Both the position numbers and the translations under genes were made by a program. The notes beneath the pieces are model-generated. The model made no database searches and was not told where the DNA came from. It saw nothing but the letters and a program-made list of their open reading frames with translations. DNA of 64,000 bases from an uncultured Caulobacteraceae bacterium. Its GTDB lineage: Bacteria; Pseudomonadota; Alphaproteobacteria; Caulobacterales; Caulobacteraceae. Positions 1 to 64,000 of the stretch are shown here, piece by piece. The stretch is from contig CAIQJF010000004.1 of the NCBI GenBank assembly GCA_903872075.1, positions 94,307-158,306 of the forward strand. The letters run 5' to 3'. The first letter of the stretch is position 1. Each line of letters opens with the position of its first letter.

Positions 1-6
1 GACACG

Positions 7-411
7 ATGGCCGCCGGCCCCAAGGAACTGAACGAAGACCTGCTGCGCGCCCTGCCCGATACGGGGCCGGTGGTGATGATCAACCAGCTGAAGTTCAAGG
101 CGCGGTCGGACGACGGCGACGGCTCGGGCTGGGACGCCTACCAGCGCTACAGCAGGGGCGTCTCGCCCCTGATCAAGGCCCTGGGCGGAACGATCCTGTG
201 GGCCGGCGAGGTGGAGACCACCGCCTATGGCGATCCCGCCGCCAACCATTGGGACTACGCCGTCCTGGTCCGCTATCCCTCCCGCGCCGCCTTCCTGGAG
301 ATGGTGACCTCGGCGGCCTACGCCGCCGCCAACGTCCATCGCGACAATGGCGTGGCCGAACACCTGATCCTGGCCTCGCGGGAGACCTTCTCGAAGTTCC
401 CGCCCCCCTGA
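7..411 (+). CDS. DUF1330 family protein
   Basis: 134 aa; VMINQLKF...AYQRY...WDYAVLVRYPSRAAFLEM pattern typical of the DUF1330 dimeric alpha/beta barrel. Confidence 0.8.
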   Translation: MAAGPKELNEDLLRALPDTGPVVMINQLKFKARSDDGDGSGWDAYQRYSRGVSPLIKALGGTILWAGEVETTAYGDPAANHWDYAVLVRYPSRAAFLEMVTSAAYAAANVHRDNGVAEHLILASRETFSKFPPP

Positions 412-424
412 GCCCGACCGGGCT

Positions 425-715
425 TCAGGAATTCCCGTCGACGAGGATAAGCCGGCTGGTCGTGGTGGCGTGGCGAACGGCGAAAAGCGCCTGGCAGGTG
501 GGATCGGCAAGAAACGCCAGAGCATTGTCCCGCGCCGGAAATTCGATCACCACCACCCGCTCCGGCCGCCAGTCGCCCTCCATGACGGTCGGCTCGACGC
601 CCTGAACGATGTACTTCCCGCCATGCTTGGCGATGAAGGCGGGGATCTGCGCGATGTAAGGTCCGAAACTTGGCAAATCGTGAATCGCCAGGTCGAGGAT
701 CAGATAGGCTTTCAT
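425..715 (-). CDS. DUF1330 family protein
   Basis: Start trimmed to MKAYLILD (ATG 715); GGKYIV...EGDWRPERVVVIEFP motif. Confidence 0.85.
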   Translation of the reverse strand: MKAYLILDLAIHDLPSFGPYIAQIPAFIAKHGGKYIVQGVEPTVMEGDWRPERVVVIEFPARDNALAFLADPTCQALFAVRHATTTSRLILVDGNS

Positions 716-800
716 GAATCTAGCCCCCCATTGGCGCGGCCGACGAGCCATGGCCGGACGTCCGACTCAGTCGACTGGATGCTGGAAACTTGGTCTGTCA

Positions 801-1166
801 TCAGTCGCCCGCGTCATGCCCAAGGGTTCGGAGGATCGCCGCAAGTTGGGCGTCAAGACGTGGCAGATCGTCACTGATGGTCAGGATGACCCGCTCGTCG
901 AGGATATCGTCGTAAGTGTGCGCCAGGGCGTTGCGGAAACCCGCCACCAGGGTCGCCGGGAGGGCGTGGGCCTCGATGACCTCTTGGGGAATGTCGCGCA
1001 TCGCAGCGGCGAGGGCGATGAAGGCGCGCTCAATGGCGTACCGGACCAACGTGTCAGACCGCAATTCCTCCAAGACTCGCCCGTCCGCCCAGCCACCAAT
1101 CAAGGCAAGGTTTTCGCGTGCCGCTAGAACCGCCTGAACGGTCTTGGCCGGCCCCTCAGAAGACAT
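801..1166 (-). CDS. hepT: HEPN/DUF86 ribonuclease toxin (HepT-like)
   Basis: RNALAHTY = R-x4-H-x-Y HEPN RNase motif; overlaps the upstream nucleotidyltransferase gene. Confidence 0.85.
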   Translation of the reverse strand: MSSEGPAKTVQAVLAARENLALIGGWADGRVLEELRSDTLVRYAIERAFIALAAAMRDIPQEVIEAHALPATLVAGFRNALAHTYDDILDERVILTISDDLPRLDAQLAAILRTLGHDAGD

Positions 1167-1476
1167 CGACGAGCTGTGTCTCGGCCACGGCGCGCAGTCT
1201 CTTTCCCGGCTTCATGGCATCTGAGCGGACAACGAGATCGACATCCCGGCCCAGGATCCGCGTCAGGGCGAATTGAATGCCCCCCACATCGAAGGCGCTG
1301 AACAGGGGCTTACGGCCGGTCGGACCCTCATCGAGATCGACCATCAGGTCGACATCACTGCGCGCGTTCGCGGTGTGTCTGGCGACGGAGCCGAACAGGA
1401 AGATGCGCCGAACGCCCAGGCGCTCCAGCTCCTGGCGATGCGCCTTCAGGCGGTCGATGACCTCGGCGGGCTCCAT
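1156..1476 (-). CDS. mntA: Minimal nucleotidyltransferase antitoxin (MntA-like)
   Basis: LFGSVAR...SDVDL = GS-x10-DxD motif, 106 aa, directly upstream of the HEPN gene. Confidence 0.85.
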   Translation of the reverse strand: MEPAEVIDRLKAHRQELERLGVRRIFLFGSVARHTANARSDVDLMVDLDEGPTGRKPLFSAFDVGGIQFALTRILGRDVDLVVRSDAMKPGKRLRAVAETQLVDVF

Positions 1477-1559
1477 AGCGTCAATCTAGCGCGTTTGGCC
1501 CCGGCGGGTAAGGCACACGGAGAGAACGGGCCGCTGGGCGAGCCGCATGAAGTCGTCCT

Positions 1560-2990
1560 TCACCTGAACGGCGATCGATATCCGCCAGCGCCGGGCTCCA
1601 GGGCCGCCGCGGCGGCCAGGGTGGCGGCGTCGGCCCCGGGTGGGCCGATGATCTGGACCCCGACGGGCAGGCCCTCGGCGGTGAGGCCGGAGGGGATCAC
1701 GGTGGCCGGAAGGTCGCAGAGGGTGGCCAGGGCGATCCAGTCGAAGCCCTCAAGATAGCCCAGGCGCCGGCCGTCCGAGGCGGTCATCCGCCGCGCCGGC
1801 AGCAGGGGGCCGTGATCATGCGCGAAGGCCGCCGTGGGGAACACCGGCGCCAGGAGGATGTCGAAGCGGTCAAAGACTCCGGCCATCGCGGCCTGCAGCC
1901 GGGCCCGCGCTTCGCCGGCGGCCGATCGTTCAGCGGGGCGGGCCGTGTAGCCCAACACCCCGTGAGCCCAGGACAGCGGTCCCGCGCCGAGGGCCGCGGC
2001 CAGCCGGGCGGGTCCGCGCAGCGGCTTGAACAGCGCCCGGGCGACCGGCGGCAGATAGCCGCCGAGTACGGCCAGAAGCAGGGTCATGTAGGCCGCCATC
2101 ATCTCGCGGGCGGGGAGCGGCGAAGCTATGGTCTCGACGGTCGCGCCGTCCTTCCGGAGGCTTTCGGCGAGGCTGGCGATCACCGCGCGGACGGCAGGGT
2201 CGAGCGGGAATGACGGCTCGTCCAGCCAGACGCCGATGCGAAGATCGCGCGGGGTGACGGCGGGCTCCGCCGGAATGTCGGCCAGGACCGACAGCAACAG
2301 CTGCAGATCGCGCACCGACCGCGCCATGGGGCCGACCACGAGAAGATCGACATCGGCCTCAGAGTCCGCAGGCGGGACCAAGCCGCGCTGAGAGATCAGG
2401 CCCCAGCTCGGCCGGTGGCTGGCGACGCCGCAGAAGGCGGCGGGGATGCGCAGGGAGCCGCTGATGTCGGCGCCGATCTCCAGGGCGGTGAAGCCGGCGG
2501 CCAGAGCCGCGGCCGATCCGCCGGACGAACCGCCCGGGGTTCGCGCCGGGTCCCAAGGATTGCGGGTCACCCCGTAAAGCGGATTGAACGCCTGCCAGTC
2601 GCTGGAGCCCACCGGCACATTTGTGTGTCCCCAGACGATGGCCCCGGCGGCGCGGACGCTGGCCACCGCCGCGGCTTCCTGCGACACTCGCCCGAGCAAG
2701 GACCTCGTCCCCGCGCTGGCCGGCAGACCGGCGATATCGAAGATGTCCTTCACGGTCGTCGGCAGGCCGGCCAGCGGTCCGAGCCGCTCGCCGCGGGCCC
2801 GCGCCGCGTCCACGGCTCGCGCCTCGGCCATGGCCCGATCGACGTCGCGCGCGACCACGGCGTTGATGCGGGGGTTCAATCAATCGACGCGGTCAAGGAC
2901 CGCCGTCAGCAACTCGCGCGCGCTCACCCGCCCCGCGGCCAGGGCCGCGAGTTGATCGGTGGCGTCGCTGAGCAGGAGCTGGTCGATCAG
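1560..2990 (-). pseudogene. Amidase-signature family enzyme interrupted by an in-frame TGA at 2880-2882
   Basis: Frame continues upstream of the called ORF: CTG 2990 LIDQLLLSDATDQLAALAAGRVSARELLTAVLDRVD-TGA-LNPRINAVV; TVKD, GGSSGGS and GADISGSLR motifs present. Confidence 0.8.
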
Positions 2991-2999
2991 CCGTCTCTC

Positions 3000-3656
3000 T
3001 CAGCGCCGGGTGTAGGCGTCGTTGGGGCCGGCGATCCTGGCCAGGGTCACCCGCAACCCGCCCATGTCGGGGCGGGTCCAGATCATGTGGCCCTCGGAGT
3101 CGAGGCGCCGGGTCACCTTCAGGCCGGGGAGGGTCAGGGCGAGCCCGGGGATGAGCGCCGGGCGAAGGACGAAGACGCCGCGCTCATAGCTGGCGATCAC
3201 ATGGATCGGCGTTTTGTAGTCGCGGTAGGACACATCGTGATCGCCGTGTTTGAGCGTTCCGTCGGCGCGGGCGTCGCAGATCGTCCCGCCGCCCATGTCC
3301 TCGATGCGGTCGCCGCACTGCTCGATGCGCTCGACATAGTCGTAGATGCGATCTCCTGCAGGCGCGGGCCGGCCGCCCCGCTCCGCGCGCAGGGTCTTCC
3401 AGACCCCGCGCAGGTCGGGCGCGCCTTTCACCAGGGGCTCGGCGCAGGCGGCCAGCACCGGCGGCGGGAAGCTTCGGCCATATCCACCCGGCGGCGTGTG
3501 GGCGATCGGGATGTCGTCGGCGGTGAGACCCGCACCACGGGCGACGCCATGTCCCGCCGCGGCGCGGTCCGCCGTCGGTCCGGCGGGCTCGCAACCGCAG
3601 AGCAAAACCGACAGCAACAGAACGGCGAGGCCGCGGCCGGCCCCCAAAGGCGTCAT
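3000..3656 (-). CDS. Putative lipoprotein of unknown function
   Basis: Hydrophobic leader ending in lipobox-like LLCGC; GC3-rich codon usage; 9-14 bp gaps to neighbours. Confidence 0.65.
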   Translation of the reverse strand: MTPLGAGRGLAVLLLSVLLCGCEPAGPTADRAAAGHGVARGAGLTADDIPIAHTPPGGYGRSFPPPVLAACAEPLVKGAPDLRGVWKTLRAERGGRPAPAGDRIYDYVERIEQCGDRIEDMGGGTICDARADGTLKHGDHDVSYRDYKTPIHVIASYERGVFVLRPALIPGLALTLPGLKVTRRLDSEGHMIWTRPDMGGLRVTLARIAGPNDAYTRR

Positions 3657-3670
3657 GGCGTTTTGCTCCG

Positions 3671-4534
3671 CTATGCCGCCAGCGCCGCTTCAGCGACCGG
3701 ATCTCCGGCGATGCGGCTGTGCCACATGACGCGGGGCAGGGTCATATCCCAGGGCAGGGCGCGGTGGAGGAGACAGCGGTTGTCCCAGACCACCACGTCG
3801 CCGGCGGTCCAGGCGTGCTGATAGACGCGCGGCGGGCGGCAGGCGAACGCGGTGAGGTCGTCCAGCAGGCGCTCGGACTCCGCCGGCGAGAGGCCGGGAA
3901 TGGCGTGGGCGTGACGGCCGATGAGCAGGGACTTGCGGCCGGTCTCGGGATGGACCTTGACCAGGGGCCTTAAGGGGACCGGGCCGTCGTGGAAGCCGTA
4001 GCCGCTGTAGTCGCCCTTCCCGGTCTTGGGGTCGTGACCAAGCTTGGCCTGGCTGTAGTAGAGCGAGTGATGGGCGCTCAGGCCCGCTATCCGCGCCTGA
4101 GTGGCGGGGTCGAGCGCGTCATAGGCGGCGCGCATATCGGCCCAGCCGGTCTCGCCGCCGGCGGGCGGGACGACCTCGGCGGAGAACACCGCCCCCTTGG
4201 CCTGGACGGGCATGTAGGTGCTGTCGGCGTGCCAGCCCATGTTGCCCTTGAGCACCTTGATCACATCGTCATTGCCCTCGGCCGGGCGGACCGAGCCGTC
4301 GGAGCGCACGTTGCTGATCGCGGCGAGATCGAACTCCATGGCTCCGAAGCGCTTGGCGAAGGCAATCTGGTCGGCGCGACTGAGATGCTGGCCCGGAAAC
4401 ACCAGCAGGGCGTGCTCCAGCCAGGCGCTGTAGAGCGCGCCCCAGGTCGCCGCGTCCAGATCGGCGAGGCGAAGGCCGGTGACCCTGGCGCCGAAACAGG
4501 CGTCGAGCGGCTCGAGGTCGAACAGGCGCGCCAT
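3671..4534 (-). CDS. TauD/TfdA family Fe(II)/2-oxoglutarate dioxygenase
   Basis: WHADSTY (HxD), GGETGWADM and WDNRCLLHRA motifs. Confidence 0.9.
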   Translation of the reverse strand: MARLFDLEPLDACFGARVTGLRLADLDAATWGALYSAWLEHALLVFPGQHLSRADQIAFAKRFGAMEFDLAAISNVRSDGSVRPAEGNDDVIKVLKGNMGWHADSTYMPVQAKGAVFSAEVVPPAGGETGWADMRAAYDALDPATQARIAGLSAHHSLYYSQAKLGHDPKTGKGDYSGYGFHDGPVPLRPLVKVHPETGRKSLLIGRHAHAIPGLSPAESERLLDDLTAFACRPPRVYQHAWTAGDVVVWDNRCLLHRALPWDMTLPRVMWHSRIAGDPVAEAALAA

Positions 4535-4569
4535 GGGGATCGCTCCCTTCCCTTATGTTTTGCCGGAGC

Positions 4570-6078
4570 CTAACCCGCCGCGGGGGCCGGCGTAAGCTTC
4601 TTGGCCGAGAAGGGTCCGAACGGCGTCATCAGGAACAGGCCGGTCACGGACCCGTCGGCGCCGCGCTGGAACACACCGGTCACCCCGATCGCGGCGATGA
4701 AGAAGGCGTTGTCGGAACTCGAGCGCGCCTCCACCGGGGCCGGGGCCAGGACGGGCAGGGTCACGAACAGGGCGCCGCCGGTGACGGTCACGGCCACACG
4801 GCCGAAGCCGGCGACCTCATAGGTTCCCGCGTCCGCGGCCAGGACGTCGGGGCGGACGGCGACCGGCGTCACCTCCATCTGCCGATAGGCGGGCCAGCCA
4901 TAGGCCTTGGCCACCGCCCGCTCGATCTCGGAGATCAGGCTCGATCCGCTGTCGCTGTTGGTCATGATGGCGACGCCCTGCCGCGTTCCGCCGGTGAAGG
5001 CGACGAAGTCGTTACGGAAGCCCTCATTGGCGCCGCCGTGGCCGAAGCGGGCGGCGCCATCGGTCATGACGTTCAGTCCCAGGCCCCAGGCGCCCTTGCC
5101 GGGGGTGAGCATGGTCCGGGCCATGTCCGGCGACAGGACGTTGTGCGAGGTCCCGGCCGCTTCGTTCTGCAGCTCGATGGCGAAGCGGGCGATGTCGGAA
5201 GGTGTGGTCCACAGGCCGGCGGCGGCCTGTTCGGGATAGACGTTCCAGCCGCCGAGCACCGGCTTGCCGCTCGCCCGGTAGCCGAGGGTCGCGCGGCCCT
5301 GCAGGGCTTCCGGCAGGGGCTGCTCATAGGTCGAGGCCTTCAGCCCGGCCGGATCGAGGACGGTCGCTTTCAGGATCGCGGCGAACGGCTGGCCGGTAGT
5401 CTCTTCCATCAACAGCTGGGCCGCGGTGTAGCCGCCGCCGGAATAGTCGAACTGGGCGCCGGGAACGTGGATCGAGACCACCGCGGGGCTGTTGGCCGGC
5501 TTCTGGCCGCTGAGCACCTGCGGCAGGGTCGCGCGGGGCGCGGTGCGATTGTAACCGACGAAGCCGTGCACGCTCAGGCCGGCGGTGTGGCTGAGCAGGC
5601 GGCGCAGGGTGACCTTCTCGGTGGCGGTCATCGGCCCGGCCGGGACCTGCCAGCCTTTCAGCCGCGTGTTGACGTCCTGATCGAGGTCGAGCCTGCCATC
5701 CTGAACCAGGCGCAGGGCGGCCATGGCGGCGAGGGGTTTGCTGATCGAGCCGGCCTGGAACAGGGTGTCCGGCGTCACCTGCGTCCCGCGCTCCACATCG
5801 GCCCGGCCGTAGGCGCGGGTCCAGACGATCCGGCCGTTCTCGAAGAAGGCGATGCTGACGCCGGGCACATGCAGGGCGGTCATGCGATCGGCGAGGGTCA
5901 GGACCGGCGCCGGCTCGCCCTTGACCAGGATCGCGGGCAGCAGCCCGGTCTCGATGGCCTTGATCTTCGCCGCATCGTCGGCCGACACCGCAGGTCCGGG
6001 GGCGGGCGCGGCGTGGGCCGGCGCGGTCAGGCTGAACAGCAAGGCCGCCCCGATCAGGGCCCGCGTGAACTGTCTCAT
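4570..6078 (-). CDS. Secreted serine hydrolase (beta-lactamase/AmpC-like fold) with C-terminal extension
   Basis: Signal peptide; FQAGSISK (SxxK), LLSHTAGL, YSGGGY and HGGANEGF motifs. Confidence 0.9.
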   Translation of the reverse strand: MRQFTRALIGAALLFSLTAPAHAAPAPGPAVSADDAAKIKAIETGLLPAILVKGEPAPVLTLADRMTALHVPGVSIAFFENGRIVWTRAYGRADVERGTQVTPDTLFQAGSISKPLAAMAALRLVQDGRLDLDQDVNTRLKGWQVPAGPMTATEKVTLRRLLSHTAGLSVHGFVGYNRTAPRATLPQVLSGQKPANSPAVVSIHVPGAQFDYSGGGYTAAQLLMEETTGQPFAAILKATVLDPAGLKASTYEQPLPEALQGRATLGYRASGKPVLGGWNVYPEQAAAGLWTTPSDIARFAIELQNEAAGTSHNVLSPDMARTMLTPGKGAWGLGLNVMTDGAARFGHGGANEGFRNDFVAFTGGTRQGVAIMTNSDSGSSLISEIERAVAKAYGWPAYRQMEVTPVAVRPDVLAADAGTYEVAGFGRVAVTVTGGALFVTLPVLAPAPVEARSSSDNAFFIAAIGVTGVFQRGADGSVTGLFLMTPFGPFSAKKLTPAPAAG

Positions 6079-6149
6079 CCGTCATCCTCCCCAACGGCGC
6101 CGCACTGCACAACTTGTGAACAGACGCCCCCTGCCCTATTCCAGCGGCC

Positions 6150-7361
6150 ATGTCCCCCAAGGCCGAGCCTTCCTCGTCCCGGCGCTCCGCCTGGGCACTC
6201 TACACCCTGTTGTCGGTGACCTTCATCAACATCCTGGGGTTCGGGATCGTCGTGCCGCTGCTGCCGTTCTACGGCGCCTCGTTCCACGCCCAGCCCTGGC
6301 AGATGGGCCTCATCTTCTCGGCCTACCCCATCGGCTCCTTCTTCGGCGAGCCGTTCTGGGGGCGGCTGTCGGACCGCATCGGTCGCAAGCCGATCCTGGT
6401 CTTCACCACCCTGGCCAACTGCCTGTGCTACGGCGCCCTGGCCTTCGCCCCGAACATCTGGTTCGCCTTCTTCATTCGCCTGGCCGGTGGCCTGGGGGCC
6501 GGCAACGGCTCGGTGGTGCAGGGCTATATCGCCGACGTCACCGCCCCGGAGGACCGGGCCAGCCGCATGGCCACCCTGGGCGCGGCCTATAATATCGGCT
6601 TCATCCTGGGCCCGGTGGCGGGCGGCTTCCTGGCCAAGCCTTCGGCCGGGACCCTGGGATTTCAGATCCCGCTGCTGGCCGCCTCGGTGCTGGCCGCCTG
6701 TTCGGCGGCGGGCATCGCCCTGATCGTCAAGGAGACCCGCAAGGTGCGCGAGGTGGACCCCAATCCGCCGTCGCGCTGGGCGATGATCTCCTATGCGGTG
6801 AACCATCCGGTGATCGGGCGGCTGATGCTGCTGACCTTCGTGGTCGGCTTCGCTTTCAACGGCATCGAGTCGGTGTTCGGCCTGTGGGCGCAGCATCGCT
6901 ATCACTGGCAACCGAGGGACGTGGGCCTGTGCTTCGGCATCGCCGGGCTGATCTCCTCGCCGACCCAGTTCCTTTTGACCGGGGCCCTGTCCCGCAAGTT
7001 CGGCGAGGCGCGGATGCTGGCGGTGGGAATGGTGGGGACGGCGATCGCCATGGGGCTGCAGCCGTTCGGCGACGGGGGCTGGACCACCTACGCCTGCATG
7101 GCCATGACCGCGCTCTGCTCGTCCGTGGCCTTCCCCAACGCCGGGGCGCTGATGTCGCGCAGCATCGATGAGAACCACCAGGGTCAGATCATGGGCCTGA
7201 ACAACGCCACCGGCGCCTTCGCCCGGGTGGCCGGGCCGCAGGTGGCTAATCTGATGTTCGCCCTGGTGAGCGTGGATGGGCCCTATTTCCTGGGGGCGCT
7301 GATCGTGGCGCCGGCGATCCTGCTGGCCCTGGCGGCCGGGCGGGCGGCGGCAAGGGTTTAG
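6150..7361 (+). CDS. MFS transporter (TetA/DHA1-like)
   Basis: About 12 hydrophobic segments; GRLSDRIGRKP motif A. Confidence 0.9.
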   Translation: MSPKAEPSSSRRSAWALYTLLSVTFINILGFGIVVPLLPFYGASFHAQPWQMGLIFSAYPIGSFFGEPFWGRLSDRIGRKPILVFTTLANCLCYGALAFAPNIWFAFFIRLAGGLGAGNGSVVQGYIADVTAPEDRASRMATLGAAYNIGFILGPVAGGFLAKPSAGTLGFQIPLLAASVLAACSAAGIALIVKETRKVREVDPNPPSRWAMISYAVNHPVIGRLMLLTFVVGFAFNGIESVFGLWAQHRYHWQPRDVGLCFGIAGLISSPTQFLLTGALSRKFGEARMLAVGMVGTAIAMGLQPFGDGGWTTYACMAMTALCSSVAFPNAGALMSRSIDENHQGQIMGLNNATGAFARVAGPQVANLMFALVSVDGPYFLGALIVAPAILLALAAGRAAARV

Positions 7362-7379
7362 GCAGGAGGGGCGTGGCTT

Positions 7380-7484
7380 GCGCCCCCTCCGGCGCTTCGC
7401 GCCACCTCCCCCGCTTCGCAGGGGAGGAGAACATTCCTCCTCCCCCGTAAAACGGGGGAGGTCCCCGAAGGGGGGAGGGGGCGC
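7380..7484. repeat. REP-like palindromic element, two units in inverted orientation
   Basis: Bounded by GCGCCCCCTCC/GGAGGGGGCGC; each unit has a small hairpin plus a CTCCCCCG-loop-GGGGAGGAG hairpin. Confidence 0.85.
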
Positions 7485-7541
7485 TCGGACATCCACCCGG
7501 CCCAGCCCATTGATCGGCGCGGCGCTTCCGGCCTAGTGTTT

Positions 7542-7555
7542 TAGAACACGTTCTC
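7542..7555. promoter_or_regulatory. Dyad TAGAAC-AC-GTTCTC, putative TetR-family operator
   Basis: AGAAC/GTTCT inverted repeat in the AT-rich stretch about 50 bp upstream of the acyl-CoA synthetase start. Confidence 0.4.
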
Positions 7556-7601
7556 ATTTTTGGTGAGGACCAACGACACCGGGAAACACCAGGAGCGATC
7601 C

Positions 7602-9281
7602 ATGCCTTCGCGCGCCGAGATCATCGCGGGCCTGACGGCCGCGGGCCCGTTTGAACTGGCCACCGACCATTCCGCCGGCCATCCGCTGCGCGTCTATCGC
7701 CACGCCCCGGCCTCGTTCCGGCATGTCTTCGAAGGCACGCGCGGCCACGGGGAGAAGACCTTCGCCATCTATGGCGATGAGACCCTCAGCTACGACGGCC
7801 ACTACGCCCAGGTGGCGGCCCTGGCCCATCACCTGATCGAGCGCGGCGTGAAGAAGGGCGACCGGGTCGCCATCGGCATGCGCAACTACCCGGAGTGGAG
7901 CGTCAGCTTCTGGGCCTGCCAGTCGATCGGCGCGATCGTGGTGGCGCTGAACGCCTGGTGGACGACCACCGAACTCACCTACGCCCTGGACGATTCCGCC
8001 CCCGCCGCCCTGCTGATTGACGGCGAGCGGCTGGAGCGGCTACGCGGCCTGTTGAACCGCCAGGGTCTGAAGACCGTGGTGGTGGTGCGCCGCGGCGAGG
8101 CGGGCGAGGGCGGCGTGGACTTCGCCGAGGTCGTGGCCGGGCCGCCGCGCGAGCTGCCCGCAGCGGACGTGGGGCCGAACGACCTGGCGACGATCCTCTA
8201 CACCTCCGGCACCACGGGCAATCCGAAGGGGGCCATGGCCACCCATCGCAACCATGTGACCAATCTGATGAACACCCTGCTGGCCGGGGCGGTGGCGCGG
8301 GAGCTGGCCGGGCTGCCGGCCGAGGCCGATCCCAATGCGCCGCAGAGCGGGGTGCTGCAGACCTTCCCCTTCTTCCACATCGGCGGGCTGACCGGGCTCT
8401 ACCTCAGCGTCGCCACCGGGGCGAAGGTGGCGATGATGTACAAATGGGTCCCGCCGGAAGCGGTGAAGCTGATCCAGCAGCATGGGCTGTCCAGCGTCTC
8501 GGGCGTGCCGATCGTGGTGCGCCAGCTGCTGGAGACCGCCCACGCCATGGGCGAGGACATGAGTTCGCTGGTCGGGGTGACCTCCGGCGGGGCGCCGGTG
8601 CCGCCCGACCTGATCCGGCGGATCGGCGATCAGTTCCAGGCCAAGGCCGCGCCCGGCAACGGCTATGGCCTGACTGAGACCACCAGCGCCGTCATCACCA
8701 ACGGCGGCGCCGACTATCTGGCCCGCCCGGACAGCATCGGCCGGGCGGTGGTCACCGCCGATGTGCGCATCGTCGACGACAATGGCGTGGACGTCGCCCA
8801 GGGCCAGATCGGCGAGCTTTGGATCCGCGGATCCAACGTCATCCCCGGCTACTGGAACAATCCCGAGGCCACCGAGGCGGCCTTCGGCGGCGGCTGGTTC
8901 CGCACCGGCGATCTCGGCTACGTCGATACGGAGGGCTTCCACTTCGTGGTCGACCGCAAGAAGGACGTGATCATCCGCGGCGGCGAGAACGTCTATTGCG
9001 CCGAAGTGGAGGCCGCCCTGCTGGAGCATCCCAAGGTCCGCGACGTGGGCCTGATCGGCCTGCCGCATCCCGAGCTCGGCGAGGAGGTGGCGGCGGTGAT
9101 CCAGGTCGATGCGGCCAACGACACACCCGGCACGGCCGATGAGCTGCGCGCGGCGCTGGCCGAGAAGCTGGCGCGGTTCAAGATCCCGACGTCGATCCGG
9201 TTGACGACCGGGGAGTTGCCGCGGACGGCGACGGGGAAATTGCTGAAGCGGGAGCTTAGGAGCGGGTATTTTACGGCTTAG
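7602..9281 (+). CDS. Long-chain acyl-CoA synthetase (AMP-binding)
   Basis: ATG 7602 after AGGAG; YTSGTTGNPKG, GYGLTET and FRTGDLG motifs. Confidence 0.9.
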   Translation: MPSRAEIIAGLTAAGPFELATDHSAGHPLRVYRHAPASFRHVFEGTRGHGEKTFAIYGDETLSYDGHYAQVAALAHHLIERGVKKGDRVAIGMRNYPEWSVSFWACQSIGAIVVALNAWWTTTELTYALDDSAPAALLIDGERLERLRGLLNRQGLKTVVVVRRGEAGEGGVDFAEVVAGPPRELPAADVGPNDLATILYTSGTTGNPKGAMATHRNHVTNLMNTLLAGAVARELAGLPAEADPNAPQSGVLQTFPFFHIGGLTGLYLSVATGAKVAMMYKWVPPEAVKLIQQHGLSSVSGVPIVVRQLLETAHAMGEDMSSLVGVTSGGAPVPPDLIRRIGDQFQAKAAPGNGYGLTETTSAVITNGGADYLARPDSIGRAVVTADVRIVDDNGVDVAQGQIGELWIRGSNVIPGYWNNPEATEAAFGGGWFRTGDLGYVDTEGFHFVVDRKKDVIIRGGENVYCAEVEAALLEHPKVRDVGLIGLPHPELGEEVAAVIQVDAANDTPGTADELRAALAEKLARFKIPTSIRLTTGELPRTATGKLLKRELRSGYFTA

Positions 9282-9299
9282 GCGCCCGGCGCGTCCCTA

Positions 9300-9409
9300 G
9301 CGCCCCCTCCACCACCTTCGGTGGTCCCCCTCCCCCGTTTGACGGGGGAGGAGATCATTCCTCCTCCCCTGCGTTGGGGGGGTGGTGGCGCGAAGCGCCG
9401 GCGGGGGCG
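9300..9409. repeat. REP-like palindromic element, two inverted units
   Basis: Same architecture as 7380-7484 with hairpin ACCACC-TTC-GGTGGT. Confidence 0.85.
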
Positions 9410-9493
9410 TCTCCTCCCCTTCCCTCATCTTATATCGCGTTATAGAGTTCGCTTCGGCCACGCGGGCGGCGATCCCCGGGCCGGGAGGATGCG

Positions 9494-11047
9494 ATGCTGC
9501 TGAGCGATGTGCCTGAACTCGCCGCGCACCATGCGCCGGACGTGGCGGCGATCATTTTTCAGGACGAGACGATCACCTATGCGCAGCTGCGCGACCGCTG
9601 CCGGCGGCTGGCCAACGCCCTGATCGCGGTGACGCAACCGGGCGACCGGGTGGCGATCCTGGCCGAGAACTGTCCGGAATATGTGGACTGCTACTACGGC
9701 GTACCAGGCGCCGGCCTGGCCCTGACCCTGCTGAACTATCGCCTGGCGCCGCGCGAGCTGGCCTACATCATCGGCAACGCCGAGCCGCGGATCCTGATCG
9801 TCGAAGCGAAATACCTGCCGGCGATCCGGCAGATTCGCGCGCAGATTCCCTCGGTGGAACGGATCCTGCTGATCGACGGCGAGAGCGAGGGCACGGAATC
9901 CTACGCCGCCTTCCGAGACTCGGGCGCGGCGACCGAGCCGAGCCGCCGGCCGCAGGAGAGCGATCTCGCCTGGCTGCTCTACACCTCCGGCACCACGGGC
10001 CTGCCCAAGGGGGCGATGCTGAGCCACACCAATCTGCTTGCGGGGATCATGAACTCCATGGCCGCCTGGGACACCGGGCCGGACGAGGTGTGCATGTTCA
10101 CCTTCCCGATGTTCCATGTGGCCGGCTACGTCATGCCCATGCAGCATCTGCGCACCTTCCCGGTGGTGCTGCTGCGCAGTTTCGATCCGCCGACCCTGCT
10201 GGCCACGGTGCAGAAATACCGGGTGACCAACACCGCCATGGCCCCGACCATGGTGGGGATGCTGCTGGAGAACCCGGAGACGGCGAACTACGACCTCAGC
10301 TCCCTACGGCGGCTGGGTTATGGGGCGGCGGCCATGCCGGGCGAGGTGCTGCGCAAGGCGCGGGCGCGCTGGCCGGGGGCGGGGTTCTCGACCGGATTCG
10401 GCATGACCGAGCTGAGCGGCAACGTCATGACCATGGGCCGGCAGGACCACGACCGGGCGGCCGACGAGGGGCTGGAGATCCTGCGCTCGGTGGGCAAGCA
10501 GATGCCGCTGGCGCGGGTGCGGGTCGCAGACGAGAGCGGGGCCGACTGCCCGCCCGGCCAGGCCGGCGAAATCATCGTCAAGGGCGATCAGGTGCTGAGC
10601 GGCTATTGGCGCAATCCGGAGGCCACGGCCGCGAGTTTCACCGACGGCTGGTTCCACACCGGCGACGTGGGGCGGTGGGACGCCGAGGGCTATCTCTATA
10701 TCGTCGACCGCAAGAAGGACATGATCCTGACCGGCGGCGAGAACGTCTATCCGCGCGAGGTGGAGGAGGTGCTGTTTCGCCATCCGGCCGTGATGGAGGC
10801 CGCCGTGGTCGGGGCGCCGGACGAAAAATGGGGCGAGATGGTCGCCGCGGTGATCTGCGTGCGCGAGGGCCATACGGTGACGGGCGCGGAGATCACCGCC
10901 TTCTGCCGGGAGGAGATCGCCGGCTACAAGCGCCCGCGGCGGCTGGCCTTCATCAAGGAACTGCCCAAGAACGCCTCGGGCAAGGTGCTCAAGCGCGAGC
11001 TGCGCGATCTGATCGCGGCGGGAACCCTGCCGCTGGAGGTTCTGTGA
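9494..11047 (+). CDS. Acyl-CoA synthetase (AMP-binding; LvaE-like position)
   Basis: YTSGTTGLPKG, GFGMTE and FHTGDVG motifs; TGATG overlap with the next gene. Confidence 0.9.
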   Translation: MLLSDVPELAAHHAPDVAAIIFQDETITYAQLRDRCRRLANALIAVTQPGDRVAILAENCPEYVDCYYGVPGAGLALTLLNYRLAPRELAYIIGNAEPRILIVEAKYLPAIRQIRAQIPSVERILLIDGESEGTESYAAFRDSGAATEPSRRPQESDLAWLLYTSGTTGLPKGAMLSHTNLLAGIMNSMAAWDTGPDEVCMFTFPMFHVAGYVMPMQHLRTFPVVLLRSFDPPTLLATVQKYRVTNTAMAPTMVGMLLENPETANYDLSSLRRLGYGAAAMPGEVLRKARARWPGAGFSTGFGMTELSGNVMTMGRQDHDRAADEGLEILRSVGKQMPLARVRVADESGADCPPGQAGEIIVKGDQVLSGYWRNPEATAASFTDGWFHTGDVGRWDAEGYLYIVDRKKDMILTGGENVYPREVEEVLFRHPAVMEAAVVGAPDEKWGEMVAAVICVREGHTVTGAEITAFCREEIAGYKRPRRLAFIKELPKNASGKVLKRELRDLIAAGTLPLEVL

Positions 11048-12063
11048 TGGGCGCCGGCCCGGCCCAGACCTTCGAAACCGCCTTAGGCGCCTGCATCGCC
11101 CGCCGGTTCGGCCCGGACGCCAAGGTGGCGCGGCTGGAGCGGCTGTCGGGCGGGGCGAGCCAGGAGCTTTGGGCATTCGACGTGGAGAGCCCCGAGGGAA
11201 CGCGCGAGCTGATCCTGCGCCGCAACCCCGGCGGCACGGTGAAGCGCGAGAACGCCGCCGGCATGGAGACCGAGGCGCGGCTGATCGAACTGGCCCGGGC
11301 GACAGGGACGCCGGTTCCCGAGGTGGTGCATGTTTTCAGCCCCGAGGAGGGTCTGGGCTCGGGCTTCCTGATGACGCGGATTCCCGGCGAGACCCTGGCC
11401 CGGCGGATCCTGCGCGACGATCTCTATGCCAGGGCGCGGCCGGTTCTGGCCCATCAGATGGGCGCGGCGGCGGCGCTGATCCACCGGATCGATCCGGCCA
11501 AGGCCGGGCCGCTGCGCGTCTCCACCGTGGAGAGCAGCCTGGACGGGGCCTATGCGCTCTACAAGGCCAATGGCGGGCGCCGGCCGGTGATCGAATGGGC
11601 GTTCCGCTGGCTGCGCGAGAACCGCCCGGCGACCGAGGCGACGCCGACGGTGGTGCATGGCGACATGCGCACCGGCAATATCATCGTGGGACCTGAGGGC
11701 CTGCGCGCGGTGCTGGACTGGGAGGTCGTGCACCTGGGCGATCCGATCTACGACCTGGGGTGGATCTGCACCCCGTCGTGGCGGTTCGGCGAGATCGACA
11801 AGCCGGCTGGGGGGTTCGGCTCCCGCGAGGACCTGTGGGCCGGCTATGAATCGGTGACCGGCGTTCCCGTGGACCGCCAGAGGGCCCGGTTCTGGGAAGT
11901 GATGAGCACCCTGCGCTGGGGCCTGAGCTGCGCGATGATGGCGCGCGAGTTCCAGGCCGGCGAGCGCAGCGTGGAGAAGGCCGCCATCGGCCGGCGGGCC
12001 TCGGAGGTGGAGGTCGACCTGTTGGCCATGCTGGCCGCGCCCGGAGGACAGCCCCTTGTATGA
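11047..12063 (+). CDS. lvaA: APH-family phosphotransferase, LvaA-like 4-hydroxyacyl-CoA kinase subunit
   Basis: ATG 11047; RLSGGASQELW, HGDMRTGN, LDWE and GDPIYDLGW motifs; followed by a small LvaB-like gene and an ACAD as in the P. putida lva operon. Confidence 0.7.
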   Translation: MGAGPAQTFETALGACIARRFGPDAKVARLERLSGGASQELWAFDVESPEGTRELILRRNPGGTVKRENAAGMETEARLIELARATGTPVPEVVHVFSPEEGLGSGFLMTRIPGETLARRILRDDLYARARPVLAHQMGAAAALIHRIDPAKAGPLRVSTVESSLDGAYALYKANGGRRPVIEWAFRWLRENRPATEATPTVVHGDMRTGNIIVGPEGLRAVLDWEVVHLGDPIYDLGWICTPSWRFGEIDKPAGGFGSREDLWAGYESVTGVPVDRQRARFWEVMSTLRWGLSCAMMAREFQAGERSVEKAAIGRRASEVEVDLLAMLAAPGGQPLV

Positions 12064-12568
12064 TCAGCCGACCGCCCGCGAGCTCATCGACGCCGTGCAG
12101 GGGTTTCTGCGCGACGAGGTTTCGCCGACCTTGAGCGGGCGGCTGGCCTTTCACGCCCGCGTGGCGGTGAATGTTCTGGAGACGGTGAAGCGGGAGCTGG
12201 AGCTGGGGCCGGGCGCCGTGGCCGGCGAGGGGGCGCGACTGGCGGCGTTGCTGGGGCGCGAGTTCCAGGCCGGCGAGCGCAGCGTGGAGAAGGCCGCCAT
12301 CGGCCGGCGGGCCTCGGAGGTGGAAGTCGACCTGCTGGCCATGCTGGTCGCGCCCGGAGGACAGCCCCTTGTATGATCAGCCGACAGCCCGCGAACTCAT
12401 CGACGCCGTGCAGGGGTTTCTGCGCGACGAGGTTTCGCCGACCCTGAGCGGACGCCTGGCCTTTCACGCCCGGGTGGCGGTGAATGTGCTGGAGACGGTG
12501 AAACGCGAGCTGGAGCTGGGGCCGGACGCCGTGGCCGGCGAGGGGGCGCGGCTGGCGGCGTTGCTGGG
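11943..12568 (+). repeat. 313-bp tandem duplication (11943-12255 / 12256-12568)
   Basis: Collinear copies with 14 substitutions counted by eye; GCGCGAG / GCGGGAG microhomology at the junctions. Confidence 0.95.
12056..12376 (+). CDS. Chimeric ORF: N-terminal part of the LvaB-like protein fused to the C-terminal helix of the LvaA-like protein
   Basis: MYDQPTARE...LAALLG|REFQAGERSVEKAAIG...GGQPLV, created by the duplication. Confidence 0.7.
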   Translation: MYDQPTARELIDAVQGFLRDEVSPTLSGRLAFHARVAVNVLETVKRELELGPGAVAGEGARLAALLGREFQAGERSVEKAAIGRRASEVEVDLLAMLVAPGGQPLV

Positions 12569-12755
12569 GCGGGAGGGACCTCTGGCTGAGCTGGAAGAGG
12601 CGTTGTGTGAGGCGATCGCGTCCGGGGATGTGGATCCGGGCGATCCGGCGCTGATCGATCATCTTTGGAAGACCACCCTCGATACCCTGGCGGTGGATCA
12701 GCCGGGGTATGCGACGTATCGGCGGGCGGCGGGTGTTTTCAAGGATGGGGAATGA
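12369..12755 (+). CDS. lvaB: Small LvaB-like (DUF6285) partner protein
   Basis: TTG start overlapping the upstream stop; QPTARELIDAV...EGARLAALLG...LAVDQPGY pattern. Confidence 0.7.
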   Translation: MYDQPTARELIDAVQGFLRDEVSPTLSGRLAFHARVAVNVLETVKRELELGPDAVAGEGARLAALLGREGPLAELEEALCEAIASGDVDPGDPALIDHLWKTTLDTLAVDQPGYATYRRAAGVFKDGE

Positions 12756-12771
12756 GCGCGCCCTGCGCCTT

Positions 12772-12954
12772 GCGCCCCCTCCACCGCCTTCGGCGGTCCC
12801 CCTCCCCCGTTGCACGGGGGAGGAGAAAGAAGCGGGAGCGCCCCCTCCGACCCTTTGGGCCACCTCCCCCGTTTTACGGGGGAGGAGAATATGGGCCTTC
12901 CTCCTCCCTTGCGCGGAGCGCGGGGGAGGTGGCGCGAAGCGCCGGAGGGGGCGC
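12772..12954. repeat. REP-like palindromic element, three units (two direct, one inverted)
   Basis: GCGCCCCCTCC starts at 12772 and 12838; GGAGGGGGCGC ends at 12954. Confidence 0.85.
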
Positions 12955-13012
12955 TTGGCCGCGCCGCCCCCCCCACCCTCACATCTGACCTGACCTGAAG
13001 AGGACCCCCGCC

Positions 13013-14338
13013 ATGGATTTCAATCTGCCCCCCGAGCTGACGGCCTATCTGGCCGAGCTGGATCAGTTCATCGCCGATGAGATCAAGCCGCTGGAGGCGG
13101 AGAACGACAATATCCGTTTCTTCGACCACCGCCGCGAATGGGCGCGGACGGATTTCGACAATGACGGCCTGCCCCGGCCCGAGTGGGAGGCGTTGCTGCG
13201 CGAGGCCAAGAAACGGGCCGACAAGGCCGGGCATTTCCGGTTCTGCCTGCCGGAGGAGTTCGGCGGCAAGAACGGCTCGAACCTGTGGATGACGGTGATC
13301 CGCGAGCACCTGGCGGCCAAGGGGCTGGGGCTGCACTATGACCAGCAGACCGAGCACGCCATCGTGGGCAACCACCCCTTCATCGTCATGTTCCGCGACT
13401 TCGGCACGCAGGACCAGAAGGACGAGTTCATCAACGGCATATTGGAGGGCCACCGGCGGGTGACCTTCGGCCTGACCGAGCCCTATCACGGCTCGGACGC
13501 CACCCACATGGAGACCCGCGCCGTGCCGGAAACCCGTAACGGCACGCCGGGCTTCCTGATCAACGGCGAGAAGATGTGGACCAGCGGCATGCACCACGCC
13601 ACCCACGTGGGCCTGTTCTGCCGCACCGAGGGCAAGGACGGCGACGCCAAGGGGATCACCTGCCTGCTCGTGCCGGCCCGCGACGAGGGGGTGAAGATCG
13701 AGCAGTATCTGTGGACCTTCAACATGCCGACGGACCATCCGCGGGTGAGCTTCAGCGATGTGTGGGTGCCGGAGACGGCGATGTTCGGCCCGCCGGGCGG
13801 GGGCCTGCCCCTGGCCCAGAGCTTCGTGCATGAGAACCGCATCCGTCAGGCGGCCGGATCGCTGGGCTCGGCGGTCTATTGCATCGAGCAGAGCGTGAAA
13901 TACGCCCGGGCCCGCAAGCCCTTCGGCCAGCCCCTGAGCGATAACCAGGCCATCCAGTGGCCGCTGGTGGAGCTGGCGACGCAGGTGGAGATGCTGCGCC
14001 TGTTGATCCGCAAGACGGCCTGGGAAATGGACCAGATGCCCCACCCGGAGGTGGAGAAGCGGATCAGCGACAAGGTGTCGATGTGCAACTATTGGTCGAA
14101 CCGGCTGTGCTGCGAGGCGGCGGACCGGGCCATGCAGGTGCACGGCGGCATCGGCTATTCGCGGCACAAGGCGTTCGAGCACATCTATCGCCACCACCGC
14201 CGTTACCGGATCACCGAGGGCAGCGAAGAGATCCAGATGCGCAAGGTGGCGGCCTTCCTGTTCGGCTATATGGGCCCGCGCAAGAAGGAGCTGTCGGCGA
14301 TCACCTGGGATGACGTGGACTATCGCAAGGGGCGGTGA
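13013..14338 (+). CDS. Acyl-CoA dehydrogenase family protein (LvaC/ACAD11-like context)
   Basis: FGLTEPYHGSD, INGEKMW, AMQVHGGIG and YRITEGSEE motifs. Confidence 0.9.
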   Translation: MDFNLPPELTAYLAELDQFIADEIKPLEAENDNIRFFDHRREWARTDFDNDGLPRPEWEALLREAKKRADKAGHFRFCLPEEFGGKNGSNLWMTVIREHLAAKGLGLHYDQQTEHAIVGNHPFIVMFRDFGTQDQKDEFINGILEGHRRVTFGLTEPYHGSDATHMETRAVPETRNGTPGFLINGEKMWTSGMHHATHVGLFCRTEGKDGDAKGITCLLVPARDEGVKIEQYLWTFNMPTDHPRVSFSDVWVPETAMFGPPGGGLPLAQSFVHENRIRQAAGSLGSAVYCIEQSVKYARARKPFGQPLSDNQAIQWPLVELATQVEMLRLLIRKTAWEMDQMPHPEVEKRISDKVSMCNYWSNRLCCEAADRAMQVHGGIGYSRHKAFEHIYRHHRRYRITEGSEEIQMRKVAAFLFGYMGPRKKELSAITWDDVDYRKGR

Positions 14339-14399
14339 GCGGTAAGCCAATCAGGCTGGCGGTCGCCGGGCGTTGGCCTGGCGGCCGGGGGGCGCGGGT

Positions 14400-14493
14400 T
14401 GGGAGATCGATGGGCGATTCTGGGGAGTCCGTTGGGCGCTGGATGGGCGCTCGATGGGCGCTAACGGGGAGCTTTTTGGGCGCTGTTGGGCGT
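14400..14493 (+). repeat. Degenerate ~11-bp tandem array (core TGGGCG)
   Basis: Core or variant at 14400, 14411, 14421, 14433, 14444, 14455, 14465, 14477 and 14487. Confidence 0.6.
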
Positions 14494-14678
14494 TGAACCG
14501 CGCGTTCCCGTCGCGCCGCGTTCGCATCAACACTCTGTTTCATAACGTTTTTTCGATTTTAGAGCGGCAACGGGACGGCGACTTGGGCGCGCGGCGGCGC
14601 CCAGGCGCTTGCGCCCCATCGCCCCGGCGGCGCGGTTATTGGGATGCTGGACGGTGAGAAAGATCGTTGGCAATTGCA

Positions 14679-15410
14679 TTATGCAATACCCAGGCGACCT
14701 AAGTCAATGGAAACCCTACCGACCTGCGCGTAGTTGAGCTGCTGACCGTCCGCACCCGCGTATTGCTGGGCGTCGAGCACAAATTTATGGAACTCGATCA
14801 ACTCATTGAGCGCCGCTTCGAATCCAGTGACCGCGGTGCGGTTGATCTGGCTGACGAGTTGGTCCGCCAACTCCTCAATGATGTCATCCGGCGTTGGGAG
14901 GTCCCGTCGTTCGTACCGAAGTCGCTCGAAGCGGAAGCTGAATCGGATGAGCTCCCTTTCCAGCCAATTGAGCCGATGGGGCCCCTCCCGTAGAAGCCAG
15001 CCTCGGGGCCCTTCCATCGGCTCATCGAAAGACACGCTGGATTCGATGCGATCCGACCAGCGCTCCTCCCTAAAGGCGCCGGCGCGCACGCGTTCCGGCG
15101 ATTGACGAACACGACGACGCCAACTCCACATCGCCAGGCCCAGCGGCCTGAACCAAACGTCGACGAGAACAGTCGGCGAGCGGAAGGTGGAAGAGATCTC
15201 GTGCGCTGCACGCTCCTCGAAGTTGATGCTATGGCCGAGAGTGAGTCGCGGACCGGCCTTGTTCTCCGCCTCGCCCATCAGTCGAAGCACCTGGCGGCGT
15301 TCCAAGCCCATCAACTCGCCGGCCGCCGAGACCGTTAACCGACCGGCCAACAGATCACGCAGGATCTCGACTCGGCTAAGCTCCTTGTCGCTCATGAAGT
15401 GTAACGCCAC
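14679..15410 (-). pseudogene. In-frame fusion of an IS transposase N-terminus (44 aa) to an internal fragment of an unknown protein
   Basis: MSDKELSRVEILRDLLAGRLTVSAAGELMGLERRQVLRL is an ISNCY/IS1202-type HTH start; no DDE domain follows; the remainder is unrelated. Confidence 0.65.
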
Positions 15411-15489
15411 CTGAGTGACCTCCCGCCCAAATGAGGGAGGGTGCCATCTCTAACTGGCACGGCGGTGACATTGCTAAATGGCGGCTACA
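15279..15489 (-). mobile_element. IS1202-family (ISNCY) left-end remnant
   Basis: Minus strand begins TGT at 15489, then two repeated subsites TAGCAATGTCAC / TAGAGATGGCAC, then the transposase HTH start. Confidence 0.65.
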
Positions 15490-15495
15490 CGCGAC

Positions 15496-15523
15496 TCTGC
15501 GCCCACGGCGTGTTATCGGAAGT
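15496..15523. other. Degenerate XerCD-type (xrs/dif-like) site
   Basis: TCTGCGCCCAC-GGCGTG-TTATCGGAAGT (11-6-11); one good arm, one degenerate; 6 bp from the IS end. Confidence 0.35.
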
Positions 15524-15757
15524 CGCCCCCGCGCGGACCTTCCAAACTGTTGAGATGGGCGGCAAGCGAAGCTGAAGAGAGCCCGGTCCCGAAGCGGCGG
15601 GCCCAACCCTACAGGCCGCCACAAGAACAGCTGCCACTCGGACGGGGCCGCCACGCCGACCCAGCCTCGACCTGTACCTCAAATCACGCCACGAATTGGC
15701 CTTCCGCAGCGATGAGACGTAGGGAGCATACTCCTATCTATATAACAACAAATAGAC

Positions 15758-16783
15758 GTGGCCGGCCAAAACCTTAGCCGGCAGGAGCGCGAGACACTCG
15801 CCCTTCGCCGCTTGATGCGGAACCTCGAAACCCTCGGGGTCGCAAACATGCGCACGCTGGAGATGAAAATATCAGACTCCGGTCCCATGGCCCAACGGGT
15901 GAACCCGCACGTCCTCACGCGGGTCCGAAACGCCCAACGCGACGCCGGCCGCCTGATCATCGTTAGCCAAATCTGGTATCACCGCTACAATGAACCCGAA
16001 GCTCGGGTGAAACAGCGCCTCGACGCGCTCAAGCCGATCTACGCCGCCACCAACAATACCAGTCTAAAGTTGCGGCTCGGCCAGACGTTGGAAATCGCCA
16101 TTTGGCGGGCTCTTGAACAAGGGTCACTGGACTTCGTGGGCGGGTTCCCCGATCTGGACGACCACGACGACAGCACCCTCTACAGCAAAGAGGAGCCGCC
16201 GCTTCGCTTCTCGGGCAAGCGGATGCCAGGCGACAAGCGGTTCGACTTCCTCGCCTTCCACCCGAGCGCCGGCAGCATCGGCATTGAGGCGAAAAACATT
16301 CGCGAGTGGATCTATCCCGACCGCAACGAGGTGAAGGAGCTCCTGCAAAAGGCTATCGTTTCCGACACGCTGCCGGTGCTGATCGGCCGCCGCATTCCCT
16401 ATGTGACGCGTCGCCTACTGGAAACGTGCGGGGTTCTGCTATTCGAAAACTACAACCAGCTATACCCGAATGCTGACGCCGCCACAGCGGCCGCAGCCGC
16501 CCAAAAGGACCTGCTCGGCTACCACGACATTCGCGTCGGCAACCAGCCAAATGGGCGGCTGTTGCAATTCATAACGGAGACGGTGCCCGCCTACGCAGAG
16601 GAAGCCCGCGCCCGCTTCGACCAGTACAGGGACCTGCTTTGGCAGTTTGCCAGCGGCGAGCTATATTACGCTTCTTTCGCGGCAAGGTTGCGTCGTCGTG
16701 AAAATGGCCACGACGAGGACTCCGATCACCCGCCTGGCTTCGATCCCGACGACATCGAGCCCGACGACGACGGCGACTGGTAA
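15758..16783 (+). CDS. Putative PD-(D/E)XK nuclease with N-terminal helical/wHTH region and acidic tail
   Basis: GQTLEIAI ... RFDFLA ... GIEAKN catalytic spacing; D/E-rich C-terminus. Confidence 0.65.
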   Translation: MAGQNLSRQERETLALRRLMRNLETLGVANMRTLEMKISDSGPMAQRVNPHVLTRVRNAQRDAGRLIIVSQIWYHRYNEPEARVKQRLDALKPIYAATNNTSLKLRLGQTLEIAIWRALEQGSLDFVGGFPDLDDHDDSTLYSKEEPPLRFSGKRMPGDKRFDFLAFHPSAGSIGIEAKNIREWIYPDRNEVKELLQKAIVSDTLPVLIGRRIPYVTRRLLETCGVLLFENYNQLYPNADAATAAAAAQKDLLGYHDIRVGNQPNGRLLQFITETVPAYAEEARARFDQYRDLLWQFASGELYYASFAARLRRRENGHDEDSDHPPGFDPDDIEPDDDGDW

Positions 16784-16803
16784 CGCCCGCACAACGAAGA
16801 GCA

Positions 16804-17319
16804 TCAAGGACGCGCTGCGGTCAGCGCATTTGTGAGTTCCGTTATCCTGCCAAGCATCTCACCCATATCTGATGACCATTTATCGAATTTGTCGAATTCA
16901 CCATTCGCTGTTACGTCATTTAGACAATTTTTCTTATCCATATCAATAACCGTTCGCAACGATTTTAGTTCAGAATCGAGATTTCCCGCGCTCACATGCA
17001 ACGAAAATGCAACAGCTTGCTTATCCGACGCGCTTGACATCTCCCCCATCAGAACGAGTTCGTCACCCAGCCACTCCAAATAAGGGCCAAGTTTACCAGC
17101 ATAGTATTCCATACGGCGGATACATGACGATTGGGCACTTCCATTTTCGAGTAAAGGCATGTAAATCTTATAATATTTATCTTTTTGCCCTAGATAATCC
17201 TTCGCCGTTGCCAATACGGCTTGCCGTGAGACGGTATCGTCTTCTGCCGCGACGCAGCAGAGGGGGCTAAACGCGGCAACAAATGCGACCGCCACATTGA
17301 ACAAGAAGGCCGCCCGCAT
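16804..17319 (-). CDS. AT-rich secreted hypothetical protein (ORFan-like)
   Basis: 171-aa open frame with signal peptide (MRAAFLFNVAVAFVAAFS..VAA); clearly lower GC than flanking genes. Confidence 0.65.
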   Translation of the reverse strand: MRAAFLFNVAVAFVAAFSPLCCVAAEDDTVSRQAVLATAKDYLGQKDKYYKIYMPLLENGSAQSSCIRRMEYYAGKLGPYLEWLGDELVLMGEMSSASDKQAVAFSLHVSAGNLDSELKSLRTVIDMDKKNCLNDVTANGEFDKFDKWSSDMGEMLGRITELTNALTAARP

Positions 17320-17652
17320 TTGCCCTATGACCCTGGTTGGGGAGGGCTAAGAAGCTATCAGCAACAGAGCCGCGAGACCACAATGGGCTGGATTCCCTTC
17401 GGGACTTAAATATGTGATAGAGAAAATTATCAGCGATTTCCGTGTATTAATCTGCCATGCACGTGGAATGATCACTGCTCGCCAGACAGGTCAGCCCTGA
17501 CGAGGCGGCAGACGTTCAGACATCCTCAGGTCGGAGCGACCACGAACGTATCTGGCTACTCACTTTTGTAGCGCTGACGCGATTGAGACCCTGGATTGAA
17601 GCACTCGTAGGTCCGCGCCGTGAGCTTACGCCAGACACGCAACGCCCCTCCC

Positions 17653-17945
17653 CTACTTCCTCAACCCCACCTCCCGCGCAAGCTCCGCTGGCGCCCCCGC
17701 CGGACCAACCTTCTGGGTATCCCGAGCGCCGCAGTCGTTGCCGGCTCGCATGGCACCGACCGGTGTGGCGGCGATCGTCGGCAGCAGCGCCGCCCGCAGG
17801 CGCTCCTCATGCGCCCGCTGGGGAGAGATCAGGATCACCGCGTCATAGGGCGGCAGGGCCTGGCGCGGATCGGCCGAGATGAGCAACCTGTCGGCGGCGA
17901 TCCGCCCCTCGCCGGAAAAGGCCGGGATCACGTCCGCCAGGCCGT
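17653..17945 (-). pseudogene. Orphan duplicate of the 3' end of the osmoprotectant ABC permease/SBP gene
   Basis: Collinear with 19552-19844 at constant 1899-bp offset; 67/94 aa identical by manual alignment. Confidence 0.9.
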
Positions 17946-17999
17946 GCTGCACACTGTTATCCGTTGCGTCGCTCGCTTAGCCCGCCCCGGAGCCCCCCC

Positions 18000-18811
18000 A
18001 TGCAGACTGTCCGTCTCGGCCGCACCAACGTGGAGGTCAGCGTCGCCGGCCTCGGCTGCGGCGGCCACAGCCGCCTGGGCATGGCGCGCGGCGCCGACGC
18101 GCATCAGGCCGCCGATGTGGTTCGCCGCGCCCTGGATCTGGGCGTCAGCTTCATCGACACCGCCCGCGCCTATGGCACGGAGGCGGCCGTGGGCGAGGCG
18201 ATCGCGGGGCGGCGGGACGCGGTGTTCCTGTCGACCAAGGCCGGCGTGGGCGCCGGCGGACAGTTGGTCGGCGCGGCGGAGCTGGCGGAGAGCCTGGAGG
18301 GGTCGCTGCGGCGGCTGGGGGTCGACCATGTGGACCTGTTCCACCTGCATGGCGTCCAGCCCGGTCAATACGATCATTGCGCCCAGGTGCTGGTTCCCGA
18401 ACTGAAGCGCCAGCAGGCGGCCGGGAAGATCCGCTTCCTGGGGATCACCGAACAGTTCGGCGGCGACACCGGCCACGCCATGCTGCCCCGGGCGCTGGCC
18501 GACGATCATTTCGACGTGGTCATGGTGGGCTTCAACCTGATCAATCCCTCGTCGCGCGAGCGGGTGTTCCCCCTGACCCGGGCGATCCGCTGGGGTTCCT
18601 GCGCGACCCCGCCGTCGCCGGCTCGGTGGTGGAAGCCGCCTATCGCTTCTGCCGCCATGAGCCGGGGGCGCACGTGGTGCTCACAGGCACCGGGAACTTG
18701 GCGCATCTGGAGGCGAATGTCGCCGCCATCCAGGCGCCGCCGTTGCCGGTGGAGGTTCAGGCGCGGCTGGCGGGGCTGTTTGGGCGGGTGGATAGTGTTT
18801 CGGGGAACTAG
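18000..18811 (+). pseudogene. Aldo/keto reductase, frameshifted by an internal deletion near 18580
   Basis: N-half (LGCGG, FIDTARAYG, LSTK, DHVDLFHLH) and C-terminal part (GDPLGFL...VVLTGTGNLAHLEANV) lie in different frames; the intervening region appears missing. Confidence 0.8.
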
Positions 18812-18886
18812 GGGGGCGTCGCGCCGAGAGCGACATCGCGGTGGAAGGTTGCTATTCTGACCCGGCCCTCAGACGGGAGACGCATC

Positions 18887-19120
18887 ATGCTGGCCGACCT
18901 TGAGACCCGCATCACCTTCGACCCGAACCAATGTGGGGGGCGTCCGTGCGTGCGCGGCTTTCGCCTGCGGGTGACCGACGTGCTCGATATGCTCGCCAGC
19001 GGCGCCTCTCAGGAGGAGATTCTGTCGGACTATGAATTCCTTGAACCGGCCGACATTCGCGCCTGTCTCCACTACGCCTCTCGCCAACTCGACCACCCGG
19101 TGCTGATCGCCGCCGGCTGA
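18887..19120 (+). CDS. DUF433 family antitoxin
   Basis: RITFDPNQCGGRPCVRGFRLRVTDVLDML motif. Confidence 0.9.
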   Translation: MLADLETRITFDPNQCGGRPCVRGFRLRVTDVLDMLASGASQEEILSDYEFLEPADIRACLHYASRQLDHPVLIAAG

Positions 19121-19127
19121 TCGGCCC

Positions 19128-19457
19128 GTGCGCTTCCTGGTCGATGCGAACCTGCCTCGCCGCCTTGCCGAGTGGCTGGTTCTGCGTGGCCACGAGAGCG
19201 ACCACGTGCTGGATCTCGGCCTCGCGCGAAGCGTGGACGGCGATCTTTGGGCCAGGTGCATTGCGACGAACGCGGTCATCGTGACCAAGGACGAGGACTT
19301 CGCCAACTGGATCAGCGCCGGGAGGCCGGGCCCCGCCGTGGTCTGGCTGCGCACCGGCAACGGGACGACACAACGCCTCATCGAAAGTCTCACGCCTGTG
19401 TTTGAGGTCGTCGAAGCGCGCCTCGCGGCCGGGGATAGGCTTGTCGAGATCCGCTGA
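19128..19457 (+). CDS. DUF5615 PIN-like toxin (VapC45-like)
   Basis: MRFLVDANLP...IVTKDEDF motif; 7 bp after DUF433. Confidence 0.9.
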   Translation: MRFLVDANLPRRLAEWLVLRGHESDHVLDLGLARSVDGDLWARCIATNAVIVTKDEDFANWISAGRPGPAVVWLRTGNGTTQRLIESLTPVFEVVEARLAAGDRLVEIR

Positions 19458-19551
19458 TTGGCGATTGCCGCGAGGCCCAGCGCCGTCCGCTGCGAGAGTT
19501 CGCAATTGCGGCCAAGGAAAACAGTGATCCGGCGGCCTGTCGCCCAGCCCC

Positions 19552-21108
19552 CTACCGCGCCAACCCCACCCCCTTTGCCAGATCCGCCGCCGCCCGGGCC
19601 GGGCCGAGCTTCTGGGTGTCGCGATCGACGCTGTAGTTGGCCGCCTGCATGGCGGCGACGGGGATGGCGCCGATCATCGGGGCCAGGGCGGCGCGCAGGC
19701 GCGCGTCGTGCGCGCGCTGGGGCGAGATCAGGATCACTGCGTCATAGGGCGGCAGGGCCTGGCGCGGATCGGCCAGGACGAGCAGGTGGTCGGCGGCGAT
19801 GCGCCCGTCGCTGGAGAAGGCCGAGATCACGTCCGCCTGGCCGTCGGCCAGGGCGCGATACATGAAGGTGGGCTGGTAGGAGGTCTGGCGCCGGAAATTC
19901 AGGCCATAGGCGCCGCGCAGGGCCGCCCATTCGGGGCGGGAGAGAAACTCCAGGTCGGAGCCGAGGGTGAGCTGCGGCGCGCGGGCGGCGAGATCGGCGA
20001 TGGAGGCGATGCCCAGCTCGCGGGCGCGGTCGGCGCGCATGACCAGGGCGTAGGCGTTCTCGAACCCCAGGGCGCCCAGGACGGTCACCCCGTCGCGGCG
20101 GGCCAGCTCAGCGGTGAGGCCCGCCAGGACGGCGGCGCGGCCGGGGTTGTCCTTGCGGCCCAGGACATTGGCCCAGAGGGTGCCGGAATAGTCCACGTAG
20201 GTGTCGATCTCGCCCGCGGCCAGGGCGCGATAGGCGGTGGCCGAGCCCAGGTCCTGTTTGATGGCGACGCGGGCGCCGCCGGCGCGCAAGGGCGAGGCCA
20301 TCAGCTCGGCCAGGATATACTGCTCGCTGAAGTTCTTGGCGCCGATCTTGTAGCCGGCCTGGGCGGGGGCGACGATCAGGGGCGAGAGCGCCACAGCGGC
20401 GCCGACCACCAAGCCGATCAGCCCGGCCCAGATCCGCCAGGGCCGGCGCGCCGTGAGGCCCGATTCCACCAGACCCAGCAGCTGATCCACCGCCAGGGCG
20501 AGGACGGCCGAGGCGACGCAACCGAACAGCACATCGACCCAGTTCTCGGTCTGCAGGCCGGCGAAGATGTAGTTGCCGAGCGAGGTCTGGCCCACCGGGG
20601 TGGCGAGGGTGGCGGCGCCGATGGTCCACACCGCCGCGGTGCGGGCGCCGGCCATGATCACCGGCGCGGCCAGGGGCAGCTCGACCTGGAAGAGGCGCTG
20701 GCGCGCGGTCATGCCCATGCCGTCGGCCGCCTCCCGCACGGCGGGATCGACGCCGCCGAGGCCCGTGACCGTATTCCGCAGGATCGGCAGCAGGGCGTAG
20801 AGGGTCAGGGCCAGGAGCGAGGGGGCGAAGCCCAGGGCGGGAAAGCCGCGGCCGAACCAGGCGAGGCTGACGGCCGAGAGGGCCAGCAGCAGGGGATAGA
20901 ACATCGCCAGCAGGGCGAGGCTCGGGATGGTCTGGATCAGGCTGGCCAGGAACAGGCTGGGCCAGCGTACCGCGGCGCTGCGGCTGGCGGCGACGCCGAG
21001 CGGCAGGCTGATGGCGAAGCCCAGGACCAGGGCGCAGAGGCTGAGCAGGACATGCTGCGAGAGATAGCCGGGCAGCAGGGCCCAGGCGGCGGCGACGCGC
21101 TCATCCAT
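19552..21108 (-). CDS. Osmoprotectant (glycine betaine/choline-type) ABC permease fused to substrate-binding domain
   Basis: EAA loop (REAADGMGMT), IGAKNFSEQYIL and YVDYSGT motifs. Confidence 0.9.
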   Translation of the reverse strand: MDERVAAAWALLPGYLSQHVLLSLCALVLGFAISLPLGVAASRSAAVRWPSLFLASLIQTIPSLALLAMFYPLLLALSAVSLAWFGRGFPALGFAPSLLALTLYALLPILRNTVTGLGGVDPAVREAADGMGMTARQRLFQVELPLAAPVIMAGARTAAVWTIGAATLATPVGQTSLGNYIFAGLQTENWVDVLFGCVASAVLALAVDQLLGLVESGLTARRPWRIWAGLIGLVVGAAVALSPLIVAPAQAGYKIGAKNFSEQYILAELMASPLRAGGARVAIKQDLGSATAYRALAAGEIDTYVDYSGTLWANVLGRKDNPGRAAVLAGLTAELARRDGVTVLGALGFENAYALVMRADRARELGIASIADLAARAPQLTLGSDLEFLSRPEWAALRGAYGLNFRRQTSYQPTFMYRALADGQADVISAFSSDGRIAADHLLVLADPRQALPPYDAVILISPQRAHDARLRAALAPMIGAIPVAAMQAANYSVDRDTQKLGPARAAADLAKGVGLAR

Positions 21109-21868
21109 GGGCGACGCCCGCGGCCAGGGCTTCCAGGCGCCGCATCTGGCGGCGCGGCGTCTGCATCAGGGCGCGGACGCGGGGATCGGCGTGGCCCTCC
21201 AGCAGGGCGCCGGGCGGGCCGTCGGCGACAACATGCCCGGCGTCGAGCACGACGATGCGATCGGCCAGGAGCAGGGCCTCCATGACATCGTGGGTGACCA
21301 TCACCGTGGTCACGCCCAGGCGATCGTGCAGGGCCCGATAGTCGACGCCCAGCGCATCGCGGGTGACCGGATCGAGGGCGCCGAAGGGCTCGTCCATCAG
21401 CATCAACTCCGGCCCGGCGGCCAGGGCGCGGGCCAGGCCCACGCGCTGGCGCTGGCCGCCGGAGAGGGCGGCGGGCAAGCGCTGGCCGATGTCCGCCGGC
21501 AGGGCGACGAGGCCCAGGAGTTCGGTGACGCGGGCGGCGGTGCGGTCAGGCGGCCAGCCGGCGAGGCGCGGCCCGACCTCGATGTTGCGGGCGATGGTGA
21601 AGTGGGGAAACAGGCCCACGTCCTGGAACACATAGCCGATCCGGCGGCGCAGGGCGGAGAGCGGCTCGGCCCCCACCGCCGCGCCGGCCACGGACACCTT
21701 CCCCGCGTCGGGGAGGATCAGGCCGTTGATCATCTTCAGGGTCGTGGTCTTGCCGCAGCCCGAGGCGCCGAGCAGGGCGACGAACTGGCCCCTGGCGATG
21801 GCGAAATTCAGCGGCCCGACGACGCGGCGGCCGTCATAGCTCTTCGAGACGCCGTGGAAAGTGATCAT
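21101..21868 (-). CDS. Osmoprotectant ABC transporter ATP-binding subunit
   Basis: Start trimmed to MITFHGVSK; GASGCGKTT, LSGGQ and MDEPFGALD motifs. Confidence 0.9.
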   Translation of the reverse strand: MITFHGVSKSYDGRRVVGPLNFAIARGQFVALLGASGCGKTTTLKMINGLILPDAGKVSVAGAAVGAEPLSALRRRIGYVFQDVGLFPHFTIARNIEVGPRLAGWPPDRTAARVTELLGLVALPADIGQRLPAALSGGQRQRVGLARALAAGPELMLMDEPFGALDPVTRDALGVDYRALHDRLGVTTVMVTHDVMEALLLADRIVVLDAGHVVADGPPGALLEGHADPRVRALMQTPRRQMRRLEALAAGVAHG

Positions 21869-22007
21869 GAGGTCAGGGGTACCACCGGCCGGTCCCGGGG
21901 GCGAGGCGCCGCGGCCGGTCTGGGTAGTTTCCGACGCTTCTATCCGTCCCGCCGCGGGGGTCATGCTGAAGGTCTGGTCACAGGCGTGACCAGCCGACTC
22001 GTCGGCT

Positions 22008-23108
22008 GTGAAGCGGAGCGGAACTCGCGTGGCCTCGAAGCGAACGGCCGTGATCCTGGTGGGGCTGGGAGCGCTGGCCGCCGTCGCCGCCCTGGCCGCC
22101 TGGCTGTTGCGGCCTCCGCCCAAGATCGCGGTGATCGAGATGGCCCCCAGAACCGTGGAGCGGGTGCTGTCGGTGGTGGGCCGCGTGCGCCCCGTGGGCC
22201 TGGTGGACGTGTTCTCGACCAATCCCGGCCAGGTGATCCGGATTTTCCATAACGACGGCGATATCGTCGCCGCGGGCGCGCCGCTGGCCGTGGTGCGGTT
22301 CGAGATCGAACGGGCCCAGACCGAGGCGGACCGTGCGCGGGTGCGTTCGGCGCTGGCGGCGGCGGATGTGGCGCGGCGCGACTACGCGCGTCTTCACTCC
22401 CTGGCCGGGACCGGCGCGGTGTCGGAGATGGCGGTGGACGAGTCGCGCGGCGCGATGCGCTCGACGCAGGCCGACGCCGAGGCCGCCGTCGCCACCGCCC
22501 AGGCGACGGCGGCGCGGACTCGGGAGTTCATCATCCGGGCGCCGATGGCCGGGCAGGTGCTGGCGCGGGTGATCGACAACGGTCAGGTCGTCTCGGCCAG
22601 CACCATCCTGTTCACCATGGGTTCGGCGCGGGGCGTGGAGATCCGGGCCGATGTGGACGAGGCCTATGCCGACGCGCTGCGGGCCGGGATGACGGCGCGC
22701 GCCGCCCTGACCGGATCGAAGGCGGCGTTCGCGGCGCGGGTCAGCGAGGTCTCGCCCGAGGTCAACACCTCCACAGGCGGGCGGCTGGTGAAACTGACTC
22801 CCGAGGCCGCCGCCGACGTGGCGCCCGGGCGCTCGGTGGACGTGACGATCCTGGTGGCGCGGCAGGCGAACGCGCTCGTCGCGCCGCGCCAGGCGATCCT
22901 GAACGCCGCCACCGCGCCGACGGTCTATGTGGTCGACGCGGGCGATGTGGTGCGGGCGCGGGCGGTGACGGTGGCGAACTGGCCGTCGCTGAATGCGATC
23001 GTCGAGACGGGGCTAAGGCCGGGCGACCGCGTTGTCGCCGTTCCGGCCGGCACGCGGCCGGGCGCCCGGGTGCGGCCGGTGGCCTCGCCGCCGCCGACGG
23101 GCTCCTGA
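22008..23108 (+). CDS. Efflux periplasmic adaptor (HlyD/MacA-like MFP)
   Basis: N-terminal TM, lipoyl-like halves (IRAPMAGQV), coiled hairpin. Confidence 0.85.
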   Translation: MKRSGTRVASKRTAVILVGLGALAAVAALAAWLLRPPPKIAVIEMAPRTVERVLSVVGRVRPVGLVDVFSTNPGQVIRIFHNDGDIVAAGAPLAVVRFEIERAQTEADRARVRSALAAADVARRDYARLHSLAGTGAVSEMAVDESRGAMRSTQADAEAAVATAQATAARTREFIIRAPMAGQVLARVIDNGQVVSASTILFTMGSARGVEIRADVDEAYADALRAGMTARAALTGSKAAFAARVSEVSPEVNTSTGGRLVKLTPEAAADVAPGRSVDVTILVARQANALVAPRQAILNAATAPTVYVVDAGDVVRARAVTVANWPSLNAIVETGLRPGDRVVAVPAGTRPGARVRPVASPPPTGS

Positions 23109-23112
23109 CCCG

Positions 23113-24318
23113 GTGTTCGCCTTCACCGTGGCGCGGCGGTATCTGACCTCCAACCCCTTCCAGACCGCGCTTCTGGTGGCCGGGGTGGCGCTGGGCGTGA
23201 CGGTGTTCGTGTTCATCACCGCCCTGATCCAGGGCCTGGCGATCTTCCTCACTGTCCAGGTCACCGCCAACAGCGCCCACGTCAGCCTGGAACCCGCCAC
23301 CCGCATCGCCCGGGTGATCGCGGCGTCGAACGTCGACACCGAAGCTGTGGCCCTGGTCTCGACCGCCCAGCGCCTGCAGATCCGCGAGTGGCGGTCGATC
23401 ACCGAACTGGTTCGCGCCCAGCCGGGCGTCACGGTGATCAGCCCGCAGATCTCCGGCAGCGCCTTTCTGCTCAAGGGCGAGGGGGTGGAGCCGGTGGCGG
23501 TGACCGGCATCGATCCCGACGGGCTGGACGCCATCTCGCCGATCAGCAGCAAGGTGGTCAGCGGCAGCGCGAGCCTGGGCGGCGACGGGATCCTGATCGG
23601 CCAGCGCCTGGCCGATGAGCTGGGGCTGTCGGCGGGCCAGCCGGTGCTGCTCCGCACCGACCGCGGCGGCGAGCGGCTGCTGACCGTGCGGGGCCTCTAC
23701 CGCACCGGCCTGCAGAGCCTGGACGAGCGGGTGGCGTTCATCTCGCTGCAGACGGCGCGGCCGCTGTTCAGCCTCGACGCGGGGGTGACCAATATCGAGG
23801 TGAAGCTGCAGGAGCCGCGCAAGGCGCGGGTCCTGGCGCGGTTCCTGGGCGAGGCGACGGGGCTGCGGGCCAGCTCCTGGCAGGAGAAGAACGTCAGCCT
23901 GGAGGATGGGCTGACGGCGCAGGGCGAGACCGGCCTGCTGATCCAGACCTTCTCGCTGATCTCGATCGTCATCGGCGTGTCGAGCGCCCTGGTGCTGTCG
24001 GCCCAGCGCCGCCGCAGCGAGATCGGCATCATGCGGGCGTTCGGCGTGTCGGGCGCCTTCGTGGCCGCCGTGTTCCTGCTGCAGGGGCTGGTCATCGGCC
24101 TGGTGGGGGCCCTGCTCGGCTGCGCCAGCGGCTACGGCCTGTGCGTTTGGCTGGCCCATGTGACCAAGCCGGATGGCACGCCGATCCTGCCGATCGCGCC
24201 CGAGCAGGGGGGCTATGTGGCGGCGGTGGCGCTGACCACCCTGGGCGCCGTCCTGGCCTCGCTGGCGCCGGCCCGGGCCGCGTCGCGGGTCGATCCGCTG
24301 GTGGCGATCCAGCAATGA
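23113..24318 (+). CDS. ABC transporter permease (MacB/FtsX family)
   Basis: GTG 23113; RRRSEIGIMRAFG and LLQGLVIGLVG motifs. Confidence 0.9.
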   Translation: MFAFTVARRYLTSNPFQTALLVAGVALGVTVFVFITALIQGLAIFLTVQVTANSAHVSLEPATRIARVIAASNVDTEAVALVSTAQRLQIREWRSITELVRAQPGVTVISPQISGSAFLLKGEGVEPVAVTGIDPDGLDAISPISSKVVSGSASLGGDGILIGQRLADELGLSAGQPVLLRTDRGGERLLTVRGLYRTGLQSLDERVAFISLQTARPLFSLDAGVTNIEVKLQEPRKARVLARFLGEATGLRASSWQEKNVSLEDGLTAQGETGLLIQTFSLISIVIGVSSALVLSAQRRRSEIGIMRAFGVSGAFVAAVFLLQGLVIGLVGALLGCASGYGLCVWLAHVTKPDGTPILPIAPEQGGYVAAVALTTLGAVLASLAPARAASRVDPLVAIQQ

Positions 24319-25031
24319 CCGCCGTGGTGGACGCCCGGGGGATCGAGATGGTGTTCCGCAACGGCGAGGAGGAGACCCGCGTGCTGAAGGGGATCGACCT
24401 GCGGCTTCAGCCCGGCGAGCTGGTGGCGCTGGTGGGGGCGTCGGGCTCGGGCAAGTCCACCCTGCTGTCGATCATCGGCCTGCTGCTGCGGCCCACCGGG
24501 GGCAGCCTCCGTCTGGCCGGCGAGGGTGTCGACGCCCTGTCGGAAGCCCGGCGGGCCGCGTTCCGCAACCGGCACCTGGGCTTCGTGTTTCAGTTCCACA
24601 ACCTGCTGCCGGACTTCACGGCCGTGGAGAACGTGGCCTTTCCCGCCGCCGCGCCTGCCGGCGGACTCTCCGCGGCGATGCGCAAGCGGGCCTGCGAGCT
24701 GCTGGAGCGCATGGGCCTGGCCGAGCGGATGAACTTCCGCGCCTCGCGGCTGTCGGGCGGCCAGAAGCAGCGCGTGGCGATCGCCCGCGCCCTGATGAAC
24801 CGGCCGTCTCTGGTGGTCGCCGACGAGCCCACCGGCAATCTGGACCGCGCCGCCGCCGATCAGGTGCTCGACCTGATGCGTCAGATCAACGCCGAGGAGC
24901 ACGCCACCTTCCTGATGTGCACCCACGACGAGCATGTCGCCCGCCGGTGCACACGGCGCGTGATCCTGGAGGACGGCCAGATCCAGGACCTGGCGCGCGA
25001 CGGCGTCGCGGGATCGGATGGGCTCGGCTAG
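24315..25031 (+). CDS. ABC transporter ATP-binding subunit (LolD/MacB-like)
   Basis: ATGA overlap; GASGSGKST, FVFQFHNL, LSGGQ and ADEPTGNLD motifs. Confidence 0.9.
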   Translation: MTAVVDARGIEMVFRNGEEETRVLKGIDLRLQPGELVALVGASGSGKSTLLSIIGLLLRPTGGSLRLAGEGVDALSEARRAAFRNRHLGFVFQFHNLLPDFTAVENVAFPAAAPAGGLSAAMRKRACELLERMGLAERMNFRASRLSGGQKQRVAIARALMNRPSLVVADEPTGNLDRAAADQVLDLMRQINAEEHATFLMCTHDEHVARRCTRRVILEDGQIQDLARDGVAGSDGLG

Positions 25032-25142
25032 ACGGCTGAGGCCGCGGCGGCGCCGCGCGTGGGATGGAACCCAAGGCCGCGCCACCGGTTCACCCTGGGC
25101 GGCAAATCCGGTCGCCACTGAAGATTGCGAACCGCCACGCCG

Positions 25143-25940
25143 ATGCGACTGCTGCACATGTCGGACATTCACTTCGGCGGCGAGGACGCGCCGGCCCTGG
25201 CGGCGGCGACCGCGTTCGCCAAGGCCACGCCGTTCGATCTGCTGGTGCTGACCGGCGATCTGACGCAGGTGGCCGATGACAATGAGTTCGCGGCCGTGAA
25301 GGCCTGGCTGGCGGAACTGCCCGGACCGATGCTGGCCACGCCGGGAAATCACGACACGCCGTGGATGGGGCTGGCGGAGCGCATCGCCGCGCCGTTCAGG
25401 CGCTACGCCAGGTCGGTCGGCCCGCCCGACGACAGCGGATTCGCGGCCGACGGACTGACCGCGCGGGCGATCAACAGCGCCCGCGGCTGGCAGATCCGGC
25501 TGAACTGGTCGAAGGGAGAGGTCTCGCGGGCGCAGACGTCGAAGGTGGCGAAGCGGTTCGCGGCGGCGGCGCCGGGCGCCTTGCGGGTTCTGGCCTGCCA
25601 TCATCCGCTGGTCGAGGCCGCCGGCGGACCGATGACCGGCCGGGTGCGCGGCGGCCGCCACGCCGCCAGACATCTGGAGGCGGCCGGAGTGGACCTGGTG
25701 CTGACCGGCCATCTGCATGCGCCCTTCATGCAGGCGCTGCCCTACGGCGACGGGATGACCTATGCGGTGGGGGCCTCGACCCTGTCGCTGCGGGAACGCG
25801 GCGCGCGGCCGGGATTCAATGTGATCGAGACCCGGGGCGGGGAGCTGACGGTGACGGCCATGGCCTGGGACGGTCTGGCGCTGGAGGTCGAACACACCTG
25901 GCTGGCGCCCCTGCGCCGCCGCGCCGGCGACGGGGTCTGA
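25143..25940 (+). CDS. Metallophosphoesterase (calcineurin-like, CpdA-like)
   Basis: DIH, GDLT, GNHD and GHLH motifs. Confidence 0.9.
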   Translation: MRLLHMSDIHFGGEDAPALAAATAFAKATPFDLLVLTGDLTQVADDNEFAAVKAWLAELPGPMLATPGNHDTPWMGLAERIAAPFRRYARSVGPPDDSGFAADGLTARAINSARGWQIRLNWSKGEVSRAQTSKVAKRFAAAAPGALRVLACHHPLVEAAGGPMTGRVRGGRHAARHLEAAGVDLVLTGHLHAPFMQALPYGDGMTYAVGASTLSLRERGARPGFNVIETRGGELTVTAMAWDGLALEVEHTWLAPLRRRAGDGV

Positions 25941-25943
25941 GAG

Positions 25944-26828
25944 ATGGATACCGAGGCGTCCGACCTGCTGAAGCGGCGTGTGGCGGCGGTGATCAACACC
26001 TCGAGCGGCGGCTGTGACGCCGCGGCGGAGGCGAAGCTCCGGGCGGTGTTCGATCAGGCGGGCCTCGGCCAGGCGACCGTCACGACAGTGACATCCGACG
26101 GCCTGGAGGCGGCGCTCAAGGCGGCGATCGCGGCCTGCGACGTGCTGGTGACCCTGGGCGGCGACGGCACGATCCGATCGGCGGCGGAGCGGTGCGGCGC
26201 GGCCGGCATTCCCCTGATCCCCTTGCCTGGCGGCACCATGAACATGCTGACCACGGCGCTGCACGGGTCCGCCGGCTGGGAGAAGGCTCTGGCCGACACC
26301 CTGGCCGCGCCGAAGCTGCGGACGGTGAGCGGGGGCAAGGCGCAGGGCCGGCCCTTCTATTGTGTCGCCATTCTCGGAACGCCGACCCTGTGGGCCGATG
26401 CGCGCGAGGCCGTGCGGCGGGGCGATCTGGTCGCGGCGGTCGGCCTTTCCGTGACGGCCATCCGGCGGCACGGCGCCAATCGGCTGAGCTATCGCCTGGG
26501 CGAGAATCTGACGGGCACGGCCGAGGCGGTGGCGGTGATCTGCCCCCTGGTGTCCCGGTCGATGGCGAAGGACGAGCAGGCGCTGGAGGCCGTGGCCCTC
26601 GACCCGGAAACCGCGGCCGAAGCCTTTGGCCTCGCGATGCACGCCATGATGGATGACTGGCGGCGCGATCCCTCGGTGGAGGGGGCGAAGGTCACGCGCG
26701 TCATCGTGACGGCGCACGGGCGCATTCCGCTGATCATGGACGGCGAGAAGGTCAAGCTGGACCGCAGCGTGACGATCACCTTTGAACCGGCAGCATTCCG
26801 CGCCATCACGCCGGCAGACCGCGATTGA
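25944..26828 (+). CDS. Diacylglycerol kinase family (YegS/DAGK-like) protein
   Basis: VINTSSG, GGDGT, LPGGTMN and MDGE motifs. Confidence 0.85.
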   Translation: MDTEASDLLKRRVAAVINTSSGGCDAAAEAKLRAVFDQAGLGQATVTTVTSDGLEAALKAAIAACDVLVTLGGDGTIRSAAERCGAAGIPLIPLPGGTMNMLTTALHGSAGWEKALADTLAAPKLRTVSGGKAQGRPFYCVAILGTPTLWADAREAVRRGDLVAAVGLSVTAIRRHGANRLSYRLGENLTGTAEAVAVICPLVSRSMAKDEQALEAVALDPETAAEAFGLAMHAMMDDWRRDPSVEGAKVTRVIVTAHGRIPLIMDGEKVKLDRSVTITFEPAAFRAITPADRD

Positions 26829-27487
26829 GGGCGGCGGGCGGGATCCGGGTCCTGCTGACCCTCGTGGCGGCCGCCGCGGGGCTGGCCGCCTTCGCCGCGC
26901 TCACCGATGACGTGCGCGAGGGCGGAGCCTTCGGTATCGACCGCACCCTGCTGCTGGTGTTTCGGGTTCCCGGCCATCTGGATGTCGCCGCCGGTCCCCG
27001 GTGGGTGCGGGAGGCCGCGCGGGACGTGACCGCGCTGGGCGGGTTCACGGTGCTGACCCTGGTGTCGATGTTCGCCACGGCGATGCTGCTGATCCACCGG
27101 CGGCGGCGGCAGGCGCTGGTGTTCGCCGGGACCGTCCTGTTGGCGCAGGGTCTGTCGGAAGTGCTGAAGGCCTGGATCGACCGGCCGCGTCCCCTGCTCG
27201 TGCCGCACCTGGATCTCGTCTACTCTAGCAGCTTTCCCAGCGGCCATGCGATGATGACGCCGGTGGTCTATCTGACCCTGGCCAGTGTTCTGGCCGCCGG
27301 CGCGCAGAGGCGAAGCGAGAAGACACTGCTGCTCGGCGCGGCGGTGCTGTTGACCGCCGCCGTCGGCGTCAGCCGGGTATATCTGGGCGTCCACTGGCCC
27401 ACGGACGTCCTGGGGGGCTGGTGCCTGGGCGGGGTTCTGGCGTCGGCGGCGGCGCTGGCCTTGGAGCGCGCCGCGCCCCAGATCTGA
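26825..27487 (+). CDS. PAP2 family membrane phosphatase
   Basis: K-x6-RP, SFPSGH and SRVYLGVHWPTD motifs. Confidence 0.9.
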   Translation: MRAAGGIRVLLTLVAAAAGLAAFAALTDDVREGGAFGIDRTLLLVFRVPGHLDVAAGPRWVREAARDVTALGGFTVLTLVSMFATAMLLIHRRRRQALVFAGTVLLAQGLSEVLKAWIDRPRPLLVPHLDLVYSSSFPSGHAMMTPVVYLTLASVLAAGAQRRSEKTLLLGAAVLLTAAVGVSRVYLGVHWPTDVLGGWCLGGVLASAAALALERAAPQI

Positions 27488-27529
27488 CAGCCCTCTTCCC
27501 AACCCGCCCAACCCTGCTACCTGTCGCCC

Positions 27530-27835
27530 ATGGCGAACGGCTGGCTGATCGGGGTGATGATTGAGGTGGCGGGCGAGGCCGCGCCGCTGCGGCACTTCTT
27601 CGCCGTGGGCTGCGAGGACCGCGCCCGGGCCGAATGGCGCGCGATCGACAAGGCCCTGCTGACCGGGCCGGTGGCCGCCAGCCCGGTGGGCGGGCTGGAG
27701 CCGGTCCACATGATCAGCGAACTGACGCCGCGCACCATCAAGACCCTGGCTCTGAAGGAGGGCGAGGTCCGCGCCCTGGGCTGGCGCTGGCCGCGCAAGT
27801 GGCTGGCGCTGGAGACGCCGCGGCCGAAGGACTGA
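27530..27835 (+). CDS. Hypothetical protein
   Basis: 101-aa ORF filling the gap with host-like codon usage. Confidence 0.65.
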   Translation: MANGWLIGVMIEVAGEAAPLRHFFAVGCEDRARAEWRAIDKALLTGPVAASPVGGLEPVHMISELTPRTIKTLALKEGEVRALGWRWPRKWLALETPRPKD

Positions 27836-27866
27836 GGGATCAGTCGGCGGCCGGGGTAGCGCCGTC

Positions 27867-28484
27867 TCACACCTTGCGGAACACCAGGATCAGGTTGTTG
27901 GCCGGCATGGCCAGGCGCTCGGCAAGGGTCAGGCCGTGGCCGGCGGCGAGGGCCGTCACGTCCTCGCGGCGGCGCAGGCCCCAGGCGGGGTCGCGGCTCT
28001 TCAGGCTCGTATCGAAGGCGAGGTTGGAGGGGGCCGTCTCGAGCTCGTCCTCCAGATAGGGGCCATAGAGGAACAGGCCGCCGCCCGGCGGCAGAAGGCG
28101 GCCGGCGCCCGCCATCAGTCCCACCGTCGCCGCCCAGGGCGAGATGTGGATCATGTTGATGTTGACCAGGGCGTGGGCGGCCTCGACGGGCCAGGCGTCC
28201 GGATCGGCCGCGTCGAGGCGCAGGGGCGCCAGCAGGTTCGGCACGGCGGCGTGATCGCGCCAGGCCTCAATGCTGGCCAGGGCCTCGGGGTCCGGGTCGG
28301 TGGGCCGCCAGGACAGATGCGGCAGGGCGCCGGCCAGATGGACGGCGTGCTCCCCGGCCCCGGCGGCGATCTCCAGCACCAGACCGGCCGAGGGCAGGCG
28401 GGGCCGCAGCGCCGCAAGGATGGGATCCTTGTTGCGCGCGCTGGAGGGCGATTGCCGGGCGGCGGGTGGGGGTGCGACGGCCAT
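27867..28484 (-). CDS. DUF938 class I SAM-dependent methyltransferase
   Basis: RNKDPIL, LEIAAGAGEH, INMIHISPW, YGPY and MPANN motifs. Confidence 0.9.
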   Translation of the reverse strand: MAVAPPPAARQSPSSARNKDPILAALRPRLPSAGLVLEIAAGAGEHAVHLAGALPHLSWRPTDPDPEALASIEAWRDHAAVPNLLAPLRLDAADPDAWPVEAAHALVNINMIHISPWAATVGLMAGAGRLLPPGGGLFLYGPYLEDELETAPSNLAFDTSLKSRDPAWGLRRREDVTALAAGHGLTLAERLAMPANNLILVFRKV

Positions 28485-28500
28485 GGGCAACGATAGCCCG

Positions 28501-28722
28501 TCAGACCGAACCCTGACCAGCCGCCGCCGGAAACCCCAGCGCCTTCCGCAGCGCCGCGAGCTGGTCGCTGGAGACGGTGTCGAGACGTTCCATCTGGGTG
28601 TCGTAGGCGGCGAAAATGGCTTCGCGGTCGGCGGGGTGGGCGGCGCGGACGGCGGCTTCGAGGTTTTCATAAACCTCGGCGGCGGTGGCCAGGGCGGCGG
28701 GGAAGCGGGAGAACTCGACCAT
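28501..28722 (-). pseudogene. 3' fragment (or short ORF) of an unidentified helical protein
   Basis: Strong GC3 codon bias from ATG 28722 to the stop; upstream sequence is the antisense of the esterase fragment. Confidence 0.45.
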
Positions 28723-28726
28723 GGCC

Positions 28727-29593
28727 GGGGCGTCGGCCAGCGGGATGTCGGTGAACCGCCTGATGATGATGGATGAGGCCAAGGGCATGTTCATCCGGGC
28801 GATCGTGGAATCCGGCGTCGGCCATGAGCGCGGCCAGACGCTGGCCGAGGCGGAGGCCGACGGGCAGGGCTTTGCCGCAAAGCTTGGAGTCACCGGAACC
28901 GATGCCGCGGCCCTCCGCGCCATCCCGGCCGACCAGATCGTCGCCGCGGGCGATCCCGACATCTTCAAGGGCGAACTGCCGATCCTCGACGGGCGGGTGC
29001 TGACCGAGAACGCCGACGCGGCGTTCAAGGCCGGCCGCACGATGAAGATCCCCTATCTGGCGGGGTCCAACAGCCTGGAGATTCCAGCGGCGTTCCTGGG
29101 TCCGCGGCGCGAGGCGATGCTGACTTTCCCGGCGCCGCGGAAGGCGGCGATCGTGGCGGCCTATGGCGGCGAGGCGGTGTTCGCCGAGCACGCCGGGGCG
29201 GATCTGATCTTCGGCGAGCCGGCCCGGGCCCTGGCGCGGGATCAGGCCCGGCATGGGGCGCCGACGTATCTCTATCGGTTTTCGGTGCTGTCGGCGGCCG
29301 CCCCGAAAATCCTGAAAGGCGCGCCGCACGCCTCGGACCGGCAGTATGTGTTCCAAACCCTGAACGCCTCGCCCTGGCCCACCGACGCCCGCGACGCGGC
29401 CCTGGCCAAGACGATCAGCGCCTATTGGGTCGCCTTCGCGAAGACCGGTGACCCCAACGGCCCAGGCCGCCCGGTCTGGCCGCGCTATGACGGCAAGGAC
29501 AAGCTGCTCAACTTCACCAACGACGGGCCGGTAGCGATGACAACACCGGACGCCGCGGCGCTGGACGCGCTGGCGGCGGCGGCGGCGCACTGA
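28727..29593 (+). pseudogene. Type-B carboxylesterase lacking its N-terminal part
   Basis: Begins at the nucleophile elbow (SASGMSV, normally GESAG); AIVESG, GSNSLE and GAPHASD retained; about 290 aa versus about 500 typical. Confidence 0.8.
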
Positions 29594-29605
29594 GGCGGAG
29601 CACCC

Positions 29606-30169
29606 CTAGCCGTCCGCGCGTCTGCGCTCCGGAATTAGCACCTCGCCAGGAAGTTTGAAATTGGGGGTGTCGAAGGTCAGCGGTTTGCCGAGGCCCTTCA
29701 CGCCGATCTTCTCGCTGGCCTTGTAGCCACCCGTGGCGATGCGGCTGACGCGGCCGCGTTCAAGCGTCAGTTCCACGCCTGTGATGTCCAGCAGCAGGGT
29801 CACCTCGAAGGTGACCGTCAGGGTGACCGCCTCCAGGACGATGTCGATCGTCGGGTGGCTGACGTGCTCAAAGGCGAGCTTGAAGATCGGGACAACGCGG
29901 GGCGTTTCAGGCCCTGCGGACGCGCCTTCCCCGTCCTTCGCGGCGCCCGTGGCCCTGTCGCAAGCGGCGACAATCAGCCCACCCACCGGCACGGTCAGGG
30001 TGGCGTCGATGGCGCCCGGCAGCCGTTCGGCGACCACGGTCCAGACCGCCTTTTCGAAAGCCGGCGCCGCGCGCCGCAAGGCGGCGATCAGGCGTTTGCG
30101 GTTCTCCGGCCGGCGGAGGGCGCGACGCTCGCGCAGCGCGCTGTCGAGGACCGAGACGGGGTCAGACAT
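29606..30169 (-). CDS. Hypothetical cytoplasmic protein coupled to the PASTA gene
   Basis: Start overlaps the PASTA gene stop; helical N-half, beta-rich C-half (HVSHPTIDIVL...FEVTLLLDITG). Confidence 0.75.
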   Translation of the reverse strand: MSDPVSVLDSALRERRALRRPENRKRLIAALRRAAPAFEKAVWTVVAERLPGAIDATLTVPVGGLIVAACDRATGAAKDGEGASAGPETPRVVPIFKLAFEHVSHPTIDIVLEAVTLTVTFEVTLLLDITGVELTLERGRVSRIATGGYKASEKIGVKGLGKPLTFDTPNFKLPGEVLIPERRRADG

Positions 30170-31136
30170 CGCGGGGTTCCGATTTGGCGGTGAGCTGGCA
30201 GACGACGCGGGACGCGCCCGGATCCGGATGTGGGGCTATCGCCAGGCCGGCGCGAATCCGCGTCAGGCGCCGGGCCCGCGCGCGGGCCTGCATGACCGTA
30301 CCGCCGCCAGCCACGAAGAGCGCAGCGCCCAACGCCAAGGCCCAGATCGCCCAGGGCGGTGGTGGTGGTGGATCAGCCAGGGTGGCGACGACCAGCGAGT
30401 TCGCGAGCATCGGCGTTTCGGGAGGCGGGTCCTGGTCGACCACTTTGGCCGCGGCATCCGTAGGCCCAACAAATCTCACCCGCAGCCCCGCGTTCGAAGC
30501 CGCCACCTCGGCCGCGCCAGCGTTCAGGCCGCGCAGCGACGGCGCCGCAACGGGCGGCTTAGGCGGGTCCGTCATGTACAAGGTAACGCCCCCAACCTCC
30601 GGGACAGGCGAATCCGGGGGCGGGTTCTGGGTGTCGACATGCGCGTCGACGTCGGTCGGACCGCTGAATTGTAGCGTGATATGCGTGCCCTGAGCCTTCT
30701 GGACAGCGTCGCTCACGGTCAAGCCATGGAACGCGGGAATCATTTCCGGCGGAGGTGGCGGAGTCGTATCGGACGTCGACAGTATGACGATCCGACCTTT
30801 GCCCACTTGCTGGCCAGGCTGCAAATCCTGGTCGACGACCCGGGCCGCGTCATCCATCGGACCCACGAACTGAAGCCTGAGATGAGCAATCTCGGCCATC
30901 TGTTTGGCCATGTCCAAAGTGGCACCGTTGAACAGGGGAACGTCGACGAGGGCGTCAGCTGGTGGGTTGGCTTTCGGCGCGATCGGTTGTGTCGGGACCG
31001 GCTTCTGGGCGGCCCACCACTTGGCGGGATTGAAGGTCTGTGCTGTGGTTGCCCACCCCGCAGAGCCGAGGATGCAGAGCATCGCGAGGCCAAGCACGCT
31101 GCGCCGTGCGGGTCGGACCCTGTCGAAGATCGTCAA
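30162..31136 (-). CDS. Membrane-anchored protein with three PASTA-like repeats
   Basis: Three repeats of (V/I)P-x(2-3)-G-x-(T/N)-x3-A...L-x-F-x-GP-x4-A-x-V-x2-Q-x-P-x-P separated by Pro linkers; signal peptide; C-terminal TM. Confidence 0.8.
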   Translation of the reverse strand: MTIFDRVRPARRSVLGLAMLCILGSAGWATTAQTFNPAKWWAAQKPVPTQPIAPKANPPADALVDVPLFNGATLDMAKQMAEIAHLRLQFVGPMDDAARVVDQDLQPGQQVGKGRIVILSTSDTTPPPPPEMIPAFHGLTVSDAVQKAQGTHITLQFSGPTDVDAHVDTQNPPPDSPVPEVGGVTLYMTDPPKPPVAAPSLRGLNAGAAEVAASNAGLRVRFVGPTDAAAKVVDQDPPPETPMLANSLVVATLADPPPPPPWAIWALALGAALFVAGGGTVMQARARARRLTRIRAGLAIAPHPDPGASRVVCQLTAKSEPRDV

Positions 31137-31275
31137 GGTTGCCCCCTCGACGCAATGCCCGCGCGTTATCTCCGAGTGGTTTCGGAGGCTTCAACAGCAG
31201 GTGAGCCTGCGAAGGCTGTCACAACTCCTAGACCACGTCAAATATTCGGGATCTTCACGAGTTCGCTTGCGGTGA

Positions 31276-31299
31276 TCGCGCGGCCCGAAGGCCGCGCGA
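31276..31299 (-). terminator. 10-bp stem hairpin downstream of the TonB-dependent receptor
   Basis: TCGCGCGGCC-CGAA-GGCCGCGCGA; no clear U-tract. Confidence 0.4.
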
Positions 31300-31307
31300 C
31301 ACTGACG

Positions 31308-33839
31308 TCAGAACTTGTAGCTGGCCTCGACGCCGACCACGCGGCGGTCGCCGGGGGAGATGAAGGAGCCGCCGAACTCGATCGCCGGGATCACCTCGTT
31401 CAGATAGTGCTTGTCGAGCAGGTTTTTGGCGAATGCGGTGACCGACCAGCGGCCGCTGTCCAGGCCCACCCGCAGATCGAACACGCCGAAGGCGTCGCGA
31501 CGGGCGCGGTCGTAGGTGGCGTTGCCGACGAAGGCCGGCAGGGCCAGGGCGCTGATCGGCAGCAGGGCGGAGAACAGGGTCGGACGGACCTCGTCCTGCA
31601 CGGTATGGAACCAGGTCGGGCCGGTCAGGCGGTAGTCGACCCGCGCCACCAGATCCAGGCCATTGCCCACCGGCTGCACGATCTGGGTGCCGAGGTTGAG
31701 GGTGTAGTCGGGCGTGTAGGGCGACTTGTTGCCGACGGTGTAGGGCCGCGAGCGGTTCGCCAGTATGTTGCTGTCGGTATAGTTGAACGATCCGAACACG
31801 TTCCAGCCGCGGGTGACACGCGCGTCGAGGTTGACCTCGGCGCCCTTGATCTCGACGGAATCGATGTTGGAGACCACGCGCAGCAGGCCGAAGCTGCCGA
31901 CGAAGAACTCGAAGAACTGCATGTCGTGGACGCGGGTGTAGTAGCCCGACAGGTCGTAGTGCACGCGATTGCCGAGCAGAGCGCCCTTCACCCCGGCCTC
32001 GAAGGCGCTGGACCACTCCTTGCGGTACTTGTCCTGGATGGTGACGTTGGCGCCGAAGGCCTGGTTGAAGTTCTGATCGACGACGGCGGCCGAACCCTGG
32101 TTGTTGAAACCGCCGGATTTGAAGCCGATGCCCCAGTCCGCATAGACGTTGGTGTTGGCGTTGGGCTTCCAGCTCAGGGAGACCTTAGGTTCGGGCTGGG
32201 AGAAGGTCTCGGACTTGTCGGCGATGGGGCCGCCGGCCTGGCCGGGGTTGATCGGCCCGCCCGTGATGGGGTCGGTGACGAACGGCACGAGATTATGCAC
32301 GTGCCGTTCCTCGACGTCGTAGCGCATGGCCACGTCGAGCTTCAGGTTGCTGGCGATGGCGTAGTCCACCGAACCGAAGCCGGCATAGACATTGGTGGTG
32401 AAGTGGTCCTCGAACAGCTGCGAGGTGGGATTGGTCGAGGCCGGATCGTTGTAGAGCGTTGGCAGCATGCCCTTGCCCAGATCCGCGCCCAGGCTGACGC
32501 CGGTGGTGCGGTCGATGTGCAGGACGTAGGCGCCGACCTGCCAGGAGAGGGGTCCGCCGGTGGTGGAGGCCAGACGCACTTCGCCGCTGAAATCGGCCTG
32601 TTTGCGGACCTGCAGCTGGGTGCCGTCGCAGGTGGTGGGCGAATAGGGTCCGAAGGTGGAGCCGTTGGCCGGGGCGAAGATGAACGGCACGGGGATCTGG
32701 CCGACGCCGCCGGGCGGGTTGACTTTGAAGCCGGTCAAGGCGGCGGTTGACGCGAAACAGGCGTTCATCACGGCCAGGTTGGTGGGGTTGGGCGTCGCGC
32801 CCAGGGCCGGGGCGATGTAGCGGGCGAAGTCGGCCGAGGTTCCGTCGGCCTCAAGGCTCTGATCGATGTTCGAATAGAGGAACCAGGCGGTCAGCTTGGC
32901 CTTGTCGAAGCTGTGCTCGAGCTTGGCCGAGACCTCGGCGGTGCGCTGATCGTTGCTCGGCCGGATATTGGAATAGTAGTTGAACGGGTGGGTGTTGACG
33001 TTCTCGTAGAAGGCCGGGTTCACGGCCGCGAAGTTCGGCAGGGCGAAGGCGGCGTTGAAATTGATCGAGGCGCCCGAGAGTTTCTCGTAACGGGCCTTCA
33101 CGTCCAGGTTGGTCTTGTCGTCAAGCTTGGCGACGATGCGGCCGTCGATGCCATAGACGGTCTGCTCATCCACCGAATTGTGATCGGCCAGATAGGTGTT
33201 CTGGAAAAAGCCGTCGGTGTGGCGATAGAAGCCCGACACCACCGCCCCGACCTTGTCCGAGACGGGGCCTGACACATAGCCGCGCACCTCGCCGGTGTTG
33301 TGCTCGGCGAAACTGCCGGTGATCGCGCCGGCCAGATGATCGCCCGGGGTGACGGTGGTGATGGCGATGGCGCCGGCGGCGGCGTTGCGGCCGTAGAGCG
33401 CGCCCTGGGGACCTTTGAGGATTTCCACCTGACGCAAAGTGCCCTGCACCTCGTTGAGCTGGGCGGTGTTGGTCTTGAGGATGCCGTCGACCACCAGGGC
33501 CACTGAGCTCTCGGCGTCACGGGCGCCGTTCATGCCGCGGATGTTGATCTGGGTGTCGCCGGCCTCGGCCGTGCCGGTGACGATGCTCACCCCCGGGGTC
33601 AGACGCACGAAATCCTCGGCCTTGGTGACGCCGGTGCGGGCGATGGTCTCGGAGGAGAGCACCGTGACGGCGGCCGGCACGTCGATCAACCGCTCCGACT
33701 GGCGGCGGGCGACGACGATGACCTCGGTTACGTCCGTGGCGGCCGCGCCGGGCGCGTTCGTCGACGCGGCGGCGGCGGTCGCCGGCAGGGCGGCGGCCAT
33801 GGCGGCGCTGGCGAGCAGCCACTTGAGTGAGGTGTGCAT
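31308..33839 (-). CDS. TonB-dependent outer-membrane receptor
   Basis: Signal peptide, TonB box (TEVIVVA), plug motif VEILKGPQGALYGRNAAAGAI, C-terminal YKF. Confidence 0.95.
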   Translation of the reverse strand: MHTSLKWLLASAAMAAALPATAAAASTNAPGAAATDVTEVIVVARRQSERLIDVPAAVTVLSSETIARTGVTKAEDFVRLTPGVSIVTGTAEAGDTQINIRGMNGARDAESSVALVVDGILKTNTAQLNEVQGTLRQVEILKGPQGALYGRNAAAGAIAITTVTPGDHLAGAITGSFAEHNTGEVRGYVSGPVSDKVGAVVSGFYRHTDGFFQNTYLADHNSVDEQTVYGIDGRIVAKLDDKTNLDVKARYEKLSGASINFNAAFALPNFAAVNPAFYENVNTHPFNYYSNIRPSNDQRTAEVSAKLEHSFDKAKLTAWFLYSNIDQSLEADGTSADFARYIAPALGATPNPTNLAVMNACFASTAALTGFKVNPPGGVGQIPVPFIFAPANGSTFGPYSPTTCDGTQLQVRKQADFSGEVRLASTTGGPLSWQVGAYVLHIDRTTGVSLGADLGKGMLPTLYNDPASTNPTSQLFEDHFTTNVYAGFGSVDYAIASNLKLDVAMRYDVEERHVHNLVPFVTDPITGGPINPGQAGGPIADKSETFSQPEPKVSLSWKPNANTNVYADWGIGFKSGGFNNQGSAAVVDQNFNQAFGANVTIQDKYRKEWSSAFEAGVKGALLGNRVHYDLSGYYTRVHDMQFFEFFVGSFGLLRVVSNIDSVEIKGAEVNLDARVTRGWNVFGSFNYTDSNILANRSRPYTVGNKSPYTPDYTLNLGTQIVQPVGNGLDLVARVDYRLTGPTWFHTVQDEVRPTLFSALLPISALALPAFVGNATYDRARRDAFGVFDLRVGLDSGRWSVTAFAKNLLDKHYLNEVIPAIEFGGSFISPGDRRVVGVEASYKF

Positions 33840-33900
33840 CCCCGATCCTCTCGTTCGCGCCATCGTTCCGAACGGGCGCATGTTTCGATCCTGTGACGCT

Positions 33901-33912
33901 ATTGTGTACAAA
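33901..33912. promoter_or_regulatory. GntR/FadR-type operator TTGTGTACAA
   Basis: Near-palindrome in the TBDR/gntR divergent intergenic region; matches the second site at 35302. Confidence 0.7.
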
Positions 33913-33953
33913 CCTGCCTCGTCAAGACTTGCTGACGTCGCGCCCCCCGGCTT

Positions 33954-34622
33954 ATGAAAATGCCCATGACACGGGCAGCCGACCGCGCTTACGACGAGAT
34001 ACGCAGCCTGATCCTGTCAGGCGACGCTCCGCCGGGGTCGCAACTCACCGAAGAACACCTCGCCGAGATCTGCGGCGTCTCGCGCACGCCGGTGCGCGAC
34101 GCTCTGCGCCGGCTGGAGGCGGAACTCTATGTTGTGCGCAGCGATTCGCAGCGCGTCTTCGTGGCCGACTGGAGCCTTGAGGAGGTGGAGGAGATCTTCG
34201 CCCTGCGCGGCATGCTGGAGGCCCATGCCGCCGGCCGGGCGGCGCGGCGGCTGACCAGCGCGCAGATCGAGTCCTTGAGAGGCTTCAACGCCGACCTGCG
34301 GGACGCGGTGATGCGCCCGGCGCCGGACGTCGCCGCCTTCCTTGAGGCCAACCGCGCTTTTCACAACCTGATTATCGACGCGGCCCAGTCGCCGCGGCTG
34401 GCGGCCAACCTGGCGACCCTGGTGGAGCAGCCGATCGTGCGGCGGACGGCCCGGCAATATGGCCGCGATCAGCTGGAGCGGTCGATGCGCGAGCATGACG
34501 AACTGATCCAGGCCTTTGCCTCCCGGGACAACGGCTGGGCGGGGGCGGTGATGACCGCGCATATCCGCCGCGCCTATCACGCCTTCTCGGAGGCGGCGCC
34601 GCGCCTCAAGGCCGCGGAATAG
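33954..34622 (+). CDS. GntR family regulator (FCD domain)
   Basis: LAEICGVSRTPVRDALRRLEAE HTH; NRAFH and EHDELIQA FCD motifs. Confidence 0.95.
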   Translation: MKMPMTRAADRAYDEIRSLILSGDAPPGSQLTEEHLAEICGVSRTPVRDALRRLEAELYVVRSDSQRVFVADWSLEEVEEIFALRGMLEAHAAGRAARRLTSAQIESLRGFNADLRDAVMRPAPDVAAFLEANRAFHNLIIDAAQSPRLAANLATLVEQPIVRRTARQYGRDQLERSMREHDELIQAFASRDNGWAGAVMTAHIRRAYHAFSEAAPRLKAAE

Positions 34623-35250
34623 AGGCCAGGTAGGCGCCGGCCGCGGCGCTGTCGATCACCTCGGCGTATTTCGCCTGCAGATCGAACAGGTTGGCCTCAT
34701 GCACCCCGGCGTCGCGGTCGCCGCAGGCGTCGCGCACCACCAGGGGCGTGAAGCCGTGGCAGAGGGTGTCGAGCGCGGTGGCCCGCACGCAGCCGGAGGT
34801 GGAAAGACCCGTCACCAGACAGGTGTCGACCCCGAGCGCGTGGAGTCGCGCGGCCAGATCGGTGCCGAAGAAGGCGCTGGGGTATTGTTTGGTGATGACG
34901 ATGTCGCCGTCCTGGGGGCGCAGGGCGTCGGTGAAATCGCCGAGCGGATTGCCGCGGTCGAAGGCCTTCAGGGCCGGCACCTTGCCATAGAACCGCCCGC
35001 CGCCGAGCGCCGGATCGCCAGGCACATACTCAACGCGGGTGAAGACCACCGGAACGCCGGCGGCGCGGGCCTGGGCGGCGAGACCGGCCGCGACCTCGCG
35101 CTCGGCCTCGACCCCGGCGTAGAGGCCGCAGTCCGGATCGAAATAGGCCCGGGCGAAGTCCACCAGGATGAGGGCCGGGCGATCTCCCGGCGCGAGGCCG
35201 CCGCCGAATCCGGCCCGGTCGTAGTCGCTCTTCAAGGCCGCCGAACGCAT
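34606..35250 (-). CDS. Isochorismatase/cysteine hydrolase family (N-carbamoyl/maleamate amidohydrolase-like)
   Basis: LILVDF, KQYPSAFFGT and STSGCVRATALD (Asp-Lys-Cys triad). Confidence 0.9.
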   Translation of the reverse strand: MRSAALKSDYDRAGFGGGLAPGDRPALILVDFARAYFDPDCGLYAGVEAEREVAAGLAAQARAAGVPVVFTRVEYVPGDPALGGGRFYGKVPALKAFDRGNPLGDFTDALRPQDGDIVITKQYPSAFFGTDLAARLHALGVDTCLVTGLSTSGCVRATALDTLCHGFTPLVVRDACGDRDAGVHEANLFDLQAKYAEVIDSAAAGAYLASIPRP

Positions 35251-35301
35251 GGCCCTTCCCCCGAAAAATTGCCACCTCCGGCTATACAGGCGGGCAGGCC
35301 A

Positions 35302-35313
35302 TTTGTATACAAA
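35302..35313. promoter_or_regulatory. GntR/FadR-type operator TTTGTATACAAA
   Basis: Perfect 12-bp palindrome between the divergent isochorismatase and lyase genes. Confidence 0.75.
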
Positions 35314-35317
35314 ACCC

Positions 35318-36250
35318 ATGGAACCGGTCACCCTTTTCGAGGTCGGCCCGCGGGACGGGCTGCAGAACGAGCCGGAGACGGTGGCGATGGCTGACAAGGT
35401 CGCCCTGGTGGCGCGCGCCATCGACTACGGCGCACGGCGCATCGAGGTCGGCAGTTTCGTCAATCCGCGCCGCGTGCCCCAGATGGCCGGGACGGAAGAT
35501 GTCATCGCCGGCCTGCCTGACGATCCGGCGGTGCGCTACACGGCCCTGTGCCTGAACGTGCGTGGGGTCGAGCGGGCCATCGCGACGCGCGAGACCGGCC
35601 GCGGCGTCGACGAGGCGGGCTGCGTGATCGTGGCCTCCGACACCTTCGGCGTCGCCAACCAGGGCCAGACCATCGCCGACGGGATCGCCGCCAACCGGGC
35701 GATGATCGCCCTGGCCAAGTCCGCCGGCCTGAAGGCCCAGGTGACCATCGGCGCCGCGTTCGGCTGCCCCTTCGAGGGGCCGACGCCGCAGGACCGGGTG
35801 CTGGACATCGCCGAGGCCATGGCCGAGGCCGGCGCCGAGGAGATCGCCTTCGCCGACACCATTGGCGTGGGCGTGCCGCCGCAGGTTGGCGAGACGGTGG
35901 CGCGGGCGTTCGAGCGCCTGGGCAACACCTTCCCCCTGCGCGTGCACCTGCACGACACCCGCGGCCTGGCGGCCGCCAACGCCTGGGCCGCCTATCTGGC
36001 GGGCTGCCGCACCTTCGACAGCGCGCTGGGCGGGCTGGGCGGCTGTCCGTTCGCCCCCAAGGCGGCCGGCAATGTGGCCACCGAGGAGCTGGCCTATATG
36101 TTCGCCCGGTCGGGCATCGCCACCGGCGTTGACCTGGACGCGGTCCTGGCCGCCAACGCCTGGTTCGAGACGGTCATGGGCCGCCCCCTGCCCAGCCGCG
36201 TCGGCCGGGCGGGCGATTTCACCATCACAAGGGAACCTGTCCGCGCATGA
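35318..36250 (+). CDS. HMG-CoA lyase family (DRE-TIM) protein
   Basis: EVGPRDGLQNE, FADTIG, HLHDTRG and GLGGCPFAP motifs. Confidence 0.9.
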   Translation: MEPVTLFEVGPRDGLQNEPETVAMADKVALVARAIDYGARRIEVGSFVNPRRVPQMAGTEDVIAGLPDDPAVRYTALCLNVRGVERAIATRETGRGVDEAGCVIVASDTFGVANQGQTIADGIAANRAMIALAKSAGLKAQVTIGAAFGCPFEGPTPQDRVLDIAEAMAEAGAEEIAFADTIGVGVPPQVGETVARAFERLGNTFPLRVHLHDTRGLAAANAWAAYLAGCRTFDSALGGLGGCPFAPKAAGNVATEELAYMFARSGIATGVDLDAVLAANAWFETVMGRPLPSRVGRAGDFTITREPVRA

Positions 36251-38289
36251 GCTATCGCCTGGGCGTCGACGTCGGCGGCACCTTCACCGACTTCCTGATC
36301 ATCGACGAGGCCACCGGCCGCACGTTCCGCGACAAGGCGCCCTCGACCCCGCACGATCCCAGCGAAGCGGTGATCGCCGGCGCCCGGGCCCTGTGCGCGC
36401 GGGCGGAAATCTCGCCGACCGAGTTGGAGCTGTTCCTGCACGGCACCACCGTCGCCACCAACGCGGTGCTGGAACACAAGATCGCCCGGGTGGGGCTGAT
36501 CGTCACCGAGGGTTATCGCGACATTCTGCAGATCGCCCGAAGCCTGGTGCCCGGCGGCCTGGCGGCCTGGATCGTCTGGCCCAAGCCCACGCCCATGGCC
36601 CCGCTGGAGGCAACCATCGAGGCCCCCGAGCGCATGGGCGCCGACGGCCAGATCGTGCGCCCGCTGGACGAGGCCGGGTTGCGGCGGAACCTGCGGCGCC
36701 TGGCCGAGGAGAAGGTCGAGGCGGTGACGGTCTGCCTGATCAACTCCTATCTCAACGACGCCCATGAGCGGCGGGTGGCCGAGATCGTGGCCGAGGAGCT
36801 TCCGGGCCTGCCGGTGAGCCTCTCGGCCGACATCCTGCCGGAGATGCAGGAATATGAGCGGGCCCTGACCACTGTGGCCAATTCGGCCGTGCGCCCGACC
36901 GTGTCGCGCTATGTGGGCAATCTGGAGCGCGAACTGCGCGCCTGGGGCACCGAGGCCAAGCTCAGTCTGTTGCGCTCGGACGGCGGGCTGATGTCGGCGG
37001 ACAAGAGCCGCGCGGCGCCGGTGAACCTGTTGATGTCGGGCCCGGCCGGCGGCGTGGCCGGGGCCGTGTGGGTGGCCAAGAACGCCGGCTTCCCCAACAT
37101 CCTGACCCTGGACATGGGCGGCACCTCCACGGATGTGGCCCTGATCGAGAACTACGAGCCGCGCCTGCGGCGGGAGACCAGCGTCGGACACCTGACGGTG
37201 CGGGCCTCGTCGCTGGACGTAAAGACGGTGGGGGCCGGCGGCGGTTCGATCGCCTCGGTGCCGGAACTGACCCGGGCCCTGCGCGTGGGACCGCAGTCGG
37301 CCGGCGCCGCGCCGGGACCGGCCGCCTATGGCCGGGGCGGCGAGCAGCCGACCGTGACCGACGCCAATGTGGTGCTGGGCTATCTGCCGGAGAACCTGCT
37401 GGGGGGCGCCTTCAAGCTGGACCGCGACGCGGCGCGCCGGGCCGTGCAGCTGGTGGCCGACGCGCTTGGCCTGTCGCTGATGGAGGCGGCGGCCGGCATC
37501 GTCTCGATCGTCAATGAGACCATGTACGGGGCGCTGCGGCTGGTGTCGGTGCAGCAGGGCTACGATCCCCGCGACTTCGCCCTGATGGCCTTCGGCGGGG
37601 CCGGTCCGCTGCACGGCAACGCCCTGGGCGTGCTCATGGGCAGCTGGCCGGTGATCATCCCGCCCTCCCCCGGCGTGCTCTGCGCCTACGGCGACGCCAC
37701 CACCCGCCTGCGGGTGGACGCCCAACGCAGCTTCAACAAACTGGTGACCCAGACCACCGACGCCGAGGTCGAGGCGGTGACCGCCGAGGTGATCGCCCAG
37801 GTGACGGCCGAACTGGAGGCCGAGGGCGTGGCCCGGACCGATCAGACGCTGAGGATCGAGGTGGACGTGCGTTACGCCGGCCAGGCCTTCGAGGTGCCGC
37901 TGGAAAAGCCGCCGGGATCGGACATTGCCGACCTGACCGGACGGTTCGACGCCGAGCACAAGCGCCTGTTCACCTTCAACCTGCCGACGCCGCAGGAGCT
38001 GGTGAATATCCGGGTCATCGCCCTGGGCAAGTCGGCCAATGTGAGCGCCGAACGCATCGCCGAGGGCGACGGCGACCCCGCCGGCGCGCGCCTCTACGAC
38101 CACGAGGTCTGGATGGACGGCCGCGCCCAGGGCGCGGCGATCTATGACCGGGCGAAACTGCGGGCCGGCGACATCGTTCCCGGCCCGGCGGTGGTCACCG
38201 AGATGGACTCAACCACCCTCGTCCTGGCCGGCCACATCGCCACGGTCGACCCCTTTGGCAACATCCTCATCACTCCGGAGACGCGCTGA
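36247..38289 (+). CDS. Hydantoinase A / 5-oxoprolinase ATP-binding subunit
   Basis: DVGGTFTD, HGTTVATN, SGPAGG and DMGGTSTD motifs. Confidence 0.95.
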   Translation: MSYRLGVDVGGTFTDFLIIDEATGRTFRDKAPSTPHDPSEAVIAGARALCARAEISPTELELFLHGTTVATNAVLEHKIARVGLIVTEGYRDILQIARSLVPGGLAAWIVWPKPTPMAPLEATIEAPERMGADGQIVRPLDEAGLRRNLRRLAEEKVEAVTVCLINSYLNDAHERRVAEIVAEELPGLPVSLSADILPEMQEYERALTTVANSAVRPTVSRYVGNLERELRAWGTEAKLSLLRSDGGLMSADKSRAAPVNLLMSGPAGGVAGAVWVAKNAGFPNILTLDMGGTSTDVALIENYEPRLRRETSVGHLTVRASSLDVKTVGAGGGSIASVPELTRALRVGPQSAGAAPGPAAYGRGGEQPTVTDANVVLGYLPENLLGGAFKLDRDAARRAVQLVADALGLSLMEAAAGIVSIVNETMYGALRLVSVQQGYDPRDFALMAFGGAGPLHGNALGVLMGSWPVIIPPSPGVLCAYGDATTRLRVDAQRSFNKLVTQTTDAEVEAVTAEVIAQVTAELEAEGVARTDQTLRIEVDVRYAGQAFEVPLEKPPGSDIADLTGRFDAEHKRLFTFNLPTPQELVNIRVIALGKSANVSAERIAEGDGDPAGARLYDHEVWMDGRAQGAAIYDRAKLRAGDIVPGPAVVTEMDSTTLVLAGHIATVDPFGNILITPETR

Positions 38290-40163
38290 TGCCCGCGAGG
38301 ATCCTAGCCGCCAACCCCAAACCGTTCGCGCCGGTCGCCATCGATCCGGTGACTCTGGACATCATCGAGAACGCGCTGCGCAACGCGCGGATCGAGATGG
38401 ACGCCACCCTGGTGCGCACGGCCATGTCGCCGGGCATCCGCGAACAGGGTGACGCCTTCCCCTTGATCGCCGATCCGGAGGGCCGGATGATCGTCGGCCA
38501 GTTCGGCAGCTTCATCGGCGGCTTCCTGCGCGCCTATGAGGGGACGATCGAGGACGGGGACATGATCTTCCTGTCCGACCCCTACAGCTGCGAGGGCGCG
38601 ATCAGTCACTCCAACGACTGGCTGGTGCTGCTGCCCGTGTTCCGGGGCGGCCGGCTGGTCGCCTGGACGGCGATGTTCGGCCACCAGTCGGATATCGGCG
38701 GCAAGGTCGCCGGCTCCATGCCCATCGACGCCCGCTCGATCTTCGAGGAAGGCGTGCGCATCCCGCCGGTGAAGATCTACGCCCGCGGTCAGTACAATGG
38801 GGATCTGGTGCGGCTGGTGATGCACCAGACCCGCAAGCCCGACTGGTGCGCCGCCGACCTCAACGCCCTGATCGCCTCCTGCCGCGTGGCGGCGCGCCGC
38901 GTGGACGAGATGTGCGCCCGCTTCGGCGACGACATCTATGTCTCGGCCACCCAGGCCCTGCTGGAGCGCAACCACCGGGCCATGAAGGCCCTGATCGAGA
39001 GCTCGGTGGGCGTCGATCCGGTGACGTTCGAGGACTATATCTGCGACGACGGCGTGGGCTACGGACCCTACAAGATCCGCTGCTCGATGCGCCGCGACGG
39101 CTCGAAGGTGATCCTCGACTTCACGGGCACCGATCCGCAGTCGGCCGCCTCGATCAATTTCTATCTCAACGAGAACATGTTCAAGATGTTCTTCGGAATC
39201 TACATGATCATGGTCTTCGACCCGCAGATCATGTTCAACGACGGGTTCTATGACCTGATCGAGGTGAAGATCCCCGAGGGCTCGCTGCTTAAGCCGCGCT
39301 ATCCCGCCGCCCTGTCGGGCCGCACCCATGCCCTGGGCCGGATCTTCGACATCCTCGGCGGCCTGCTCGGTCAGCGGACGCCGGAATTCCTGTGCGCCGC
39401 CGGCTTCTCGTCCTCGCCGCACCTGATGTACTCGGGGCGCGACAAGGCCGGCGACTGGTTCCAGCTGTTCCAGATCGGCTTCGGCGGCATTCCCGGTAAG
39501 CCGTTCGGCGACGGCCCCGACGGCCACTCCCTGTGGCCGGGCTTCACCAACGTGCCCAACGAGTTCCTCGAGCGCTATTTCCCCCTGCGGATCGAGCGTT
39601 ACGAGGCCCTGGCCGACACCGGCGGCGCAGGGCGCTATCGCGGCGGCAACGGCATCCTGATGACCTACCGCTTCCTGGCGGCCGGCACGGTGTCGATCCA
39701 TGACGACCGATGGTTCATGTATCCCTGGGGCGTCAACGGCGGGAAGCCGGGCCAGCGCGCCCGCAAGATCCTGGAAAAGGCCGACGGAACCCAGACCATT
39801 GTCGCCAACAAGCTCGACAGCCTGGCGGTGGAAGACGGCGATCTGCTGCATTTCATCACCTGGGGCGGCGGCGGCTGGGGCGATCCGCTCGATCGCGAGG
39901 CCGATCTGGTGGCCAAGGAGATTCGCCAGGGATTGGTGACCTCCGCGGGCGCCCTCGCCTATGGCGTCGTCGCGGACGCGGACGGCGTACTCGATATGGC
40001 GGCCACCGACGTCCTGCGGGCGAAGATGCGCGCCGAAGCGGCCCCCCCAGCCCTGTTCGACCGGGGCGGCGAGATCGAGGACCTGCGCGCCCGCTGCGAG
40101 GCGGAAACGGGCCTGCCCGCGCCGCGCCCGCCGGTGTGGACCTTCGCGGCCGCCGCGGAATAG
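38289..40163 (+). CDS. Hydantoinase B / 5-oxoprolinase catalytic subunit
   Basis: DPYSCEGAISHSND, HQSDIGG and GAGRYRGG motifs; TGATG coupling. Confidence 0.95.
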   Translation: MPARILAANPKPFAPVAIDPVTLDIIENALRNARIEMDATLVRTAMSPGIREQGDAFPLIADPEGRMIVGQFGSFIGGFLRAYEGTIEDGDMIFLSDPYSCEGAISHSNDWLVLLPVFRGGRLVAWTAMFGHQSDIGGKVAGSMPIDARSIFEEGVRIPPVKIYARGQYNGDLVRLVMHQTRKPDWCAADLNALIASCRVAARRVDEMCARFGDDIYVSATQALLERNHRAMKALIESSVGVDPVTFEDYICDDGVGYGPYKIRCSMRRDGSKVILDFTGTDPQSAASINFYLNENMFKMFFGIYMIMVFDPQIMFNDGFYDLIEVKIPEGSLLKPRYPAALSGRTHALGRIFDILGGLLGQRTPEFLCAAGFSSSPHLMYSGRDKAGDWFQLFQIGFGGIPGKPFGDGPDGHSLWPGFTNVPNEFLERYFPLRIERYEALADTGGAGRYRGGNGILMTYRFLAAGTVSIHDDRWFMYPWGVNGGKPGQRARKILEKADGTQTIVANKLDSLAVEDGDLLHFITWGGGGWGDPLDREADLVAKEIRQGLVTSAGALAYGVVADADGVLDMAATDVLRAKMRAEAAPPALFDRGGEIEDLRARCEAETGLPAPRPPVWTFAAAAE

Positions 40164-40168
40164 TCCCC

Positions 40169-41371
40169 ATGTCCGAGATCAAGACCGAGAACCGTGGGCC
40201 ACTGCGGGGCATCCGCGTGGTGGAGATGGGCCAGCTGATCGCCGGCCCGTTCTGCGGCCAGCTGCTCGGCGATATGGGCGCCGACGTGATCAAGCTCGAA
40301 CCGCCCGGCAAGGGCGATCCGATGCGCGACTGGGGCCGGGGCGACCTGCGCCTATGGTGGGAAGTGGTGGCGCGCAACAAGCGCAGCGTCTCGCTCAATC
40401 TGCGCGTGCCCGAAGGCCAGGAGATCGCCCGCCAGCTGATCGCCACCGCGGACATCCTGATCGAGAACTTCCGGCCCGGCACCCTGGAGAAGTGGGGCAT
40501 GAGCCCCGCCGACCTGCACGCCCTCAATCCCCGCCTGATCATCGTGCGGGTGTCCGGCTACGGCCAGAGCGGCCCCTACAGCGAACGCGCCGGGTTCGGC
40601 GGAATCGGCGAGGCCATGGGCGGCTGGCGCGCCATCGTCGGCGACGCGGACCGGCCGCCGAGCCGCATGGGCGTGTCGATCGGCGACACCTTGGCGGCCA
40701 CCTACGGCTGCCTGGGCGCACTGGCGGCCCTCCGCCACCGCGAACTGACCGGCGAGGGTCAGGTGGTGGATTCGGCGCTCTATGAAGCCGTGCTGCAGGT
40801 GATGGAAAGCCTGATCCCCGACTACAGCGTCGGCGGCTATGTCCGGGAACGGTCGGGGTCGATCCTGCCCGGCATCGCACCCTCGAACGTTTATCAGTGT
40901 ACGGACGGCGAGTATCTGATCGGCGCCAACCAGGACAGCGTGTTCGCCCGGCTGTGCGCGGCCATGGGCCGTCCCGAACTGGCCACGGACGCGCGGTTCA
41001 TCGATCATATCTCGCGCGGAACACACCAGGGCGAACTTGACGGCCTGATCAACGACTGGACCCGGACCCTCACGGTCGAGGCGGTCGAGACGCTGATGGT
41101 CAAGCACGCGATCCCCGCCGGCCGGGTCTACCGGCCCGCCGATATCATCGCCGATCCGCACGTCCAGGCGCGCGAGGCGGTGGTCGAGGTCGCCCATCCG
41201 CGCTGGAAGAGCCTGAAAATGCAGTCTGTCTTCCCGCGCCTGTCGAAATCCCCCGGCGCGATCCGCTCGATCGCACCGCAGACCGTCGGCGAGAACAACC
41301 TCGAGGTGCTGGGCGAACTCGGCCTGACCGCGGACGACTGCGAGCGACTGACCGGCTCCGGCGTGCTCTGA
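40169..41371 (+). CDS. Class III (CaiB/BaiF) CoA-transferase
   Basis: AGPFCGQLLGDMGADVIKLE, RNKRSV, ENFRPG and GDTLAA (catalytic Asp). Confidence 0.95.
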   Translation: MSEIKTENRGPLRGIRVVEMGQLIAGPFCGQLLGDMGADVIKLEPPGKGDPMRDWGRGDLRLWWEVVARNKRSVSLNLRVPEGQEIARQLIATADILIENFRPGTLEKWGMSPADLHALNPRLIIVRVSGYGQSGPYSERAGFGGIGEAMGGWRAIVGDADRPPSRMGVSIGDTLAATYGCLGALAALRHRELTGEGQVVDSALYEAVLQVMESLIPDYSVGGYVRERSGSILPGIAPSNVYQCTDGEYLIGANQDSVFARLCAAMGRPELATDARFIDHISRGTHQGELDGLINDWTRTLTVEAVETLMVKHAIPAGRVYRPADIIADPHVQAREAVVEVAHPRWKSLKMQSVFPRLSKSPGAIRSIAPQTVGENNLEVLGELGLTADDCERLTGSGVL

Positions 41372-41407
41372 TGTGGGAGGCCAGGGCCCAGAGGCCCTGG
41401 CCGTCGG

Positions 41408-41980
41408 TCACGCCCCGGGGCCGTGGGTGGCGAGGAGGTCGACCATGTCGCTGGCGTGGTCTTCCTCAACGGCCAGGAAGCCCTCGATCATCACCCGCGT
41501 GGTGGGATCGTTATCGCCGAAATAGCGCGCCAGTTCACGGTAGTGGTCGATGGCGATTCGTTCGGCGACCAGGTTCTCCTTGATCATGTCCAGCAGACTG
41601 CCGGCGGCGCCGTATTCCGACGCAGATCTGGCGGCCAGGCCCTTGGGATCGAAATTGGGCGTCCCGCCGAGCTGGTTGATGCGTTCGGCCGCGGCCATGG
41701 CGTGTTCGTGCTCCTCCTGGGCGTGCTGACGGAACTCGGCCTTGGCGCCCTCGCTGGCCAGTCCCGTGGCGACGATGGCGTGCTGGGTGTAGCGCAGAAC
41801 GCAGACCAGCTCGGTGGCCAGAACCGTTTGCAGAATCTCGATGGTGCGGGCCACGTCGCCGCCGTAGGTCTCGCTCACAGGACCCTGCTCGATGTGCCGC
41901 CGGGCGCGGTCCCGCAAGGTCTTCACGTCGCTGATGAACGGAACGGCGGTCTGAACCTCGGCGAGGGCGATTTTCTTCAT
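41408..41980 (-). CDS. Ferritin-like (bacterioferritin/Dps-type) protein
   Basis: TELVCVLRY, EEHEH, ERIAI and EEDH diiron-type motifs. Confidence 0.85.
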   Translation of the reverse strand: MKKIALAEVQTAVPFISDVKTLRDRARRHIEQGPVSETYGGDVARTIEILQTVLATELVCVLRYTQHAIVATGLASEGAKAEFRQHAQEEHEHAMAAAERINQLGGTPNFDPKGLAARSASEYGAAGSLLDMIKENLVAERIAIDHYRELARYFGDNDPTTRVMIEGFLAVEEDHASDMVDLLATHGPGA

Positions 41981-42047
41981 GGGACGGCTCCGATGCAGGC
42001 AGGCGTTGGGTGAGGGGAGAGGCCGCGCCTCCGAAGCGCGCCCTGAC

Positions 42048-43595
42048 CTAACCCCCCGCGGACGAACCCGTTCCGCCCTCGGACTCGAAGAGCTGTTCAA
42101 TCTCCAGTGACTGACGGTCACGGCCGATGGTCGCCAGGGCCATCAGCCGCCCCTCGCTGAAGTACCGCACGGCCGCGTCGCCCGCGGGGATAGATCCGTC
42201 GACAACCGCCGCGTCGAAAGCGGCGGCGTGGCCGACATAGCTGATCGTGAGGTCGTAGTGCGCTGACCAGAAGAACGGCGGGTCGGTGAACACGCCCGCC
42301 TGGCCGAGCAGCACCCGCGCCACATGCTGGCCCTGGCGCGCCGCCGCCGCCCAGTGCTCAACGCGAATCCTCTCGCCTGTCCGGGCGTCGGGATAGAGCG
42401 CCACGTCGCCGGCCGCGTACACCCCCGTGGCGTCGGTCCGGAAGTGGCCGTCGACGACAACCCCCTTGTCGACGGCGAGGCCCGCCGCATTGGCCAGGCC
42501 GATCCGAGGCCGTACGCCGACGCCGACGACGACGAGGTCCGCCTCGACAGCGGAGCCGTCGTCCAGGCCGAGGCGCCCATCGCGAAAGCCGGTCACCGTC
42601 CGGCCAAGGTGGAATGTCACCCCGTGGGCCTCATGCAGGGACCGCAGGAAGGCCCCGACATCGGGTCCCAGAATGCGGGCCAGGGGAATCGTCTCGGGCG
42701 CGACGACGCTGACCGCCAAGCCGCGGACGATGAGGGCGGCGGCGACCTCCAGGCCGATGAAGCTGGCCCCGACCACCGCCACGCGCCGCGCCCCGGCAGT
42801 GGCGGCGATGATCGCCTCGGCGTCGGCAAGTGAGCGCAGGAACAACACCCGGTCAGAGTCGAAGCCCGGTAGCGGCGGTCGCACGGGTTCGGCGCCGGTC
42901 GCCAGGATCAAGGCGTCGAACTCCAGCTCCGCGCCGTTGTCGAGGAAGACCCTACGGCTGGCGGGATCGAAGGCGTTGACCTTCACGCCGGTCCTCAGAT
43001 CGATGGACTGGGCGGCGTAGAAGGCCGCGGGGCGCAGCGGCATCCAGTCGCGCGGGGCCGTCCCAGCGAGAAAGTCCTTGGAACAGTTGGGCCGGTCGTA
43101 AGGCGGATCGGCATCGTCGCTGACCAGGGTCACATCGCCGTCGAAGCCCTCACGGCGCAGCAATTCGGCAGCCGCGAACCCGGCCGCACCGCCGCCCACA
43201 ATGACCACCCGCCGCGGCGCCGCCGGCCGTCGATGGGGCGCGATCGCCGGCGCGGGCGTCGCCCGGCCGCTTACCGTCACCCGGCCATCCGTCTCGTCGA
43301 CGTTCCAACAGGCGAGCGGATCGATCGCCGGGGCGCCGATCGCCTCGCCGGTCTTCAGGCAGAAGCTGGCGTGGTGCCAAGGGCAGCGCAGCGTCTCGCC
43401 CACCACCAGCCCGTCGGCCAGAGGCGCGTGGTAATGTGTACAGAGAGCGTCCACCGCCCGCAGGACACCACCGACCCGGGCGAGAAGCACAGGCTCGCCG
43501 CCCACATGCCCGGCGAGGAGGGCGCCATCCGGAATATCGGCGGCCGGGACTCCAAGCGTCAGATCAGGTCCGGACGGCGGGGTGTTGGCGGTCAT
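42048..43595 (-). CDS. Rieske [2Fe-2S]-FAD oxidoreductase fusion (AIF-like)
   Basis: CTH...CPWH Rieske ligands; GGGAAG and GASFIG dinucleotide motifs; YAAGD. Confidence 0.9.
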   Translation of the reverse strand: MTANTPPSGPDLTLGVPAADIPDGALLAGHVGGEPVLLARVGGVLRAVDALCTHYHAPLADGLVVGETLRCPWHHASFCLKTGEAIGAPAIDPLACWNVDETDGRVTVSGRATPAPAIAPHRRPAAPRRVVIVGGGAAGFAAAELLRREGFDGDVTLVSDDADPPYDRPNCSKDFLAGTAPRDWMPLRPAAFYAAQSIDLRTGVKVNAFDPASRRVFLDNGAELEFDALILATGAEPVRPPLPGFDSDRVLFLRSLADAEAIIAATAGARRVAVVGASFIGLEVAAALIVRGLAVSVVAPETIPLARILGPDVGAFLRSLHEAHGVTFHLGRTVTGFRDGRLGLDDGSAVEADLVVVGVGVRPRIGLANAAGLAVDKGVVVDGHFRTDATGVYAAGDVALYPDARTGERIRVEHWAAAARQGQHVARVLLGQAGVFTDPPFFWSAHYDLTISYVGHAAAFDAAVVDGSIPAGDAAVRYFSEGRLMALATIGRDRQSLEIEQLFESEGGTGSSAGG

Positions 43596-43680
43596 AGGCG
43601 GCGCTCCGGGGCTGAGCCTTCCGCAACGGAGGACTATCAGGAGAACGCGCGAGGGCGCGAAAGGCGCCGGTATCGCCGCC

Positions 43681-45480
43681 CTATCTCGCCTCGCCCGCCA
43701 GGGTGATGTCGCGCCAGGTCTGGCGGAAGTCGGCGCTGGTCTCGAGAAGGCTTTCCAGGGTCCCGCGCGCGGCGACGCGGCCGTGGCTGAGCAGGATGAT
43801 CTCGTCGGCGCGGCGATAGGCTTCCGGCCGATGGGAGACCGCCAGGCAGGTCCGGCCGCCGCCGTCGAGCAGGCGCTGCCAGAACAGCCGCTCGGTGCGC
43901 ACGTCCAGCGCGCTGGAGGCGTCGTCGAGAAGGATCAGGTCGGGCTCGCGCAGGAACATGCGGGCGGCGGCGGCGCGCTGCAGCTGGCCGCCCGACAGGG
44001 TGACGCCGCGCGTCCCGACGATGGTCTCCAGGCCTTTCTCCATCTCGGCCAAATCGTCCTCGAGGATGGCCAGGCGGATCGCCCGGGCCAGGGCGGCGCC
44101 GTCATCGTCGATGCCCATGAGCAGGTTGTCGCGCAGGCTCTCGCTGAACAGGCGCGGGGCCTGGGCGGTATAGGCGCAGTGCGGCGGGATCATGAAAGTG
44201 GCCGGATCGGCGACGGGCCGGCCGTTCCACAGAATCTCGCCGCCCTGCAGCGGGACGAGGCCGAGCAGGGCCTTGATCAAGGTGGTCTTGCCCGCGCCCA
44301 CCTCGCCGGCCACCACCGTCAGACCACCACGGCGCAGGGTGAGGCTGACGTCCTCTATGCCCCGCCGGGTATCCGAATAGAGGCTAGTGAGTCCCCGGGC
44401 CTGCAGAACATCGAGCGGGTCGTTGTAGTCGGCGATCGGAGGCGGCGTGGGGCGAGGCGCGGTCAGGGCGTAGGGAGCCGCGCCCTCCAGACCCGCCTCC
44501 ATCCGGCCGATGGACACCGCGGCGGTGCGGCGGCGGGCCATCAGACGTCCGATCCATTGCGGCCCGACCGAAGCGAAGCCCGTGTAGGCGACGAACAGGG
44601 TGAAGTCGCCCACCGTGAAGGCGCCCTGGCGCAGAGCGCCCGCCGAGATCAGCAGCACCAGGCCCAGGCCGATGCGGCCCATGTTGTTGCTGACCGTGTC
44701 GAGCATGACATTGAAGATTTGATCGGCGACAGCGGCCTTGCGGCGGGTGTCGTTGAGCGCGGTCAGGCGGCTCAGGATCCGGTGCTCGGCCGAGGCGACC
44801 TGGATCGCCTGGACCGCGCCGAAGGTCTCGCCGAGGAAGCCGGTGACCCGCGCGGTCGCCTCGCGGTTGAGGCGCCGATAGTGGTGGATGCGCAGGGCCA
44901 GATGGTTGGTCAGGATGACGATCAACACCATGGGCACGGCCGCCACGGCCGCGATGGCGGGACTGATCGAGGCCATGATCGTCAAGGAGACGATCGTGAA
45001 GACGATCAGACCGGAGAGATCTACCCAGGCCTCCACGAACCAGACGATGGCCAGGGCGTCGTCGCGGAAGCGGCTGACCATGTCCCCCACCGAGGCGGGC
45101 AGGCTCTTGGGGCCAGGGGCGGCCACGAGATGGCCCAGGAGGTTGCGGCGGAGCATCCCCTCCATGGCGTAGGCGAAGGCGAACCAGGCGGCCGAGGCGC
45201 CGAACAGGACCAGCTGGGGCAGGAGCTGAGCGCCGAGCAGCAGGCCGACCAGGGTCCAGAGATCGAGCCCCGCGCGGGCGTGACCGCCGAGGCGATCGAA
45301 CACCGCCCGCATGAAGAGGCCGCCAAGCAGAGGCAGGCTGTAGAAAACAATGTAGCCGGCGATATTGGCGGTGAAGAGCCAGGGATGGGCGCGCGCCAGG
45401 CCCCAGCCGTGGCGCCAGGCTCCGCCCTGGCCGGCCGGATCGAGGGTCTCGGCCCGCGCGGAGTCGGTGGTCGCAGTCAC
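43681..45480 (-). CDS. ABC exporter half-transporter (TMD-NBD)
   Basis: Six TM segments; GEVGAGKTT, LSGGQ and LDD motifs. Confidence 0.9.
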   Translation of the reverse strand: MTATTDSARAETLDPAGQGGAWRHGWGLARAHPWLFTANIAGYIVFYSLPLLGGLFMRAVFDRLGGHARAGLDLWTLVGLLLGAQLLPQLVLFGASAAWFAFAYAMEGMLRRNLLGHLVAAPGPKSLPASVGDMVSRFRDDALAIVWFVEAWVDLSGLIVFTIVSLTIMASISPAIAAVAAVPMVLIVILTNHLALRIHHYRRLNREATARVTGFLGETFGAVQAIQVASAEHRILSRLTALNDTRRKAAVADQIFNVMLDTVSNNMGRIGLGLVLLISAGALRQGAFTVGDFTLFVAYTGFASVGPQWIGRLMARRRTAAVSIGRMEAGLEGAAPYALTAPRPTPPPIADYNDPLDVLQARGLTSLYSDTRRGIEDVSLTLRRGGLTVVAGEVGAGKTTLIKALLGLVPLQGGEILWNGRPVADPATFMIPPHCAYTAQAPRLFSESLRDNLLMGIDDDGAALARAIRLAILEDDLAEMEKGLETIVGTRGVTLSGGQLQRAAAARMFLREPDLILLDDASSALDVRTERLFWQRLLDGGGRTCLAVSHRPEAYRRADEIILLSHGRVAARGTLESLLETSADFRQTWRDITLAGEAR

Positions 45481-47261
45481 GTCAGCACCCCTTCGATACC
45501 GGAGCGCAACAGGCCTGAGAACCGCGATCCCGGATCGGCGGCGAGATCGGCCCGCGCCCCGAACTCCGCCACCTTGCCATGGTCGAGGATGAGAATGCGG
45601 TCGGCGCGGCGCACGGTGGCCAGCTTGTGGGCAATGATGATGGCGGTCCGCGGCGGCCGCGCCGGATCGGGGCGCAGCAACCGGTCCATGGCCTGTTCGA
45701 TCAGGCGGTCGGTGGCGGGATCGAGCCGCGATGAGGCCTCGTCCAGCACCACCAGGGACGGCTCACGCAGGAAGACCCGGGCAAAGGCCAGGAGCTGGGC
45801 TTCGCCGGCCGACAGACCACCGGCCGTGAGATCACTGTCCAGCCCGGCGGGCAGGCGGCTCAGCCAGGGACCAAGGCCGATCTCGTCCAGGACAGTCAGG
45901 ATGCGGGCGTCGGCGATCGCTGGATCGAACAGGGTGACGTTCTCACGCACCGAGGCTTCGAACAGCTGCACCTCCTGGGTGACCACGCCGATGCCGGCGC
46001 GAAGCTGGGCGAGCGTGGCCTGGCGGATGTCCTGTCCGCCGAGCAGGATCTCCCCCTCGCCGATCTCATAGAGGCGGAACAGCAGGCGGATCAGGGTAGT
46101 CTTGCCGCTGCCGGTGCGGCCGAGAAGGCCCAAAGTCTGGCCGGCGGCGAGGTCGAAGGAGACGTCCTGAAGCACCGGCCCGCGGCCCTCATAGGCGAAC
46201 GTCACATGGCGGAAGGCGAGGCCCGGCGGGCCGGACGGCCAGGCGACCCCCGTGCCGTCGGCGATGCGCGTGGAGATGGCCTGTATCCGTCGCACCCGGC
46301 CGAGTCCGGCCCCCGCCGACTGGAACTGCTGAAGTTGCATGCCGATCTGGGCCAGAGGATTGGCCATCATGCCGGTGTACTGGACGAACAGATAGACTGT
46401 GCCGAGCGACACCTGGCGGCTTTGGAAGAGCAGGATGCCGCCGATCAGGGAGATGCCCAGACCGATCGTATAGAGGGCGTTGATCGAAGTGTTCATCGCC
46501 AGGCCCATGCGCCCCGCCCGGCGGCCGGCGCGATTGAGGGCCACGGTCAGTTCGCCATGCCGGTCCATCACATGACTGGCGCCGCCATTGGCCCGGATGT
46601 CGTCGAGGCCGCCGAGGCGCTCCTCAAGGAAGCCGGCGACGTCCGAACGGGCCTGCCGCTCGGACGCCCAGCGCGGCGCGCCGATCTGGGTGGTGCGGCT
46701 TATGAGGAAGGCGGCCAGGATCGCGAACAGACCGAGCGCGAGGCCGATGCGCCAGTCCTGAAGCGTGATGAGGACAATGATGCCGGTGAGCAGCAGGGCG
46801 CTGCCCAGGATCTGCATGACAAACTGTGAGAAGAAGGTCGCCAGGGCGGTGACGTCGCCGTCCACGCGTTCGATCAGCTCTCCCGGCGTACGCGCGTTGT
46901 GGAATGTCAGGTCGAGGCCCAGCACATGGGCGGCCAGATCGCGGCGCAGGCGGTTGGTGGCAGTCCAGCCTACCTGTTCGCTGAACCAGGCCGCGCCGAC
47001 CTGGGCGCCCTGGGTGAGCAGGGCGGCGGCGATATAGACTCCAGCCAGCGCCCACAGCGAGGTCATGGGCAGGGCCGCGGGGCCCGGTGCGGCGTTGTCC
47101 ACGAAGCGCTTGAGGATCAGGGGTCCCAGCAGCTGCAGGCCGATGGCGGCGAGCAGGAACAGGCTGAGGATCGCCACCCGGCCCTTCTGCGGCCCCAGAT
47201 AGGCGGCCAGGGCGGCGCGGAAATCCAGGCGCGGGCGGGGAGACTCGGTCACGGTCTGCAC
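45477..47261 (-). CDS. ABC exporter half-transporter (TMD-NBD), degenerate signature
   Basis: GRTGSGKTT, LSAGE and LDEASS motifs; 4-bp overlap with its partner. Confidence 0.9.
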   Translation of the reverse strand: MQTVTESPRPRLDFRAALAAYLGPQKGRVAILSLFLLAAIGLQLLGPLILKRFVDNAAPGPAALPMTSLWALAGVYIAAALLTQGAQVGAAWFSEQVGWTATNRLRRDLAAHVLGLDLTFHNARTPGELIERVDGDVTALATFFSQFVMQILGSALLLTGIIVLITLQDWRIGLALGLFAILAAFLISRTTQIGAPRWASERQARSDVAGFLEERLGGLDDIRANGGASHVMDRHGELTVALNRAGRRAGRMGLAMNTSINALYTIGLGISLIGGILLFQSRQVSLGTVYLFVQYTGMMANPLAQIGMQLQQFQSAGAGLGRVRRIQAISTRIADGTGVAWPSGPPGLAFRHVTFAYEGRGPVLQDVSFDLAAGQTLGLLGRTGSGKTTLIRLLFRLYEIGEGEILLGGQDIRQATLAQLRAGIGVVTQEVQLFEASVRENVTLFDPAIADARILTVLDEIGLGPWLSRLPAGLDSDLTAGGLSAGEAQLLAFARVFLREPSLVVLDEASSRLDPATDRLIEQAMDRLLRPDPARPPRTAIIIAHKLATVRRADRILILDHGKVAEFGARADLAADPGSRFSGLLRSGIEGVLT

Positions 47262-47299
47262 TCTCGCGCGGCGGCGCGGTCAGGGCTAGAGTCCGCGGC

Positions 47300-47962
47300 A
47301 TGGCCGAACCCGATCACGCCCTGCCGGAACTGCCCGCCCAGGCCTTCCACAAACTCGACACCAGCGACGACGCCGACTTTTACGTCCAGGCCCGGCTGGT
47401 GACCCACATCGATGACGCGGCCCTGGCGGCCCTCACGGACTTCTACCGCCAGACCCTGCCGGCCGGCGGCGATCTGCTCGATCTGATGAGCAGCTGGGTG
47501 AGTCACCTGCCGCCCGAGGTCGCCTATGGCGCGGTGACCGGCCACGGGATGAACGCAGAGGAACTCGCGGCCAATCCGCGCCTGACGCGGCGGTTCGTGC
47601 AGGATATCAACCAGGACACCGCCCTGCCCCTGGCCGATGGGGTCTTCGACGGGGCGATGATCTGCGCCGGGGTGCAATATCTGCAACGGCCGGTGGCGGT
47701 GCTGTCCAACGTGGCGCGTGCGCTGAAACCCGGCGCGCCGCTGATCGTCAGCTTCTCCAACCGCTGTTTTCCGACAAAGGCGGTGGCGATCTGGCGCGGC
47801 CTGGACGGCGAGGGCCATGCGCGGCTGGTGGAACTCTACATGCACCGCGCCGGCTTCGATCACGTGGAGATCAGCGTCCTGGCCGACGGCCGGACGAGCG
47901 ATCCGATGACGGTGGTCGTTGGCCGGACAAGCGCCACCCCGGCTGCCGGCGCCCAAACCTAG
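47300..47962 (+). CDS. Class I SAM-dependent methyltransferase family protein
   Basis: DDADFY..ARLVTHID, LDLMSSWVSH and FSNRCFPTKA motifs. Confidence 0.85.
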   Translation: MAEPDHALPELPAQAFHKLDTSDDADFYVQARLVTHIDDAALAALTDFYRQTLPAGGDLLDLMSSWVSHLPPEVAYGAVTGHGMNAEELAANPRLTRRFVQDINQDTALPLADGVFDGAMICAGVQYLQRPVAVLSNVARALKPGAPLIVSFSNRCFPTKAVAIWRGLDGEGHARLVELYMHRAGFDHVEISVLADGRTSDPMTVVVGRTSATPAAGAQT

Positions 47963-48996
47963 AGGCCGCGCTCGGCAATCAGGCGGCAGGCGTAGGCGGA
48001 ACTGCGTTTGATGCCCGGAACCGCCAGCATATAGGTGTCCGAGGCGGCGTTGCCGTCGAGACCGCGCTTGTAGACGCCCTGGTTGATGGCGGCGATCCGG
48101 AACAGAATGAAGGCCAGATAGAAGGTCCAGTCAGCCGGCGGCGGGCGTCCGCTGGCGGCGAAGTAGAGATCGAACATCTCCTGCTGCGAGGGGATGCCCA
48201 GGGCGACGATATCGTCCTGGGAGGTATCCCCCATCTGGAACAGGGTGGCGAAGGCGACGTCGGCGTAGGGGTGACCGATCGTGGACAGTTCCCAGTCGAG
48301 TACCGCCGCGATGCGCGGCTCCGTGGGATGGGTCATGCAGTTGCGCAGCGAGGAATCGCCGTGGACGATGGTCACCTGATCGTCGGCCGGGATGTTGGCC
48401 GGCAGCCATTCCATGAGCCGGGTCATCTCGGGGATGTCCTCGGTCTGGGCGGCGATATAGCTGCGGGTCCAGCGGCTGATCTGACGCTCGTAATAGTTGC
48501 CGGGGCGGCCGAAACCGTCGCCAAGGCCCACGGCGGCGTAGTCCACCGCGTGCAGGCGCGCGAGCACCTTCATCTGATCCTCATAGAGCGCGCGACGCTC
48601 CGCCGGGGTCAGGTCGGGCAGCAGCGGATCGCCGAACACCCGGCCCTCCACGCAGTCCATGATGAAGAATTCCGTGCCGATGACCTCGGGATCCTCGCAG
48701 TGCAGCCGGGCGGTGGGCACAGGCACGCCTGAGCCGTCGAGCGCCTTGATGATGGTGTATTCGCGCCCGACCTGATGCGCGGAGGGCAGCAGGACTCCGG
48801 TCGGCTTCTTGCGCAGCACCCAGCGGCGGTCACCGGCCTCCAGCAGAAACGTCGGGTTGGACTGGCCGCCCTCGAACTGGCGCACGCGCAGGGGAGGTTC
48901 GAAATCGGGCAGCCGTCCGATGAGCCAGGCCTCCAGCCGGTCGGCGTCGAATCGGTGCGCCGGACGCATTTCTGTGACGACCGCTTCGCCGGTCAT
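47959..48996 (-). CDS. APH-family phosphotransferase (stand-alone ACAD10/11-type kinase domain)
   Basis: GGQSNPTF, LRKKP..LLPSAH.V.RE, HGD and LDWELST motifs. Confidence 0.9.
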   Translation of the reverse strand: MTGEAVVTEMRPAHRFDADRLEAWLIGRLPDFEPPLRVRQFEGGQSNPTFLLEAGDRRWVLRKKPTGVLLPSAHQVGREYTIIKALDGSGVPVPTARLHCEDPEVIGTEFFIMDCVEGRVFGDPLLPDLTPAERRALYEDQMKVLARLHAVDYAAVGLGDGFGRPGNYYERQISRWTRSYIAAQTEDIPEMTRLMEWLPANIPADDQVTIVHGDSSLRNCMTHPTEPRIAAVLDWELSTIGHPYADVAFATLFQMGDTSQDDIVALGIPSQQEMFDLYFAASGRPPPADWTFYLAFILFRIAAINQGVYKRGLDGNAASDTYMLAVPGIKRSSAYACRLIAERGL

Positions 48997-49121
48997 GGCC
49001 TAACTCCCTTGTTCTTGGCTTCCGCTTAGAATTCGGATCGCGGCCTGTCCATGGGCGCGAATTCCGTTTCACCTCGGGGCATGGGTCAGGCTAACGAGAA
49101 TAAAAACGGGAGGAGCACCGC

Positions 49122-50708
49122 ATGGCGGTTCTGACGACGGATCACGCGGCGGCGCGCGGCGATGAGATCGCCCTGATCGACGAGACCGGAGAGACCAGCT
49201 GGGCCGAACTCGACCGGCGGGTGAACCGGCTGGTGAACGGGCTGCGCGGCCTGGGGCTCGCCGCCGGCGACACCGTCGCCGTGGTGGCCGGCAACCGGCG
49301 CGAGTGGTTCGAAATCGCGCTCGCCTGCGCGCACGGCGGCTGGACCTATGTGCCCGCCAACTGGCACTGGGTCGCCGACGAGCTGGCCTATCTGATCGCC
49401 GACGCCGGGGCCAAGGCGGTGCTTTGCGATCACCGCTTCGCCGACACGGTGGCGCTGGCGCTCAATGACGCGCGCGCGCGGGACGTCATCGCGGTCGTCG
49501 GCATCGAGGACATCGACGGCGGCGGGCTGGGCGACCTGGCGGACGATCCGCGCCTCTCGCCATATGAGCCCCTGCTCGCCGCCGCGTCGGACGCCGAGCC
49601 CGCGGACCAGCGGCTCGGCGCGCCGATGTTCTACACCTCCGGCACGACCGGTCGCCCGAAGGGCGTGCGCGGCGCCCTTTCCGGCGCGACGCAACTTCCG
49701 CCGGACGTCATGAAGGCGGCCGCCGGGGGGATGGGCGCCATGGTTCCGCCCGGCAGCCGGGCGCTGCTCTGCGGCCCGTTCTATCACTCGGCCCAATGGG
49801 CCTTCACCTTCCTGCCCCTGGTGGGCGGCGCCTCGATCGTCATGCGGCACAAGTTCGACGCCGCCGAGACCCTGGCCGTGATCGACCGTGACCAGGTGAC
49901 CAACCTGCATCTGGTGCCGACCCAGATGAAGCGACTTCTGGACGCCCCGGCCGCGGCCAGGGCGGCCTTTGACGGATCGTCGCTGACATCAGTCTGGCAC
50001 GGGGCGGCGCCCTGCCCGCCGGTGGTGAAGCGCGAGCTGATCGCCTGGTGGGGGCCGAAGATCACCGAATATTACGGCTCCACCGAGGGCTCGATCATCT
50101 CGACCATCTCGGCGGAGGACTGGCTGGCCAAGGGCGGCAGCGTCGGCAAGCCCTTCCCTACGGTGGAAGTGATCGTCGTGGACGACACGGGCCGCAGGGT
50201 GGCCCAGGGCGAGGAAGGCGCGCTCTATTTCCGCAACACCTCGGGCATGGACTTCGCCTATCACAACGACCCGGACAAGACGGCGGCAGCCCATCTGGAG
50301 CCCGGCGTGTTCACCACCGGCGACGTCGGCAAGATCGACACGGACGGCTACCTTTGGCTCACTGACCGCAAGATCGACATGATCATCAGCGGCGGCGTGA
50401 ACATCTATCCCGCCGAGATCGAGGGCGTGCTGAACGAGCACGCCGCCGTGGCCGACGTGGCGGTGATCGGCGTGCCTGACGACGAGTTCGGCGAGAACGT
50501 GAAGGCCGTGGTGCAGCTGCGTGAGGGCGTCACCGCCTCCGTCGACCTGGAGGACGATCTGCGCGCCCACTGCCAGGCCAAGCTGGCCCGCTACAAGGCG
50601 CCCAAGAGTTTCGACTTCATCGACACCATCCCCCGCAGCGGGGCCGGCAAGATCCTCAAAGCCCCCCTGCGCGCACCCTATTGGGCCGGGCGCGACCGCC
50701 GGATCTGA
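49122..50708 (+). CDS. Acyl-CoA synthetase (AMP-binding)
   Basis: YTSGTTGRPKG, YYGSTEG and TTGDVG motifs. Confidence 0.9.
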   Translation: MAVLTTDHAAARGDEIALIDETGETSWAELDRRVNRLVNGLRGLGLAAGDTVAVVAGNRREWFEIALACAHGGWTYVPANWHWVADELAYLIADAGAKAVLCDHRFADTVALALNDARARDVIAVVGIEDIDGGGLGDLADDPRLSPYEPLLAAASDAEPADQRLGAPMFYTSGTTGRPKGVRGALSGATQLPPDVMKAAAGGMGAMVPPGSRALLCGPFYHSAQWAFTFLPLVGGASIVMRHKFDAAETLAVIDRDQVTNLHLVPTQMKRLLDAPAAARAAFDGSSLTSVWHGAAPCPPVVKRELIAWWGPKITEYYGSTEGSIISTISAEDWLAKGGSVGKPFPTVEVIVVDDTGRRVAQGEEGALYFRNTSGMDFAYHNDPDKTAAAHLEPGVFTTGDVGKIDTDGYLWLTDRKIDMIISGGVNIYPAEIEGVLNEHAAVADVAVIGVPDDEFGENVKAVVQLREGVTASVDLEDDLRAHCQAKLARYKAPKSFDFIDTIPRSGAGKILKAPLRAPYWAGRDRRI

Positions 50709-51461
50709 TCAGCTTCCGGCGCGCGCGGCGGCGCCGGCGCGGATCATCTGGATCTGGCCGCGCTCCTCGAGTTCGATGGCGGCGTCGAAGTTGGGGATCT
50801 CCAGGGTGGCGTCGAAGGTCCGCTTGGAGATGCGCAGGGCGTCCGGCGCGGCCTTGAGCATGTCGTCGGCAAGGCCCAGGCCATAGGCGAGAAGCTCCGC
50901 GTCGGGAACGACGGCGGAGACCAGACCTGTGGAGAGAGACTCCGCGGCGCGCAGGGGCCGGCTGGTGAGCAGCATCTCCCGAGCGCGGGAGAGGCCGATG
51001 GTCCGCTGCAACCGCCAGCTCACGCCCAGCTCGCTGGCCGAGAGGCCGATCTTGATGAAGGCCGGATGGAAGGCGGCGCTCTCGCCGGCGACGATGACGT
51101 CGGCCGCCAGGGCGATGGCCAGGCCCCCGCCCGCCGCCGCGCCATGCACCAGGCAGACGATGGGCTGAGGGCAACGGCGCATGGCGCGCAGCAGGTCGCG
51201 CAGGCCCCAGTCGCCGTTGGCGCCGTCACGCAGACGATCGGGCTGGCCGCCGGCCTTGAGGTCCGCGCCCGAGCAGAAGCCGCGGCCCGCGCCGATCAGC
51301 AGGATGACCCGGGTGTCGAGGTCGCGCCGCTTGGACTCGAAATAGGCCAGCAGGGTTTCGGCCAGGGGCTGGTTGAGGGCGTTCAGCCGGTCGGGGCGAT
51401 TTAGCGTGGCGATCTCGATCTCACCGCGCTTCTCGATGGTCAGGATGTCGGTGTCGGGCAT
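50709..51461 (-). CDS. Enoyl-CoA hydratase/isomerase family protein
   Basis: LNRPDRLNAL, FCSGADL and HGAAAGGG motifs. Confidence 0.9.
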   Translation of the reverse strand: MPDTDILTIEKRGEIEIATLNRPDRLNALNQPLAETLLAYFESKRRDLDTRVILLIGAGRGFCSGADLKAGGQPDRLRDGANGDWGLRDLLRAMRRCPQPIVCLVHGAAAGGGLAIALAADVIVAGESAAFHPAFIKIGLSASELGVSWRLQRTIGLSRAREMLLTSRPLRAAESLSTGLVSAVVPDAELLAYGLGLADDMLKAAPDALRISKRTFDATLEIPNFDAAIELEERGQIQMIRAGAAARAGS

Positions 51462-51500
51462 GGGGCGTCCTCGGGGTTTGTCGGTGTTTTCGGTTCGCTT

Positions 51501-51613
51501 GCGCCCCCTCCGTCACCTTCGGTGACACCTCCCCCGTTGCACGGGGGAGGAGACCAATCCTCCTCCCTTGCGCGGAGCGCGGAGGATGTGGCGCGAAGGG
51601 CCGGAGGGGGCGT
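51501..51613. repeat. REP-like palindromic element, two inverted units
   Basis: Same family; hairpin GTCACC-TTC-GGTGAC. Confidence 0.85.
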
Positions 51614-51618
51614 CGGCG

Positions 51619-52779
51619 TCAGTAACTTTTCGGCAGGTCCAGAACCTTCTCGGCGATGAAGCTCAGGATGAGCTGTTCGGTGATCGGGGCGATGCGGGTG
51701 ATGGCGACTTCGCGGTAGAGGCGTTCGACATGGTATTCCTTGGCGTAGCCGAAGCCGCCGTGGGTGGCGATGGCCTGCCAGGCGGCGTCGTGGCCGGCTC
51801 GGGCGGCGAGGAACTTGGCGCTGTTGGCCTCGGCCCCGCAGGGCTGGCCGTGGTCGTAGAGCCAGGCGCCGCGGAGAACCATCTGCCAGGCCGATTCCAG
51901 ATACATCCAGCGCTCGGCCAGGGGATGCTGGATGCCCTGGTTCTGGCCGATGGGCCGGTCGAACACCACCCGCTCGCGGGCGTAACGCGCCGCCCGGCCC
52001 AGGGCGTCCTGGCCGATGCCCACCGCCTCGGCGCCGATCAGGATGCGCTCGGGGTTGAGGCTGTGGAGGATGTAGGAGAAGCCCTTGCCCTCCTCGCCGA
52101 TGCGATCCTCGTCCGGCACGAACAGGCCGTCGATGAAGATGGCGTTCGAATCCACCGCCTTGCGGCCCATCTTGGGAATGCGGTGGACGTCGATCTTCGA
52201 TCGGTCGAGGTCAGTGTAGAAGATGGTGATGCCGTCGGTAGGCCGCGCACAGTCCTCGAACTTCGTCGTCCGGGTCAGGAGCATGATCTTGTTGGCCACC
52301 TGGGCGGTGGAGGTCCACACCTTCTGGCCGCGGACGATGTAGCCGCCCGGGACCTTCTCGGCGAAGGTCTTTATGCGCGTGGAGTTCAGCCCGGCGTCGG
52401 GCTCGGTGAAGCCGAAGGCGCACTGGTCCTCGCCCGCGATGAGCCGCGGCAGCCAGCGAGCCTTCTGATCGTCCGTCCCCTTCACCACGATGGGGTGCGG
52501 CCCGAACAGGTTGATGTGGACGGAAGAGGCCGCGGCCATGCCGCCGCCATGGCTGGCGACCTCGCGCATCATGATCGCCGCCTCGGTGACCCCCAGGCCG
52601 GCGCCGCCGTATGCCGGCGGCATGGTGATGCCGAGCCAGCCGGCGGCAGCCATGGCCTTGTGGAATTCGAAGGGGAACAGGCCGTCGTCGTCGCGGGCGT
52701 ACCAATAGTCGTCGTCGAAGCGGGTGACGACGGCGCGGACGCCCTCGCGCAGGGCCTCATGCTCCTCGACCGCGTCCAT
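51619..52779 (-). CDS. Acyl-CoA dehydrogenase
   Basis: FTEPDAG, GQKVW, LNPER and HGGFGY motifs. Confidence 0.9.
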   Translation of the reverse strand: MDAVEEHEALREGVRAVVTRFDDDYWYARDDDGLFPFEFHKAMAAAGWLGITMPPAYGGAGLGVTEAAIMMREVASHGGGMAAASSVHINLFGPHPIVVKGTDDQKARWLPRLIAGEDQCAFGFTEPDAGLNSTRIKTFAEKVPGGYIVRGQKVWTSTAQVANKIMLLTRTTKFEDCARPTDGITIFYTDLDRSKIDVHRIPKMGRKAVDSNAIFIDGLFVPDEDRIGEEGKGFSYILHSLNPERILIGAEAVGIGQDALGRAARYARERVVFDRPIGQNQGIQHPLAERWMYLESAWQMVLRGAWLYDHGQPCGAEANSAKFLAARAGHDAAWQAIATHGGFGYAKEYHVERLYREVAITRIAPITEQLILSFIAEKVLDLPKSY

Positions 52780-52857
52780 CCCTAGACCTCTCCCGCCGGT
52801 TCTTCTCTTGGCTCCCTTATTGAGGATCGCGGCGGGCCGGTCGAGAGGGCGCAGGCC

Positions 52858-53436
52858 TCAGGCCTCGCCGCCCTCGCGCCAGCCCTCGCGCGGCAGGCGC
52901 CGATAGACCCCGGCCTCCCGGGCCAGCATGTTGTGGCCGATCATCTCCCGGCGGAGGGTGGCGCAGTCCGAGTGGCGGGCCTGGATGATCGCGTTGACCT
53001 CGGATTCCGCATAGCGGCGGTCATCGGCGAAGTCGTTCATCAGCCAGCGCAGGACGGCCCCGCGCTTCTTGCGGGCCGCGGGGATGAGCTTCAGCTTGCC
53101 GTCGGCGTCCACGAAGGCCTTAAGCACCCGGTCGTCGCCCGTGGGCCCGGCGGCGGCCTCCGTGGCCCCGGGGTCCTTGGCTTCGAGAACGCGGCGGCTG
53201 AGCTGTTCCAGCGCCGCAATGTCGAGGGCGTGCCAGCGCAGGTTACCCTCGGCGCGCGCCGTGACCAGACCCTGGTTCTTGAGGACCCGCAGATGGTGGG
53301 ACACGGTCGGCTCCTTGAGATCCAGCGCCTCGGCCAGATCCTGGACGCTGTGCTCACGGCCGGCGAGCAGGCCGATGATCTTCAGGCGGCTCTCGTCGGC
53401 GAGGGCTTTGAAGAAGGCGAGGAGCGTGTCGGTCAT
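52858..53436 (-). CDS. ArsR-type HTH regulator fused to DUF2087
   Basis: KALADESRLKII...PTVSHHL HTH; C-terminal YAESEVN...DCATLRRE pattern. Confidence 0.85.
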   Translation of the reverse strand: MTDTLLAFFKALADESRLKIIGLLAGREHSVQDLAEALDLKEPTVSHHLRVLKNQGLVTARAEGNLRWHALDIAALEQLSRRVLEAKDPGATEAAAGPTGDDRVLKAFVDADGKLKLIPAARKKRGAVLRWLMNDFADDRRYAESEVNAIIQARHSDCATLRREMIGHNMLAREAGVYRRLPREGWREGGEA

Positions 53437-53448
53437 GGGCCTATCGAG

Positions 53449-53480
53449 TTCGATGTCTATCTAATTAGATATAGGTCGAA
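53449..53480. promoter_or_regulatory. ArsR-type operator dyad
   Basis: Perfect 14-bp TATCTAATTAGATA (53458-53471) with symmetric outer TTCGA/TCGAA arms. Confidence 0.7.
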
Positions 53481-53578
53481 ATAGATTGCGTTGCAAGCGA
53501 GTGCTGCCCTTGATCGGGATGCGCCGAGCGGCCAAAGCGTCCATCCACCCATTGCCGCCGCACGGCCAGGAGCGCGCC

Positions 53579-53962
53579 TTGACCCATCACACCTTCCCCG
53601 ACACCGGCGTGCCCGCCGCCTACGGCCCCTATTCCCATGCGGTGGAGGCGGGAGATTTCGTGTTCCTGGCCGGCCAGACGGCCCGGGACGGCGCCACGGG
53701 TCAGCTGATCGACGGCGACATCCTCGCCCAGACCCGGCGGAGCCTGGAGATCATCGAAGAAATCCTGGGGCGGCTCGACCTGACCCTGGCCCATGTGGTG
53801 CGGGCGACCGTCTATCTGGCCGACATCGCTGATTTCGCGGCCATGAACACGGTCTATTCGGCCATGATGCCGGCCCCCTACCCAGCCCGCAGCACCCCCG
53901 AAGCCCGCCTGCCCTTCGGCGCCAAGGTGAGCATCGAGGTCACGGCCTACCGCGGAAAGTAG
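53579..53962 (+). CDS. RidA/YjgF/UK114 family enamine deaminase
   Basis: TTG after AGGAG; GPYSHAV, FLAGQ, PARS and VSIE motifs. Confidence 0.9.
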   Translation: MTHHTFPDTGVPAAYGPYSHAVEAGDFVFLAGQTARDGATGQLIDGDILAQTRRSLEIIEEILGRLDLTLAHVVRATVYLADIADFAAMNTVYSAMMPAPYPARSTPEARLPFGAKVSIEVTAYRGK

Positions 53963-54035
53963 GACCTCGGTCGGTCCGGTCGTGGCGCGGAACCGCCGCG
54001 CACCCTATCTGCGGTTCTCAACACGGGAGGACATC

Positions 54036-54995
54036 ATGGCGGCAACATTCGGGGCGACCTCGACGACGGACGAGGTGCTGGCCGACATCGACCTCAAGGG
54101 CAAACGCATTCTGGTCACCGGCGCCTCCGCCGGGCTCGGCGTCGAGACTGCCCGGGCGCTCGCCGCCCACGGCGCCGAGGTGGTCGGCGCGGTGCGCGAC
54201 CTGGCCAAGGGCGAGAGCGCCACGGCGCCGGTCCGGGCCGGCGCCGCCAACGGCGGGAGCCTGGAGCTCGTTCAGCTCGATCTGGCTTCGCTCGCCAGCG
54301 TGCGCGCCTGCGCCGACGGGCTGAACAGGGCCGGCAAGCCCTTCGATGTGATCATCTGCAACGCCGGGGTCATGGCCTGTCCGAAGGGGACAACCACCGA
54401 CGGCTTCGAGACGCAGTTCGGCACCAACCACCTGGGCCACTTCGTGCTGGTCAACCGCATCGCCGGCCTGCTCAAGGACGGTGGGCGGCTGGTCAACCTG
54501 TCCTCGGCCGGCCATCGCTTCGCGGACGTGGACCTGGACGATCCCAATTTCGAGCGCACGCCCTACGCGGAGTTCGTGGCCTATGGCCGCTCGAAGACCG
54601 CCAATGTCCTGTTCGCCGTGGAGTTCGACCAGCGCCACAAGGCCCGGGGCGTGCGCGCCGCGGCGGTGCATCCGGGCGGCATCCAGACCGAACTCGGCCG
54701 GCACATGACGCCGGAGGTGATCAAACAGCTCATGGACAACATGGCCGCGACCCAGGCGGCGGGCGGCGCGGCGTTCCAGTGGAAGTCGATCCCGCAGGGC
54801 GCGGCGACCAGCGTGTGGACGGCGGTCGTCGCCGCGGCGGACGCGGTGGGTGGGCGCTACTGCGAAGATTGCCATGTGGCGGAGCTCCAGAACGATGCAG
54901 ACGCCCGGGAGGGCGTGCGCGGCTACGCCCTCGATCCCGCCCGCGCCGCGGCCCTGTGGGCGCTGAGCGAACGGCTGGTGGGCGAGCGGTTCTGA
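54036..54995 (+). CDS. SDR oxidoreductase (retinol dehydrogenase/WWOX-like)
   Basis: TGASAGLG, NAGVMA, FGTNHLGHF and YGRSK motifs. Confidence 0.9.
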   Translation: MAATFGATSTTDEVLADIDLKGKRILVTGASAGLGVETARALAAHGAEVVGAVRDLAKGESATAPVRAGAANGGSLELVQLDLASLASVRACADGLNRAGKPFDVIICNAGVMACPKGTTTDGFETQFGTNHLGHFVLVNRIAGLLKDGGRLVNLSSAGHRFADVDLDDPNFERTPYAEFVAYGRSKTANVLFAVEFDQRHKARGVRAAAVHPGGIQTELGRHMTPEVIKQLMDNMAATQAAGGAAFQWKSIPQGAATSVWTAVVAAADAVGGRYCEDCHVAELQNDADAREGVRGYALDPARAAALWALSERLVGERF

Positions 54996-55101
54996 CCCTT
55001 CGACGGCCGCGCGGCCCTGGACAAGGCGCCCCCGGGCGCGGCAATCGTGGGGACGAAGCGGTCGCACCTGAGACGGCCGCCCAACCCTTGAGGAAACCCG
55101 C

Positions 55102-55881
55102 ATGGATCCCGTCCCCCACCTGAGCCGCTCCGTGGCCGGCAAGGTCGTCCTGGTCACCGGCGCCGCCAGCGGCATGGGCCGCGCCACGGCCCATGTGTTC
55201 GCCCGCGAGGGGGCGAAGGTGGCCGTCACCGACCGGCGGCTCGAGGACGCCGAGGCCGTGGCGGCGGACATCCGCGCCGAGGGCGGCGAGGCCAAGGCCT
55301 GGGCGTTCGACGTGGGAGACGCGGCGACGATCGCGCGCCTGGTGCCGGAAATGGCCGACCACTTCGGCGGCCTGGACGTGGTGGTGAACAACGCCGGGGT
55401 GTCCGGTTTCCGCCGGATCGACGATCCCGCCTACGACGAGATGTGGGACTGGCAGTTTCCGATCCTGCTGGCGGCGCACCAGCGGATCATCCGCGCGGCC
55501 CTCCCCTATCTGCGCAAGTCCGAGAGCCCGCGCATCGTCAACATCGCCTCCACCGAGGCCCTGGGCGCCACGGCCATGGACAGCATCTATTCGGCCGCCA
55601 AGGCCGGGGTGACCGGCCTGACCCGGGCCCTGGCCGTGGAGCTGGGCCGCGAAGGGATCACCGTCAACTGCGTCTGTCCGGGCCCGATCCGCACCGGCAT
55701 GACCGCGGGGATTTCGGACGAGCACAAGACCATCTTCGCCAAACGCCGCACGGCCATGGGCCGCTATGGCAATCCCGAAGAGGTGGCGCATGTGACCTTG
55801 AGTCTCTGCCTGCCGGCGGCGTCCTACATCACCGGCGTCACCATCCCCGTGGACGGCGGGCTGATGGCGCGGAACGCCTGA
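55102..55881 (+). CDS. SDR oxidoreductase (FabG-like)
   Basis: [12 protein letters not shown] and YSAAK motifs. Confidence 0.9.
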
Positions 55882-55918
55882 CGGTTCCAACCCAAGGGAG
55901 GGCGCGCTCGGCGAGGTC

Positions 55919-56665
55919 TCAGTGCTGCCCGCCGTCGACGCGCACCAGGGACGCGGTCGTGAAGGACGAGGCGGGACTGGCCAGATAGAGGGCGGCGGTG
56001 ACGATTTCCTCGGGACGGCCCGGACGGCCGAGGGCGTTGTCGGAGGTCTGGCGGGCCTCTTCGGTCCAGGCCTTGGCGATGTCCGTGAGGAAGGGCCCGG
56101 GCGAGATGGTGTTCACCCGCACCTTCGGGCCGTATTCGTGCGCCAGGGAGACGGTCATGGCGTTGAGCGCCGCCTTGGCGCCGCCATAGGTGATCACCTG
56201 TGGCAGGGGGACGAGCGCGCCGCTGGAGGAGATGTTGATGATCACCCCGCCGTCGCCGTCATGCATGCGCTTGGCGACCTGGGAGGCAAGGCGGAAGGGA
56301 CCCTTGAAATTCAGATTCATGACGCTGTCGAACAGCGACTCGGTGACCTCATGCGAGGGCACGCGCGGCGACATGCCGGCGTTGTTGACCAGGATATCGA
56401 CGCGGCCGAACTCGGCGTAGGCGACCTCCACCAGCCGGTCGAGATCGTCCCAGCGGCCGGCGTGGACGCTGACCGCCAGAGCCCGGCGGCCCAGGGCGCG
56501 GACTTCCTCGGCCACGGCCTCGCAGGCGTCGAGCTTGCGGCTGGCGATGATCACGTCGGCGCCGCGCTCGGCGAAGGCCTTGACCATGCGCAGGCCGAGG
56601 CCCCGGCTGCCGCCGGTGATCAGGGCGATCTTGCCGGTGAGGTCGAAAAGCGGATCGATGGTCAT
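55919..56665 (-). CDS. SDR oxidoreductase
   Basis: TGGSRGLG, NNAG and YGGAK motifs. Confidence 0.9.
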   Translation of the reverse strand: MTIDPLFDLTGKIALITGGSRGLGLRMVKAFAERGADVIIASRKLDACEAVAEEVRALGRRALAVSVHAGRWDDLDRLVEVAYAEFGRVDILVNNAGMSPRVPSHEVTESLFDSVMNLNFKGPFRLASQVAKRMHDGDGGVIINISSSGALVPLPQVITYGGAKAALNAMTVSLAHEYGPKVRVNTISPGPFLTDIAKAWTEEARQTSDNALGRPGRPEEIVTAALYLASPASSFTTASLVRVDGGQH

Positions 56666-56802
56666 GGGCGGGGTCCTCCGGGGCAGTTTGTTGGCCTTCT
56701 GGCGCCCCTGTTCGCGCGAATGGCCCCCGCACCGCAAGTCTATTGAGGCCGGGAAGCGGCGTGTATGGTCCTGTTCGGGACGAGACGGCCGAGGGCGTGA
56801 CC

Positions 56803-57981
56803 ATGAGCGAACTGGACGACCTGCGGGTCCACGGCGAAACCCGCGTCGGCTGGTGCGCCGCCACGCCGCCCAACGAGTTCGTGGACGCGGAGGGCCGCCC
56901 GGTGATCGCCAAGCCGCCGTTCGGCGATCCCGATCCGCGCGCGCCGGCCAGCCGGTCGCCCGACCATCCCGATGTCCTGGCGCTGCGCGAGACGCTCCGG
57001 GCCAACAACGGCCTTCGCGGGCTGGAGATCGTCCAGCCGCACGAGGTGGAGCGGGCGGCGAAGATCTTCTTCCGGGACGGCTTCGTGGTGGTGGACGGCC
57101 TGCTCGATCCGGTCCGGCTGGAGCGTTTCCGCGCCGCCAGCGCCCGGCGCCTGCGCGACATCCTGGAGATTCCGGGCGAGGGCGGGCGCAAATATGTCAC
57201 CGAGTCCGGCCGCCTGCCCCATCGCTACAGCTACGGCACCTCCTCGGCCTCGCGGCAGCTGCTGGACGATGCCGACTGGGCGGCGATGATCGACCTGCCC
57301 ACCACCACCCCGATCCTGGAGCGGATCTTCGGCGGCGACGACTACAACGTCATCGGCGCGGGCGGCGATCTGTGCCTGCCGGGCGCGATCGAGTACCAGG
57401 GCCTTCACGCCGACTTCCAGGGCGACTGGAGCCTGCCGGTGGAGCGGATCAAGTCCGCCGAGCGGTTGGGGGTGAAGCCGCGGTACGACACGGCGACCGG
57501 CGAGATGGACGCCCAGAGCCGGCAGCTGATCTTCGAGCGCACGCCGCCGCATGTGACGATCAACTTCCTGATGTCGGACCTCACCTGGGAGAACGGGCCC
57601 ATCCGTCAGATTCCCGGCACCCAGACCCGGGCGCAGAAGCCCCCCTCCCAGGCCGAGGAGCCGGACTGGATGCGCTGGTCCACCCTGGTGGGCGCGAAGG
57701 CGGGAGCCGGCGTGTTCCGTGACAACCGCGCCTGGCACGGGGCCACACCCAATCTGTCGCGCGAAATCCGCGCGATGCCCAACGTGGAATACGGCGGTCC
57801 CTGGGTCGATACGGCCACGTTCGCCGGCACGATGCCGCACGACGTTTGGGAGGCCCTGCCGCCGCAGGCCCAGCGCCTGGCCCGGGCAATCAAGACCGCG
57901 CCGGGGGTCTGGCCGGCCGGCGCCGGGGTGATGCATCCCCTGCGCGCCAGGCGGCTGGAGGCCAAGGCCGCCCTCGCCTAG
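56803..57981 (+). CDS. Phytanoyl-CoA dioxygenase (PhyH) family protein
   Basis: LHAD, ENGPIRQIPGT and DNRAWHG (HxD...H triad). Confidence 0.75.
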   Translation: MSELDDLRVHGETRVGWCAATPPNEFVDAEGRPVIAKPPFGDPDPRAPASRSPDHPDVLALRETLRANNGLRGLEIVQPHEVERAAKIFFRDGFVVVDGLLDPVRLERFRAASARRLRDILEIPGEGGRKYVTESGRLPHRYSYGTSSASRQLLDDADWAAMIDLPTTTPILERIFGGDDYNVIGAGGDLCLPGAIEYQGLHADFQGDWSLPVERIKSAERLGVKPRYDTATGEMDAQSRQLIFERTPPHVTINFLMSDLTWENGPIRQIPGTQTRAQKPPSQAEEPDWMRWSTLVGAKAGAGVFRDNRAWHGATPNLSREIRAMPNVEYGGPWVDTATFAGTMPHDVWEALPPQAQRLARAIKTAPGVWPAGAGVMHPLRARRLEAKAALA

Positions 57982-58056
57982 GCTGGGCGCCTGTGGCAGA
58001 CTTGTCGGGCGGGCGCGCGGGCTGGCGCACCGGATTTTTCCAGGGGGAGACAGGCG

Positions 58057-58455
58057 ATGAGACAGCTGTTCGCGGCCGCCGCCGCCATAGCGACGATCCT
58101 GGCCGCCGGGACGCCGGCTGTCGCCGATGATGCGTCCGGCCGCTGGCATGTGGCCGGCCATATCGCCGGCAAGGACTTCACTCTGGACTGCAGGTTCACC
58201 CAGGGCGGCGCCGGCCTGACGGGCGCCTGTGTCGACGGTCCGACTGGCGACAAGAACATCAAGGGCGGTCGCTCTCACCCGGTGATCAAGAGCCAGGTGG
58301 CCGGCGAGAAGGTCAGCTTCACCTATGAAACGAACAAGGCGTTCTTCTACTTCAAGGTGGACTACGTGGGCGTCCGCAAAGGCGACCACATGACCGGCCA
58401 GATCAACGCCGTGGGCAACACCGGCAATTTCACCGCCGACCGCACCGGCTCCTGA
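58057..58455 (+). CDS. Small secreted beta-rich hypothetical protein
   Basis: Signal peptide ending AVA; two Cys; RBS upstream. Confidence 0.75.
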   Translation: MRQLFAAAAAIATILAAGTPAVADDASGRWHVAGHIAGKDFTLDCRFTQGGAGLTGACVDGPTGDKNIKGGRSHPVIKSQVAGEKVSFTYETNKAFFYFKVDYVGVRKGDHMTGQINAVGNTGNFTADRTGS

Positions 58456-58469
58456 AGGACAAGACCGTC

Positions 58470-59336
58470 ATGGATCGTTTGAAAGGCCGCGTGGCGGTCG
58501 TCACCGGCGCCTGCTCCGGAATCGGGCTAGGCACGGTGGAGTTGTTCGTGTCCGAAGGCGCGCGCGTGATCGCCGCCGACATCCAGGACGACAAGGGCGC
58601 GGCCCTGGCGGCGCGCTATGACGGCCAGGTGGTGTTTCAGCATTGCGACGTGATGTCGGAAACCGACATCGCCGCGACGATGCAGGCGGCCGTGGACGCC
58701 TTCGGCCGGCTGGACATCCTGTTCAACAACGCCGGGGCCGGCGGCTCGCCCCAGACCATCGCCGAAATGACCGGCGAGGCCTGGGACTTCAGCCAGAATC
58801 TGCTGCTGCGCTCGGTGGCGCTGGGAATCCGCTACGCAATTCCGCACATGAAGTCGGTGGGGGGCGGGTCGATCATCAACACCGCCTCCATCGCCGGCAC
58901 TCAGGCCGGCGCCGGGCCGATCGCCTATTCGGTGGCCAAGGCGGCGGTGATCCACCTGACGACCTGCGCAGCGGCCGAACTCGGCCGCGACGGCATCCGG
59001 GTCAACGCCATCTGCCCCGGCCTGATCCTGACCGAGATTTTCACCCCCGCGGCAAACGTCCCCGAAGGTCTGGCGAAGATCATCAAGGATTCCATGCGTC
59101 AGAACGCCCACAACGCCCAGCCGATCGCCAAGCCCGGCCTACCCGTCGACATCGCCAAGGCCTGCCTGTTCTTCGCCAGCGACGATTCCGAGTTCGTCAC
59201 CGGCACACACCTGCTGGTGGACGGCGGCATGCATGTGGGTCCGCGCACCGCCTGGGATCCCGAGGCCCGCGCCGAACGCACCCGCATGATGGAGGAACGC
59301 CGCGCGGCCTGGGAGCGGAGCCAGGCGGAGACCTGA
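58470..59336 (+). CDS. SDR oxidoreductase
   Basis: TGACSGIG, NNAG and YSVAK motifs. Confidence 0.9.
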   Translation: MDRLKGRVAVVTGACSGIGLGTVELFVSEGARVIAADIQDDKGAALAARYDGQVVFQHCDVMSETDIAATMQAAVDAFGRLDILFNNAGAGGSPQTIAEMTGEAWDFSQNLLLRSVALGIRYAIPHMKSVGGGSIINTASIAGTQAGAGPIAYSVAKAAVIHLTTCAAAELGRDGIRVNAICPGLILTEIFTPAANVPEGLAKIIKDSMRQNAHNAQPIAKPGLPVDIAKACLFFASDDSEFVTGTHLLVDGGMHVGPRTAWDPEARAERTRMMEERRAAWERSQAET

Positions 59337-59431
59337 CGCAACGGCGCCGGGGCCGGCGCACGTTTTCTCCTGGACGGGCGGCGCCGGCCACGGTTGAAAG
59401 GCGCCGACTTCATCCACCCGAGGCGACGGCC

Positions 59432-60640
59432 ATGAGCGAGATCGATCCCAAGGACCTGGCGGCCTACGCCGAAACGGCCGACGCCTGGTTCCGCGAGAAC
59501 GTGGTCCGTGATCCCGGCTTCATGCTGCCGCTCACCTTCATGGAAGTAGGCACCGATCAGCAGTTCCACTTCCTGCAGGACTGGCAGCACAAGGTCTGGG
59601 AGGCCGGCTATCTCGGCGCGGCCTGGCCGCAGGCCTATGGCGGCCGCGGCCTGGACCAGGCGTTCCAGAACGAGGCCACCAAGGCCATGCGCCGGCATGG
59701 CGGGCCGATCATGCTCAACGCCATCGGCATCAACTGGGCCGGCCCCCTGCTGCTCGACATCGGCTCGGAGGCTCACAAGCAGACATATCTCAAGGGCATC
59801 GTCTCGGCCGAGGACATCTGGTGCCAGGGCTTCTCCGAGCCTGAGCACGGCTCCGACCTGGGCTCAGCCCAGACGCGCGCTGTGCGCGACGGCGACAGCT
59901 ATGTGCTGAACGGCTCGAAGATCTGGACCACCCTCGGCCGCCACGCGAAATACATGATCCTGCTGTGCCGTACCGATCCGTCGGCGGGGCGCAAATACGA
60001 CGGCCTCTCCTTCATCCTTACCCCCATGACCGTGCCGGGTGTGCGCACCGTGCCGATCCGTAAGCTGACCGGCGAGCACGGTTTCACCCAGACCTTCTTC
60101 ACCGACGCCCGCGTCCCGGCCGAGGGACTGGTGGGAAAGGAAGGCGAAGGCTGGCGGGTCGCCATGCGCACTCTCGAATATGAGCGCGGCGCGCGGGGCG
60201 GCCAAGCCGGCGGCTATGTGTCGGTGGGGTCAGACGCCTTCGAAGTGGTAGAGATGGCCAAGCGCATGGAGCGGGCGGGCGCGCCGGCTCTGGACGATCC
60301 GCTGATCCGCGACCGGATGGTGGAGTTCATGATCGAGATTCAGTCCATGTCGCTGTGCCGGCAGCGGTTGGCCGTTCCGGCCCTCAACACCGACCATCCG
60401 GCCGGCCTGCCGCTGAGCTTCAAGCTGATGGCCACCGAGTTCGGCCGGCGGGTGAACGAATTCGCCGTCAGCCTGACCGGCGCGCGCGGCGCCTATTACG
60501 TCGGTGACGAGCGGGCGGTGGACGACGGAATCTGGACCCGTGCCTATCTCAACGCCTTCTCCGGCACCATCGGCGGCGGCACCAGCCAGATCCAGCACAA
60601 CATCATCGGCGAACACGTCCTTGGCCTGCCCAAGAGCTGA
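59432..60640 (+). CDS. Acyl-CoA dehydrogenase (FAD-binding subunit of a probable alpha2beta2 pair)
   Basis: WCQGFSEPEHGSDL, NGSKIWT, LEYER and TIGGGTSQIQHNII motifs. Confidence 0.9.
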   Translation: MSEIDPKDLAAYAETADAWFRENVVRDPGFMLPLTFMEVGTDQQFHFLQDWQHKVWEAGYLGAAWPQAYGGRGLDQAFQNEATKAMRRHGGPIMLNAIGINWAGPLLLDIGSEAHKQTYLKGIVSAEDIWCQGFSEPEHGSDLGSAQTRAVRDGDSYVLNGSKIWTTLGRHAKYMILLCRTDPSAGRKYDGLSFILTPMTVPGVRTVPIRKLTGEHGFTQTFFTDARVPAEGLVGKEGEGWRVAMRTLEYERGARGGQAGGYVSVGSDAFEVVEMAKRMERAGAPALDDPLIRDRMVEFMIEIQSMSLCRQRLAVPALNTDHPAGLPLSFKLMATEFGRRVNEFAVSLTGARGAYYVGDERAVDDGIWTRAYLNAFSGTIGGGTSQIQHNIIGEHVLGLPKS

Positions 60641-60661
60641 CGGCGGCGCGGGAACAGCACA

Positions 60662-61798
60662 GTGAGTACGATCATGCAGGATCTGGGCCGCGTCGGCTTC
60701 AGCGAGGAGCAGGGCAGCCTGCTGGAGGTGGCGACGACCTTCTGCCGGGAGCAGTCGCCCATCGCCAAGGTGCGCCGCCTGATGGAGGACGAGACCGGCC
60801 ACGATCCGGCGGTCTGGACGCAGATCGCCGAACTGGGCTGGCTGGGGGTGGCGATTCCCGAGGATTTCGGCGGCTCGGGCCTGGGCCTCGCCGAGGTCGC
60901 GCCGATCATGGAGCAGATGGGCCGCAATCTGCTCTCCACCGCCTTCGCCAGCACCACGCTGGCCGCCCAGGCGCTGATCGCGGGCGGCACGGACGCGCAG
61001 CGTCAGGCCTGGCTGCCGAAGCTGGCCACGGGGACCGCAGCCACCATGGCCCTGGTGGAAGCCGGCGGCGACTGGAACCTGGAGGTCGTCGCCTGCGAAG
61101 CGCAGGAGGCCGGCGCGGGCCGGATCCGGCTCTCGGGCCAGAAGTTCCTGGTCAGCGACGCGGCGGCGGCCGAAGCGATCATCACCAGCGTAATGTGGCG
61201 CGGGAAGCCGGCCCTGGTGCTGATCCCGGCCACGGCCTTGCCGGACGGCGCCCTGCGCCGCGAGACGATCATTGACGAGACGCGGCGGGCCTACGCCCTC
61301 AGCCTGGACGGGATCGACCTGGCCCTCGACGCGCTTCTGGACACGGACCTGGCCTCGGCCACGCTGGCCCATGTCCACCTGGCCGCCAACCTGCTGGCGG
61401 CGGCGGAGATGTGCGGCGGGACCCAGGCGGCCATCGATCTCACGGTGGAGTACGCCAAGACCCGCAAACAGTTCGGCCAGCCGATCGGGGCCTATCAGGG
61501 GGTGAAGCACCCACTGGTGGACGCCTATGTGCAGTATGAGCAGGCCCGCTCGCACCTCTACGCAGCCGCCCATTGCTTCGGCGAACAGGGGACCGGCGAG
61601 ATCGCCGTGCGCATGGCCAAGGCCACCGCCGACGCCGTCTTCGCCTTCGCCTCGGACCGGGCGATCCAGTTTCACGGCGGTTTCGGCTTCACCTGGGACT
61701 GCGACGCCCAGCTCTATCGCCGCCGCGCTATCTGGCATGCCTCGCAGTATGGCGACGCCGCCTGGCACCGCCGCAAGCTTGCCGACCTGCTACTGTAG
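60662..61798 (+). CDS. Acyl-CoA dehydrogenase (partner subunit)
   Basis: GTG start; ELGWLG, RKQFGQPIGAYQ and HGGFGFTW motifs; lacks the canonical TEP..GSD. Confidence 0.85.
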   Translation: MSTIMQDLGRVGFSEEQGSLLEVATTFCREQSPIAKVRRLMEDETGHDPAVWTQIAELGWLGVAIPEDFGGSGLGLAEVAPIMEQMGRNLLSTAFASTTLAAQALIAGGTDAQRQAWLPKLATGTAATMALVEAGGDWNLEVVACEAQEAGAGRIRLSGQKFLVSDAAAAEAIITSVMWRGKPALVLIPATALPDGALRRETIIDETRRAYALSLDGIDLALDALLDTDLASATLAHVHLAANLLAAAEMCGGTQAAIDLTVEYAKTRKQFGQPIGAYQGVKHPLVDAYVQYEQARSHLYAAAHCFGEQGTGEIAVRMAKATADAVFAFASDRAIQFHGGFGFTWDCDAQLYRRRAIWHASQYGDAAWHRRKLADLLL

Positions 61799-61824
61799 TC
61801 GAGAAACGCCGGAGGAGACGACCC

Positions 61825-63276
61825 ATGACCGCCCTGCACTTCCAATCGGCCACGGCCATCGCCCGGGCCATCCGCGACGGCGACATCACTGCCCGCGCGG
61901 CCCTGGAGCATTTCCTGGACCGGGTCGACCGGCTGAACGGGCCGATCAACGCCGTCATCGTTCAGGATCGCGAGGGCGCCCGGGCCCGGGCCGACGCGGC
62001 GGACGCGGCGCGGGTCGCGGGCGCGGCGCTGGGTCCACTGCAAGGCCTGCCGATGACCATCAAGGAGAGCTATCAGTTCGCCGGCACGGCGACGACCTAC
62101 GGCATCCCGCAGATGAAGGACAATGTCACCCAGGACACCGCTCTCGCGATCCAGCGCCTGGCGGCGGCCGGCGCCAATGTGTTCGGCAAGACCAACGTCC
62201 CGATCCGCCTGGCCGACTTCCAGAGCTACAACGACATCTACGGGACCACGAACAATCCCTGGGACCACGGACGCACCCCGGGCGGCTCCTCCGGCGGGTC
62301 GGCGGCGGCCCTGGCCGCGGGCCTGACCGGCCTCGAGATGGGCAGCGATATCGGCGGGTCGATCCGCAACCCGGCGCACTTCTGCGGCGTGTTCGGCCAC
62401 AAGGGCACCTGGAACCTGATCCCGCCGCGCGGTCACGCCCTCGACGACAGCGTCACCCCCACCGACATCTCCGTGGTCGGCCCCCTCGCCCGTTCCGCCT
62501 TCGACCTGGAGCTGGCGCTGAAACTGACCGCGGGGCCGGACCTGATCGAGACCCCGGGCCTGAAGCTGGACCTGCCGGCTCTGGAGGGTCCGCTTTCCGG
62601 CCTGAAGATCGCGATCTGGGCCTCGGCCGATCCCTTCTGCCCGACCTCGGCGGGCGTCGGCGCACGGATCCAGGCTGTGGCCGACGCCCTGGGCAGGGCT
62701 GGCGCTCAGGTGAGTGACAAGGCGCGCCCGGACATTTCGCCGGAGCACACCCACACGGTCTTTTCCGCCCTGCTGTCGGCGGCCATGGCCGCGCGCCTGC
62801 CAGAGGATGACTTCCGGCGGCGGATCGCCAAGGCCGACGGCGCCGCGGCCGACGACATGAGCCCGGCGGTCGTCCAGGCGCGCTGGCAGACACTGCGCGT
62901 GCGAGACTGGTCCACGCTCAACGAACAGCGCAACCAGCTACGCTGGGCCTGGCGGCGGTTCTTCGACGACGTCGACTTCCTGATCACTCCGGTGATGCCG
63001 GTCACCGCCTTCCCGCACGATCACGGGCCGGAGGGCTCGCGGGTGATCGACGTGGATGGCCGCACCGTCCCCTATTTCAACCAGACGTTCTGGGCGGGTC
63101 TGGCCGGGGTTGTCTACCTCCCGGCCACGGTGTTCCCCGCCGGCCTGGCCACGGACGGCCTGCCCGTGGGCCTGCAGATCATCGGCCCGGCCTATGGCGA
63201 CCTGCGCACCATCCAGCTCGCCCAGCGGCTGGAACAGCTCGGCTTCGGATTTGTGGCGCCGAAGGGCTTCGACTGA
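61825..63276 (+). CDS. Amidase-signature family enzyme
   Basis: ATG 61825 after GGAGGAG; TIKE, GGSSGGS and GSDIGGSIR motifs. Confidence 0.95.
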   Translation: MTALHFQSATAIARAIRDGDITARAALEHFLDRVDRLNGPINAVIVQDREGARARADAADAARVAGAALGPLQGLPMTIKESYQFAGTATTYGIPQMKDNVTQDTALAIQRLAAAGANVFGKTNVPIRLADFQSYNDIYGTTNNPWDHGRTPGGSSGGSAAALAAGLTGLEMGSDIGGSIRNPAHFCGVFGHKGTWNLIPPRGHALDDSVTPTDISVVGPLARSAFDLELALKLTAGPDLIETPGLKLDLPALEGPLSGLKIAIWASADPFCPTSAGVGARIQAVADALGRAGAQVSDKARPDISPEHTHTVFSALLSAAMAARLPEDDFRRRIAKADGAAADDMSPAVVQARWQTLRVRDWSTLNEQRNQLRWAWRRFFDDVDFLITPVMPVTAFPHDHGPEGSRVIDVDGRTVPYFNQTFWAGLAGVVYLPATVFPAGLATDGLPVGLQIIGPAYGDLRTIQLAQRLEQLGFGFVAPKGFD

Positions 63277-63326
63277 TTGGGGTCCAGGCCACACCGGGGA
63301 CAGCGGGGGGGCCGAGACGCCTGACG

Positions 63327-63364
63327 TTGACACAGCCTATGTAGCCTACTTAAGTAGGCTACAT
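63327..63364 (+). promoter_or_regulatory. Sigma70-type promoter overlapped by a perfect 26-bp palindromic operator
   Basis: TTGACA at 63327-63332; ATGTAGCCTACTT/AAGTAGGCTACAT at 63339-63364 covers the -10 region. Confidence 0.8.
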
Positions 63365-63394
63365 GTTGGTTGCCGTTACCGGAGAGCTTCCGCT

Positions 63395-63808
63395 GTGAAC
63401 AGCAAATACGCCCCCTTGGGACCCTATCTGAAAGCCAGAGCCACGGCGGAGGTCCCGATGTCGTTCTCCGATATCGAAGCCGTGATCGGCGCCGCCCTGC
63501 CGCCCAAGGCGGTCAATCACCCCGCTTGGTGGAGCAACAACACCTCGAACAACACCATGACCCAGATCTGGCTCGACGCCGGGTTCCGCACCGAGCGGGT
63601 AGATGTGGGCGCCCGCAGGATCGTCTTCCGGAGGGTCGGACAACCGCCGCAGCCGCCCCGCGAATCGGCGCGTCCCGCCGCGCAGGCTGCGGATGGGGGC
63701 GGTCTGCTGTCCCGCGTGCGGGCGGCTCTCGCGGGCACCGTCCGCGTCACTCCAGATGTCGATCTCACCGCGCCGACGGGCGAGATCTGGGACGCGGACT
63801 CGATCTAG
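63395..63808 (+). CDS. Putative antitoxin: DUF7662-like N-terminal domain plus Phd-type toxin-binding tail
   Basis: KYAPLGPYL...SFSDIEAVIG..LP...WWSN...W..AGF pattern; tail LAGTVRVTPDVDLTAPTGEIWDA; TAGTG overlap with the PIN gene. Confidence 0.7.
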   Translation: MNSKYAPLGPYLKARATAEVPMSFSDIEAVIGAALPPKAVNHPAWWSNNTSNNTMTQIWLDAGFRTERVDVGARRIVFRRVGQPPQPPRESARPAAQAADGGGLLSRVRAALAGTVRVTPDVDLTAPTGEIWDADSI

Positions 63809-64000
63809 TGCGCCCGATCCTGCTGGACACCTGCGCTGCCATCTGGATATCGCAGGCCGATTCTCTCACGGATGAGGCGGAGAGAGCGCTGGCCGAGGCT
63901 GACACAGCGCCCGGCGGGGTCCTGGTCTCTCCGATCACGGCCTGGGAAATCGGCATTCTGGTCGCTCGGGGACGCATCGCGCTCTCACGCGACCCCGCGG
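63808..64000 (+). CDS. vapC: PIN-domain (VapC) toxin, truncated by the window edge
   Basis: GTG 63808: VRPILLDTCAAIW...VSPITAWEIG. Confidence 0.85.
   Translation, partial: MRPILLDTCAAIWISQADSLTDEAERALAEADTAPGGVLVSPITAWEIGILVARGRIALSRDPA

What the first reader, a model, noticed from the sequence alone, without database searches (positions are those of the whole stretch)
15758..16783. Stand-alone wHTH-like + PD-(D/E)XK nuclease with acidic tail and no methyltransferase: candidate new anti-phage system
Seen: E...D...ExK spacing (GQTLEIAI / RFDFLA / GIEAKN), a conserved-looking NIREWIYP and GRRIPY extension, a basic helical N-terminus (ANMRTLEMKIS...VNPHVLTR) and a D/E-rich tail (DEDSDHPPGFDPDDIEPDDDGDW). 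The gene sits in a lower-GC islet next to IS debris, with no cognate MTase or immunity gene. Established: single-gene restriction-fold nucleases are frequent abortive-infection or modification-dependent defence effectors. Inference: a self-inhibited nuclease (acidic tail as DNA mimic) activated by phage DNA or protein. This is the best candidate in the window for an undescribed system.
Basis: partly seen in the sequence, partly recalled or inferred. Interest (0 to 1): 0.72.

Follow-up and report, generated by a model that had tools for sequence, protein, structure and literature searches.

The report
Mobile winged-helix nuclease plus DNA box
This is a real but uncharacterised single gene that fuses a DNA-binding winged-helix domain to a restriction-type nuclease and moves between distant bacteria together with a conserved 20-base DNA box at its edge; it may be a new self-contained defence or selfish element, but its function is untested.

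Summary
It belongs to a conserved, unnamed family: 487 close homologs, about 940 clusters at 50% identity, all 320-350 aa, with no Pfam, NCBIfam, PADLOC or PHROGs hit. AlphaFold (pLDDT 93) gives an N-terminal winged helix, a PD-(D/E)XK core carrying invariant E112/D163/E177/K179, C-terminal helices and a disordered acidic-aromatic tail. The nuclease is NERD-like (shared D-x13-ExKN..WIY hairpin, borderline statistics). It is not an Mrr family member, although the architecture is Mrr-like. There is no conserved partner gene and no methyltransferase. The family is rare, spread patchily across many phyla, present on a few plasmids, absent from phages, and often decayed. The link to defence islands is weak.

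The new finding is a sharply bounded 20-bp box, [A/C]TACTnCTAnATAYATATAA (window 15728-15747, 10 nt before the GTG). It accompanies the gene in 68 of 85 loci across phyla. Nucleotide homology to the closest relatives, which sit in unrelated contexts, starts at this box and ends at the stop codon. The unit is therefore box plus gene, about 1.06 kb. The most likely reading is an autoregulated, mobile stand-alone nuclease whose winged helix reads its own box. Its target and role (defence or selfish) are undetermined.

The parts
15728..15747 (+). Conserved 20-bp box ATACTCCTATCTATATAACA (family consensus [A/C]TACTnCTAnATAYATATAA). Its outer (TACT) edge coincides with the start of homology to relatives. 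Its AT-rich end (TATATAA, -10-like) faces the gene.
   Evidence: the motif lies within 200 nt of the gene in 68 of 85 loci, with 14 positions at >=1.5 bits and no information in the flanks; homology to L207/L208, L209 and L210-212 begins at window 15722-15727.
15748..15757 (+). 10-nt spacer (acaaatagac) between box and start codon, with no Shine-Dalgarno sequence. The mRNA would be nearly leaderless if TATATAA is the -10 (inference).
   Evidence: the spacer is conserved in the closest relatives (CAWAAATARRC), followed by GTG, TTG or ATG.
15758..16783 (+). Gene for the 341-aa winged-helix / NERD-like PD-(D/E)XK nuclease (GTG start, TAA stop).
   Evidence: AlphaFold pLDDT 93, pTM 0.89.
15779..15988 (+). 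N-terminal winged-helix domain (aa 8-77): H1 8-26, H2 31-39, a long invariant H2-H3 loop 40-49, recognition helix 50-62, wing strands 66-69 and 73-76. Signature RTLExKxSDxGPxxxRxxPHxLTxxR.
   Evidence: secondary structure; cullin WHB and ZBP1 Z-alpha, prob 0.98-0.99, rmsd about 2 A; 12 invariant residues within aa 32-57.
16058..16387 (+). PD-(D/E)XK core (aa 101-210): helix 101-120 with E112, strand 125-127, strand 164-168 preceded by D163, strand 172-179 with E177-x-K179, helix 190-201, strand 205-210.
   Evidence: topology. (conservation); weak fold hits dominated by AF1548, SfsA, NucS/EndoMS, PspGI, RecU and Mrr-type proteins; sub-threshold NERD hits in the same register.
16139..16243 (+). 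Clade-specific 35-residue insertion between strands 1 and 2 (aa 128-162), with invariant H136-D137-D138 and K144-E-E-P-P148. Role unknown.
   Evidence: invariant in the core clade. (not conserved in distant members).
16244..16318 (+). Catalytic hairpin and NERD-type signature: D163-x13-E177-A-K179-N180-x-R182-x-W184-x-Y186-P187.
   Evidence: it aligns to pXO1 NERD 'D-x13-VETKNYEGWIYG' (hhalign E 0.012 against the single sequence, 0.009 against the profile). N180, R182, W184 and Y186 are >=95% conserved.
16388..16675 (+). C-terminal alpha/beta and helical extension (aa 211-306), including R211-R212, G225, Q234 and G254-Y-H-D257.
16676..16726 (+). Basic-acidic anchor F307-A-A-R-x-R-R-R-x-x-G-x-x-E-D-x-D323, conserved in the core clade.
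   Evidence: the anchor was found in 108 of 118 full-length homologs.
16727..16780 (+). Low-confidence acidic-aromatic C-terminal tail (aa 324-341, HPPGFDPDDIEPDDDGDW).
   Evidence: pLDDT falls to 74, 63 and 38; the composition is conserved, the sequence is not.
14679..15410 (-). Context only: 243-aa ORF whose N-terminal HTH resembles ISNCY-type transposases, with no catalytic domain (likely IS remnant).
14500..17500 (.). Context only: low-GC islet (0.50-0.63 against about 0.70). Only 15722-16781 of it is shared with relatives.

Best explanation
The gene and the 20-bp box just upstream form a self-contained module of about 1.06 kb that moves horizontally.

Shown:
- The protein is a compact fusion of a winged-helix DNA-binding domain and a divergent, NERD-like PD-(D/E)XK nuclease whose catalytic E-D-ExK tetrad is under strong purifying selection.
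- It needs no conserved partner gene.
- The box and gene are conserved together across phyla.
- The box marks the edge of the unit.

Inferred:
- The nearly invariant winged-helix surface reads the equally invariant box.
- The AT-rich end of the box (TATATAA) lies 10-50 nt from the start codon and probably serves as or overlaps the -10 element. Binding there would then autoregulate expression.
- Autoregulation would let a potentially toxic nuclease establish itself in new hosts, in the way controller proteins do for restriction systems.
- The short spacer without a Shine-Dalgarno sequence suggests nearly leaderless expression that does not depend on the host.
- The nuclease then acts on nucleic acid in a conflict role, such as exclusion of foreign DNA or selfish maintenance.
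- The conserved acidic-aromatic C-terminal tip probably modulates activity, either by docking on the protein's own basic DNA-binding surface or on a partner.

The substrate (DNA or RNA) and the trigger are not determined.
For: Fold and motifs:
- Searches give the alpha-beta-beta-beta-alpha-beta order with E112 on helix 1, D163 before strand 2 and ExK on strand 3.
- Searches show the conservation.
- One search shows the winged helix (prob 0.98-0.99).
- The NERD hairpin matches (E about 0.01), and the Pfam NERD score reaches 19.5 bits in the same register.

Stand-alone status:
- No recurrent neighbour in 60 loci.
- No conserved small ORF.
- The ATPases next to the gene on two plasmids are unrelated to each other.

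Box:
- Present in 68 of 85 loci, sharply bounded, one copy per locus.
- Its quality is independent of protein divergence (rho -0.04).
- In metagenome contigs of >=50% GC, 19 of 31 exact box matches have the gene adjacent.

Unit boundary: homology to relatives in four unrelated contexts spans only window 15722/15727 to 16753/16781.

Mobility and cost:
- 79 loci among 185,579 species, spread across many phyla.
- 5 plasmids.
- Recombinase and IS neighbours.
- Truncated or frameshifted copies, and the L119 deletion remnant.

Transcription: three peat metatranscriptomes hold 99-100% identical contigs of the L040 copy.
Against: - No binding, cleavage or transcription-start data exist. The link between the winged helix and the box rests on co-conservation only. 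The correlation test was nearly uninformative because the winged-helix signature hardly varies (rho 0.25).
- The box is asymmetric, which is unlike typical dimeric operators.
- In one clade (10 of 68 loci, and 7 of 21 metagenome loci) the box sits inverted just after the stop codon. There it cannot be the sense promoter or operator.
- About 11 box copies in GC-rich contigs have no gene.
- No -35 element is conserved, and the promoter scan did not call this site.
- Fold-search support for the nuclease fold is weak (E 0.05-0.9).
- Defence-gene enrichment near the gene is not clearly above the local background.
Confidence: 0.42

Rival explanations
1. Mrr-like type IV enzyme. The winged helix senses a DNA modification or an unusual DNA structure, and the nuclease cuts modified foreign DNA. 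No methyltransferase is needed because the host's own DNA lacks the mark. On this reading the box is only a regulatory site or is incidental.
For: It has the same N-terminal winged helix plus C-terminal PD-(D/E)XK layout and size as EcoKMrr. Winged-helix/nuclease fusions are documented 6mA-dependent enzymes that rarely have neighbouring MTases (PMC11037411). No MTase is linked to the gene. The family is absent from phages.
Against: No Mrr_N, Mrr_cat or DpnI-type domain was hit in 13 members scanned. hhalign against Mrr gives a probability of 0.2%. The invariant winged helix is matched by an invariant specific DNA box, which suggests sequence reading rather than modification reading. No modification data exist.
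Confidence: 0.2
2. This is an abortive-infection or defence nuclease held inactive by its acidic tail, which acts as a DNA mimic, and it is released by a phage cue.
For: The acidic-aromatic C-terminal tip is conserved in composition across the family, including distant clades. It follows a basic RRR anchor. Some loci lie beside pAgo, CBASS, type IIG RM, PifA, DndB, QatA and MADS genes. A NERD-domain protein, ZwsA, is a stand-alone defence effector (bioRxiv 10.64898/2026.04.06.716636).
Against: The tail is disordered in the model, has <=5 residues after the anchor in 9 of 108 members, and is not shown to contact the DNA-binding surface. The rate of defence neighbours is similar 7-10 kb away. 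Housekeeping neighbours are common. No PADLOC model matches. The model does not explain the box.
Confidence: 0.18
3. Selfish site-specific nuclease. The box is the enzyme's recognition or cleavage site, and cutting next to it promotes spread or retention of the box-gene unit, in a homing-like, one-ended transposition-like or addiction-like way. Solo boxes are targets or relics.
For: The site is long, asymmetric and single-copy, and sits exactly at the unit boundary. Its position is flexible (5' in sense orientation or 3' inverted), but the AT-rich end faces the gene in 64 of 68 loci. Solo boxes occur among integrase debris. In L119 a deletion starts 3-4 nt from the box edge. The rare, patchy distribution with frequent decay resembles the life cycle of a homing endonuclease gene.
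Against: There is no conserved target locus or homologous flank, which classical homing requires. There is no second end and no terminal inverted repeat. No target-site duplication was seen. No PD-(D/E)XK-only transposase is known (my own knowledge). The boxes next to the gene are intact, so the element would cut itself unless it is protected.
Confidence: 0.17
4. RNA-targeting NERD nuclease. The catalytic domain cleaves RNA (host or invader), as in the two NERD proteins studied so far. The winged helix serves only for autoregulation or for binding structured RNA.
For: The nearest sequence family is NERD. ZwsA cleaves RNA phage genomes through E-D-ExK residues. The NERD domain of TbLrRP2 is required for rRNA processing (PMC12702573). 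Fold hits for the winged helix include Z-alpha type domains.
Against: NERD membership is itself borderline. The PD-(D/E)XK superfamily acts mostly on DNA. The Z-alpha signature tyrosine is absent from the recognition helix, as read from the alignment. There is no direct evidence either way.
Confidence: 0.12
5. Housekeeping repair or recombination nuclease (NucS/EndoMS-like or resolvase-like).
For: Weak fold hits to NucS/EndoMS, RecU and SfsA. Some neighbours are RuvA, YebC and Fpg.
Against: The family is present in only about 0.04% of species genomes, patchily across phyla, with no synteny. It sits on plasmids and in low-GC islets and is often truncated.
Confidence: 0.03

Closest known systems
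EcoKMrr (type IV methyl-directed restriction enzyme; Pfam Mrr_N + Mrr_cat)
   Same: A single polypeptide of about 300-340 aa with an N-terminal winged helix and a C-terminal PD-(D/E)XK-type nuclease. It has no methyltransferase partner and is carried as an accessory gene.
   Different: No detectable sequence relationship: hhalign probability 0.2%, and no Mrr_N or Mrr_cat hit. This family has a 35-residue insertion, an extra C-terminal helical region, an RRR..EDxD anchor and an acidic-aromatic tip. It also carries a cognate 20-bp box, which is not reported for Mrr as far as I know.
NERD domain proteins (PF08378): pXO1-01, ZwsA, TbLrRP2
   Same: The catalytic hairpin D-x13-ExKN...W-I-Y is shared. 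Pfam NERD scores are consistent but sub-threshold in the same register in 6 of the 13 family members scanned. ZwsA shows that a NERD nuclease can be a stand-alone defence effector.
   Different: Scores fall below the Pfam gathering score (best 19.5 against 22.1). Homology is limited to 32 columns. Classical NERD proteins lack the winged helix, and many carry a transmembrane segment, a topoisomerase zinc ribbon or a helicase. The two characterised NERD nucleases act on RNA.
Winged-helix fusion endonucleases (DpnI, FcyTI, HhiV4I, Ahi29725I and others; 6mA-dependent type IV systems, PMC11037411)
   Same: A modular winged-helix reader plus a nuclease, with neighbouring MTases rare and a combinatorial architecture.
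   Different: In the DpnI type, the PD-(D/E)XK domain is N-terminal and the winged helix C-terminal. There is no DpnI-type domain hit here. Those winged helices read methylated ApT in short sites, whereas this family is tied to a specific 20-bp sequence.
Controller (C) protein / C-box autoregulation of mobile restriction-modification systems
   Same: A DNA-binding domain and a conserved operator at the promoter travel with a toxic nuclease gene and would allow safe establishment after transfer. This comparison rests on my own knowledge of C-protein systems.
   Different: The site is asymmetric, single, and sometimes lies at the 3' end. Regulation has not been shown.
Free-standing homing endonuclease genes
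   Same: One gene, a long asymmetric site nearby, a sporadic distribution and frequent degeneration.
   Different: There is no conserved target locus, intron or intein. Contexts are unrelated. The box is intact next to the gene.

Membership tests
PD-(D/E)XK nuclease superfamily | Core alpha-beta-beta-beta-alpha-beta topology | tested here: met
   AlphaFold models have pLDDT 93 and 96. The order is helix 101-120, strands 125-127, 164-168 and 172-179, helix 190-201, strand 205-210.
PD-(D/E)XK nuclease superfamily | Catalytic E (helix 1), D (start of strand 2) and (D/E)xK (strand 3), all conserved | tested here: met
   E112, D163, E177 and K179 are invariant in 36 sequences. In 64 sequences with a median identity of 30%, three are >=95% conserved and D163 is 85-95% conserved.
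PD-(D/E)XK nuclease superfamily | Significant structural match to a solved member | tested here: inconclusive
   Top Foldseek hits are members (AF1548, SfsA, NucS/EndoMS, PspGI, Can2), but E is 0.05-0.9 and TM about 0.3.
NERD (Pfam PF08378) | Score at or above the Pfam gathering threshold (22.1 bits) | tested here: not met
   Scores range from 12.8 to 19.5 bits in 6 of the 13 family members scanned, always over the D..ExK strands.
NERD (Pfam PF08378) | Signature hairpin D-x13-ExKN..W-[IL]-[YF] | tested here: met
   The family profile aligns to a profile of bona fide NERD proteins over 32 columns, hhalign E 0.009.
Mrr family (type IV) | Mrr_N winged helix and Mrr_cat nuclease homology | tested here: not met
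   E. coli Mrr hits both domains strongly. No family member hits either at E <= 1. hhalign probability is 0.2%.
Mrr family (type IV) | Cleavage dependent on DNA modification | not testable with these tools
   Needs biochemistry or in vivo restriction assays.
Winged-helix fusion 6mA-dependent endonucleases (DpnI-like) | DpnI-type winged helix; toxicity in Dam+ hosts | tested here: inconclusive
   No DpnI or DpnI_C Pfam hit. The winged-helix fold is generic (cullin WHB, Z-alpha). Dam dependence is not testable here.
Known anti-phage systems (PADLOC-DB v2.0.0) | Match to any model of a known or candidate defence protein | tested here: not met
   No hit at E <= 1. DefenseFinder and models made after 2023 were not available.
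Defence-island gene (guilt by association) | Defence genes enriched in the neighbourhood relative to background | tested here: inconclusive
   About 17-18 of 256 ORFs within three genes hit PADLOC models, against about 9 of 149 ORFs 7-10 kb away. The nearby hits are more specific (pAgo, CBASS, type IIG, PifA, DndB).
Toxin-antitoxin or two-gene system | Conserved adjacent partner gene | tested here: not met
   No recurrent neighbour in 60 loci. No conserved small ORF within 500 nt.
Insertion sequence or transposon | Two related ends (terminal inverted repeats) around the gene | tested here: not met
   PWM scan of the opposite side: 4 of 55 loci score above the control 95th percentile. Bracketing inverted repeats are no longer than in controls.
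Homing endonuclease gene | Conserved target locus with homologous flanks; intron or intein or a fixed intergenic site | tested here: not met
   Flanks are unrelated even among relatives at 70-84% nucleotide identity, and there is no synteny.
Z-alpha (Z-DNA/Z-RNA binding) winged helix | Conserved Asn and Tyr on the recognition helix plus Trp on the wing | tested here: not met
   W73 on the wing is conserved and N58 is common, but no Tyr lies at the +4 position (D62, with K as consensus). Read from alignment A1; the Z-alpha signature itself is from my own knowledge.

The most novel reading that the evidence does not exclude
The box-plus-gene unit is a previously unrecognised kind of minimal, self-contained genetic element. 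It would be a single PD-(D/E)XK (NERD-like) nuclease whose fused winged helix recognises a 20-bp site at the edge of its own gene. That one protein-DNA interaction would control its expression and also promote its own retention or spread, or defend the host, across bacterial phyla without any recombinase, methyltransferase or antitoxin.
Probability: 0.2. Interest if true: 0.8.

Novelty: new variant of a known kind. Interest (0 to 1): 0.62.

Why it matters
The family has about 940 clusters at 50% identity across many phyla, yet it has no name, no domain model and no studied member.

It combines three things in one small gene of about 1 kb: a restriction-fold nuclease with intact catalytic residues, a sequence-reading winged helix, and a co-travelling 20-bp DNA site that has stayed nearly invariant while the protein diverged to about 30% identity.

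If the winged helix reads the box, this is a compact natural pairing of a long specific DNA site with a nuclease. That would be of interest as a model for how toxic nucleases establish themselves after horizontal transfer, and possibly as a programmable-site tool.

If the nuclease defends the host, it adds a single-gene system that current defence catalogues miss. If it is selfish, it is an unusual minimal mobile element.

Each alternative can be tested with simple binding, cleavage, reporter and challenge experiments.

Tried and rejected
1. Conserved partner gene. All-against-all clustering of ORFs within 5 kb in 60 loci found only serine recombinases (7 loci) and tyrosine integrases (5 loci), at variable positions. 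No small ORF or conserved non-coding block was found apart from the box. The ~510-aa ATPases next to the gene on two plasmids are unrelated to each other and absent elsewhere.

2. Mrr membership: rejected.

3. END nucleases: these are PLD-type and unrelated.

4. Sequence relatives with solved structures: none, using either the single sequence or the profile.

5. A second box copy or terminal inverted repeats: rejected.

6. An invertible gene segment bracketed by locus-specific inverted repeats: rejected.

7. Gene remnants beside solo boxes: none by HMM search. Only L119 shows one, found by eye.

8. Winged-helix signature against box quality: a weak and nearly uninformative correlation, because the signature hardly varies.

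9. Literature search for the box sequence: only irrelevant hits.

10. Transcription start from RNA data. The window comes from a lake-water metagenome with no RNA runs. An isolate locus had none. A plasmid locus could not be submitted. Peat metatranscriptomes show transcripts of the L040 gene body but give no 5' end.

11. Boundary mapping in the clade with the box at the 3' end: the pairs are too diverged.

Full report
OBSERVATION. Every quoted peptide is present. The region has lower GC (0.50-0.63 between 14500 and 17500, against about 0.70 on either side). The upstream 243-aa ORF (14679-15410, - strand) resembles ISNCY-type transposases only in its N-terminal HTH, so 'IS debris' is plausible but thin. 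The downstream 171-aa ORF (16804-17319, - strand) has no detectable relatives and was not called as a gene in a public annotation of the same sequence.

THE PROTEIN FAMILY. The product has 487 homologs at E <= 1e-3 in the 5.8-billion-protein collection, all annotated 'hypothetical' and none with a precomputed Pfam domain. An exhaustive profile search finds 938 representative clusters at 50% identity. Full-length members are uniformly 320-350 aa, and the few longer ones only carry N-terminal extensions with no added domains. Pfam gives only a sub-threshold NERD hit. NCBIfam, PHROGs and PADLOC give nothing.

In 36 homologs of 48-89% identity, 53 columns are invariant. They include:
- E112, D163, E177 and K179;
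- an N-terminal block, R32-T-L-E-x-K-x-x-D-x-G-P-x-x-x-R-x-x-P-H51 ... R57;
- H136-D-D and E145-E-P;
- N180-x-R-x-W-x-Y-P187;
- R211-R212;
- G254-x-H-D257;
- a C-terminal F307..R310..R313-R314..G317..E320..D323.

In a wider set (64 sequences, median identity 30%) the survivors at >=95% are P50, E112, E177, K179, N180, R182, W184, Y186, P206, R211, G225 and Q234. D163, E35, K37, G42 and P43 are at 85-95%. The catalytic tetrad is therefore under strong selection. This is not a dead nuclease.

STRUCTURE. AlphaFold2 with the family alignment gives a very confident single-body model (pLDDT 93, pTM 0.89). A domain-only model of aa 92-321 gives pLDDT 96.

Residues 8-77 form a winged helix. It matches cullin WHB and ZBP1 Z-alpha domains with probability 0.98-0.99 and rmsd of about 2 A.

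Residues 101-210 have the canonical PD-(D/E)XK order, with E112 on the first helix, D163 at the start of strand 2 and E177-x-K179 on strand 3. A clade-specific 35-residue insertion lies between strands 1 and 2.

Fold searches with the whole chain and with the nuclease part return no significant hit (best E 0.05). However, the top of each list is dominated by PD-(D/E)XK enzymes: AF1548, SfsA, NucS/EndoMS, PspGI and Can2 in the PDB, and endonuclease I, RecU and Mrr-type proteins in BFVD. I take the fold as established by topology plus motif plus this consistent weak signal, not by any single score.

The last ~20 residues have low confidence.

WHICH NUCLEASE FAMILY. E. coli Mrr has the same layout, a winged helix followed by a PD-(D/E)XK nuclease, and scores strongly on Mrr_N and Mrr_cat. 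The family profile shows no relationship to it (hhalign probability 0.2%), and no member hits Mrr or DpnI models. So the family resembles Mrr in architecture but is not a member.

The nearest sequence family is NERD. Six of the 13 members scanned give sub-threshold NERD hits in the same register, the best at 19.5 bits against a cut-off of 22.1. The founding NERD protein of plasmid pXO1 reads D-x13-VETKNYEGWIYG where this family reads D-x13-IEAKNIREWIYP. A profile of bona fide NERD proteins aligns to the family profile over 32 columns with E = 0.009. I call the domain NERD-like, with membership borderline.

The only two NERD nucleases with functional data act on RNA. They are ZwsA, a stand-alone effector against RNA phages, and trypanosome TbLrRP2. 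The substrate here is therefore open.

STAND-ALONE STATUS, DISTRIBUTION AND CONTEXT. Among one genome for each of 185,579 species, only 79 loci encode a relative. They are scattered over Alpha-, Gamma- and Deltaproteobacteria, Acidobacteriota, Verrucomicrobiota, Gemmatimonadota, Latescibacterota, Parcubacteria, a Planococcus, and distant actinobacterial and Chloroflexi forms. Several copies are truncated.

The family is on 5 of 72,556 plasmids (one copy frameshifted), in none of 50,697 phage genomes, and on 1 of 2.9 million viral contigs, at a contig end.

Clustering all ORFs within 5 kb in 60 loci shows no recurrent neighbour except serine recombinases (7 loci) and tyrosine integrases (5 loci), at variable positions.

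A census of 256 ORFs within three genes of the family gene gave the following.
- About 17-18 PADLOC hits: pAgo, type IIG RM, PifA, DndB, a CBASS cyclase with 2TM and TIR effectors, QatA, TerY, DrmC, MADS components and PDC-S20.
- About as many mobile-element genes: resolvases, integrases, IS66, rve, Tn3 and RepA.
- Plain housekeeping genes as well.

A control set 7-10 kb away gives a similar hit rate (about 9 of 149), though the matches are more generic. The defence-island argument is therefore weak. The gene is accessory cargo of variable, mobile regions.

THE TAIL. After the RRRxxGxxEDxD anchor comes a tail with a median length of 12 residues. Its net charge is <= -3 in 87 of 108 members, and 9 of 108 have <=5 residues there. 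Across 206 complete members, including very distant ones that end in ..GDW..MGW..GGW or ..DMDF, an aromatic residue lies within the last three positions in 71%. About 24% is expected from composition. The acidic-aromatic tip is thus a selected feature. In composition it recalls the C-terminal tips of single-strand-binding proteins (my own knowledge). Its role, whether self-inhibition or partner docking, is inference only.

THE NEW FINDING: A CO-TRAVELLING 20-bp BOX. While inspecting sequence downstream of the gene in acidobacterial loci, I found an AT-rich motif abutting the gene. The exact 19-mer occurs once per locus in 14 loci, always next to the gene.

With mismatches allowed, it lies within 200 nt of the gene in 68 of 85 loci. 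Most exceptions are truncated genes, contig ends or the most divergent homologs.

The consensus on the sense strand is [A/C]TACTnCTAnATAYATATAA. Fourteen positions carry >=1.5 bits and the flanks carry none.

The arrangements are as follows.
- In 54 loci it lies upstream in sense orientation, ending a median of 20 nt before the N-terminus-equivalent position.
- In 10 loci (one largely acidobacterial clade) it lies inverted 3-30 nt after the stop codon.
- Four loci have other arrangements.
- In 64 of the 68 loci (the first two arrangements) the AT-rich end faces the gene.

The window's copy is ATACTCCTATCTATATAACA at 15728-15747, 10 nt before the GTG.

Further properties:
- Box quality does not decline with protein divergence (rho -0.04).
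- There is no second copy on the other side of the gene and no bracketing inverted repeats.
- Among contigs of >=50% GC, where chance matches are implausible, 19 of 31 have the family gene adjacent in one of the known arrangements.
- Of the other 12, one (L119) has the box fused to the last 30 codons of the gene, one is at a contig end, and about ten are solo boxes among unknown ORFs and integrase fragments.
- Hits in AT-rich contigs are mostly gene-less and probably arise by chance.
- The sequence is not described in the searchable literature.

UNIT BOUNDARIES. The window's closest relatives lie in unrelated contexts:
- a chromosomal site between a PQQ dehydrogenase and a PhoH-like gene (L207/L208, 84% nucleotide identity);
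- a small Rep3/resolvase plasmid-like contig (L209, 79%);
- an RPA/ParA plasmid-like contig (L210-212, 70%).

Nucleotide homology with the window runs only from 15722/15727 to 16753/16781. It begins 1-6 nt before the box and ends at the stop codon. In this clade the start codon (GTG, TTG or ATG) follows the box by 11 nt, with a conserved spacer and no Shine-Dalgarno sequence.

What is conserved and moved is therefore box + spacer + gene, about 1.06 kb. The rest of the low-GC islet is not part of it.

INTERPRETATION.

Shown:
- a catalytically intact winged-helix/NERD-like PD-(D/E)XK protein;
- no partner gene;
- a mobile, sporadic distribution;
- a single, oriented, highly conserved 20-bp site at the edge of the unit;
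- transcripts of one member in three peat metatranscriptomes (with the usual caveat that DNA carry-over is possible).

Inferred: the invariant winged-helix surface reads the invariant box. This is the simplest account of why a non-coding 20-mer stays fixed across phyla with no other co-travelling gene. The position of the box suggests promoter overlap and autoregulation. The short spacer without a Shine-Dalgarno sequence suggests nearly leaderless, host-independent expression.

Unexplained by this model: the clade with the box inverted at the 3' end, the asymmetry of the site, and the solo boxes. These keep alive a rival in which the box is a cis-acting recognition or cleavage site of a selfish element.

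Several of these are compatible with autoregulation. A housekeeping role is effectively excluded by the distribution.

VERDICT. The anti-phage and DNA-mimic mechanism is not established. The family is new to the domain and defence databases I could query. Its architecture is a variant of a known kind (a winged helix plus a restriction-fold nuclease, like Mrr). The box-gene module is, as far as I could find, undescribed.

Noticed in passing
window 11932-12544: A 300-nt tandem duplication (copies at 11932-12231 and 12245-12544, 95% identical, spacing 313). It duplicates the junction between the end of the 657-aa ORF and the start of the next ORF, so the peptide MYDQPTARELIDAVQGF... is encoded twice.
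   Followed up: no
window 17650-17945 and 19549-19844: A diverged (80%) copy of the 3' end of the OpuAC/permease fusion gene. The two copies bracket an aldo-keto reductase gene and a DUF433 + DUF5615/PIN-like pair, which suggests that this block arrived by recombination with a donor's homologous gene.
   Followed up: partly
window 12772-12955: A cluster of GC-rich palindromic or direct repeats (GGGGGAGG-type; 35-nt arms, 89% complementary) in the intergenic region before the acyl-CoA dehydrogenase gene. It looks REP-like.
   Followed up: no
window 16804-17319 (-): A 171-aa ORF with a signal-peptide-like N-terminus in the lowest-GC stretch (0.50), convergent with the nuclease gene. It has no family or plasmid match and was not called in a public annotation of the same sequence. 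It is not part of the conserved unit.
   Followed up: partly
window 18887-19457: A DUF433 (77 aa) plus DUF5615/PIN_10-like (109 aa) pair, a probable toxin-antitoxin module next to the islet.
   Followed up: no
L119 3440-3560: The box is followed within 3-4 nt by the last ~30 codons of the family gene (REFAARVRRRQTGSDEDNDWEDSDPADWDL*). This is an internal deletion whose left end lies at the box edge.
   Followed up: partly
L146 2021-2235: An N-terminal fragment of the gene (aa 11-74) is followed 5 nt later by a sense-oriented box. This may be a rearranged or tandem remnant.
   Followed up: no
L040 11014-11032: One of two loci where the box lies downstream of the gene in sense orientation, about 90 nt upstream of the next ORF (11125-12288). 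In L108 a solo box lies 15 nt upstream of an unrelated ORF that has a good Shine-Dalgarno sequence. The box may therefore be able to serve other genes.
   Followed up: partly
L083 (Acidiphilium multivorum plasmid) 1-2508: A ThiF adenylyltransferase, a multiubiquitin-domain protein and a WYL regulator (a ubiquitin-like conjugation module of the kind linked to defence) lie 4.5 kb from the family gene on a 34-kb plasmid. A near-identical match occurs on an Acidithiobacillus ferrooxidans plasmid.
   Followed up: no
neighbour sets A4 and A5 (loci): MADS components (mad2 within three genes; mad6 and mad8 at 7-10 kb) appear around the gene in one or two loci, so some copies sit beside a large MADS locus.
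   Followed up: no
L048, L049, L057: Three acidobacterial loci share 160+ nt of about 85% identical sequence downstream of the box, so they are syntenic relatives rather than independent insertions.
   Followed up: no

What the first reader, a model, noticed from the sequence alone, without database searches (positions are those of the whole stretch)
29606..31136. Kinase-less triple-PASTA membrane protein translationally coupled to an unknown cytoplasmic partner
Seen: signal peptide, three PASTA-like repeats, TM helix and a short basic cytoplasmic tail (APHPDPG), with the stop overlapping the start of a 187-aa alpha/beta protein. The module is slightly lower in GC and sits between a pseudogene and a TBDR. 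Established: PASTA domains bind muropeptides, lipid II or beta-lactams and are typical of Gram-positive Ser/Thr kinases and PBPs. Inference: a two-component envelope-sensing or conflict module in a diderm, with topology reversed relative to PknB/StkP (PASTA N-terminal, C-tail inside) and an uncharacterised output protein.
Basis: partly seen in the sequence, partly recalled or inferred. Interest (0 to 1): 0.62.

Follow-up and report, generated by a model that had tools for sequence, protein, structure and literature searches.

The report
Wall-binding membrane protein with unknown partner
Two overlapping genes encode a membrane protein that carries three cell-wall-binding PASTA domains outside the cell and a small cytoplasmic protein of an unannotated family; the pair recurs in many bacteria, which points to an undescribed, kinase-free link between the cell envelope and the cytoplasm whose function is untested.

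Summary
Window 30162-31136 (-) encodes signal peptide, 3 PASTA domains (Pfam 54.9 bits, cut-off 23.2), a TM helix and a 41-aa basic tail. Its stop overlaps (ATGTCTGA) the start of a 187-aa gene at 29606-30169 (-).

The partner is a real gene (GC3 0.85). It belongs to a small family (41 clusters among 1.84 billion representatives) with no Pfam, NCBIfam, PHROGs or PDB match and no significant structural neighbour.

In all ~24 loci examined, the partner directly follows a secreted single-pass membrane protein, usually with overlapping stop and start. The outside domain of that protein varies: PASTA, PKD, DUF11, CARDB, PG_binding_1-like or a coiled coil. Fusions (PASTA-TM-tail-partner, partner-TM-PEGA, partner-FHA) support a functional link and a cytoplasmic location.

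Some relatives sit at the end of contractile-injection-system (eCIS) loci. This genome has no eCIS marker, and most members stand alone.

Best reading: a mobile, kinase-less trans-envelope adaptor or sensor whose output is protein recruitment. Function is untested, and tail-partner binding is inferred, not shown. A sequence look-up found this partner family nowhere else in the scan.

The parts
31137..31243 (-). Conserved leader/promoter region of the module. It begins at ATTTGACG; a GAGGGGG Shine-Dalgarno lies 5 nt before the TTG start.
   Evidence: Homology with the only close relative (L001, different upstream gene) starts exactly here, and the sequences upstream are unrelated. The sigma-70 consensus scan finds nothing. 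No Rfam family reaches its gathering score.
30162..31136 (-). Gene for the bitopic PASTA protein, 324 aa.
   Evidence: ORF. Pfam PASTA 54.9 bits. dN/dS 0.35 against the 76%-identical L001 orthologue.
31044..31136 (-). Signal peptide (aa 1-31: basic n-region RVRPARR, hydrophobic core 13-32, GWA|TT).
   Evidence: Kyte-Doolittle window analysis. The cleavage site is inferred.
30768..30947 (-). PASTA repeat 1 (aa 64-123).
   Evidence: Best Pfam stretch, protein 64-122 against profile 1-63 of 64.
30567..30743 (-). PASTA repeat 2 (aa 132-190).
   Evidence: One of the three Pfam stretches. Repeat alignment.
30372..30548 (-). PASTA repeat 3 (aa 197-255), the most constrained part (dN/dS 0.16).
   Evidence: A 44-nt DNA-level repeat links it to repeat 1 (D1).
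30285..30353 (-). Transmembrane helix (aa 262-284), preceded by PPPPPP.
30165..30284 (-). Basic cytoplasmic tail (aa 285-324) carrying family motif 1 (GLAIAPHPDPGASRVV). It lacks the second motif present in longer relatives.
   Evidence: Tail alignment of 20 upstream proteins with unrelated ectodomains. dN/dS 0.25.
30162..30169 (-). Stop/start overlap ATGTCTGA (translational coupling).
   Evidence: The same or an equivalent overlap is seen in L001, L011, L012, L013, L014, L015, L019, L026, L032, L054 and L055.
29606..30169 (-). Partner gene, 187 aa, of an unannotated family.
   Evidence: GC3 0.85 and GC2 0.50. 41 homologous clusters. AF2 pLDDT 86.6. No Pfam, NCBIfam, PHROGs or PDB match. The only PADLOC match is a weak ZorF hit in this one member.
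29936..30169 (-). Partner N-terminal four-helix domain (aa 1-78).
29636..29899 (-). Partner C-terminal long-stranded, amphipathic beta-sheet (aa 91-178). It carries the family motifs around H105-P106, T146-G147 and L173-P174-G175.

Best explanation
This is a self-contained, horizontally mobile two-gene module. Gene 1 makes a Sec-exported, single-pass inner-membrane protein. Its periplasmic part is three PASTA (peptidoglycan/muropeptide-binding) domains, and its short basic cytoplasmic tail carries a motif shared by the whole family. Gene 2 is made by coupled translation, so presumably in matching amounts. It encodes a ~190-aa cytoplasmic protein of an undescribed family: a four-helix domain followed by a long-stranded beta-sheet, with no invariant polar residues and therefore probably no enzyme activity. 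I infer that the partner binds the tail. The pair would then act as a kinase-less trans-envelope adaptor or sensor: the ectodomain fixes or clusters the complex according to the state or position of the cell wall, and the output is recruitment or oligomerisation of the partner, with further proteins joining in some lineages (for example through a fused FHA domain). Shown: the gene structure, the domains, the conservation of the pair and of the coupling, the fusions, the interchangeable ectodomains, and purifying selection. Inferred: tail-partner binding, ligand binding, and any downstream effect.
For: PASTA is above the Pfam cut-off, and the topology follows from the hydropathy and charge analysis. 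The partner is a real gene family. In every locus examined the partner directly follows a signal-peptide/TM protein. The stop and start overlap by 4-14 nt in most of them (window, L001, G016, G093, G076, G334, G801, L014, L015, L026, L054, L055) and by 29 nt in L052. L028 (14 nt) and L053 (24 nt) have short gaps. In G132 there is a gap of about 480 nt, and the end of the upstream ORF is unclear. Three fusions link the parts: P0008 is PASTAx4-TM-tail-partner in one chain, P0019 is partner-TM-PEGA, and the G334 partner carries a C-terminal FHA domain. All three place the partner domain in the cytoplasm. The ectodomains differ (PASTA, PASTA+PKD, PKD, DUF11, CARDB, PG_binding_1-like, Ala-rich coil), while the TM helix and the tail motifs persist. 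Only P106, G147 and P174 are nearly invariant in the partner, so no catalytic signature exists. dN/dS is 0.35 overall and 0.25 in the tail. The module carries its own conserved leader and has a different upstream neighbour in L001.
Against: No experiment or multimer model shows that the tail and the partner touch. In the AF2 model of the natural fusion, the tail region stays at pLDDT < 50. The window's tail is the shortest in the family and lacks motif 2. No downstream target is identifiable, and the FHA fusion is a single case. The fusion P0008 could be an assembly frameshift, although the same contig stands in three sources.
Confidence: 0.5

Rival explanations
1. It is an accessory of extracellular contractile injection systems (eCIS). 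The membrane protein plus partner would tether or position the phage-tail-like particle at the envelope, or license its firing or release, as CisA does for the Streptomyces CIS. The copy in this window would be an orphan left without its machine.
For: In G016, G093 and the P0008 contig (L051), the pair lies between the DUF6519 (eBAP5) tail-fibre gene and the eCIS_core-domain effectors of complete eCIS loci with sheath, tube, Pvc16_N, AAA+ and baseplate genes. In G132, a different family with a different ectodomain, the pair lies about 9 kb beyond the eCIS fibre gene. [quoted passage not shown] DUF6519 is described as a fibre/baseplate-attachment domain in PMC12923769.
Against: This genome (93% complete) has no eCIS_core, DUF6519 or Pvc16_N match. 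G076, G334 and G801 lack Pvc16_N, and L026, L028, L053, L054 and L055 show no eCIS gene within 10 kb. In the genus, 11 of 78 genomes carry the partner, 12 of 78 carry Pvc16_N, and only 3 carry both (Fisher p = 0.22). The three adjacent cases are close relatives and may reflect one event. The gene here is under purifying selection, which does not fit a decaying orphan.
Confidence: 0.15
2. It is a wall-damage-triggered lysis or suicide switch. The partner would be a cytoplasmic beta-hairpin pore-former, held or activated by the wall-sensing receptor, that permeabilises the inner membrane. That could serve abortive infection or the release of eCIS particles.
For: The partner has very long, strictly amphipathic strands (VTLTVTFEVTLLLDITGVELTLE, with a Thr/Glu face). 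The top non-PASTA Foldseek hits for both models are pore forms of gasdermins, RCD-1, MAC and CDC proteins. A patatin gene and a PemK toxin lie upstream in L026. eCIS release generally requires lysis (general knowledge).
Against: None of those structural hits is significant (E >= 0.03, TM <= 0.23, probability <= 0.21). An amphipathic sheet is equally expected for a sheet packed on helices. There is no PADLOC or PHROGs family; the one ZorF hit occurs in 1 of 39 members at E = 7e-4. Many contexts are housekeeping genes.
Confidence: 0.12
3. It is a structural envelope protein with a dedicated assembly or chaperone partner, for example a cell-wall-anchored spacer or polarity landmark. In that case there is no signalling and no conflict role.
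For: The ectodomains are adhesin- or wall-binding-type repeats (PASTA, PKD, DUF11, CARDB, coiled coil). Many contexts are housekeeping genes. No regulator is linked.
Against: Distribution is sporadic (2 of 400 sampled class genomes and 2 of 400 sampled phylum genomes, excluding this one; 11 of 78 in the genus, including this one). The atypical GC and the different neighbours in close relatives point to an accessory, mobile gene pair. The FHA fusion suggests signalling.
Confidence: 0.13

Closest known systems
PASTA Hanks-type Ser/Thr kinases (M. tuberculosis PknB, B. subtilis PrkC, S. pneumoniae StkP, S. aureus Stk1)
   Same: Both are single-pass membrane proteins with tandem extracytoplasmic PASTA domains and a cytoplasmic output. 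A relative's repeats superpose on Stk1 and PknB PASTA structures (Foldseek E 6e-9).
   Different: There is no kinase domain. The topology is reversed: signal peptide, PASTA, TM, C-terminal tail inside. The output is a separate, apparently non-enzymatic protein of an unannotated family. The host is a diderm alphaproteobacterium (other Caulobacterales/Caulobacteraceae genomes carry relatives). Across the family, PASTA can be replaced by other domains.
CisA, membrane adaptor of the Streptomyces coelicolor contractile injection system (PMC12237407)
   Same: Both are bitopic membrane proteins with an extracytoplasmic folded domain. In three related loci the pair is encoded in the distal part of an eCIS cluster. 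It could act as a membrane adaptor in the same way.
   Different: CisA has its N-terminus inside and its C-terminus outside, a substrate-binding-protein-like ectodomain and no separate partner. I did not test sequence homology. This genome has no eCIS marker, and most family members are not eCIS-linked.
T6SS threonine-phosphorylation pathway (PpkA / Fha1 / TagQRST of P. aeruginosa) - from my own knowledge, not tested here
   Same: The concept is shared: an envelope-facing bitopic receptor controls a contractile machine post-translationally through an FHA-domain protein. One family member (G334) fuses the partner to an FHA domain.
   Different: No kinase, phosphatase or T6SS genes are linked here. 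The FHA domain is present in one lineage only.
TM-anchored PASTA/PEGA/OmpA effectors of iSTAND (vWA-MoxR) ternary conflict systems (Kaur et al. 2020, PMC7159879)
   Same: Both are peptidoglycan-associating domains behind a TM segment in Gram-negative, sporadically distributed systems.
   Different: Those systems are defined by vWA, MoxR and iSTAND NTPase genes. None of these is adjacent here or in any related locus examined.

Membership tests
PASTA domain (Pfam PF03793) | HMM score above the curated gathering threshold | tested here: met
   54.9 bits against a 23.2 cut-off, three stretches, best stretch covering profile 1-63 of 64. It is the only PASTA locus in this genome.
PASTA domain (Pfam PF03793) | Compact alpha+beta PASTA fold of about 60-70 residues | tested here: inconclusive
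   I did not fold the window protein itself. In the homologous fusion P0008, three of the four PASTA repeats fold confidently (pLDDT 86-96; the region of the fourth is below 50), and the model matches Stk1, PknB and PBP2x PASTA structures (E 6e-9 to 1e-4).
PASTA Hanks Ser/Thr kinases (PknB/PrkC/StkP) | Cytoplasmic N-terminal Hanks kinase domain | tested here: not met
   No Pkinase hit in either protein. The N-terminus is a signal peptide.
PASTA Hanks Ser/Thr kinases (PknB/PrkC/StkP) | N-in/C-out topology with C-terminal PASTA repeats | tested here: not met
   The PASTA repeats follow the signal peptide. The TM helix is at aa 262-284 and a basic tail is at the C-terminus.
Class B PBPs with PASTA (PBP2x type) | Transpeptidase domain preceding the PASTA repeats | tested here: not met
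   Pfam and NCBIfam show no transpeptidase or PBP dimerisation domain.
CisA-type CIS membrane adaptor | Encoded inside a contractile-injection-system gene cluster | tested here: not met
   This genome has no eCIS_core, DUF6519 or Pvc16_N match. The feature is met only in the relatives G016, G093 and L051.
CisA-type CIS membrane adaptor | Sequence homology to SCO4242 and its topology (N-in, periplasmic C-terminal domain) | not tested
   No CisA sequence was on hand. By description the topology is the opposite.
iSTAND / vWA-MoxR ternary conflict systems | Adjacent vWA, MoxR AAA+ and iSTAND NTPase genes | tested here: not met
   The neighbours are a TBDR, a COesterase fragment and a DUF938 gene. 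No such genes appear in the ten related loci with called neighbours.
Gasdermin-like / beta-hairpin pore-forming proteins | Significant structural or sequence similarity to a pore-forming fold | tested here: not met
   The best hit is the GSDME pore at E 0.034, TM 0.16, probability 0.20. No hit has E <= 0.001 in PDB or BFVD.
Zorya ZorF (PADLOC PDLC00653, DUF2894) | The family-wide profile matches, and Zorya genes lie nearby | tested here: not met
   Only 1 of 39 family members matches, at E 7e-4 over the Arg/Ala-rich helices. No Zor genes are adjacent.

The most novel reading that the evidence does not exclude
The constant core (TM helix, cytoplasmic hairpin tail and the ~190-aa helix-plus-long-beta-sheet partner) is a new type of trans-envelope switch. 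Clustering of an interchangeable surface-binding ectodomain would drive the partner to oligomerise at the inner membrane, possibly as a membrane-inserting beta-hairpin assembly that kills or lyses the cell. Contractile injection system loci would have co-opted this switch for particle release or firing.
Probability: 0.12. Interest if true: 0.85.

Novelty: new variant of a known kind. Interest (0 to 1): 0.6.

Why it matters
PASTA domains are known as the sensor part of wall-sensing kinases and of penicillin-binding proteins, mostly in Gram-positive bacteria. Here they feed neither. In a two-membrane bacterium they are wired to a small cytoplasmic protein that no database describes. The same cytoplasmic core is also combined with PKD, DUF11, CARDB, PEGA and wall-binding domains elsewhere. 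That points to a general, kinase-free way of connecting the outside of the inner membrane to the cytoplasm. It also gives a concrete, testable candidate for the missing membrane adaptor or release factor of some alphaproteobacterial contractile injection systems. The partner family is small, well alignable and folds confidently, so it is ready for structural and genetic work.

Tried and rejected
(1) A spurious partner ORF is rejected: GC3 is 0.85, there are 41 homologous clusters, and the AF2 model is confident.

(2) Word-index homology searches were nearly blind. They returned only the query itself and one 76% orthologue, and six proteins with the profile. The index-free search was needed.

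(3) The search for related loci failed twice because no stretch was conserved enough. With the subfamily alignment it returned only the two known genomes.

(4) Annotation of the partner failed in Pfam, NCBIfam, PHROGs and PDB sequences, and in Foldseek against PDB and BFVD. PADLOC gave only one weak ZorF hit, in 1 of 39 members. The levivirus maturation-protein and gasdermin-pore hits are not significant.

(5) I folded the natural fusion P0008 to see whether the tail docks on the partner. The tail stayed disordered (pLDDT < 50), so the result is inconclusive.

(6) An obligate eCIS link is rejected: this genome has no eCIS marker, and the genus-level overlap is not significant.

(7) There is no recurrent third gene: neighbours differ in every lineage.

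(8) There are no flanking terminal repeats around the module, no Rfam element and no sigma-70 consensus promoter.

(9) The empty-site test failed. The best TBDR orthologue (G017) is followed by unrelated sequence, but its contig ends after 230 nt.

(11) Literature searches for PASTA with contractile injection or eCIS found nothing relevant.
Full report
**What is in the sequence**

- On the minus strand, 30162-31136 encodes a 324-aa protein and 29606-30169 a 187-aa protein.
- The first gene starts at a TTG that lies 5 nt after GAGGGGG. Its TGA stop overlaps the partner's ATG in the string ATGTCTGA.
- Pfam scores the first protein as PASTA at 54.9 bits (gathering cut-off 23.2), in three stretches. 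The three ~60-aa repeats share 19-22 identical residues pairwise, and repeats 1 and 3 are still recognisable as a 44-nt DNA repeat.
- Hydropathy analysis finds two hydrophobic segments. Residues 13-32 follow the basic stretch RVRPARR and form a signal peptide. Residues 262-284 follow a PPPPPP stretch and form a TM helix. A 41-aa tail follows, with 9 K+R against 3 D+E.
- GC falls to 0.62-0.69 across the module, against 0.71-0.74 around it. GC3 is 0.76 and 0.85, against about 0.88-0.90 in the neighbours.
- The flanks are a carboxylesterase fragment that matches only the C-terminal part of the Pfam model, and a Plug+barrel TonB-dependent receptor.

**The partner is a real protein of an unannotated family**

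- Its codon-position GC (0.70/0.50/0.85) is that of a coding frame.
- The word-index search saw nothing but the protein itself.
- The index-free search of 1.84 billion representatives found 41 clusters at E <= 1e-3. Nearly all are 140-220 aa long.
- They align along their full length with shared motifs: PLAxHxxxSxHHP, FDxxLxLxxxGxxLxIxxGRIxxIxTGxxxG and FxLPG. Only P106, G147 and P174 are nearly invariant, so I see no catalytic signature.
- With this alignment AlphaFold2 gives pLDDT 86.6 and pTM 0.76. The model has four helices (aa 4-78) followed by a sheet with very long strands (aa 91-178).
- Pfam, NCBIfam, PHROGs and PDB sequences give no match for the family.
- The single PADLOC hit (ZorF, E 7e-4) occurs in 1 of 39 members and lies over Arg/Ala-rich helices. 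I regard it as chance.
- Foldseek finds nothing at E <= 0.001 in PDB or BFVD. The best hits are pore forms of gasdermins and levivirus maturation proteins at TM about 0.2.

**The pair is conserved; the ectodomain is not**

- The only close orthologue of the PASTA gene is P0003 (76-77% identity), on a 1.5-kb metagenome contig. It keeps the same ATGTCTGA junction and the first 19 partner codons (1 nt different), but it lies behind an ABC ATPase gene instead of a TBDR.
- Homology between the two loci starts exactly at ATTTGACG, 107 nt upstream of the start codon. The unit therefore carries its own leader and spans 29606-31243.
- dN/dS between the two PASTA genes is 0.35 overall, 0.16 in PASTA3 and 0.25 in the tail. 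The gene is maintained by selection.
- In every other locus I could read, a partner homologue directly follows a gene for a secreted single-pass membrane protein. In most, the stop and start overlap.

| Locus | Upstream protein | Junction or note |
|---|---|---|
| G016 | PASTA | ATGA overlap |
| G093 | 4 PASTA | ATGA overlap |
| G076 | Ala-rich coiled coil | GTGA overlap |
| G334 | 6 PASTA | partner fused to an FHA domain |
| G801 | wall-binding/Ig-like | ATGA overlap |
| G132 | PG_binding_1-like | gap of about 480 nt; end of upstream ORF unclear |
| L026 | PASTA, 772 aa | 11-nt overlap |
| L028 | PASTA | 14-nt gap |
| L052 | PASTA+PKD | 29-nt overlap |
| L053 | PKD | 24-nt gap |
| L054 | PASTA | ATGA overlap |
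| L055 | CARDB | ATGA overlap |
| G066, G089, G092, G024 | DUF11-type | upstream frame ends at or near the partner start |
| G073, G087 | PASTA-like by eye | not scanned against Pfam |
| L014, L015, two contigs without DNA | truncated | overlapping upstream gene visible |

- The constant part lies after the TM helix. There is a basic stretch, then motif 1 (h.h.P..D.G....). In longer tails a second motif follows (P.h.hR....G).
- The window protein and its orthologue have motif 1 only.
- Three natural fusions tie the parts together and place the partner domain in the cytoplasm:
  - P0008 is PASTAx4-TM-tail-partner in one chain.
  - P0019 is partner-TM-PEGA.
  - The G334 partner has a C-terminal FHA domain.

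**Distribution**

- The family is rare and patchy.
  - Class sample: 2 of 400 other genomes.
  - Phylum sample: 2 of 400 other genomes.
  - These two counts are likely underestimates, because only 8 candidates per genome were scored.
  - Genus, searched with the profile: 11 of 78 genomes, this one included.
- This genome has only this one PASTA locus.

**The contractile-injection-system lead**

- In G016, G093 and the P0008 contig, the pair lies between the DUF6519 tail-fibre gene and eCIS_core-domain effector genes. PMC12923769 calls DUF6519 eBAP5.
- These are complete eCIS loci with sheath, tube, Pvc16_N, AAA+, spike, PAAR and baseplate genes.
- In G132, a different family with a different ectodomain, the pair lies about 9 kb beyond the eCIS fibre gene, with an RND pump operon between them.
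- This recalls CisA, the bitopic adaptor encoded after the baseplate genes of the Streptomyces CIS (PMC12237407).
- However, this genome (93% complete) has no eCIS_core, DUF6519 or Pvc16_N match.
- G076, G334 and G801 lack Pvc16_N as well. L026, L028, L053, L054 and L055 sit among unrelated or housekeeping genes.
- In the genus, the overlap between partner-bearing genomes (11) and eCIS-bearing genomes (12) is 3, giving Fisher p = 0.22.
- I conclude that some eCIS loci have recruited the module, or that it hitch-hikes in their variable end. It is not an eCIS component by definition.

**Mechanism**

- The data best fit a kinase-less trans-envelope adaptor or sensor.
- An interchangeable extracytoplasmic binding domain (here PASTA, so presumably peptidoglycan or muropeptides) is joined through one TM helix to a conserved tail.
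- The tail is the likely docking site for the co-translated partner.
- With no catalytic residues, the partner's output would be recruitment or oligomerisation. In one lineage this could run through an FHA domain.
- The docking itself is not shown. In the AF2 model of the natural fusion, the PASTA and partner domains are confident, but the tail (residues 375-443) stays below pLDDT 50.
- That model's PASTA part matches Stk1, PknB and PBP2x PASTA structures (E 6e-9 to 1e-4).
- The rivals are an eCIS adaptor, a lysis or pore switch, and a structural envelope protein with a chaperone. Each is scored separately.
- The pore idea rests only on the long amphipathic strands and on non-significant pore-form hits.

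**Comparison, novelty and limits**

- It works somewhat like a PASTA kinase with the kinase replaced by a separate adaptor protein, but it fails that family's defining tests: there is no kinase and the topology is reversed.
- It is not a PBP. It is not an iSTAND/vWA-MoxR system (PMC7159879), because none of the defining neighbours is present.
- I found no paper that links PASTA proteins with contractile injection systems, and no annotation for the partner other than 'hypothetical protein'.
- Earlier notes of this scan describe other kinase-less PASTA proteins: MacB-linked ones, and one in Gemmatimonadota at the PrkC position. A sequence look-up found this partner family only in this window.
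- Limits:
  - There is no multimer modelling.
  - There is no AlphaFold DB search.
  - Most related loci come from metagenomes of unknown taxonomy.

Noticed in passing
L011 (G016) 1-12648 with L024; L012 with L023 (G093); L051: Three related loci carry complete eCIS (phage-tail-like injection) clusters; the two with a record title are Caulobacterales/Caulobacteraceae MAGs. Each has a DUF6519 (eBAP5) fibre gene and two or more eCIS_core-domain effector genes, one fused to Het-C and one to DUF3750. In the genus, 12 of 78 genomes carry the eCIS marker Pvc16_N.
   Followed up: partly
L019 (G334) 9387-10310 (-): A partner-family domain is fused to a C-terminal FHA (phosphothreonine-binding) domain, downstream of a six-PASTA membrane protein. 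This is the only hint of a link to Ser/Thr phospho-signalling.
   Followed up: partly
window 31276-31299: A GC-rich hairpin (TCGCGCGGCC-TTCG-GGCCGCGCGA) without a T-run lies directly after the TBDR stop codon and just upstream of where the module's conserved leader begins. It probably marks the end of the TBDR transcript and the insertion boundary.
   Followed up: no
window 28685-29593 (+): The carboxylesterase frame matches only the C-terminal part of the Pfam COesterase model (best stretch profile 387-499 of 515). Its stop lies 12 nt from the partner's stop, convergent.
   Followed up: partly
L026 3997-5163 and 2353-2927: In one metagenome contig, the PASTA/partner pair is preceded by a patatin-like phospholipase gene and a PemK toxin-antitoxin pair. 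This could be a defence-island-like context, but it was seen in only one lineage.
   Followed up: no
L020 (G132) 10658-13152 (-): The upstream ORF of the G132 pair ends in an Arg/Ser/Pro-rich stretch that looks out of frame, and a 149-aa ORF fills the gap to the partner. This is either a frameshift in the assembly or a split gene.
   Followed up: no

What the first reader, a model, noticed from the sequence alone, without database searches (positions are those of the whole stretch)
31308..41371. Self-contained GntR regulon for an unknown lactam/hydantoin-type substrate
Seen: TBDR, GntR, cysteine amidohydrolase, HMG-CoA-lyase-like enzyme, HyuA/HyuB-type ATP-dependent hydrolase and class III CoA-transferase. 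Two matching TTGTRTACAA palindromes lie exactly in the two divergent promoter regions. Established: HyuAB-type enzymes open cyclic amides (N-methylhydantoin, 5-oxoproline, caprolactam, NMP), and isochorismatase-family enzymes remove the resulting carbamoyl/amide group, as in creatinine catabolism. A CoA-transferase plus DRE-TIM lyase cleaves 3-hydroxy acids by retro-Claisen chemistry. Inference: a complete pathway (ring opening, deamidation, CoA activation, C-C cleavage) for a scarce, TonB-imported cyclic amide bearing a beta-hydroxy acid, which I cannot match to a described pathway.
Basis: partly seen in the sequence, partly recalled or inferred. Interest (0 to 1): 0.62.

Follow-up and report, generated by a model that had tools for sequence, protein, structure and literature searches.

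The report
Uncharacterised cyclic-imide breakdown gene cluster
This is a real, tightly regulated seven-gene set, conserved from sphingomonads to salt-loving archaea, that most likely imports a small nitrogen-containing ring compound, opens it with ATP, removes the nitrogen and splits the carbon skeleton; its substrate is still unknown and I found no paper describing it.

Summary
All seven genes are present, with slightly corrected starts. The two TTGTRTACAA palindromes lie in the two divergent intergenic regions.

New evidence:
- The exact 10-mer lies upstream of 48 of 61 gntR and 41 of 65 lyase orthologues, with only 4 other hits in 1.42 Mb.
- It occurs only three times in the 4.36-Mb genome. 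The third copy is inside a coding region, so the regulon is self-contained.
- The TonB receptor is part of the conserved set.
- The core is HyuA, HyuB and an isochorismatase-type amidase.
- A C-C cleavage module usually accompanies it. In bacteria this is a CoA-transferase plus an HMGL-like lyase. In haloarchaea it is a 2,3-dimethylmalate-lyase-like enzyme.
- Several lineages add a dedicated extra LeuCD-type or MaoC-type hydratase.

This points to a cyclic imide of an alkyl-substituted C4 diacid (maleimide or succinimide type). It would pass through a half-amide, an alkylmaleate and an alkylmalate to a 2-oxoacid plus acyl-CoA. That fits better than a hydantoin or a lactam already bearing a beta-hydroxy acid.

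The substrate is unproven. Ten literature searches found no matching pathway. This scan flagged the same cluster before on other genomes, with similar verdicts.

The parts
31308..33839 (-). TonB-dependent outer-membrane receptor (843 aa, signal peptide, Plug and barrel domains)
   Evidence: Pfam PF07715 and PF00593. The start was corrected from the sequence. Orthologues of 61-71% identity sit next to the cluster in at least 44 related loci. A 40%-identical one lies inside the single operon of two low-GC Pseudomonadota genomes.
33902..33911 (.). Operator O1, palindrome TTGTGTACAA, in the divergent TBDR/gntR control region
   Evidence: The same 10-mer is conserved upstream of 48/61 gntR orthologues, with extended consensus TATTGTATACAAAT.
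33954..34622 (+). GntR-family regulator with an FCD effector domain (FadR subfamily type)
   Evidence: Pfam GntR 1.4e-17 and FCD 4.3e-22. Co-conserved with the enzymes in most loci.
34606..35250 (-). Isochorismatase-family cysteine amidohydrolase (214 aa) of the N-carbamoylsarcosine amidase / maleamate amidohydrolase subgroup
   Evidence: Pfam 2e-35. Best solved relatives are N-carbamoylsarcosine amidohydrolase 26st at 9e-44, and 3ot4/3uao, deposited as 'putative isochorismatase', at 3e-37; that this entry is NicF maleamate amidohydrolase is my own knowledge. The Asp31-Lys121-Cys154 triad aligns with theirs.
35303..35312 (.). Operator O2, perfect palindrome TTGTATACAA, in the divergent amidase/lyase-operon control region
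   Evidence: Conserved upstream of 41/65 lyase orthologues.
35318..36250 (+). HMG-CoA-lyase-family (DRE-TIM) lyase, first gene of the lyase-hyuA-hyuB-CoA-transferase operon
   Evidence: Pfam HMGL-like 1e-40. NCBIfam PRK05692 286.7 bits, above the 246 cut-off. Best PDB match is HMG-CoA lyase 1ydo at 5e-60. The N-terminus MEPVTLFEVGPRDGLQNE, the HLHD motif and the GGCPF motif are visible.
36247..38289 (+). HyuA-type ATP-binding subunit of an ATP-dependent cyclic-amide hydrolase (4-bp overlap with the lyase gene)
   Evidence: Pfam Hydant_A_N, Hydantoinase_A and Hydant_A_C. The ATP motifs DVGGTFTD (8), DMGGT (289) and GAAPGP (353) are present, as defined for caprolactamase in PMC8453981.
38289..40163 (+). 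HyuB-type metal-containing hydrolytic subunit
   Evidence: Pfam Hydantoinase_B 3e-146. Best PDB matches are N-methylhydantoinase 7hk5 at 1e-63 and caprolactamase 6yra_B at 3e-57; acetone carboxylase reaches only 1e-14. Asp55, His107, Asp110 and His132 align with the CapB metal ligands Asp41, His99, Asp102 and His124.
40169..41371 (+). Class III (CaiB/Frc-type) CoA-transferase, last gene of the operon
   Evidence: Pfam CoA_transf_3 5e-124. The best NCBIfam models are succinate-glutarate and succinyl-CoA:mesaconate CoA-transferases, both below cut-off. PDB SUGCT scores 1e-56.

Best explanation
This is a self-contained, GntR-repressed catabolic regulon for a small cyclic imide, most likely a maleimide- or succinimide-type ring derived from an alkyl-substituted C4 dicarboxylic acid.

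Proposed steps:
1. The TonB-dependent receptor takes the compound across the outer membrane.
2. HyuA phosphorylates the ring amide with ATP, and HyuB hydrolyses the activated ring to a half-amide (maleamate or succinamate type).
3. The isochorismatase-family cysteine hydrolase releases ammonia, leaving an alkylmaleate- or alkylmalate-type diacid.
4. If the diacid is unsaturated, a LeuCD-type hydratase converts it to a 2-alkylmalate. Here that would be the housekeeping enzyme; other lineages carry a dedicated paralogue.
5. The class III CoA-transferase makes the CoA ester.
6. The HMGL-family lyase cleaves the ester to a 2-oxoacid (such as pyruvate) plus an acyl-CoA.

The FCD-type GntR protein binds the TTGTATACAA operators in both divergent promoter regions and is released by a carboxylate intermediate.

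Shown: the gene families, intact catalytic motifs, conserved synteny, the operator footprint and its genome-wide restriction to this locus. Inferred: the order of steps, the imide nature of the substrate, the hydration step and the effector.
For: - Gene families and catalytic residues are intact.
- The six cytoplasmic genes stay together in at least three different gene orders across about 60 of 80 loci from genomes labelled Sphingomonadales. The receptor joins them in at least 44 of those loci.
- The same enzyme set occurs on an Acidiphilium plasmid, on a Geobacillus plasmid, and in two low-GC Pseudomonadota genomes as one operon: sigma-54 regulator, TBDR, CoA-transferase, HMGL, HyuA, HyuB, amidase, LeuC, LeuD. 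Rubrobacter has the set without a listed lyase.
- In haloarchaea the CoA-transferase and HMGL pair is replaced by one isocitrate-lyase/PEP-mutase-family gene. Its best solved relative is 2,3-dimethylmalate lyase at 5e-53. This fits a malate-type hydroxy-diacid as the cleaved intermediate.
- Hydratases are recruited repeatedly. LeuCD-type genes occur in three Pseudomonadota genomes, where they are extra paralogues, and next to the Geobacillus cluster. A two-subunit MaoC-type hydratase occurs in another genome. 2-Alkylmaleates are the natural intermediates of LeuCD (own knowledge).
- No variant examined contains an aminotransferase, dehydrogenase or ammonia-lyase for an amine, so all nitrogen must leave hydrolytically.
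- The amidase belongs to the subgroup holding N-carbamoylsarcosine amidase and 3ot4/3uao, which I know as maleamate amidohydrolase NicF.
- The operator is conserved upstream of 48/61 gntR and 41/65 lyase genes, with 4 hits elsewhere in 1.42 Mb. It occurs only 3 times in the 4.36-Mb genome.
[quoted passage not shown] 2006, 2007). The enzyme names and EC numbers are confirmed in PMC8307300.
Against: - No experiment bears on this cluster, and the substrate is not identified.
- The best structural relatives of HyuB and of the amidase are the two enzymes of the N-methylhydantoin route, so a hydantoin cannot be excluded from sequence.
- The window's own cluster has no hydratase, and the genome has only one LeuC. 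The hydration step therefore rests on a housekeeping enzyme or is not needed here.
- The lyase passes NCBI's HMG-CoA-lyase subfamily cut-off, and the transferase resembles succinate-hydroxymethylglutarate CoA-transferase. An HMG route from a six-membered imide thus remains possible.
- Cyclic imides are usually hydrolysed without ATP by metal-dependent imidases, so the need for ATP is not explained.
- A TonB receptor is unusual for a small neutral compound, and no inner-membrane transporter is conserved.
- Some relatives carry a hydantoin/allantoin-racemase-fold protein.
Confidence: 0.5

Rival explanations
1. Hydantoin route, as in creatinine breakdown. HyuAB opens a 5-substituted or N-substituted hydantoin to an N-carbamoyl amino acid. 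The isochorismatase-type enzyme decarbamoylates it to an amino acid. The CoA-transferase and lyase then handle a side chain or a separate product.
For: The best solved relatives are N-methylhydantoinase (1e-63) and N-carbamoylsarcosine amidohydrolase (9e-44). A hydantoin/allantoin-racemase-fold gene lies in the cluster in about 15 related loci.
Against: The product would keep an amino nitrogen, yet no variant has an aminotransferase, oxidase or ammonia-lyase. The co-conserved lyases and hydratases act on nitrogen-free hydroxy- or enoyl-diacids. The racemase-like protein has Thr and Ser where the two catalytic Cys should be. No creatinine deaminase or sarcosine oxidase is in the cluster.
Confidence: 0.15
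2. Six-membered imide or HMG route. A glutarimide-type ring, such as 3-hydroxy-3-methylglutarimide, is opened and deamidated to 3-hydroxy-3-methylglutarate. This is activated by an SUGCT-like transferase and cleaved by a true HMG-CoA lyase to acetoacetate plus acetyl-CoA.
For: The lyase exceeds the NCBIfam HMG-CoA lyase subfamily cut-off (286.7 against 246). The transferase matches human succinate-hydroxymethylglutarate CoA-transferase at 1e-56.
Against: The archaeal replacement is a 2,3-dimethylmalate-lyase-like enzyme of the isocitrate-lyase family, which cleaves 2-hydroxy-1,4-diacids and not 3-hydroxy-1,5-diacids (family chemistry from own knowledge). LeuCD-type hydratases act on 2-alkylmaleates and 2-alkylmalates. 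The genome has a second HMGL paralogue of 49% identity that could be the housekeeping HMG-CoA lyase.
Confidence: 0.12
3. The imported compound already carries the hydroxyl group, for example a hydroxy-succinimide or another hydroxylated cyclic amide. The LeuCD-type enzymes of other lineages would then only isomerise 3-alkylmalate to 2-alkylmalate.
For: The window's cluster and the haloarchaeal operons work without a dedicated hydratase. LeuCD enzymes are isomerases in their native role (own knowledge).
Against: A MaoC-type enoyl-CoA hydratase in one variant is hard to explain without an unsaturated intermediate. No natural hydroxy-imide of this kind is known to me.
Confidence: 0.15
4. HyuAB is an ATP-dependent ketone carboxylase of the acetone or acetophenone carboxylase type, not a hydrolase. 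It would feed a beta-keto acid to the CoA-transferase.
For: It belongs to the same superfamily. Acetophenone and acetone carboxylase subunits are detectable relatives.
Against: Similarity to acetone carboxylase is far weaker (1e-14) than to the lactam and hydantoin hydrolases (1e-57 to 1e-63). There is no gamma subunit gene. The strictly co-conserved cysteine amidohydrolase has no role in such a route.
Confidence: 0.03

Closest known systems
Creatinine / N-methylhydantoin pathway (ATP-dependent N-methylhydantoinase HyuAB plus N-carbamoylsarcosine amidase)
   Same: It pairs the same two enzyme families: an ATP-dependent ring opener followed by an isochorismatase-fold cysteine hydrolase. These are the best solved relatives of both proteins.
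   Different: There is no creatinine deaminase or sarcosine oxidase here. The pair is instead always joined to a C-C cleavage module (CoA-transferase plus HMGL-like lyase, or an isocitrate-lyase-family lyase) and often to a hydratase. That implies a nitrogen-free diacid product, not an amino acid.
Bacterial cyclic-imide metabolism (imidase plus half-amidase, Blastobacter sp.; own knowledge of Ogawa, Soong and Shimizu's work)
   Same: It follows the same chemical logic: cyclic imide to half-amide to dicarboxylate, then entry into central metabolism.
   Different: The enzyme families differ. The imidase is ATP-independent and the half-amidase belongs to the amidase-signature family. No CoA-dependent cleavage, TonB receptor or GntR operator system is described there.
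Late steps of nicotinate fermentation in Eubacterium barkeri (dimethylmaleate hydratase DmdAB, LeuCD-like; 2,3-dimethylmalate lyase; own knowledge of Alhapel et al. 2006), and maleamate amidohydrolase NicF of aerobic nicotinate breakdown
   Same: The route from alkylmaleate to alkylmalate to pyruvate plus acid uses a LeuCD-type hydratase and an isocitrate-lyase-family lyase. The amidase is a close relative of 3ot4/3uao (3e-37), which I know as NicF. NCBIfam names a 'LeuD/DmdB family', and the archaeal lyase best matches 2,3-dimethylmalate lyase.
   Different: None of the pyridine-ring enzymes is present. The ring opener is an ATP-dependent HyuAB. In bacteria the cleavage is CoA-dependent through an HMGL-family lyase.
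[quoted passage not shown]
   Same: A class III CoA-transferase sits next to an HMG-CoA-lyase-family lyase that cleaves a 2-alkylmalyl-CoA to acetyl-CoA plus pyruvate. The enzymes are named in PMC8307300; their family assignment is my own knowledge.
   Different: There they are part of a carbon-fixation side route, with no ring-opening or amidase partners. Orthology to the window's proteins was not tested.
Caprolactamase CapAB / 5-oxoprolinase OplAB
   Same: The two-subunit architecture, the ATP motifs and the Asp-His-Asp-His metal site match.
   Different: Those lactams give amino acids that are removed by transaminases. Here a hydrolytic amidase and a lyase module follow. HyuB lacks the CapB loop carrying Ile60 and Ile62 of the hydrophobic pocket (alignment).

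Membership tests
GntR family, FadR-like (FCD) subfamily regulators | N-terminal GntR winged helix-turn-helix plus C-terminal FCD effector domain | tested here: met
   Pfam PF00392 1.4e-17 (residues 9-70) and PF07729 4.3e-22 (residues 80-205).
GntR family, FadR-like (FCD) subfamily regulators | Palindromic operator of the T.GT...AC.A type near its own and its target promoters | tested here: met
   TTGTGTACAA and TTGTATACAA lie in both divergent regions. They are conserved in 48/61 and 41/65 orthologous upstream regions. The consensus type is from my own knowledge (Rigali et al. 2002).
GntR family, FadR-like (FCD) subfamily regulators | Physical binding of the protein to the operator and release by an effector | not testable with these tools
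   Needs EMSA or thermal shift.
ATP-dependent hydantoinase/oxoprolinase/caprolactamase (HyuAB type) | A subunit with ASKHA ATP motifs DxGGTxxD, DxGGT and GxxPGP | tested here: met
   DVGGTFTD at 8, DMGGT at 289 and GAAPGP at 353. The motifs are as listed in PMC8453981.
ATP-dependent hydantoinase/oxoprolinase/caprolactamase (HyuAB type) | B subunit with the Asp-His-Asp-His metal site | tested here: met
   Asp55, His107, Asp110 and His132 align with CapB Asp41, His99, Asp102 and His124.
ATP-dependent hydantoinase/oxoprolinase/caprolactamase (HyuAB type) | ATP-dependent hydrolysis of a cyclic amide | not testable with these tools
   Needs an enzyme assay.
Acetone/acetophenone carboxylases | Extra small (gamma) subunit and close similarity to the carboxylase alpha and beta subunits | tested here: not met
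   There is no third subunit gene in the operon. Acetone carboxylase alpha scores only 1e-14, against 1e-57 to 1e-63 for the hydrolases.
Isochorismatase-like cysteine hydrolases (N-carbamoylsarcosine amidase / NicF subgroup) | Asp-Lys-Cys catalytic triad | tested here: met
   Asp31, Lys121 and Cys154 align with the triad of 26st, 3ot4, 4l07 and 1nba. The Cys column is the one changed to Ala in entry 4l08.
HMG-CoA lyase subfamily of DRE-TIM metallolyases | Score above the curated subfamily cut-off, plus the signature residues (RD near the N-terminus, HxH metal ligands, GGCP loop) | tested here: met
   NCBIfam PRK05692 286.7 bits against 246. GPRDGLQNE, HLHD and GGCPF are visible in the translation. 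The residue roles are from my own knowledge of human HMGCL.
HMG-CoA lyase subfamily of DRE-TIM metallolyases | Specificity for HMG-CoA, in a leucine or ketone-body context | tested here: inconclusive
   It is not in a liu-type cluster. A second paralogue (49% identity) exists elsewhere in the genome. The archaeal replacement by a dimethylmalate-lyase-like enzyme argues for an alkylmalyl-CoA substrate.
Class III CoA-transferases (CaiB/Frc/BaiF) | Full-length CoA_transf_3 domain | tested here: met
   Pfam PF02515 4.8e-124, profile positions 1-364 of 366. The catalytic Asp was not checked residue by residue.
Creatinine / N-methylhydantoin pathway | Creatinine deaminase and sarcosine oxidase or dehydrogenase alongside HyuAB and the carbamoylsarcosine amidase | tested here: not met
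   Neither is present in the window's cluster or in any related cluster examined.

The most novel reading that the evidence does not exclude
The cluster is a dedicated pathway for the monopyrrolic maleimides formed when chlorophylls, bilins and haem are photo-oxidised. These are hematinic acid imide, methyl-ethyl-maleimide and methyl-vinyl-maleimide.

The 3-methyl-4-alkylmaleimide would be opened by HyuAB and deamidated to a 2-methyl-3-alkylmaleate. That would be hydrated to a 2-methyl-3-alkylmalate and cleaved to pyruvate plus an acyl-CoA. In archaea a dimethylmalate-lyase-like enzyme would do the cleavage.

This would describe the so far unknown microbial fate of tetrapyrrole-derived imides in sunlit waters, salt lakes and microbial mats. 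It would also explain why the cluster is found in many genomes labelled as phototroph-associated sphingomonads and in haloarchaea.
Probability: 0.12. Interest if true: 0.8.

Novelty: new variant of a known kind. Interest (0 to 1): 0.55.

Why it matters
All the enzyme families are known, but their fixed combination has no described pathway. The set comprises a TonB receptor, an ATP-dependent ring opener, a cysteine amidase, a CoA-transferase with an HMGL-type lyase (or an isocitrate-lyase-type lyase), and sometimes a LeuCD paralogue.

The set is widespread but patchy. It occurs in many genomes labelled Sphingomonadales, in some other Pseudomonadota, and in Geobacillus, Rubrobacter and haloarchaea. 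It is found in 21 of 301 genomes of the window's order and 8 of 401 of the phylum sample.

Identifying the substrate would add a catabolic route for a class of natural N-heterocycles. It would give a function to thousands of genes annotated as 'N-methylhydantoinase/5-oxoprolinase' and 'HMG-CoA lyase'. It would also provide a clean GntR/operator pair usable as a biosensor. The comparative evidence narrows the experimental search to a short list of imides.

Tried and rejected
- My first synteny pass missed the receptor because I had translated it in the wrong frame. With the correct start at 33839 the orthology was clear.
- The third genomic TTGTGTACAA, on contig 11, lies inside a coding frame and was dismissed as chance.
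- The consensus sigma-70 scan found no promoter in the region, so it says nothing about how the operators sit relative to promoters.
- The fused homologues P0124 (eukaryotic gene structure, with introns) and P0125 (50-54% identity), and a soil-metagenome fused homologue (P0126), sit in unrelated contexts. They gave no clue.
- The second HMGL paralogue is not in a recognisable leucine-catabolic cluster, so it neither confirms nor excludes a housekeeping role.
- The racemase-fold accessory protein resembles hydantoin and allantoin racemases, not maleate isomerase, and lacks both catalytic cysteines. I dropped it as evidence for a maleate isomerisation step.
- Kinship of the named sphingomonad genomes to the window's genome is not disclosed by the tools. 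I therefore make no claim about horizontal transfer.
- Ten literature searches found no paper on this cluster or on bacterial maleimide catabolism. Two papers I wanted could not be opened: Friedmann 2007 and Alhapel 2006.

Full report
**Observation**

Reading the junctions corrected several starts:

| Gene | Coordinates |
|---|---|
| TonB-dependent receptor | 31308-33839 (-) |
| gntR (GntR plus FCD domains) | 33954-34622 (+) |
| isochorismatase-family hydrolase | 34606-35250 (-) |
| HMGL-family lyase | 35318-36250 (+) |
| hyuA | 36247-38289 (+) |
| hyuB | 38289-40163 (+) |
| class III CoA-transferase | 40169-41371 (+) |

The lyase, hyuA, hyuB and transferase genes overlap or lie 5 bp apart, so they form one operon. 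The receptor and gntR diverge from a 114-bp region. The amidase gene and the operon diverge from a 67-bp region. Each region holds one palindrome: TTGTGTACAA at 33902-33911 and TTGTATACAA at 35303-35312. These are the only two places matching TTGTRTACAA in the window, even with one mismatch allowed. They count as four matches over both strands against 0.30 expected, and no shuffle reached four.

**The operators are real**

In the whole 4.36-Mb genome the motif occurs at three places: the two above and one inside a coding frame on contig 11. 'Self-contained regulon' is therefore a fair description.

In 80 related loci the exact 10-mer lies within 250 bp upstream of 48 of 61 gntR orthologues and 41 of 65 lyase orthologues. 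Only 4 other copies occur in 1.42 Mb. The gntR-side consensus extends to TATTGTATACAAAT. This fits the FadR-subfamily operator type (own knowledge). Binding itself is inferred.

**The genes belong together**

HyuB is 76-95% identical to proteins from genomes and metagenomes labelled Sphingomonas, Sandarakinorhabdus, Novosphingobium, Erythrobacter, Blastomonas and others. In about 60 of the 80 loci, gntR, the lyase, hyuA, hyuB, the transferase and the amidase lie together, in at least three different gene orders. That is the signature of functional coupling rather than inherited adjacency.

My first pass missed the receptor because of a frame error. With the correct protein, orthologues of 61-71% identity flank the cluster in at least 44 loci. 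A subset of loci adds one or two SnoaL-like proteins and a hydantoin/allantoin-racemase-fold protein. The latter has Thr and Ser where the two catalytic cysteines should be. The window lacks these genes.

The cluster is patchy. HyuB orthologues are found in 21 of 301 genomes of the window's order and in 8 of 401 genomes sampled across the phylum.

**Catalytic competence**

- HyuA has the three ATP motifs defined for caprolactamase.
- HyuB has the Asp-His-Asp-His metal site. It is far closer to N-methylhydantoinase (1e-63) and caprolactamase (3e-57) than to acetone carboxylase (1e-14).
- The amidase has the Asp-Lys-Cys triad. Its nearest solved relatives are N-carbamoylsarcosine amidohydrolase (9e-44) and 3ot4/3uao (3e-37), which I know as maleamate amidohydrolase NicF.
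- The lyase passes NCBI's HMG-CoA-lyase subfamily cut-off.
- The transferase is a full-length class III enzyme. Its best models are succinate-glutarate and succinyl-CoA:mesaconate CoA-transferases, and it matches human SUGCT at 1e-56.

**What the variants in other lineages say**

| Lineage | Gene content |
|---|---|
| Acidiphilium plasmid | GntR, lyase, transferase, HyuA, HyuB, amidase; porin and MFS transporter alongside |
| Geobacillus plasmid | amidase, HyuA, HyuB, transferase, lyase; sigma-54 regulator; leuC-leuD one IS element away |
| Rubrobacter | GntR, transferase, HyuA, HyuB, amidase |
| Two low-GC Pseudomonadota genomes | one operon: sigma-54 (PrpR_N type) regulator, TonB receptor (40% identical to the window's), transferase, lyase, HyuA, HyuB, amidase, LeuC, LeuD |
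| A third Pseudomonadota genome | HyuA, HyuB, LeuC-like, LeuD-like; the same regulator type |
| Another genome | two amidases, an alpha/beta hydrolase, a transferase, HyuAB, a two-subunit MaoC-type hydratase, a CoA ligase, a TonB receptor |
| One metagenomic variant | an enolase-superfamily gene between hyuA and hyuB |
| Haloarchaea (three examined) | HyuA, HyuB, amidase, one isocitrate-lyase/PEP-mutase-family gene; no transferase or HMGL |

In the three Pseudomonadota genomes with LeuC-like genes, the cluster's LeuC is an extra paralogue beside another copy elsewhere. The haloarchaeal lyase's best solved relative is 2,3-dimethylmalate lyase at 5e-53.

**Inference**

The invariant core is HyuAB plus the cysteine amidase. 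In most variants a C-C lyase system follows. Two unrelated lyase systems are interchangeable, and hydratases are recruited repeatedly. No variant has an enzyme that could remove an amine.

The simplest chemistry satisfying all of this runs as follows: cyclic imide, then half-amide, then diacid plus ammonia. The diacid has a maleate or malate skeleton. It is hydrated to a 2-alkylmalate if unsaturated, and then cleaved to a 2-oxoacid plus an acid or acyl-CoA.

2-Alkylmaleates are the natural bound intermediates of LeuCD. A class III transferase plus an HMGL-family lyase is the known solution for D-citramalate in Chloroflexus. The enzymes are named in PMC8307300; the family assignment is my own knowledge. 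The pairing of a LeuCD-like hydratase with a dimethylmalate lyase is known from nicotinate fermentation (own knowledge; NCBIfam names a 'LeuD/DmdB family').

The window's genome has only one LeuC. Here the hydration would fall to the housekeeping enzyme, or the substrate would already be hydroxylated.

I put about 0.85 on the general scheme and 0.5 on the imide and alkylmalate version.

**Rivals**

- A hydantoin route (0.15) is favoured by the nearest solved relatives but leaves an amino acid with no way on.
- A glutarimide-to-HMG route (0.12) fits the lyase and transferase names. It does not fit the archaeal lyase or the LeuCD paralogues.
- A ketone carboxylase (0.03) is unlikely.

**Speculative substrate**

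Monopyrrolic maleimides are documented oxidation products of chlorophyll and haem in leaves and lake sediments (PMC7318184). They include hematinic acid imide, methyl-ethyl-maleimide and methyl-vinyl-maleimide. Their 3-methyl-4-alkyl pattern would yield 2-methyl-3-alkylmalates. That is the substrate type of dimethylmalate lyase, and the products would be pyruvate plus an acyl-CoA. Many carriers come from sunlit aquatic or saline habitats. This is only a hypothesis (probability about 0.12).

**Novelty and context**

Ten full-text searches found no description of this cluster. The scan's own notes show the same cluster was flagged on at least eight other genomes. Three follow-ups reached similar verdicts, including one imide-to-maleate reading. 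These are leads, not independent evidence.

- the quantified operator footprint and its genome-wide restriction;
- receptor orthology reaching into gammaproteobacterial-type operons;
- the demonstration that the LeuCD genes are dedicated paralogues;
- a chemically coherent shortlist of substrates.

Noticed in passing
L007:3213-3968 (-), with orthologues in about 15 related loci between the receptor and gntR: A hydantoin/allantoin-racemase-fold protein (best PDB 3qvk/3qvj, 7e-20) has Thr and Ser at the positions of the two catalytic cysteines. It is accompanied by one or two SnoaL-like proteins. Its function is unclear; it may be a non-thiol epimerase or a binding protein. It is absent from the window.
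   Followed up: partly
own genome, contig C85:52754-54271 (-) (L001): A second Hydantoinase_B match (613 bits) lies in a 1225-aa open frame. It is probably a fused HyuA-HyuB 5-oxoprolinase-type gene and is only 27% identical to the cluster's HyuB.
   Followed up: no
own genome, contig C5:20763-21647 (+) (L112/L113): A second HMGL-family paralogue (49% identical to the cluster's lyase) sits beside a PMT-type glycosyltransferase and a Sel1-repeat protein, not in a leucine-catabolic cluster. The search reports one in-frame TGA inside the match region.
   Followed up: partly
own genome, contig C11:102304-102313 (L086:1501-1510): The only other genomic copy of TTGTGTACAA lies inside a 454-aa coding frame. 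It is most likely a chance match and not a third operator.
   Followed up: yes
window 38289-40163 compared: The window's HyuB is 84-88% identical to proteins of MAGs labelled Sphingomonas or Sphingomonadaceae. It is only 70-77% identical to the orthologues found in sampled genomes of the window's own GTDB family. This could mean horizontal transfer or simply sparse sampling. The tools do not disclose the kinship of named genomes.
   Followed up: partly
L102 and L103 (homologues P0124 and P0125): Fused HyuA-HyuB proteins of 50-54% identity to the window's HyuB occur on two further contigs. P0124's gene spans 4.7 kb for 1208 residues and does not translate colinearly, so it has introns and is eukaryotic; P0125 translates directly. 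Neither has amidase or lyase neighbours visible in the stretches fetched.
   Followed up: partly
window 34606-34622: The 3' ends of gntR and the convergent amidase gene overlap by 17 bp, and no terminator-like structure lies between them.
   Followed up: no
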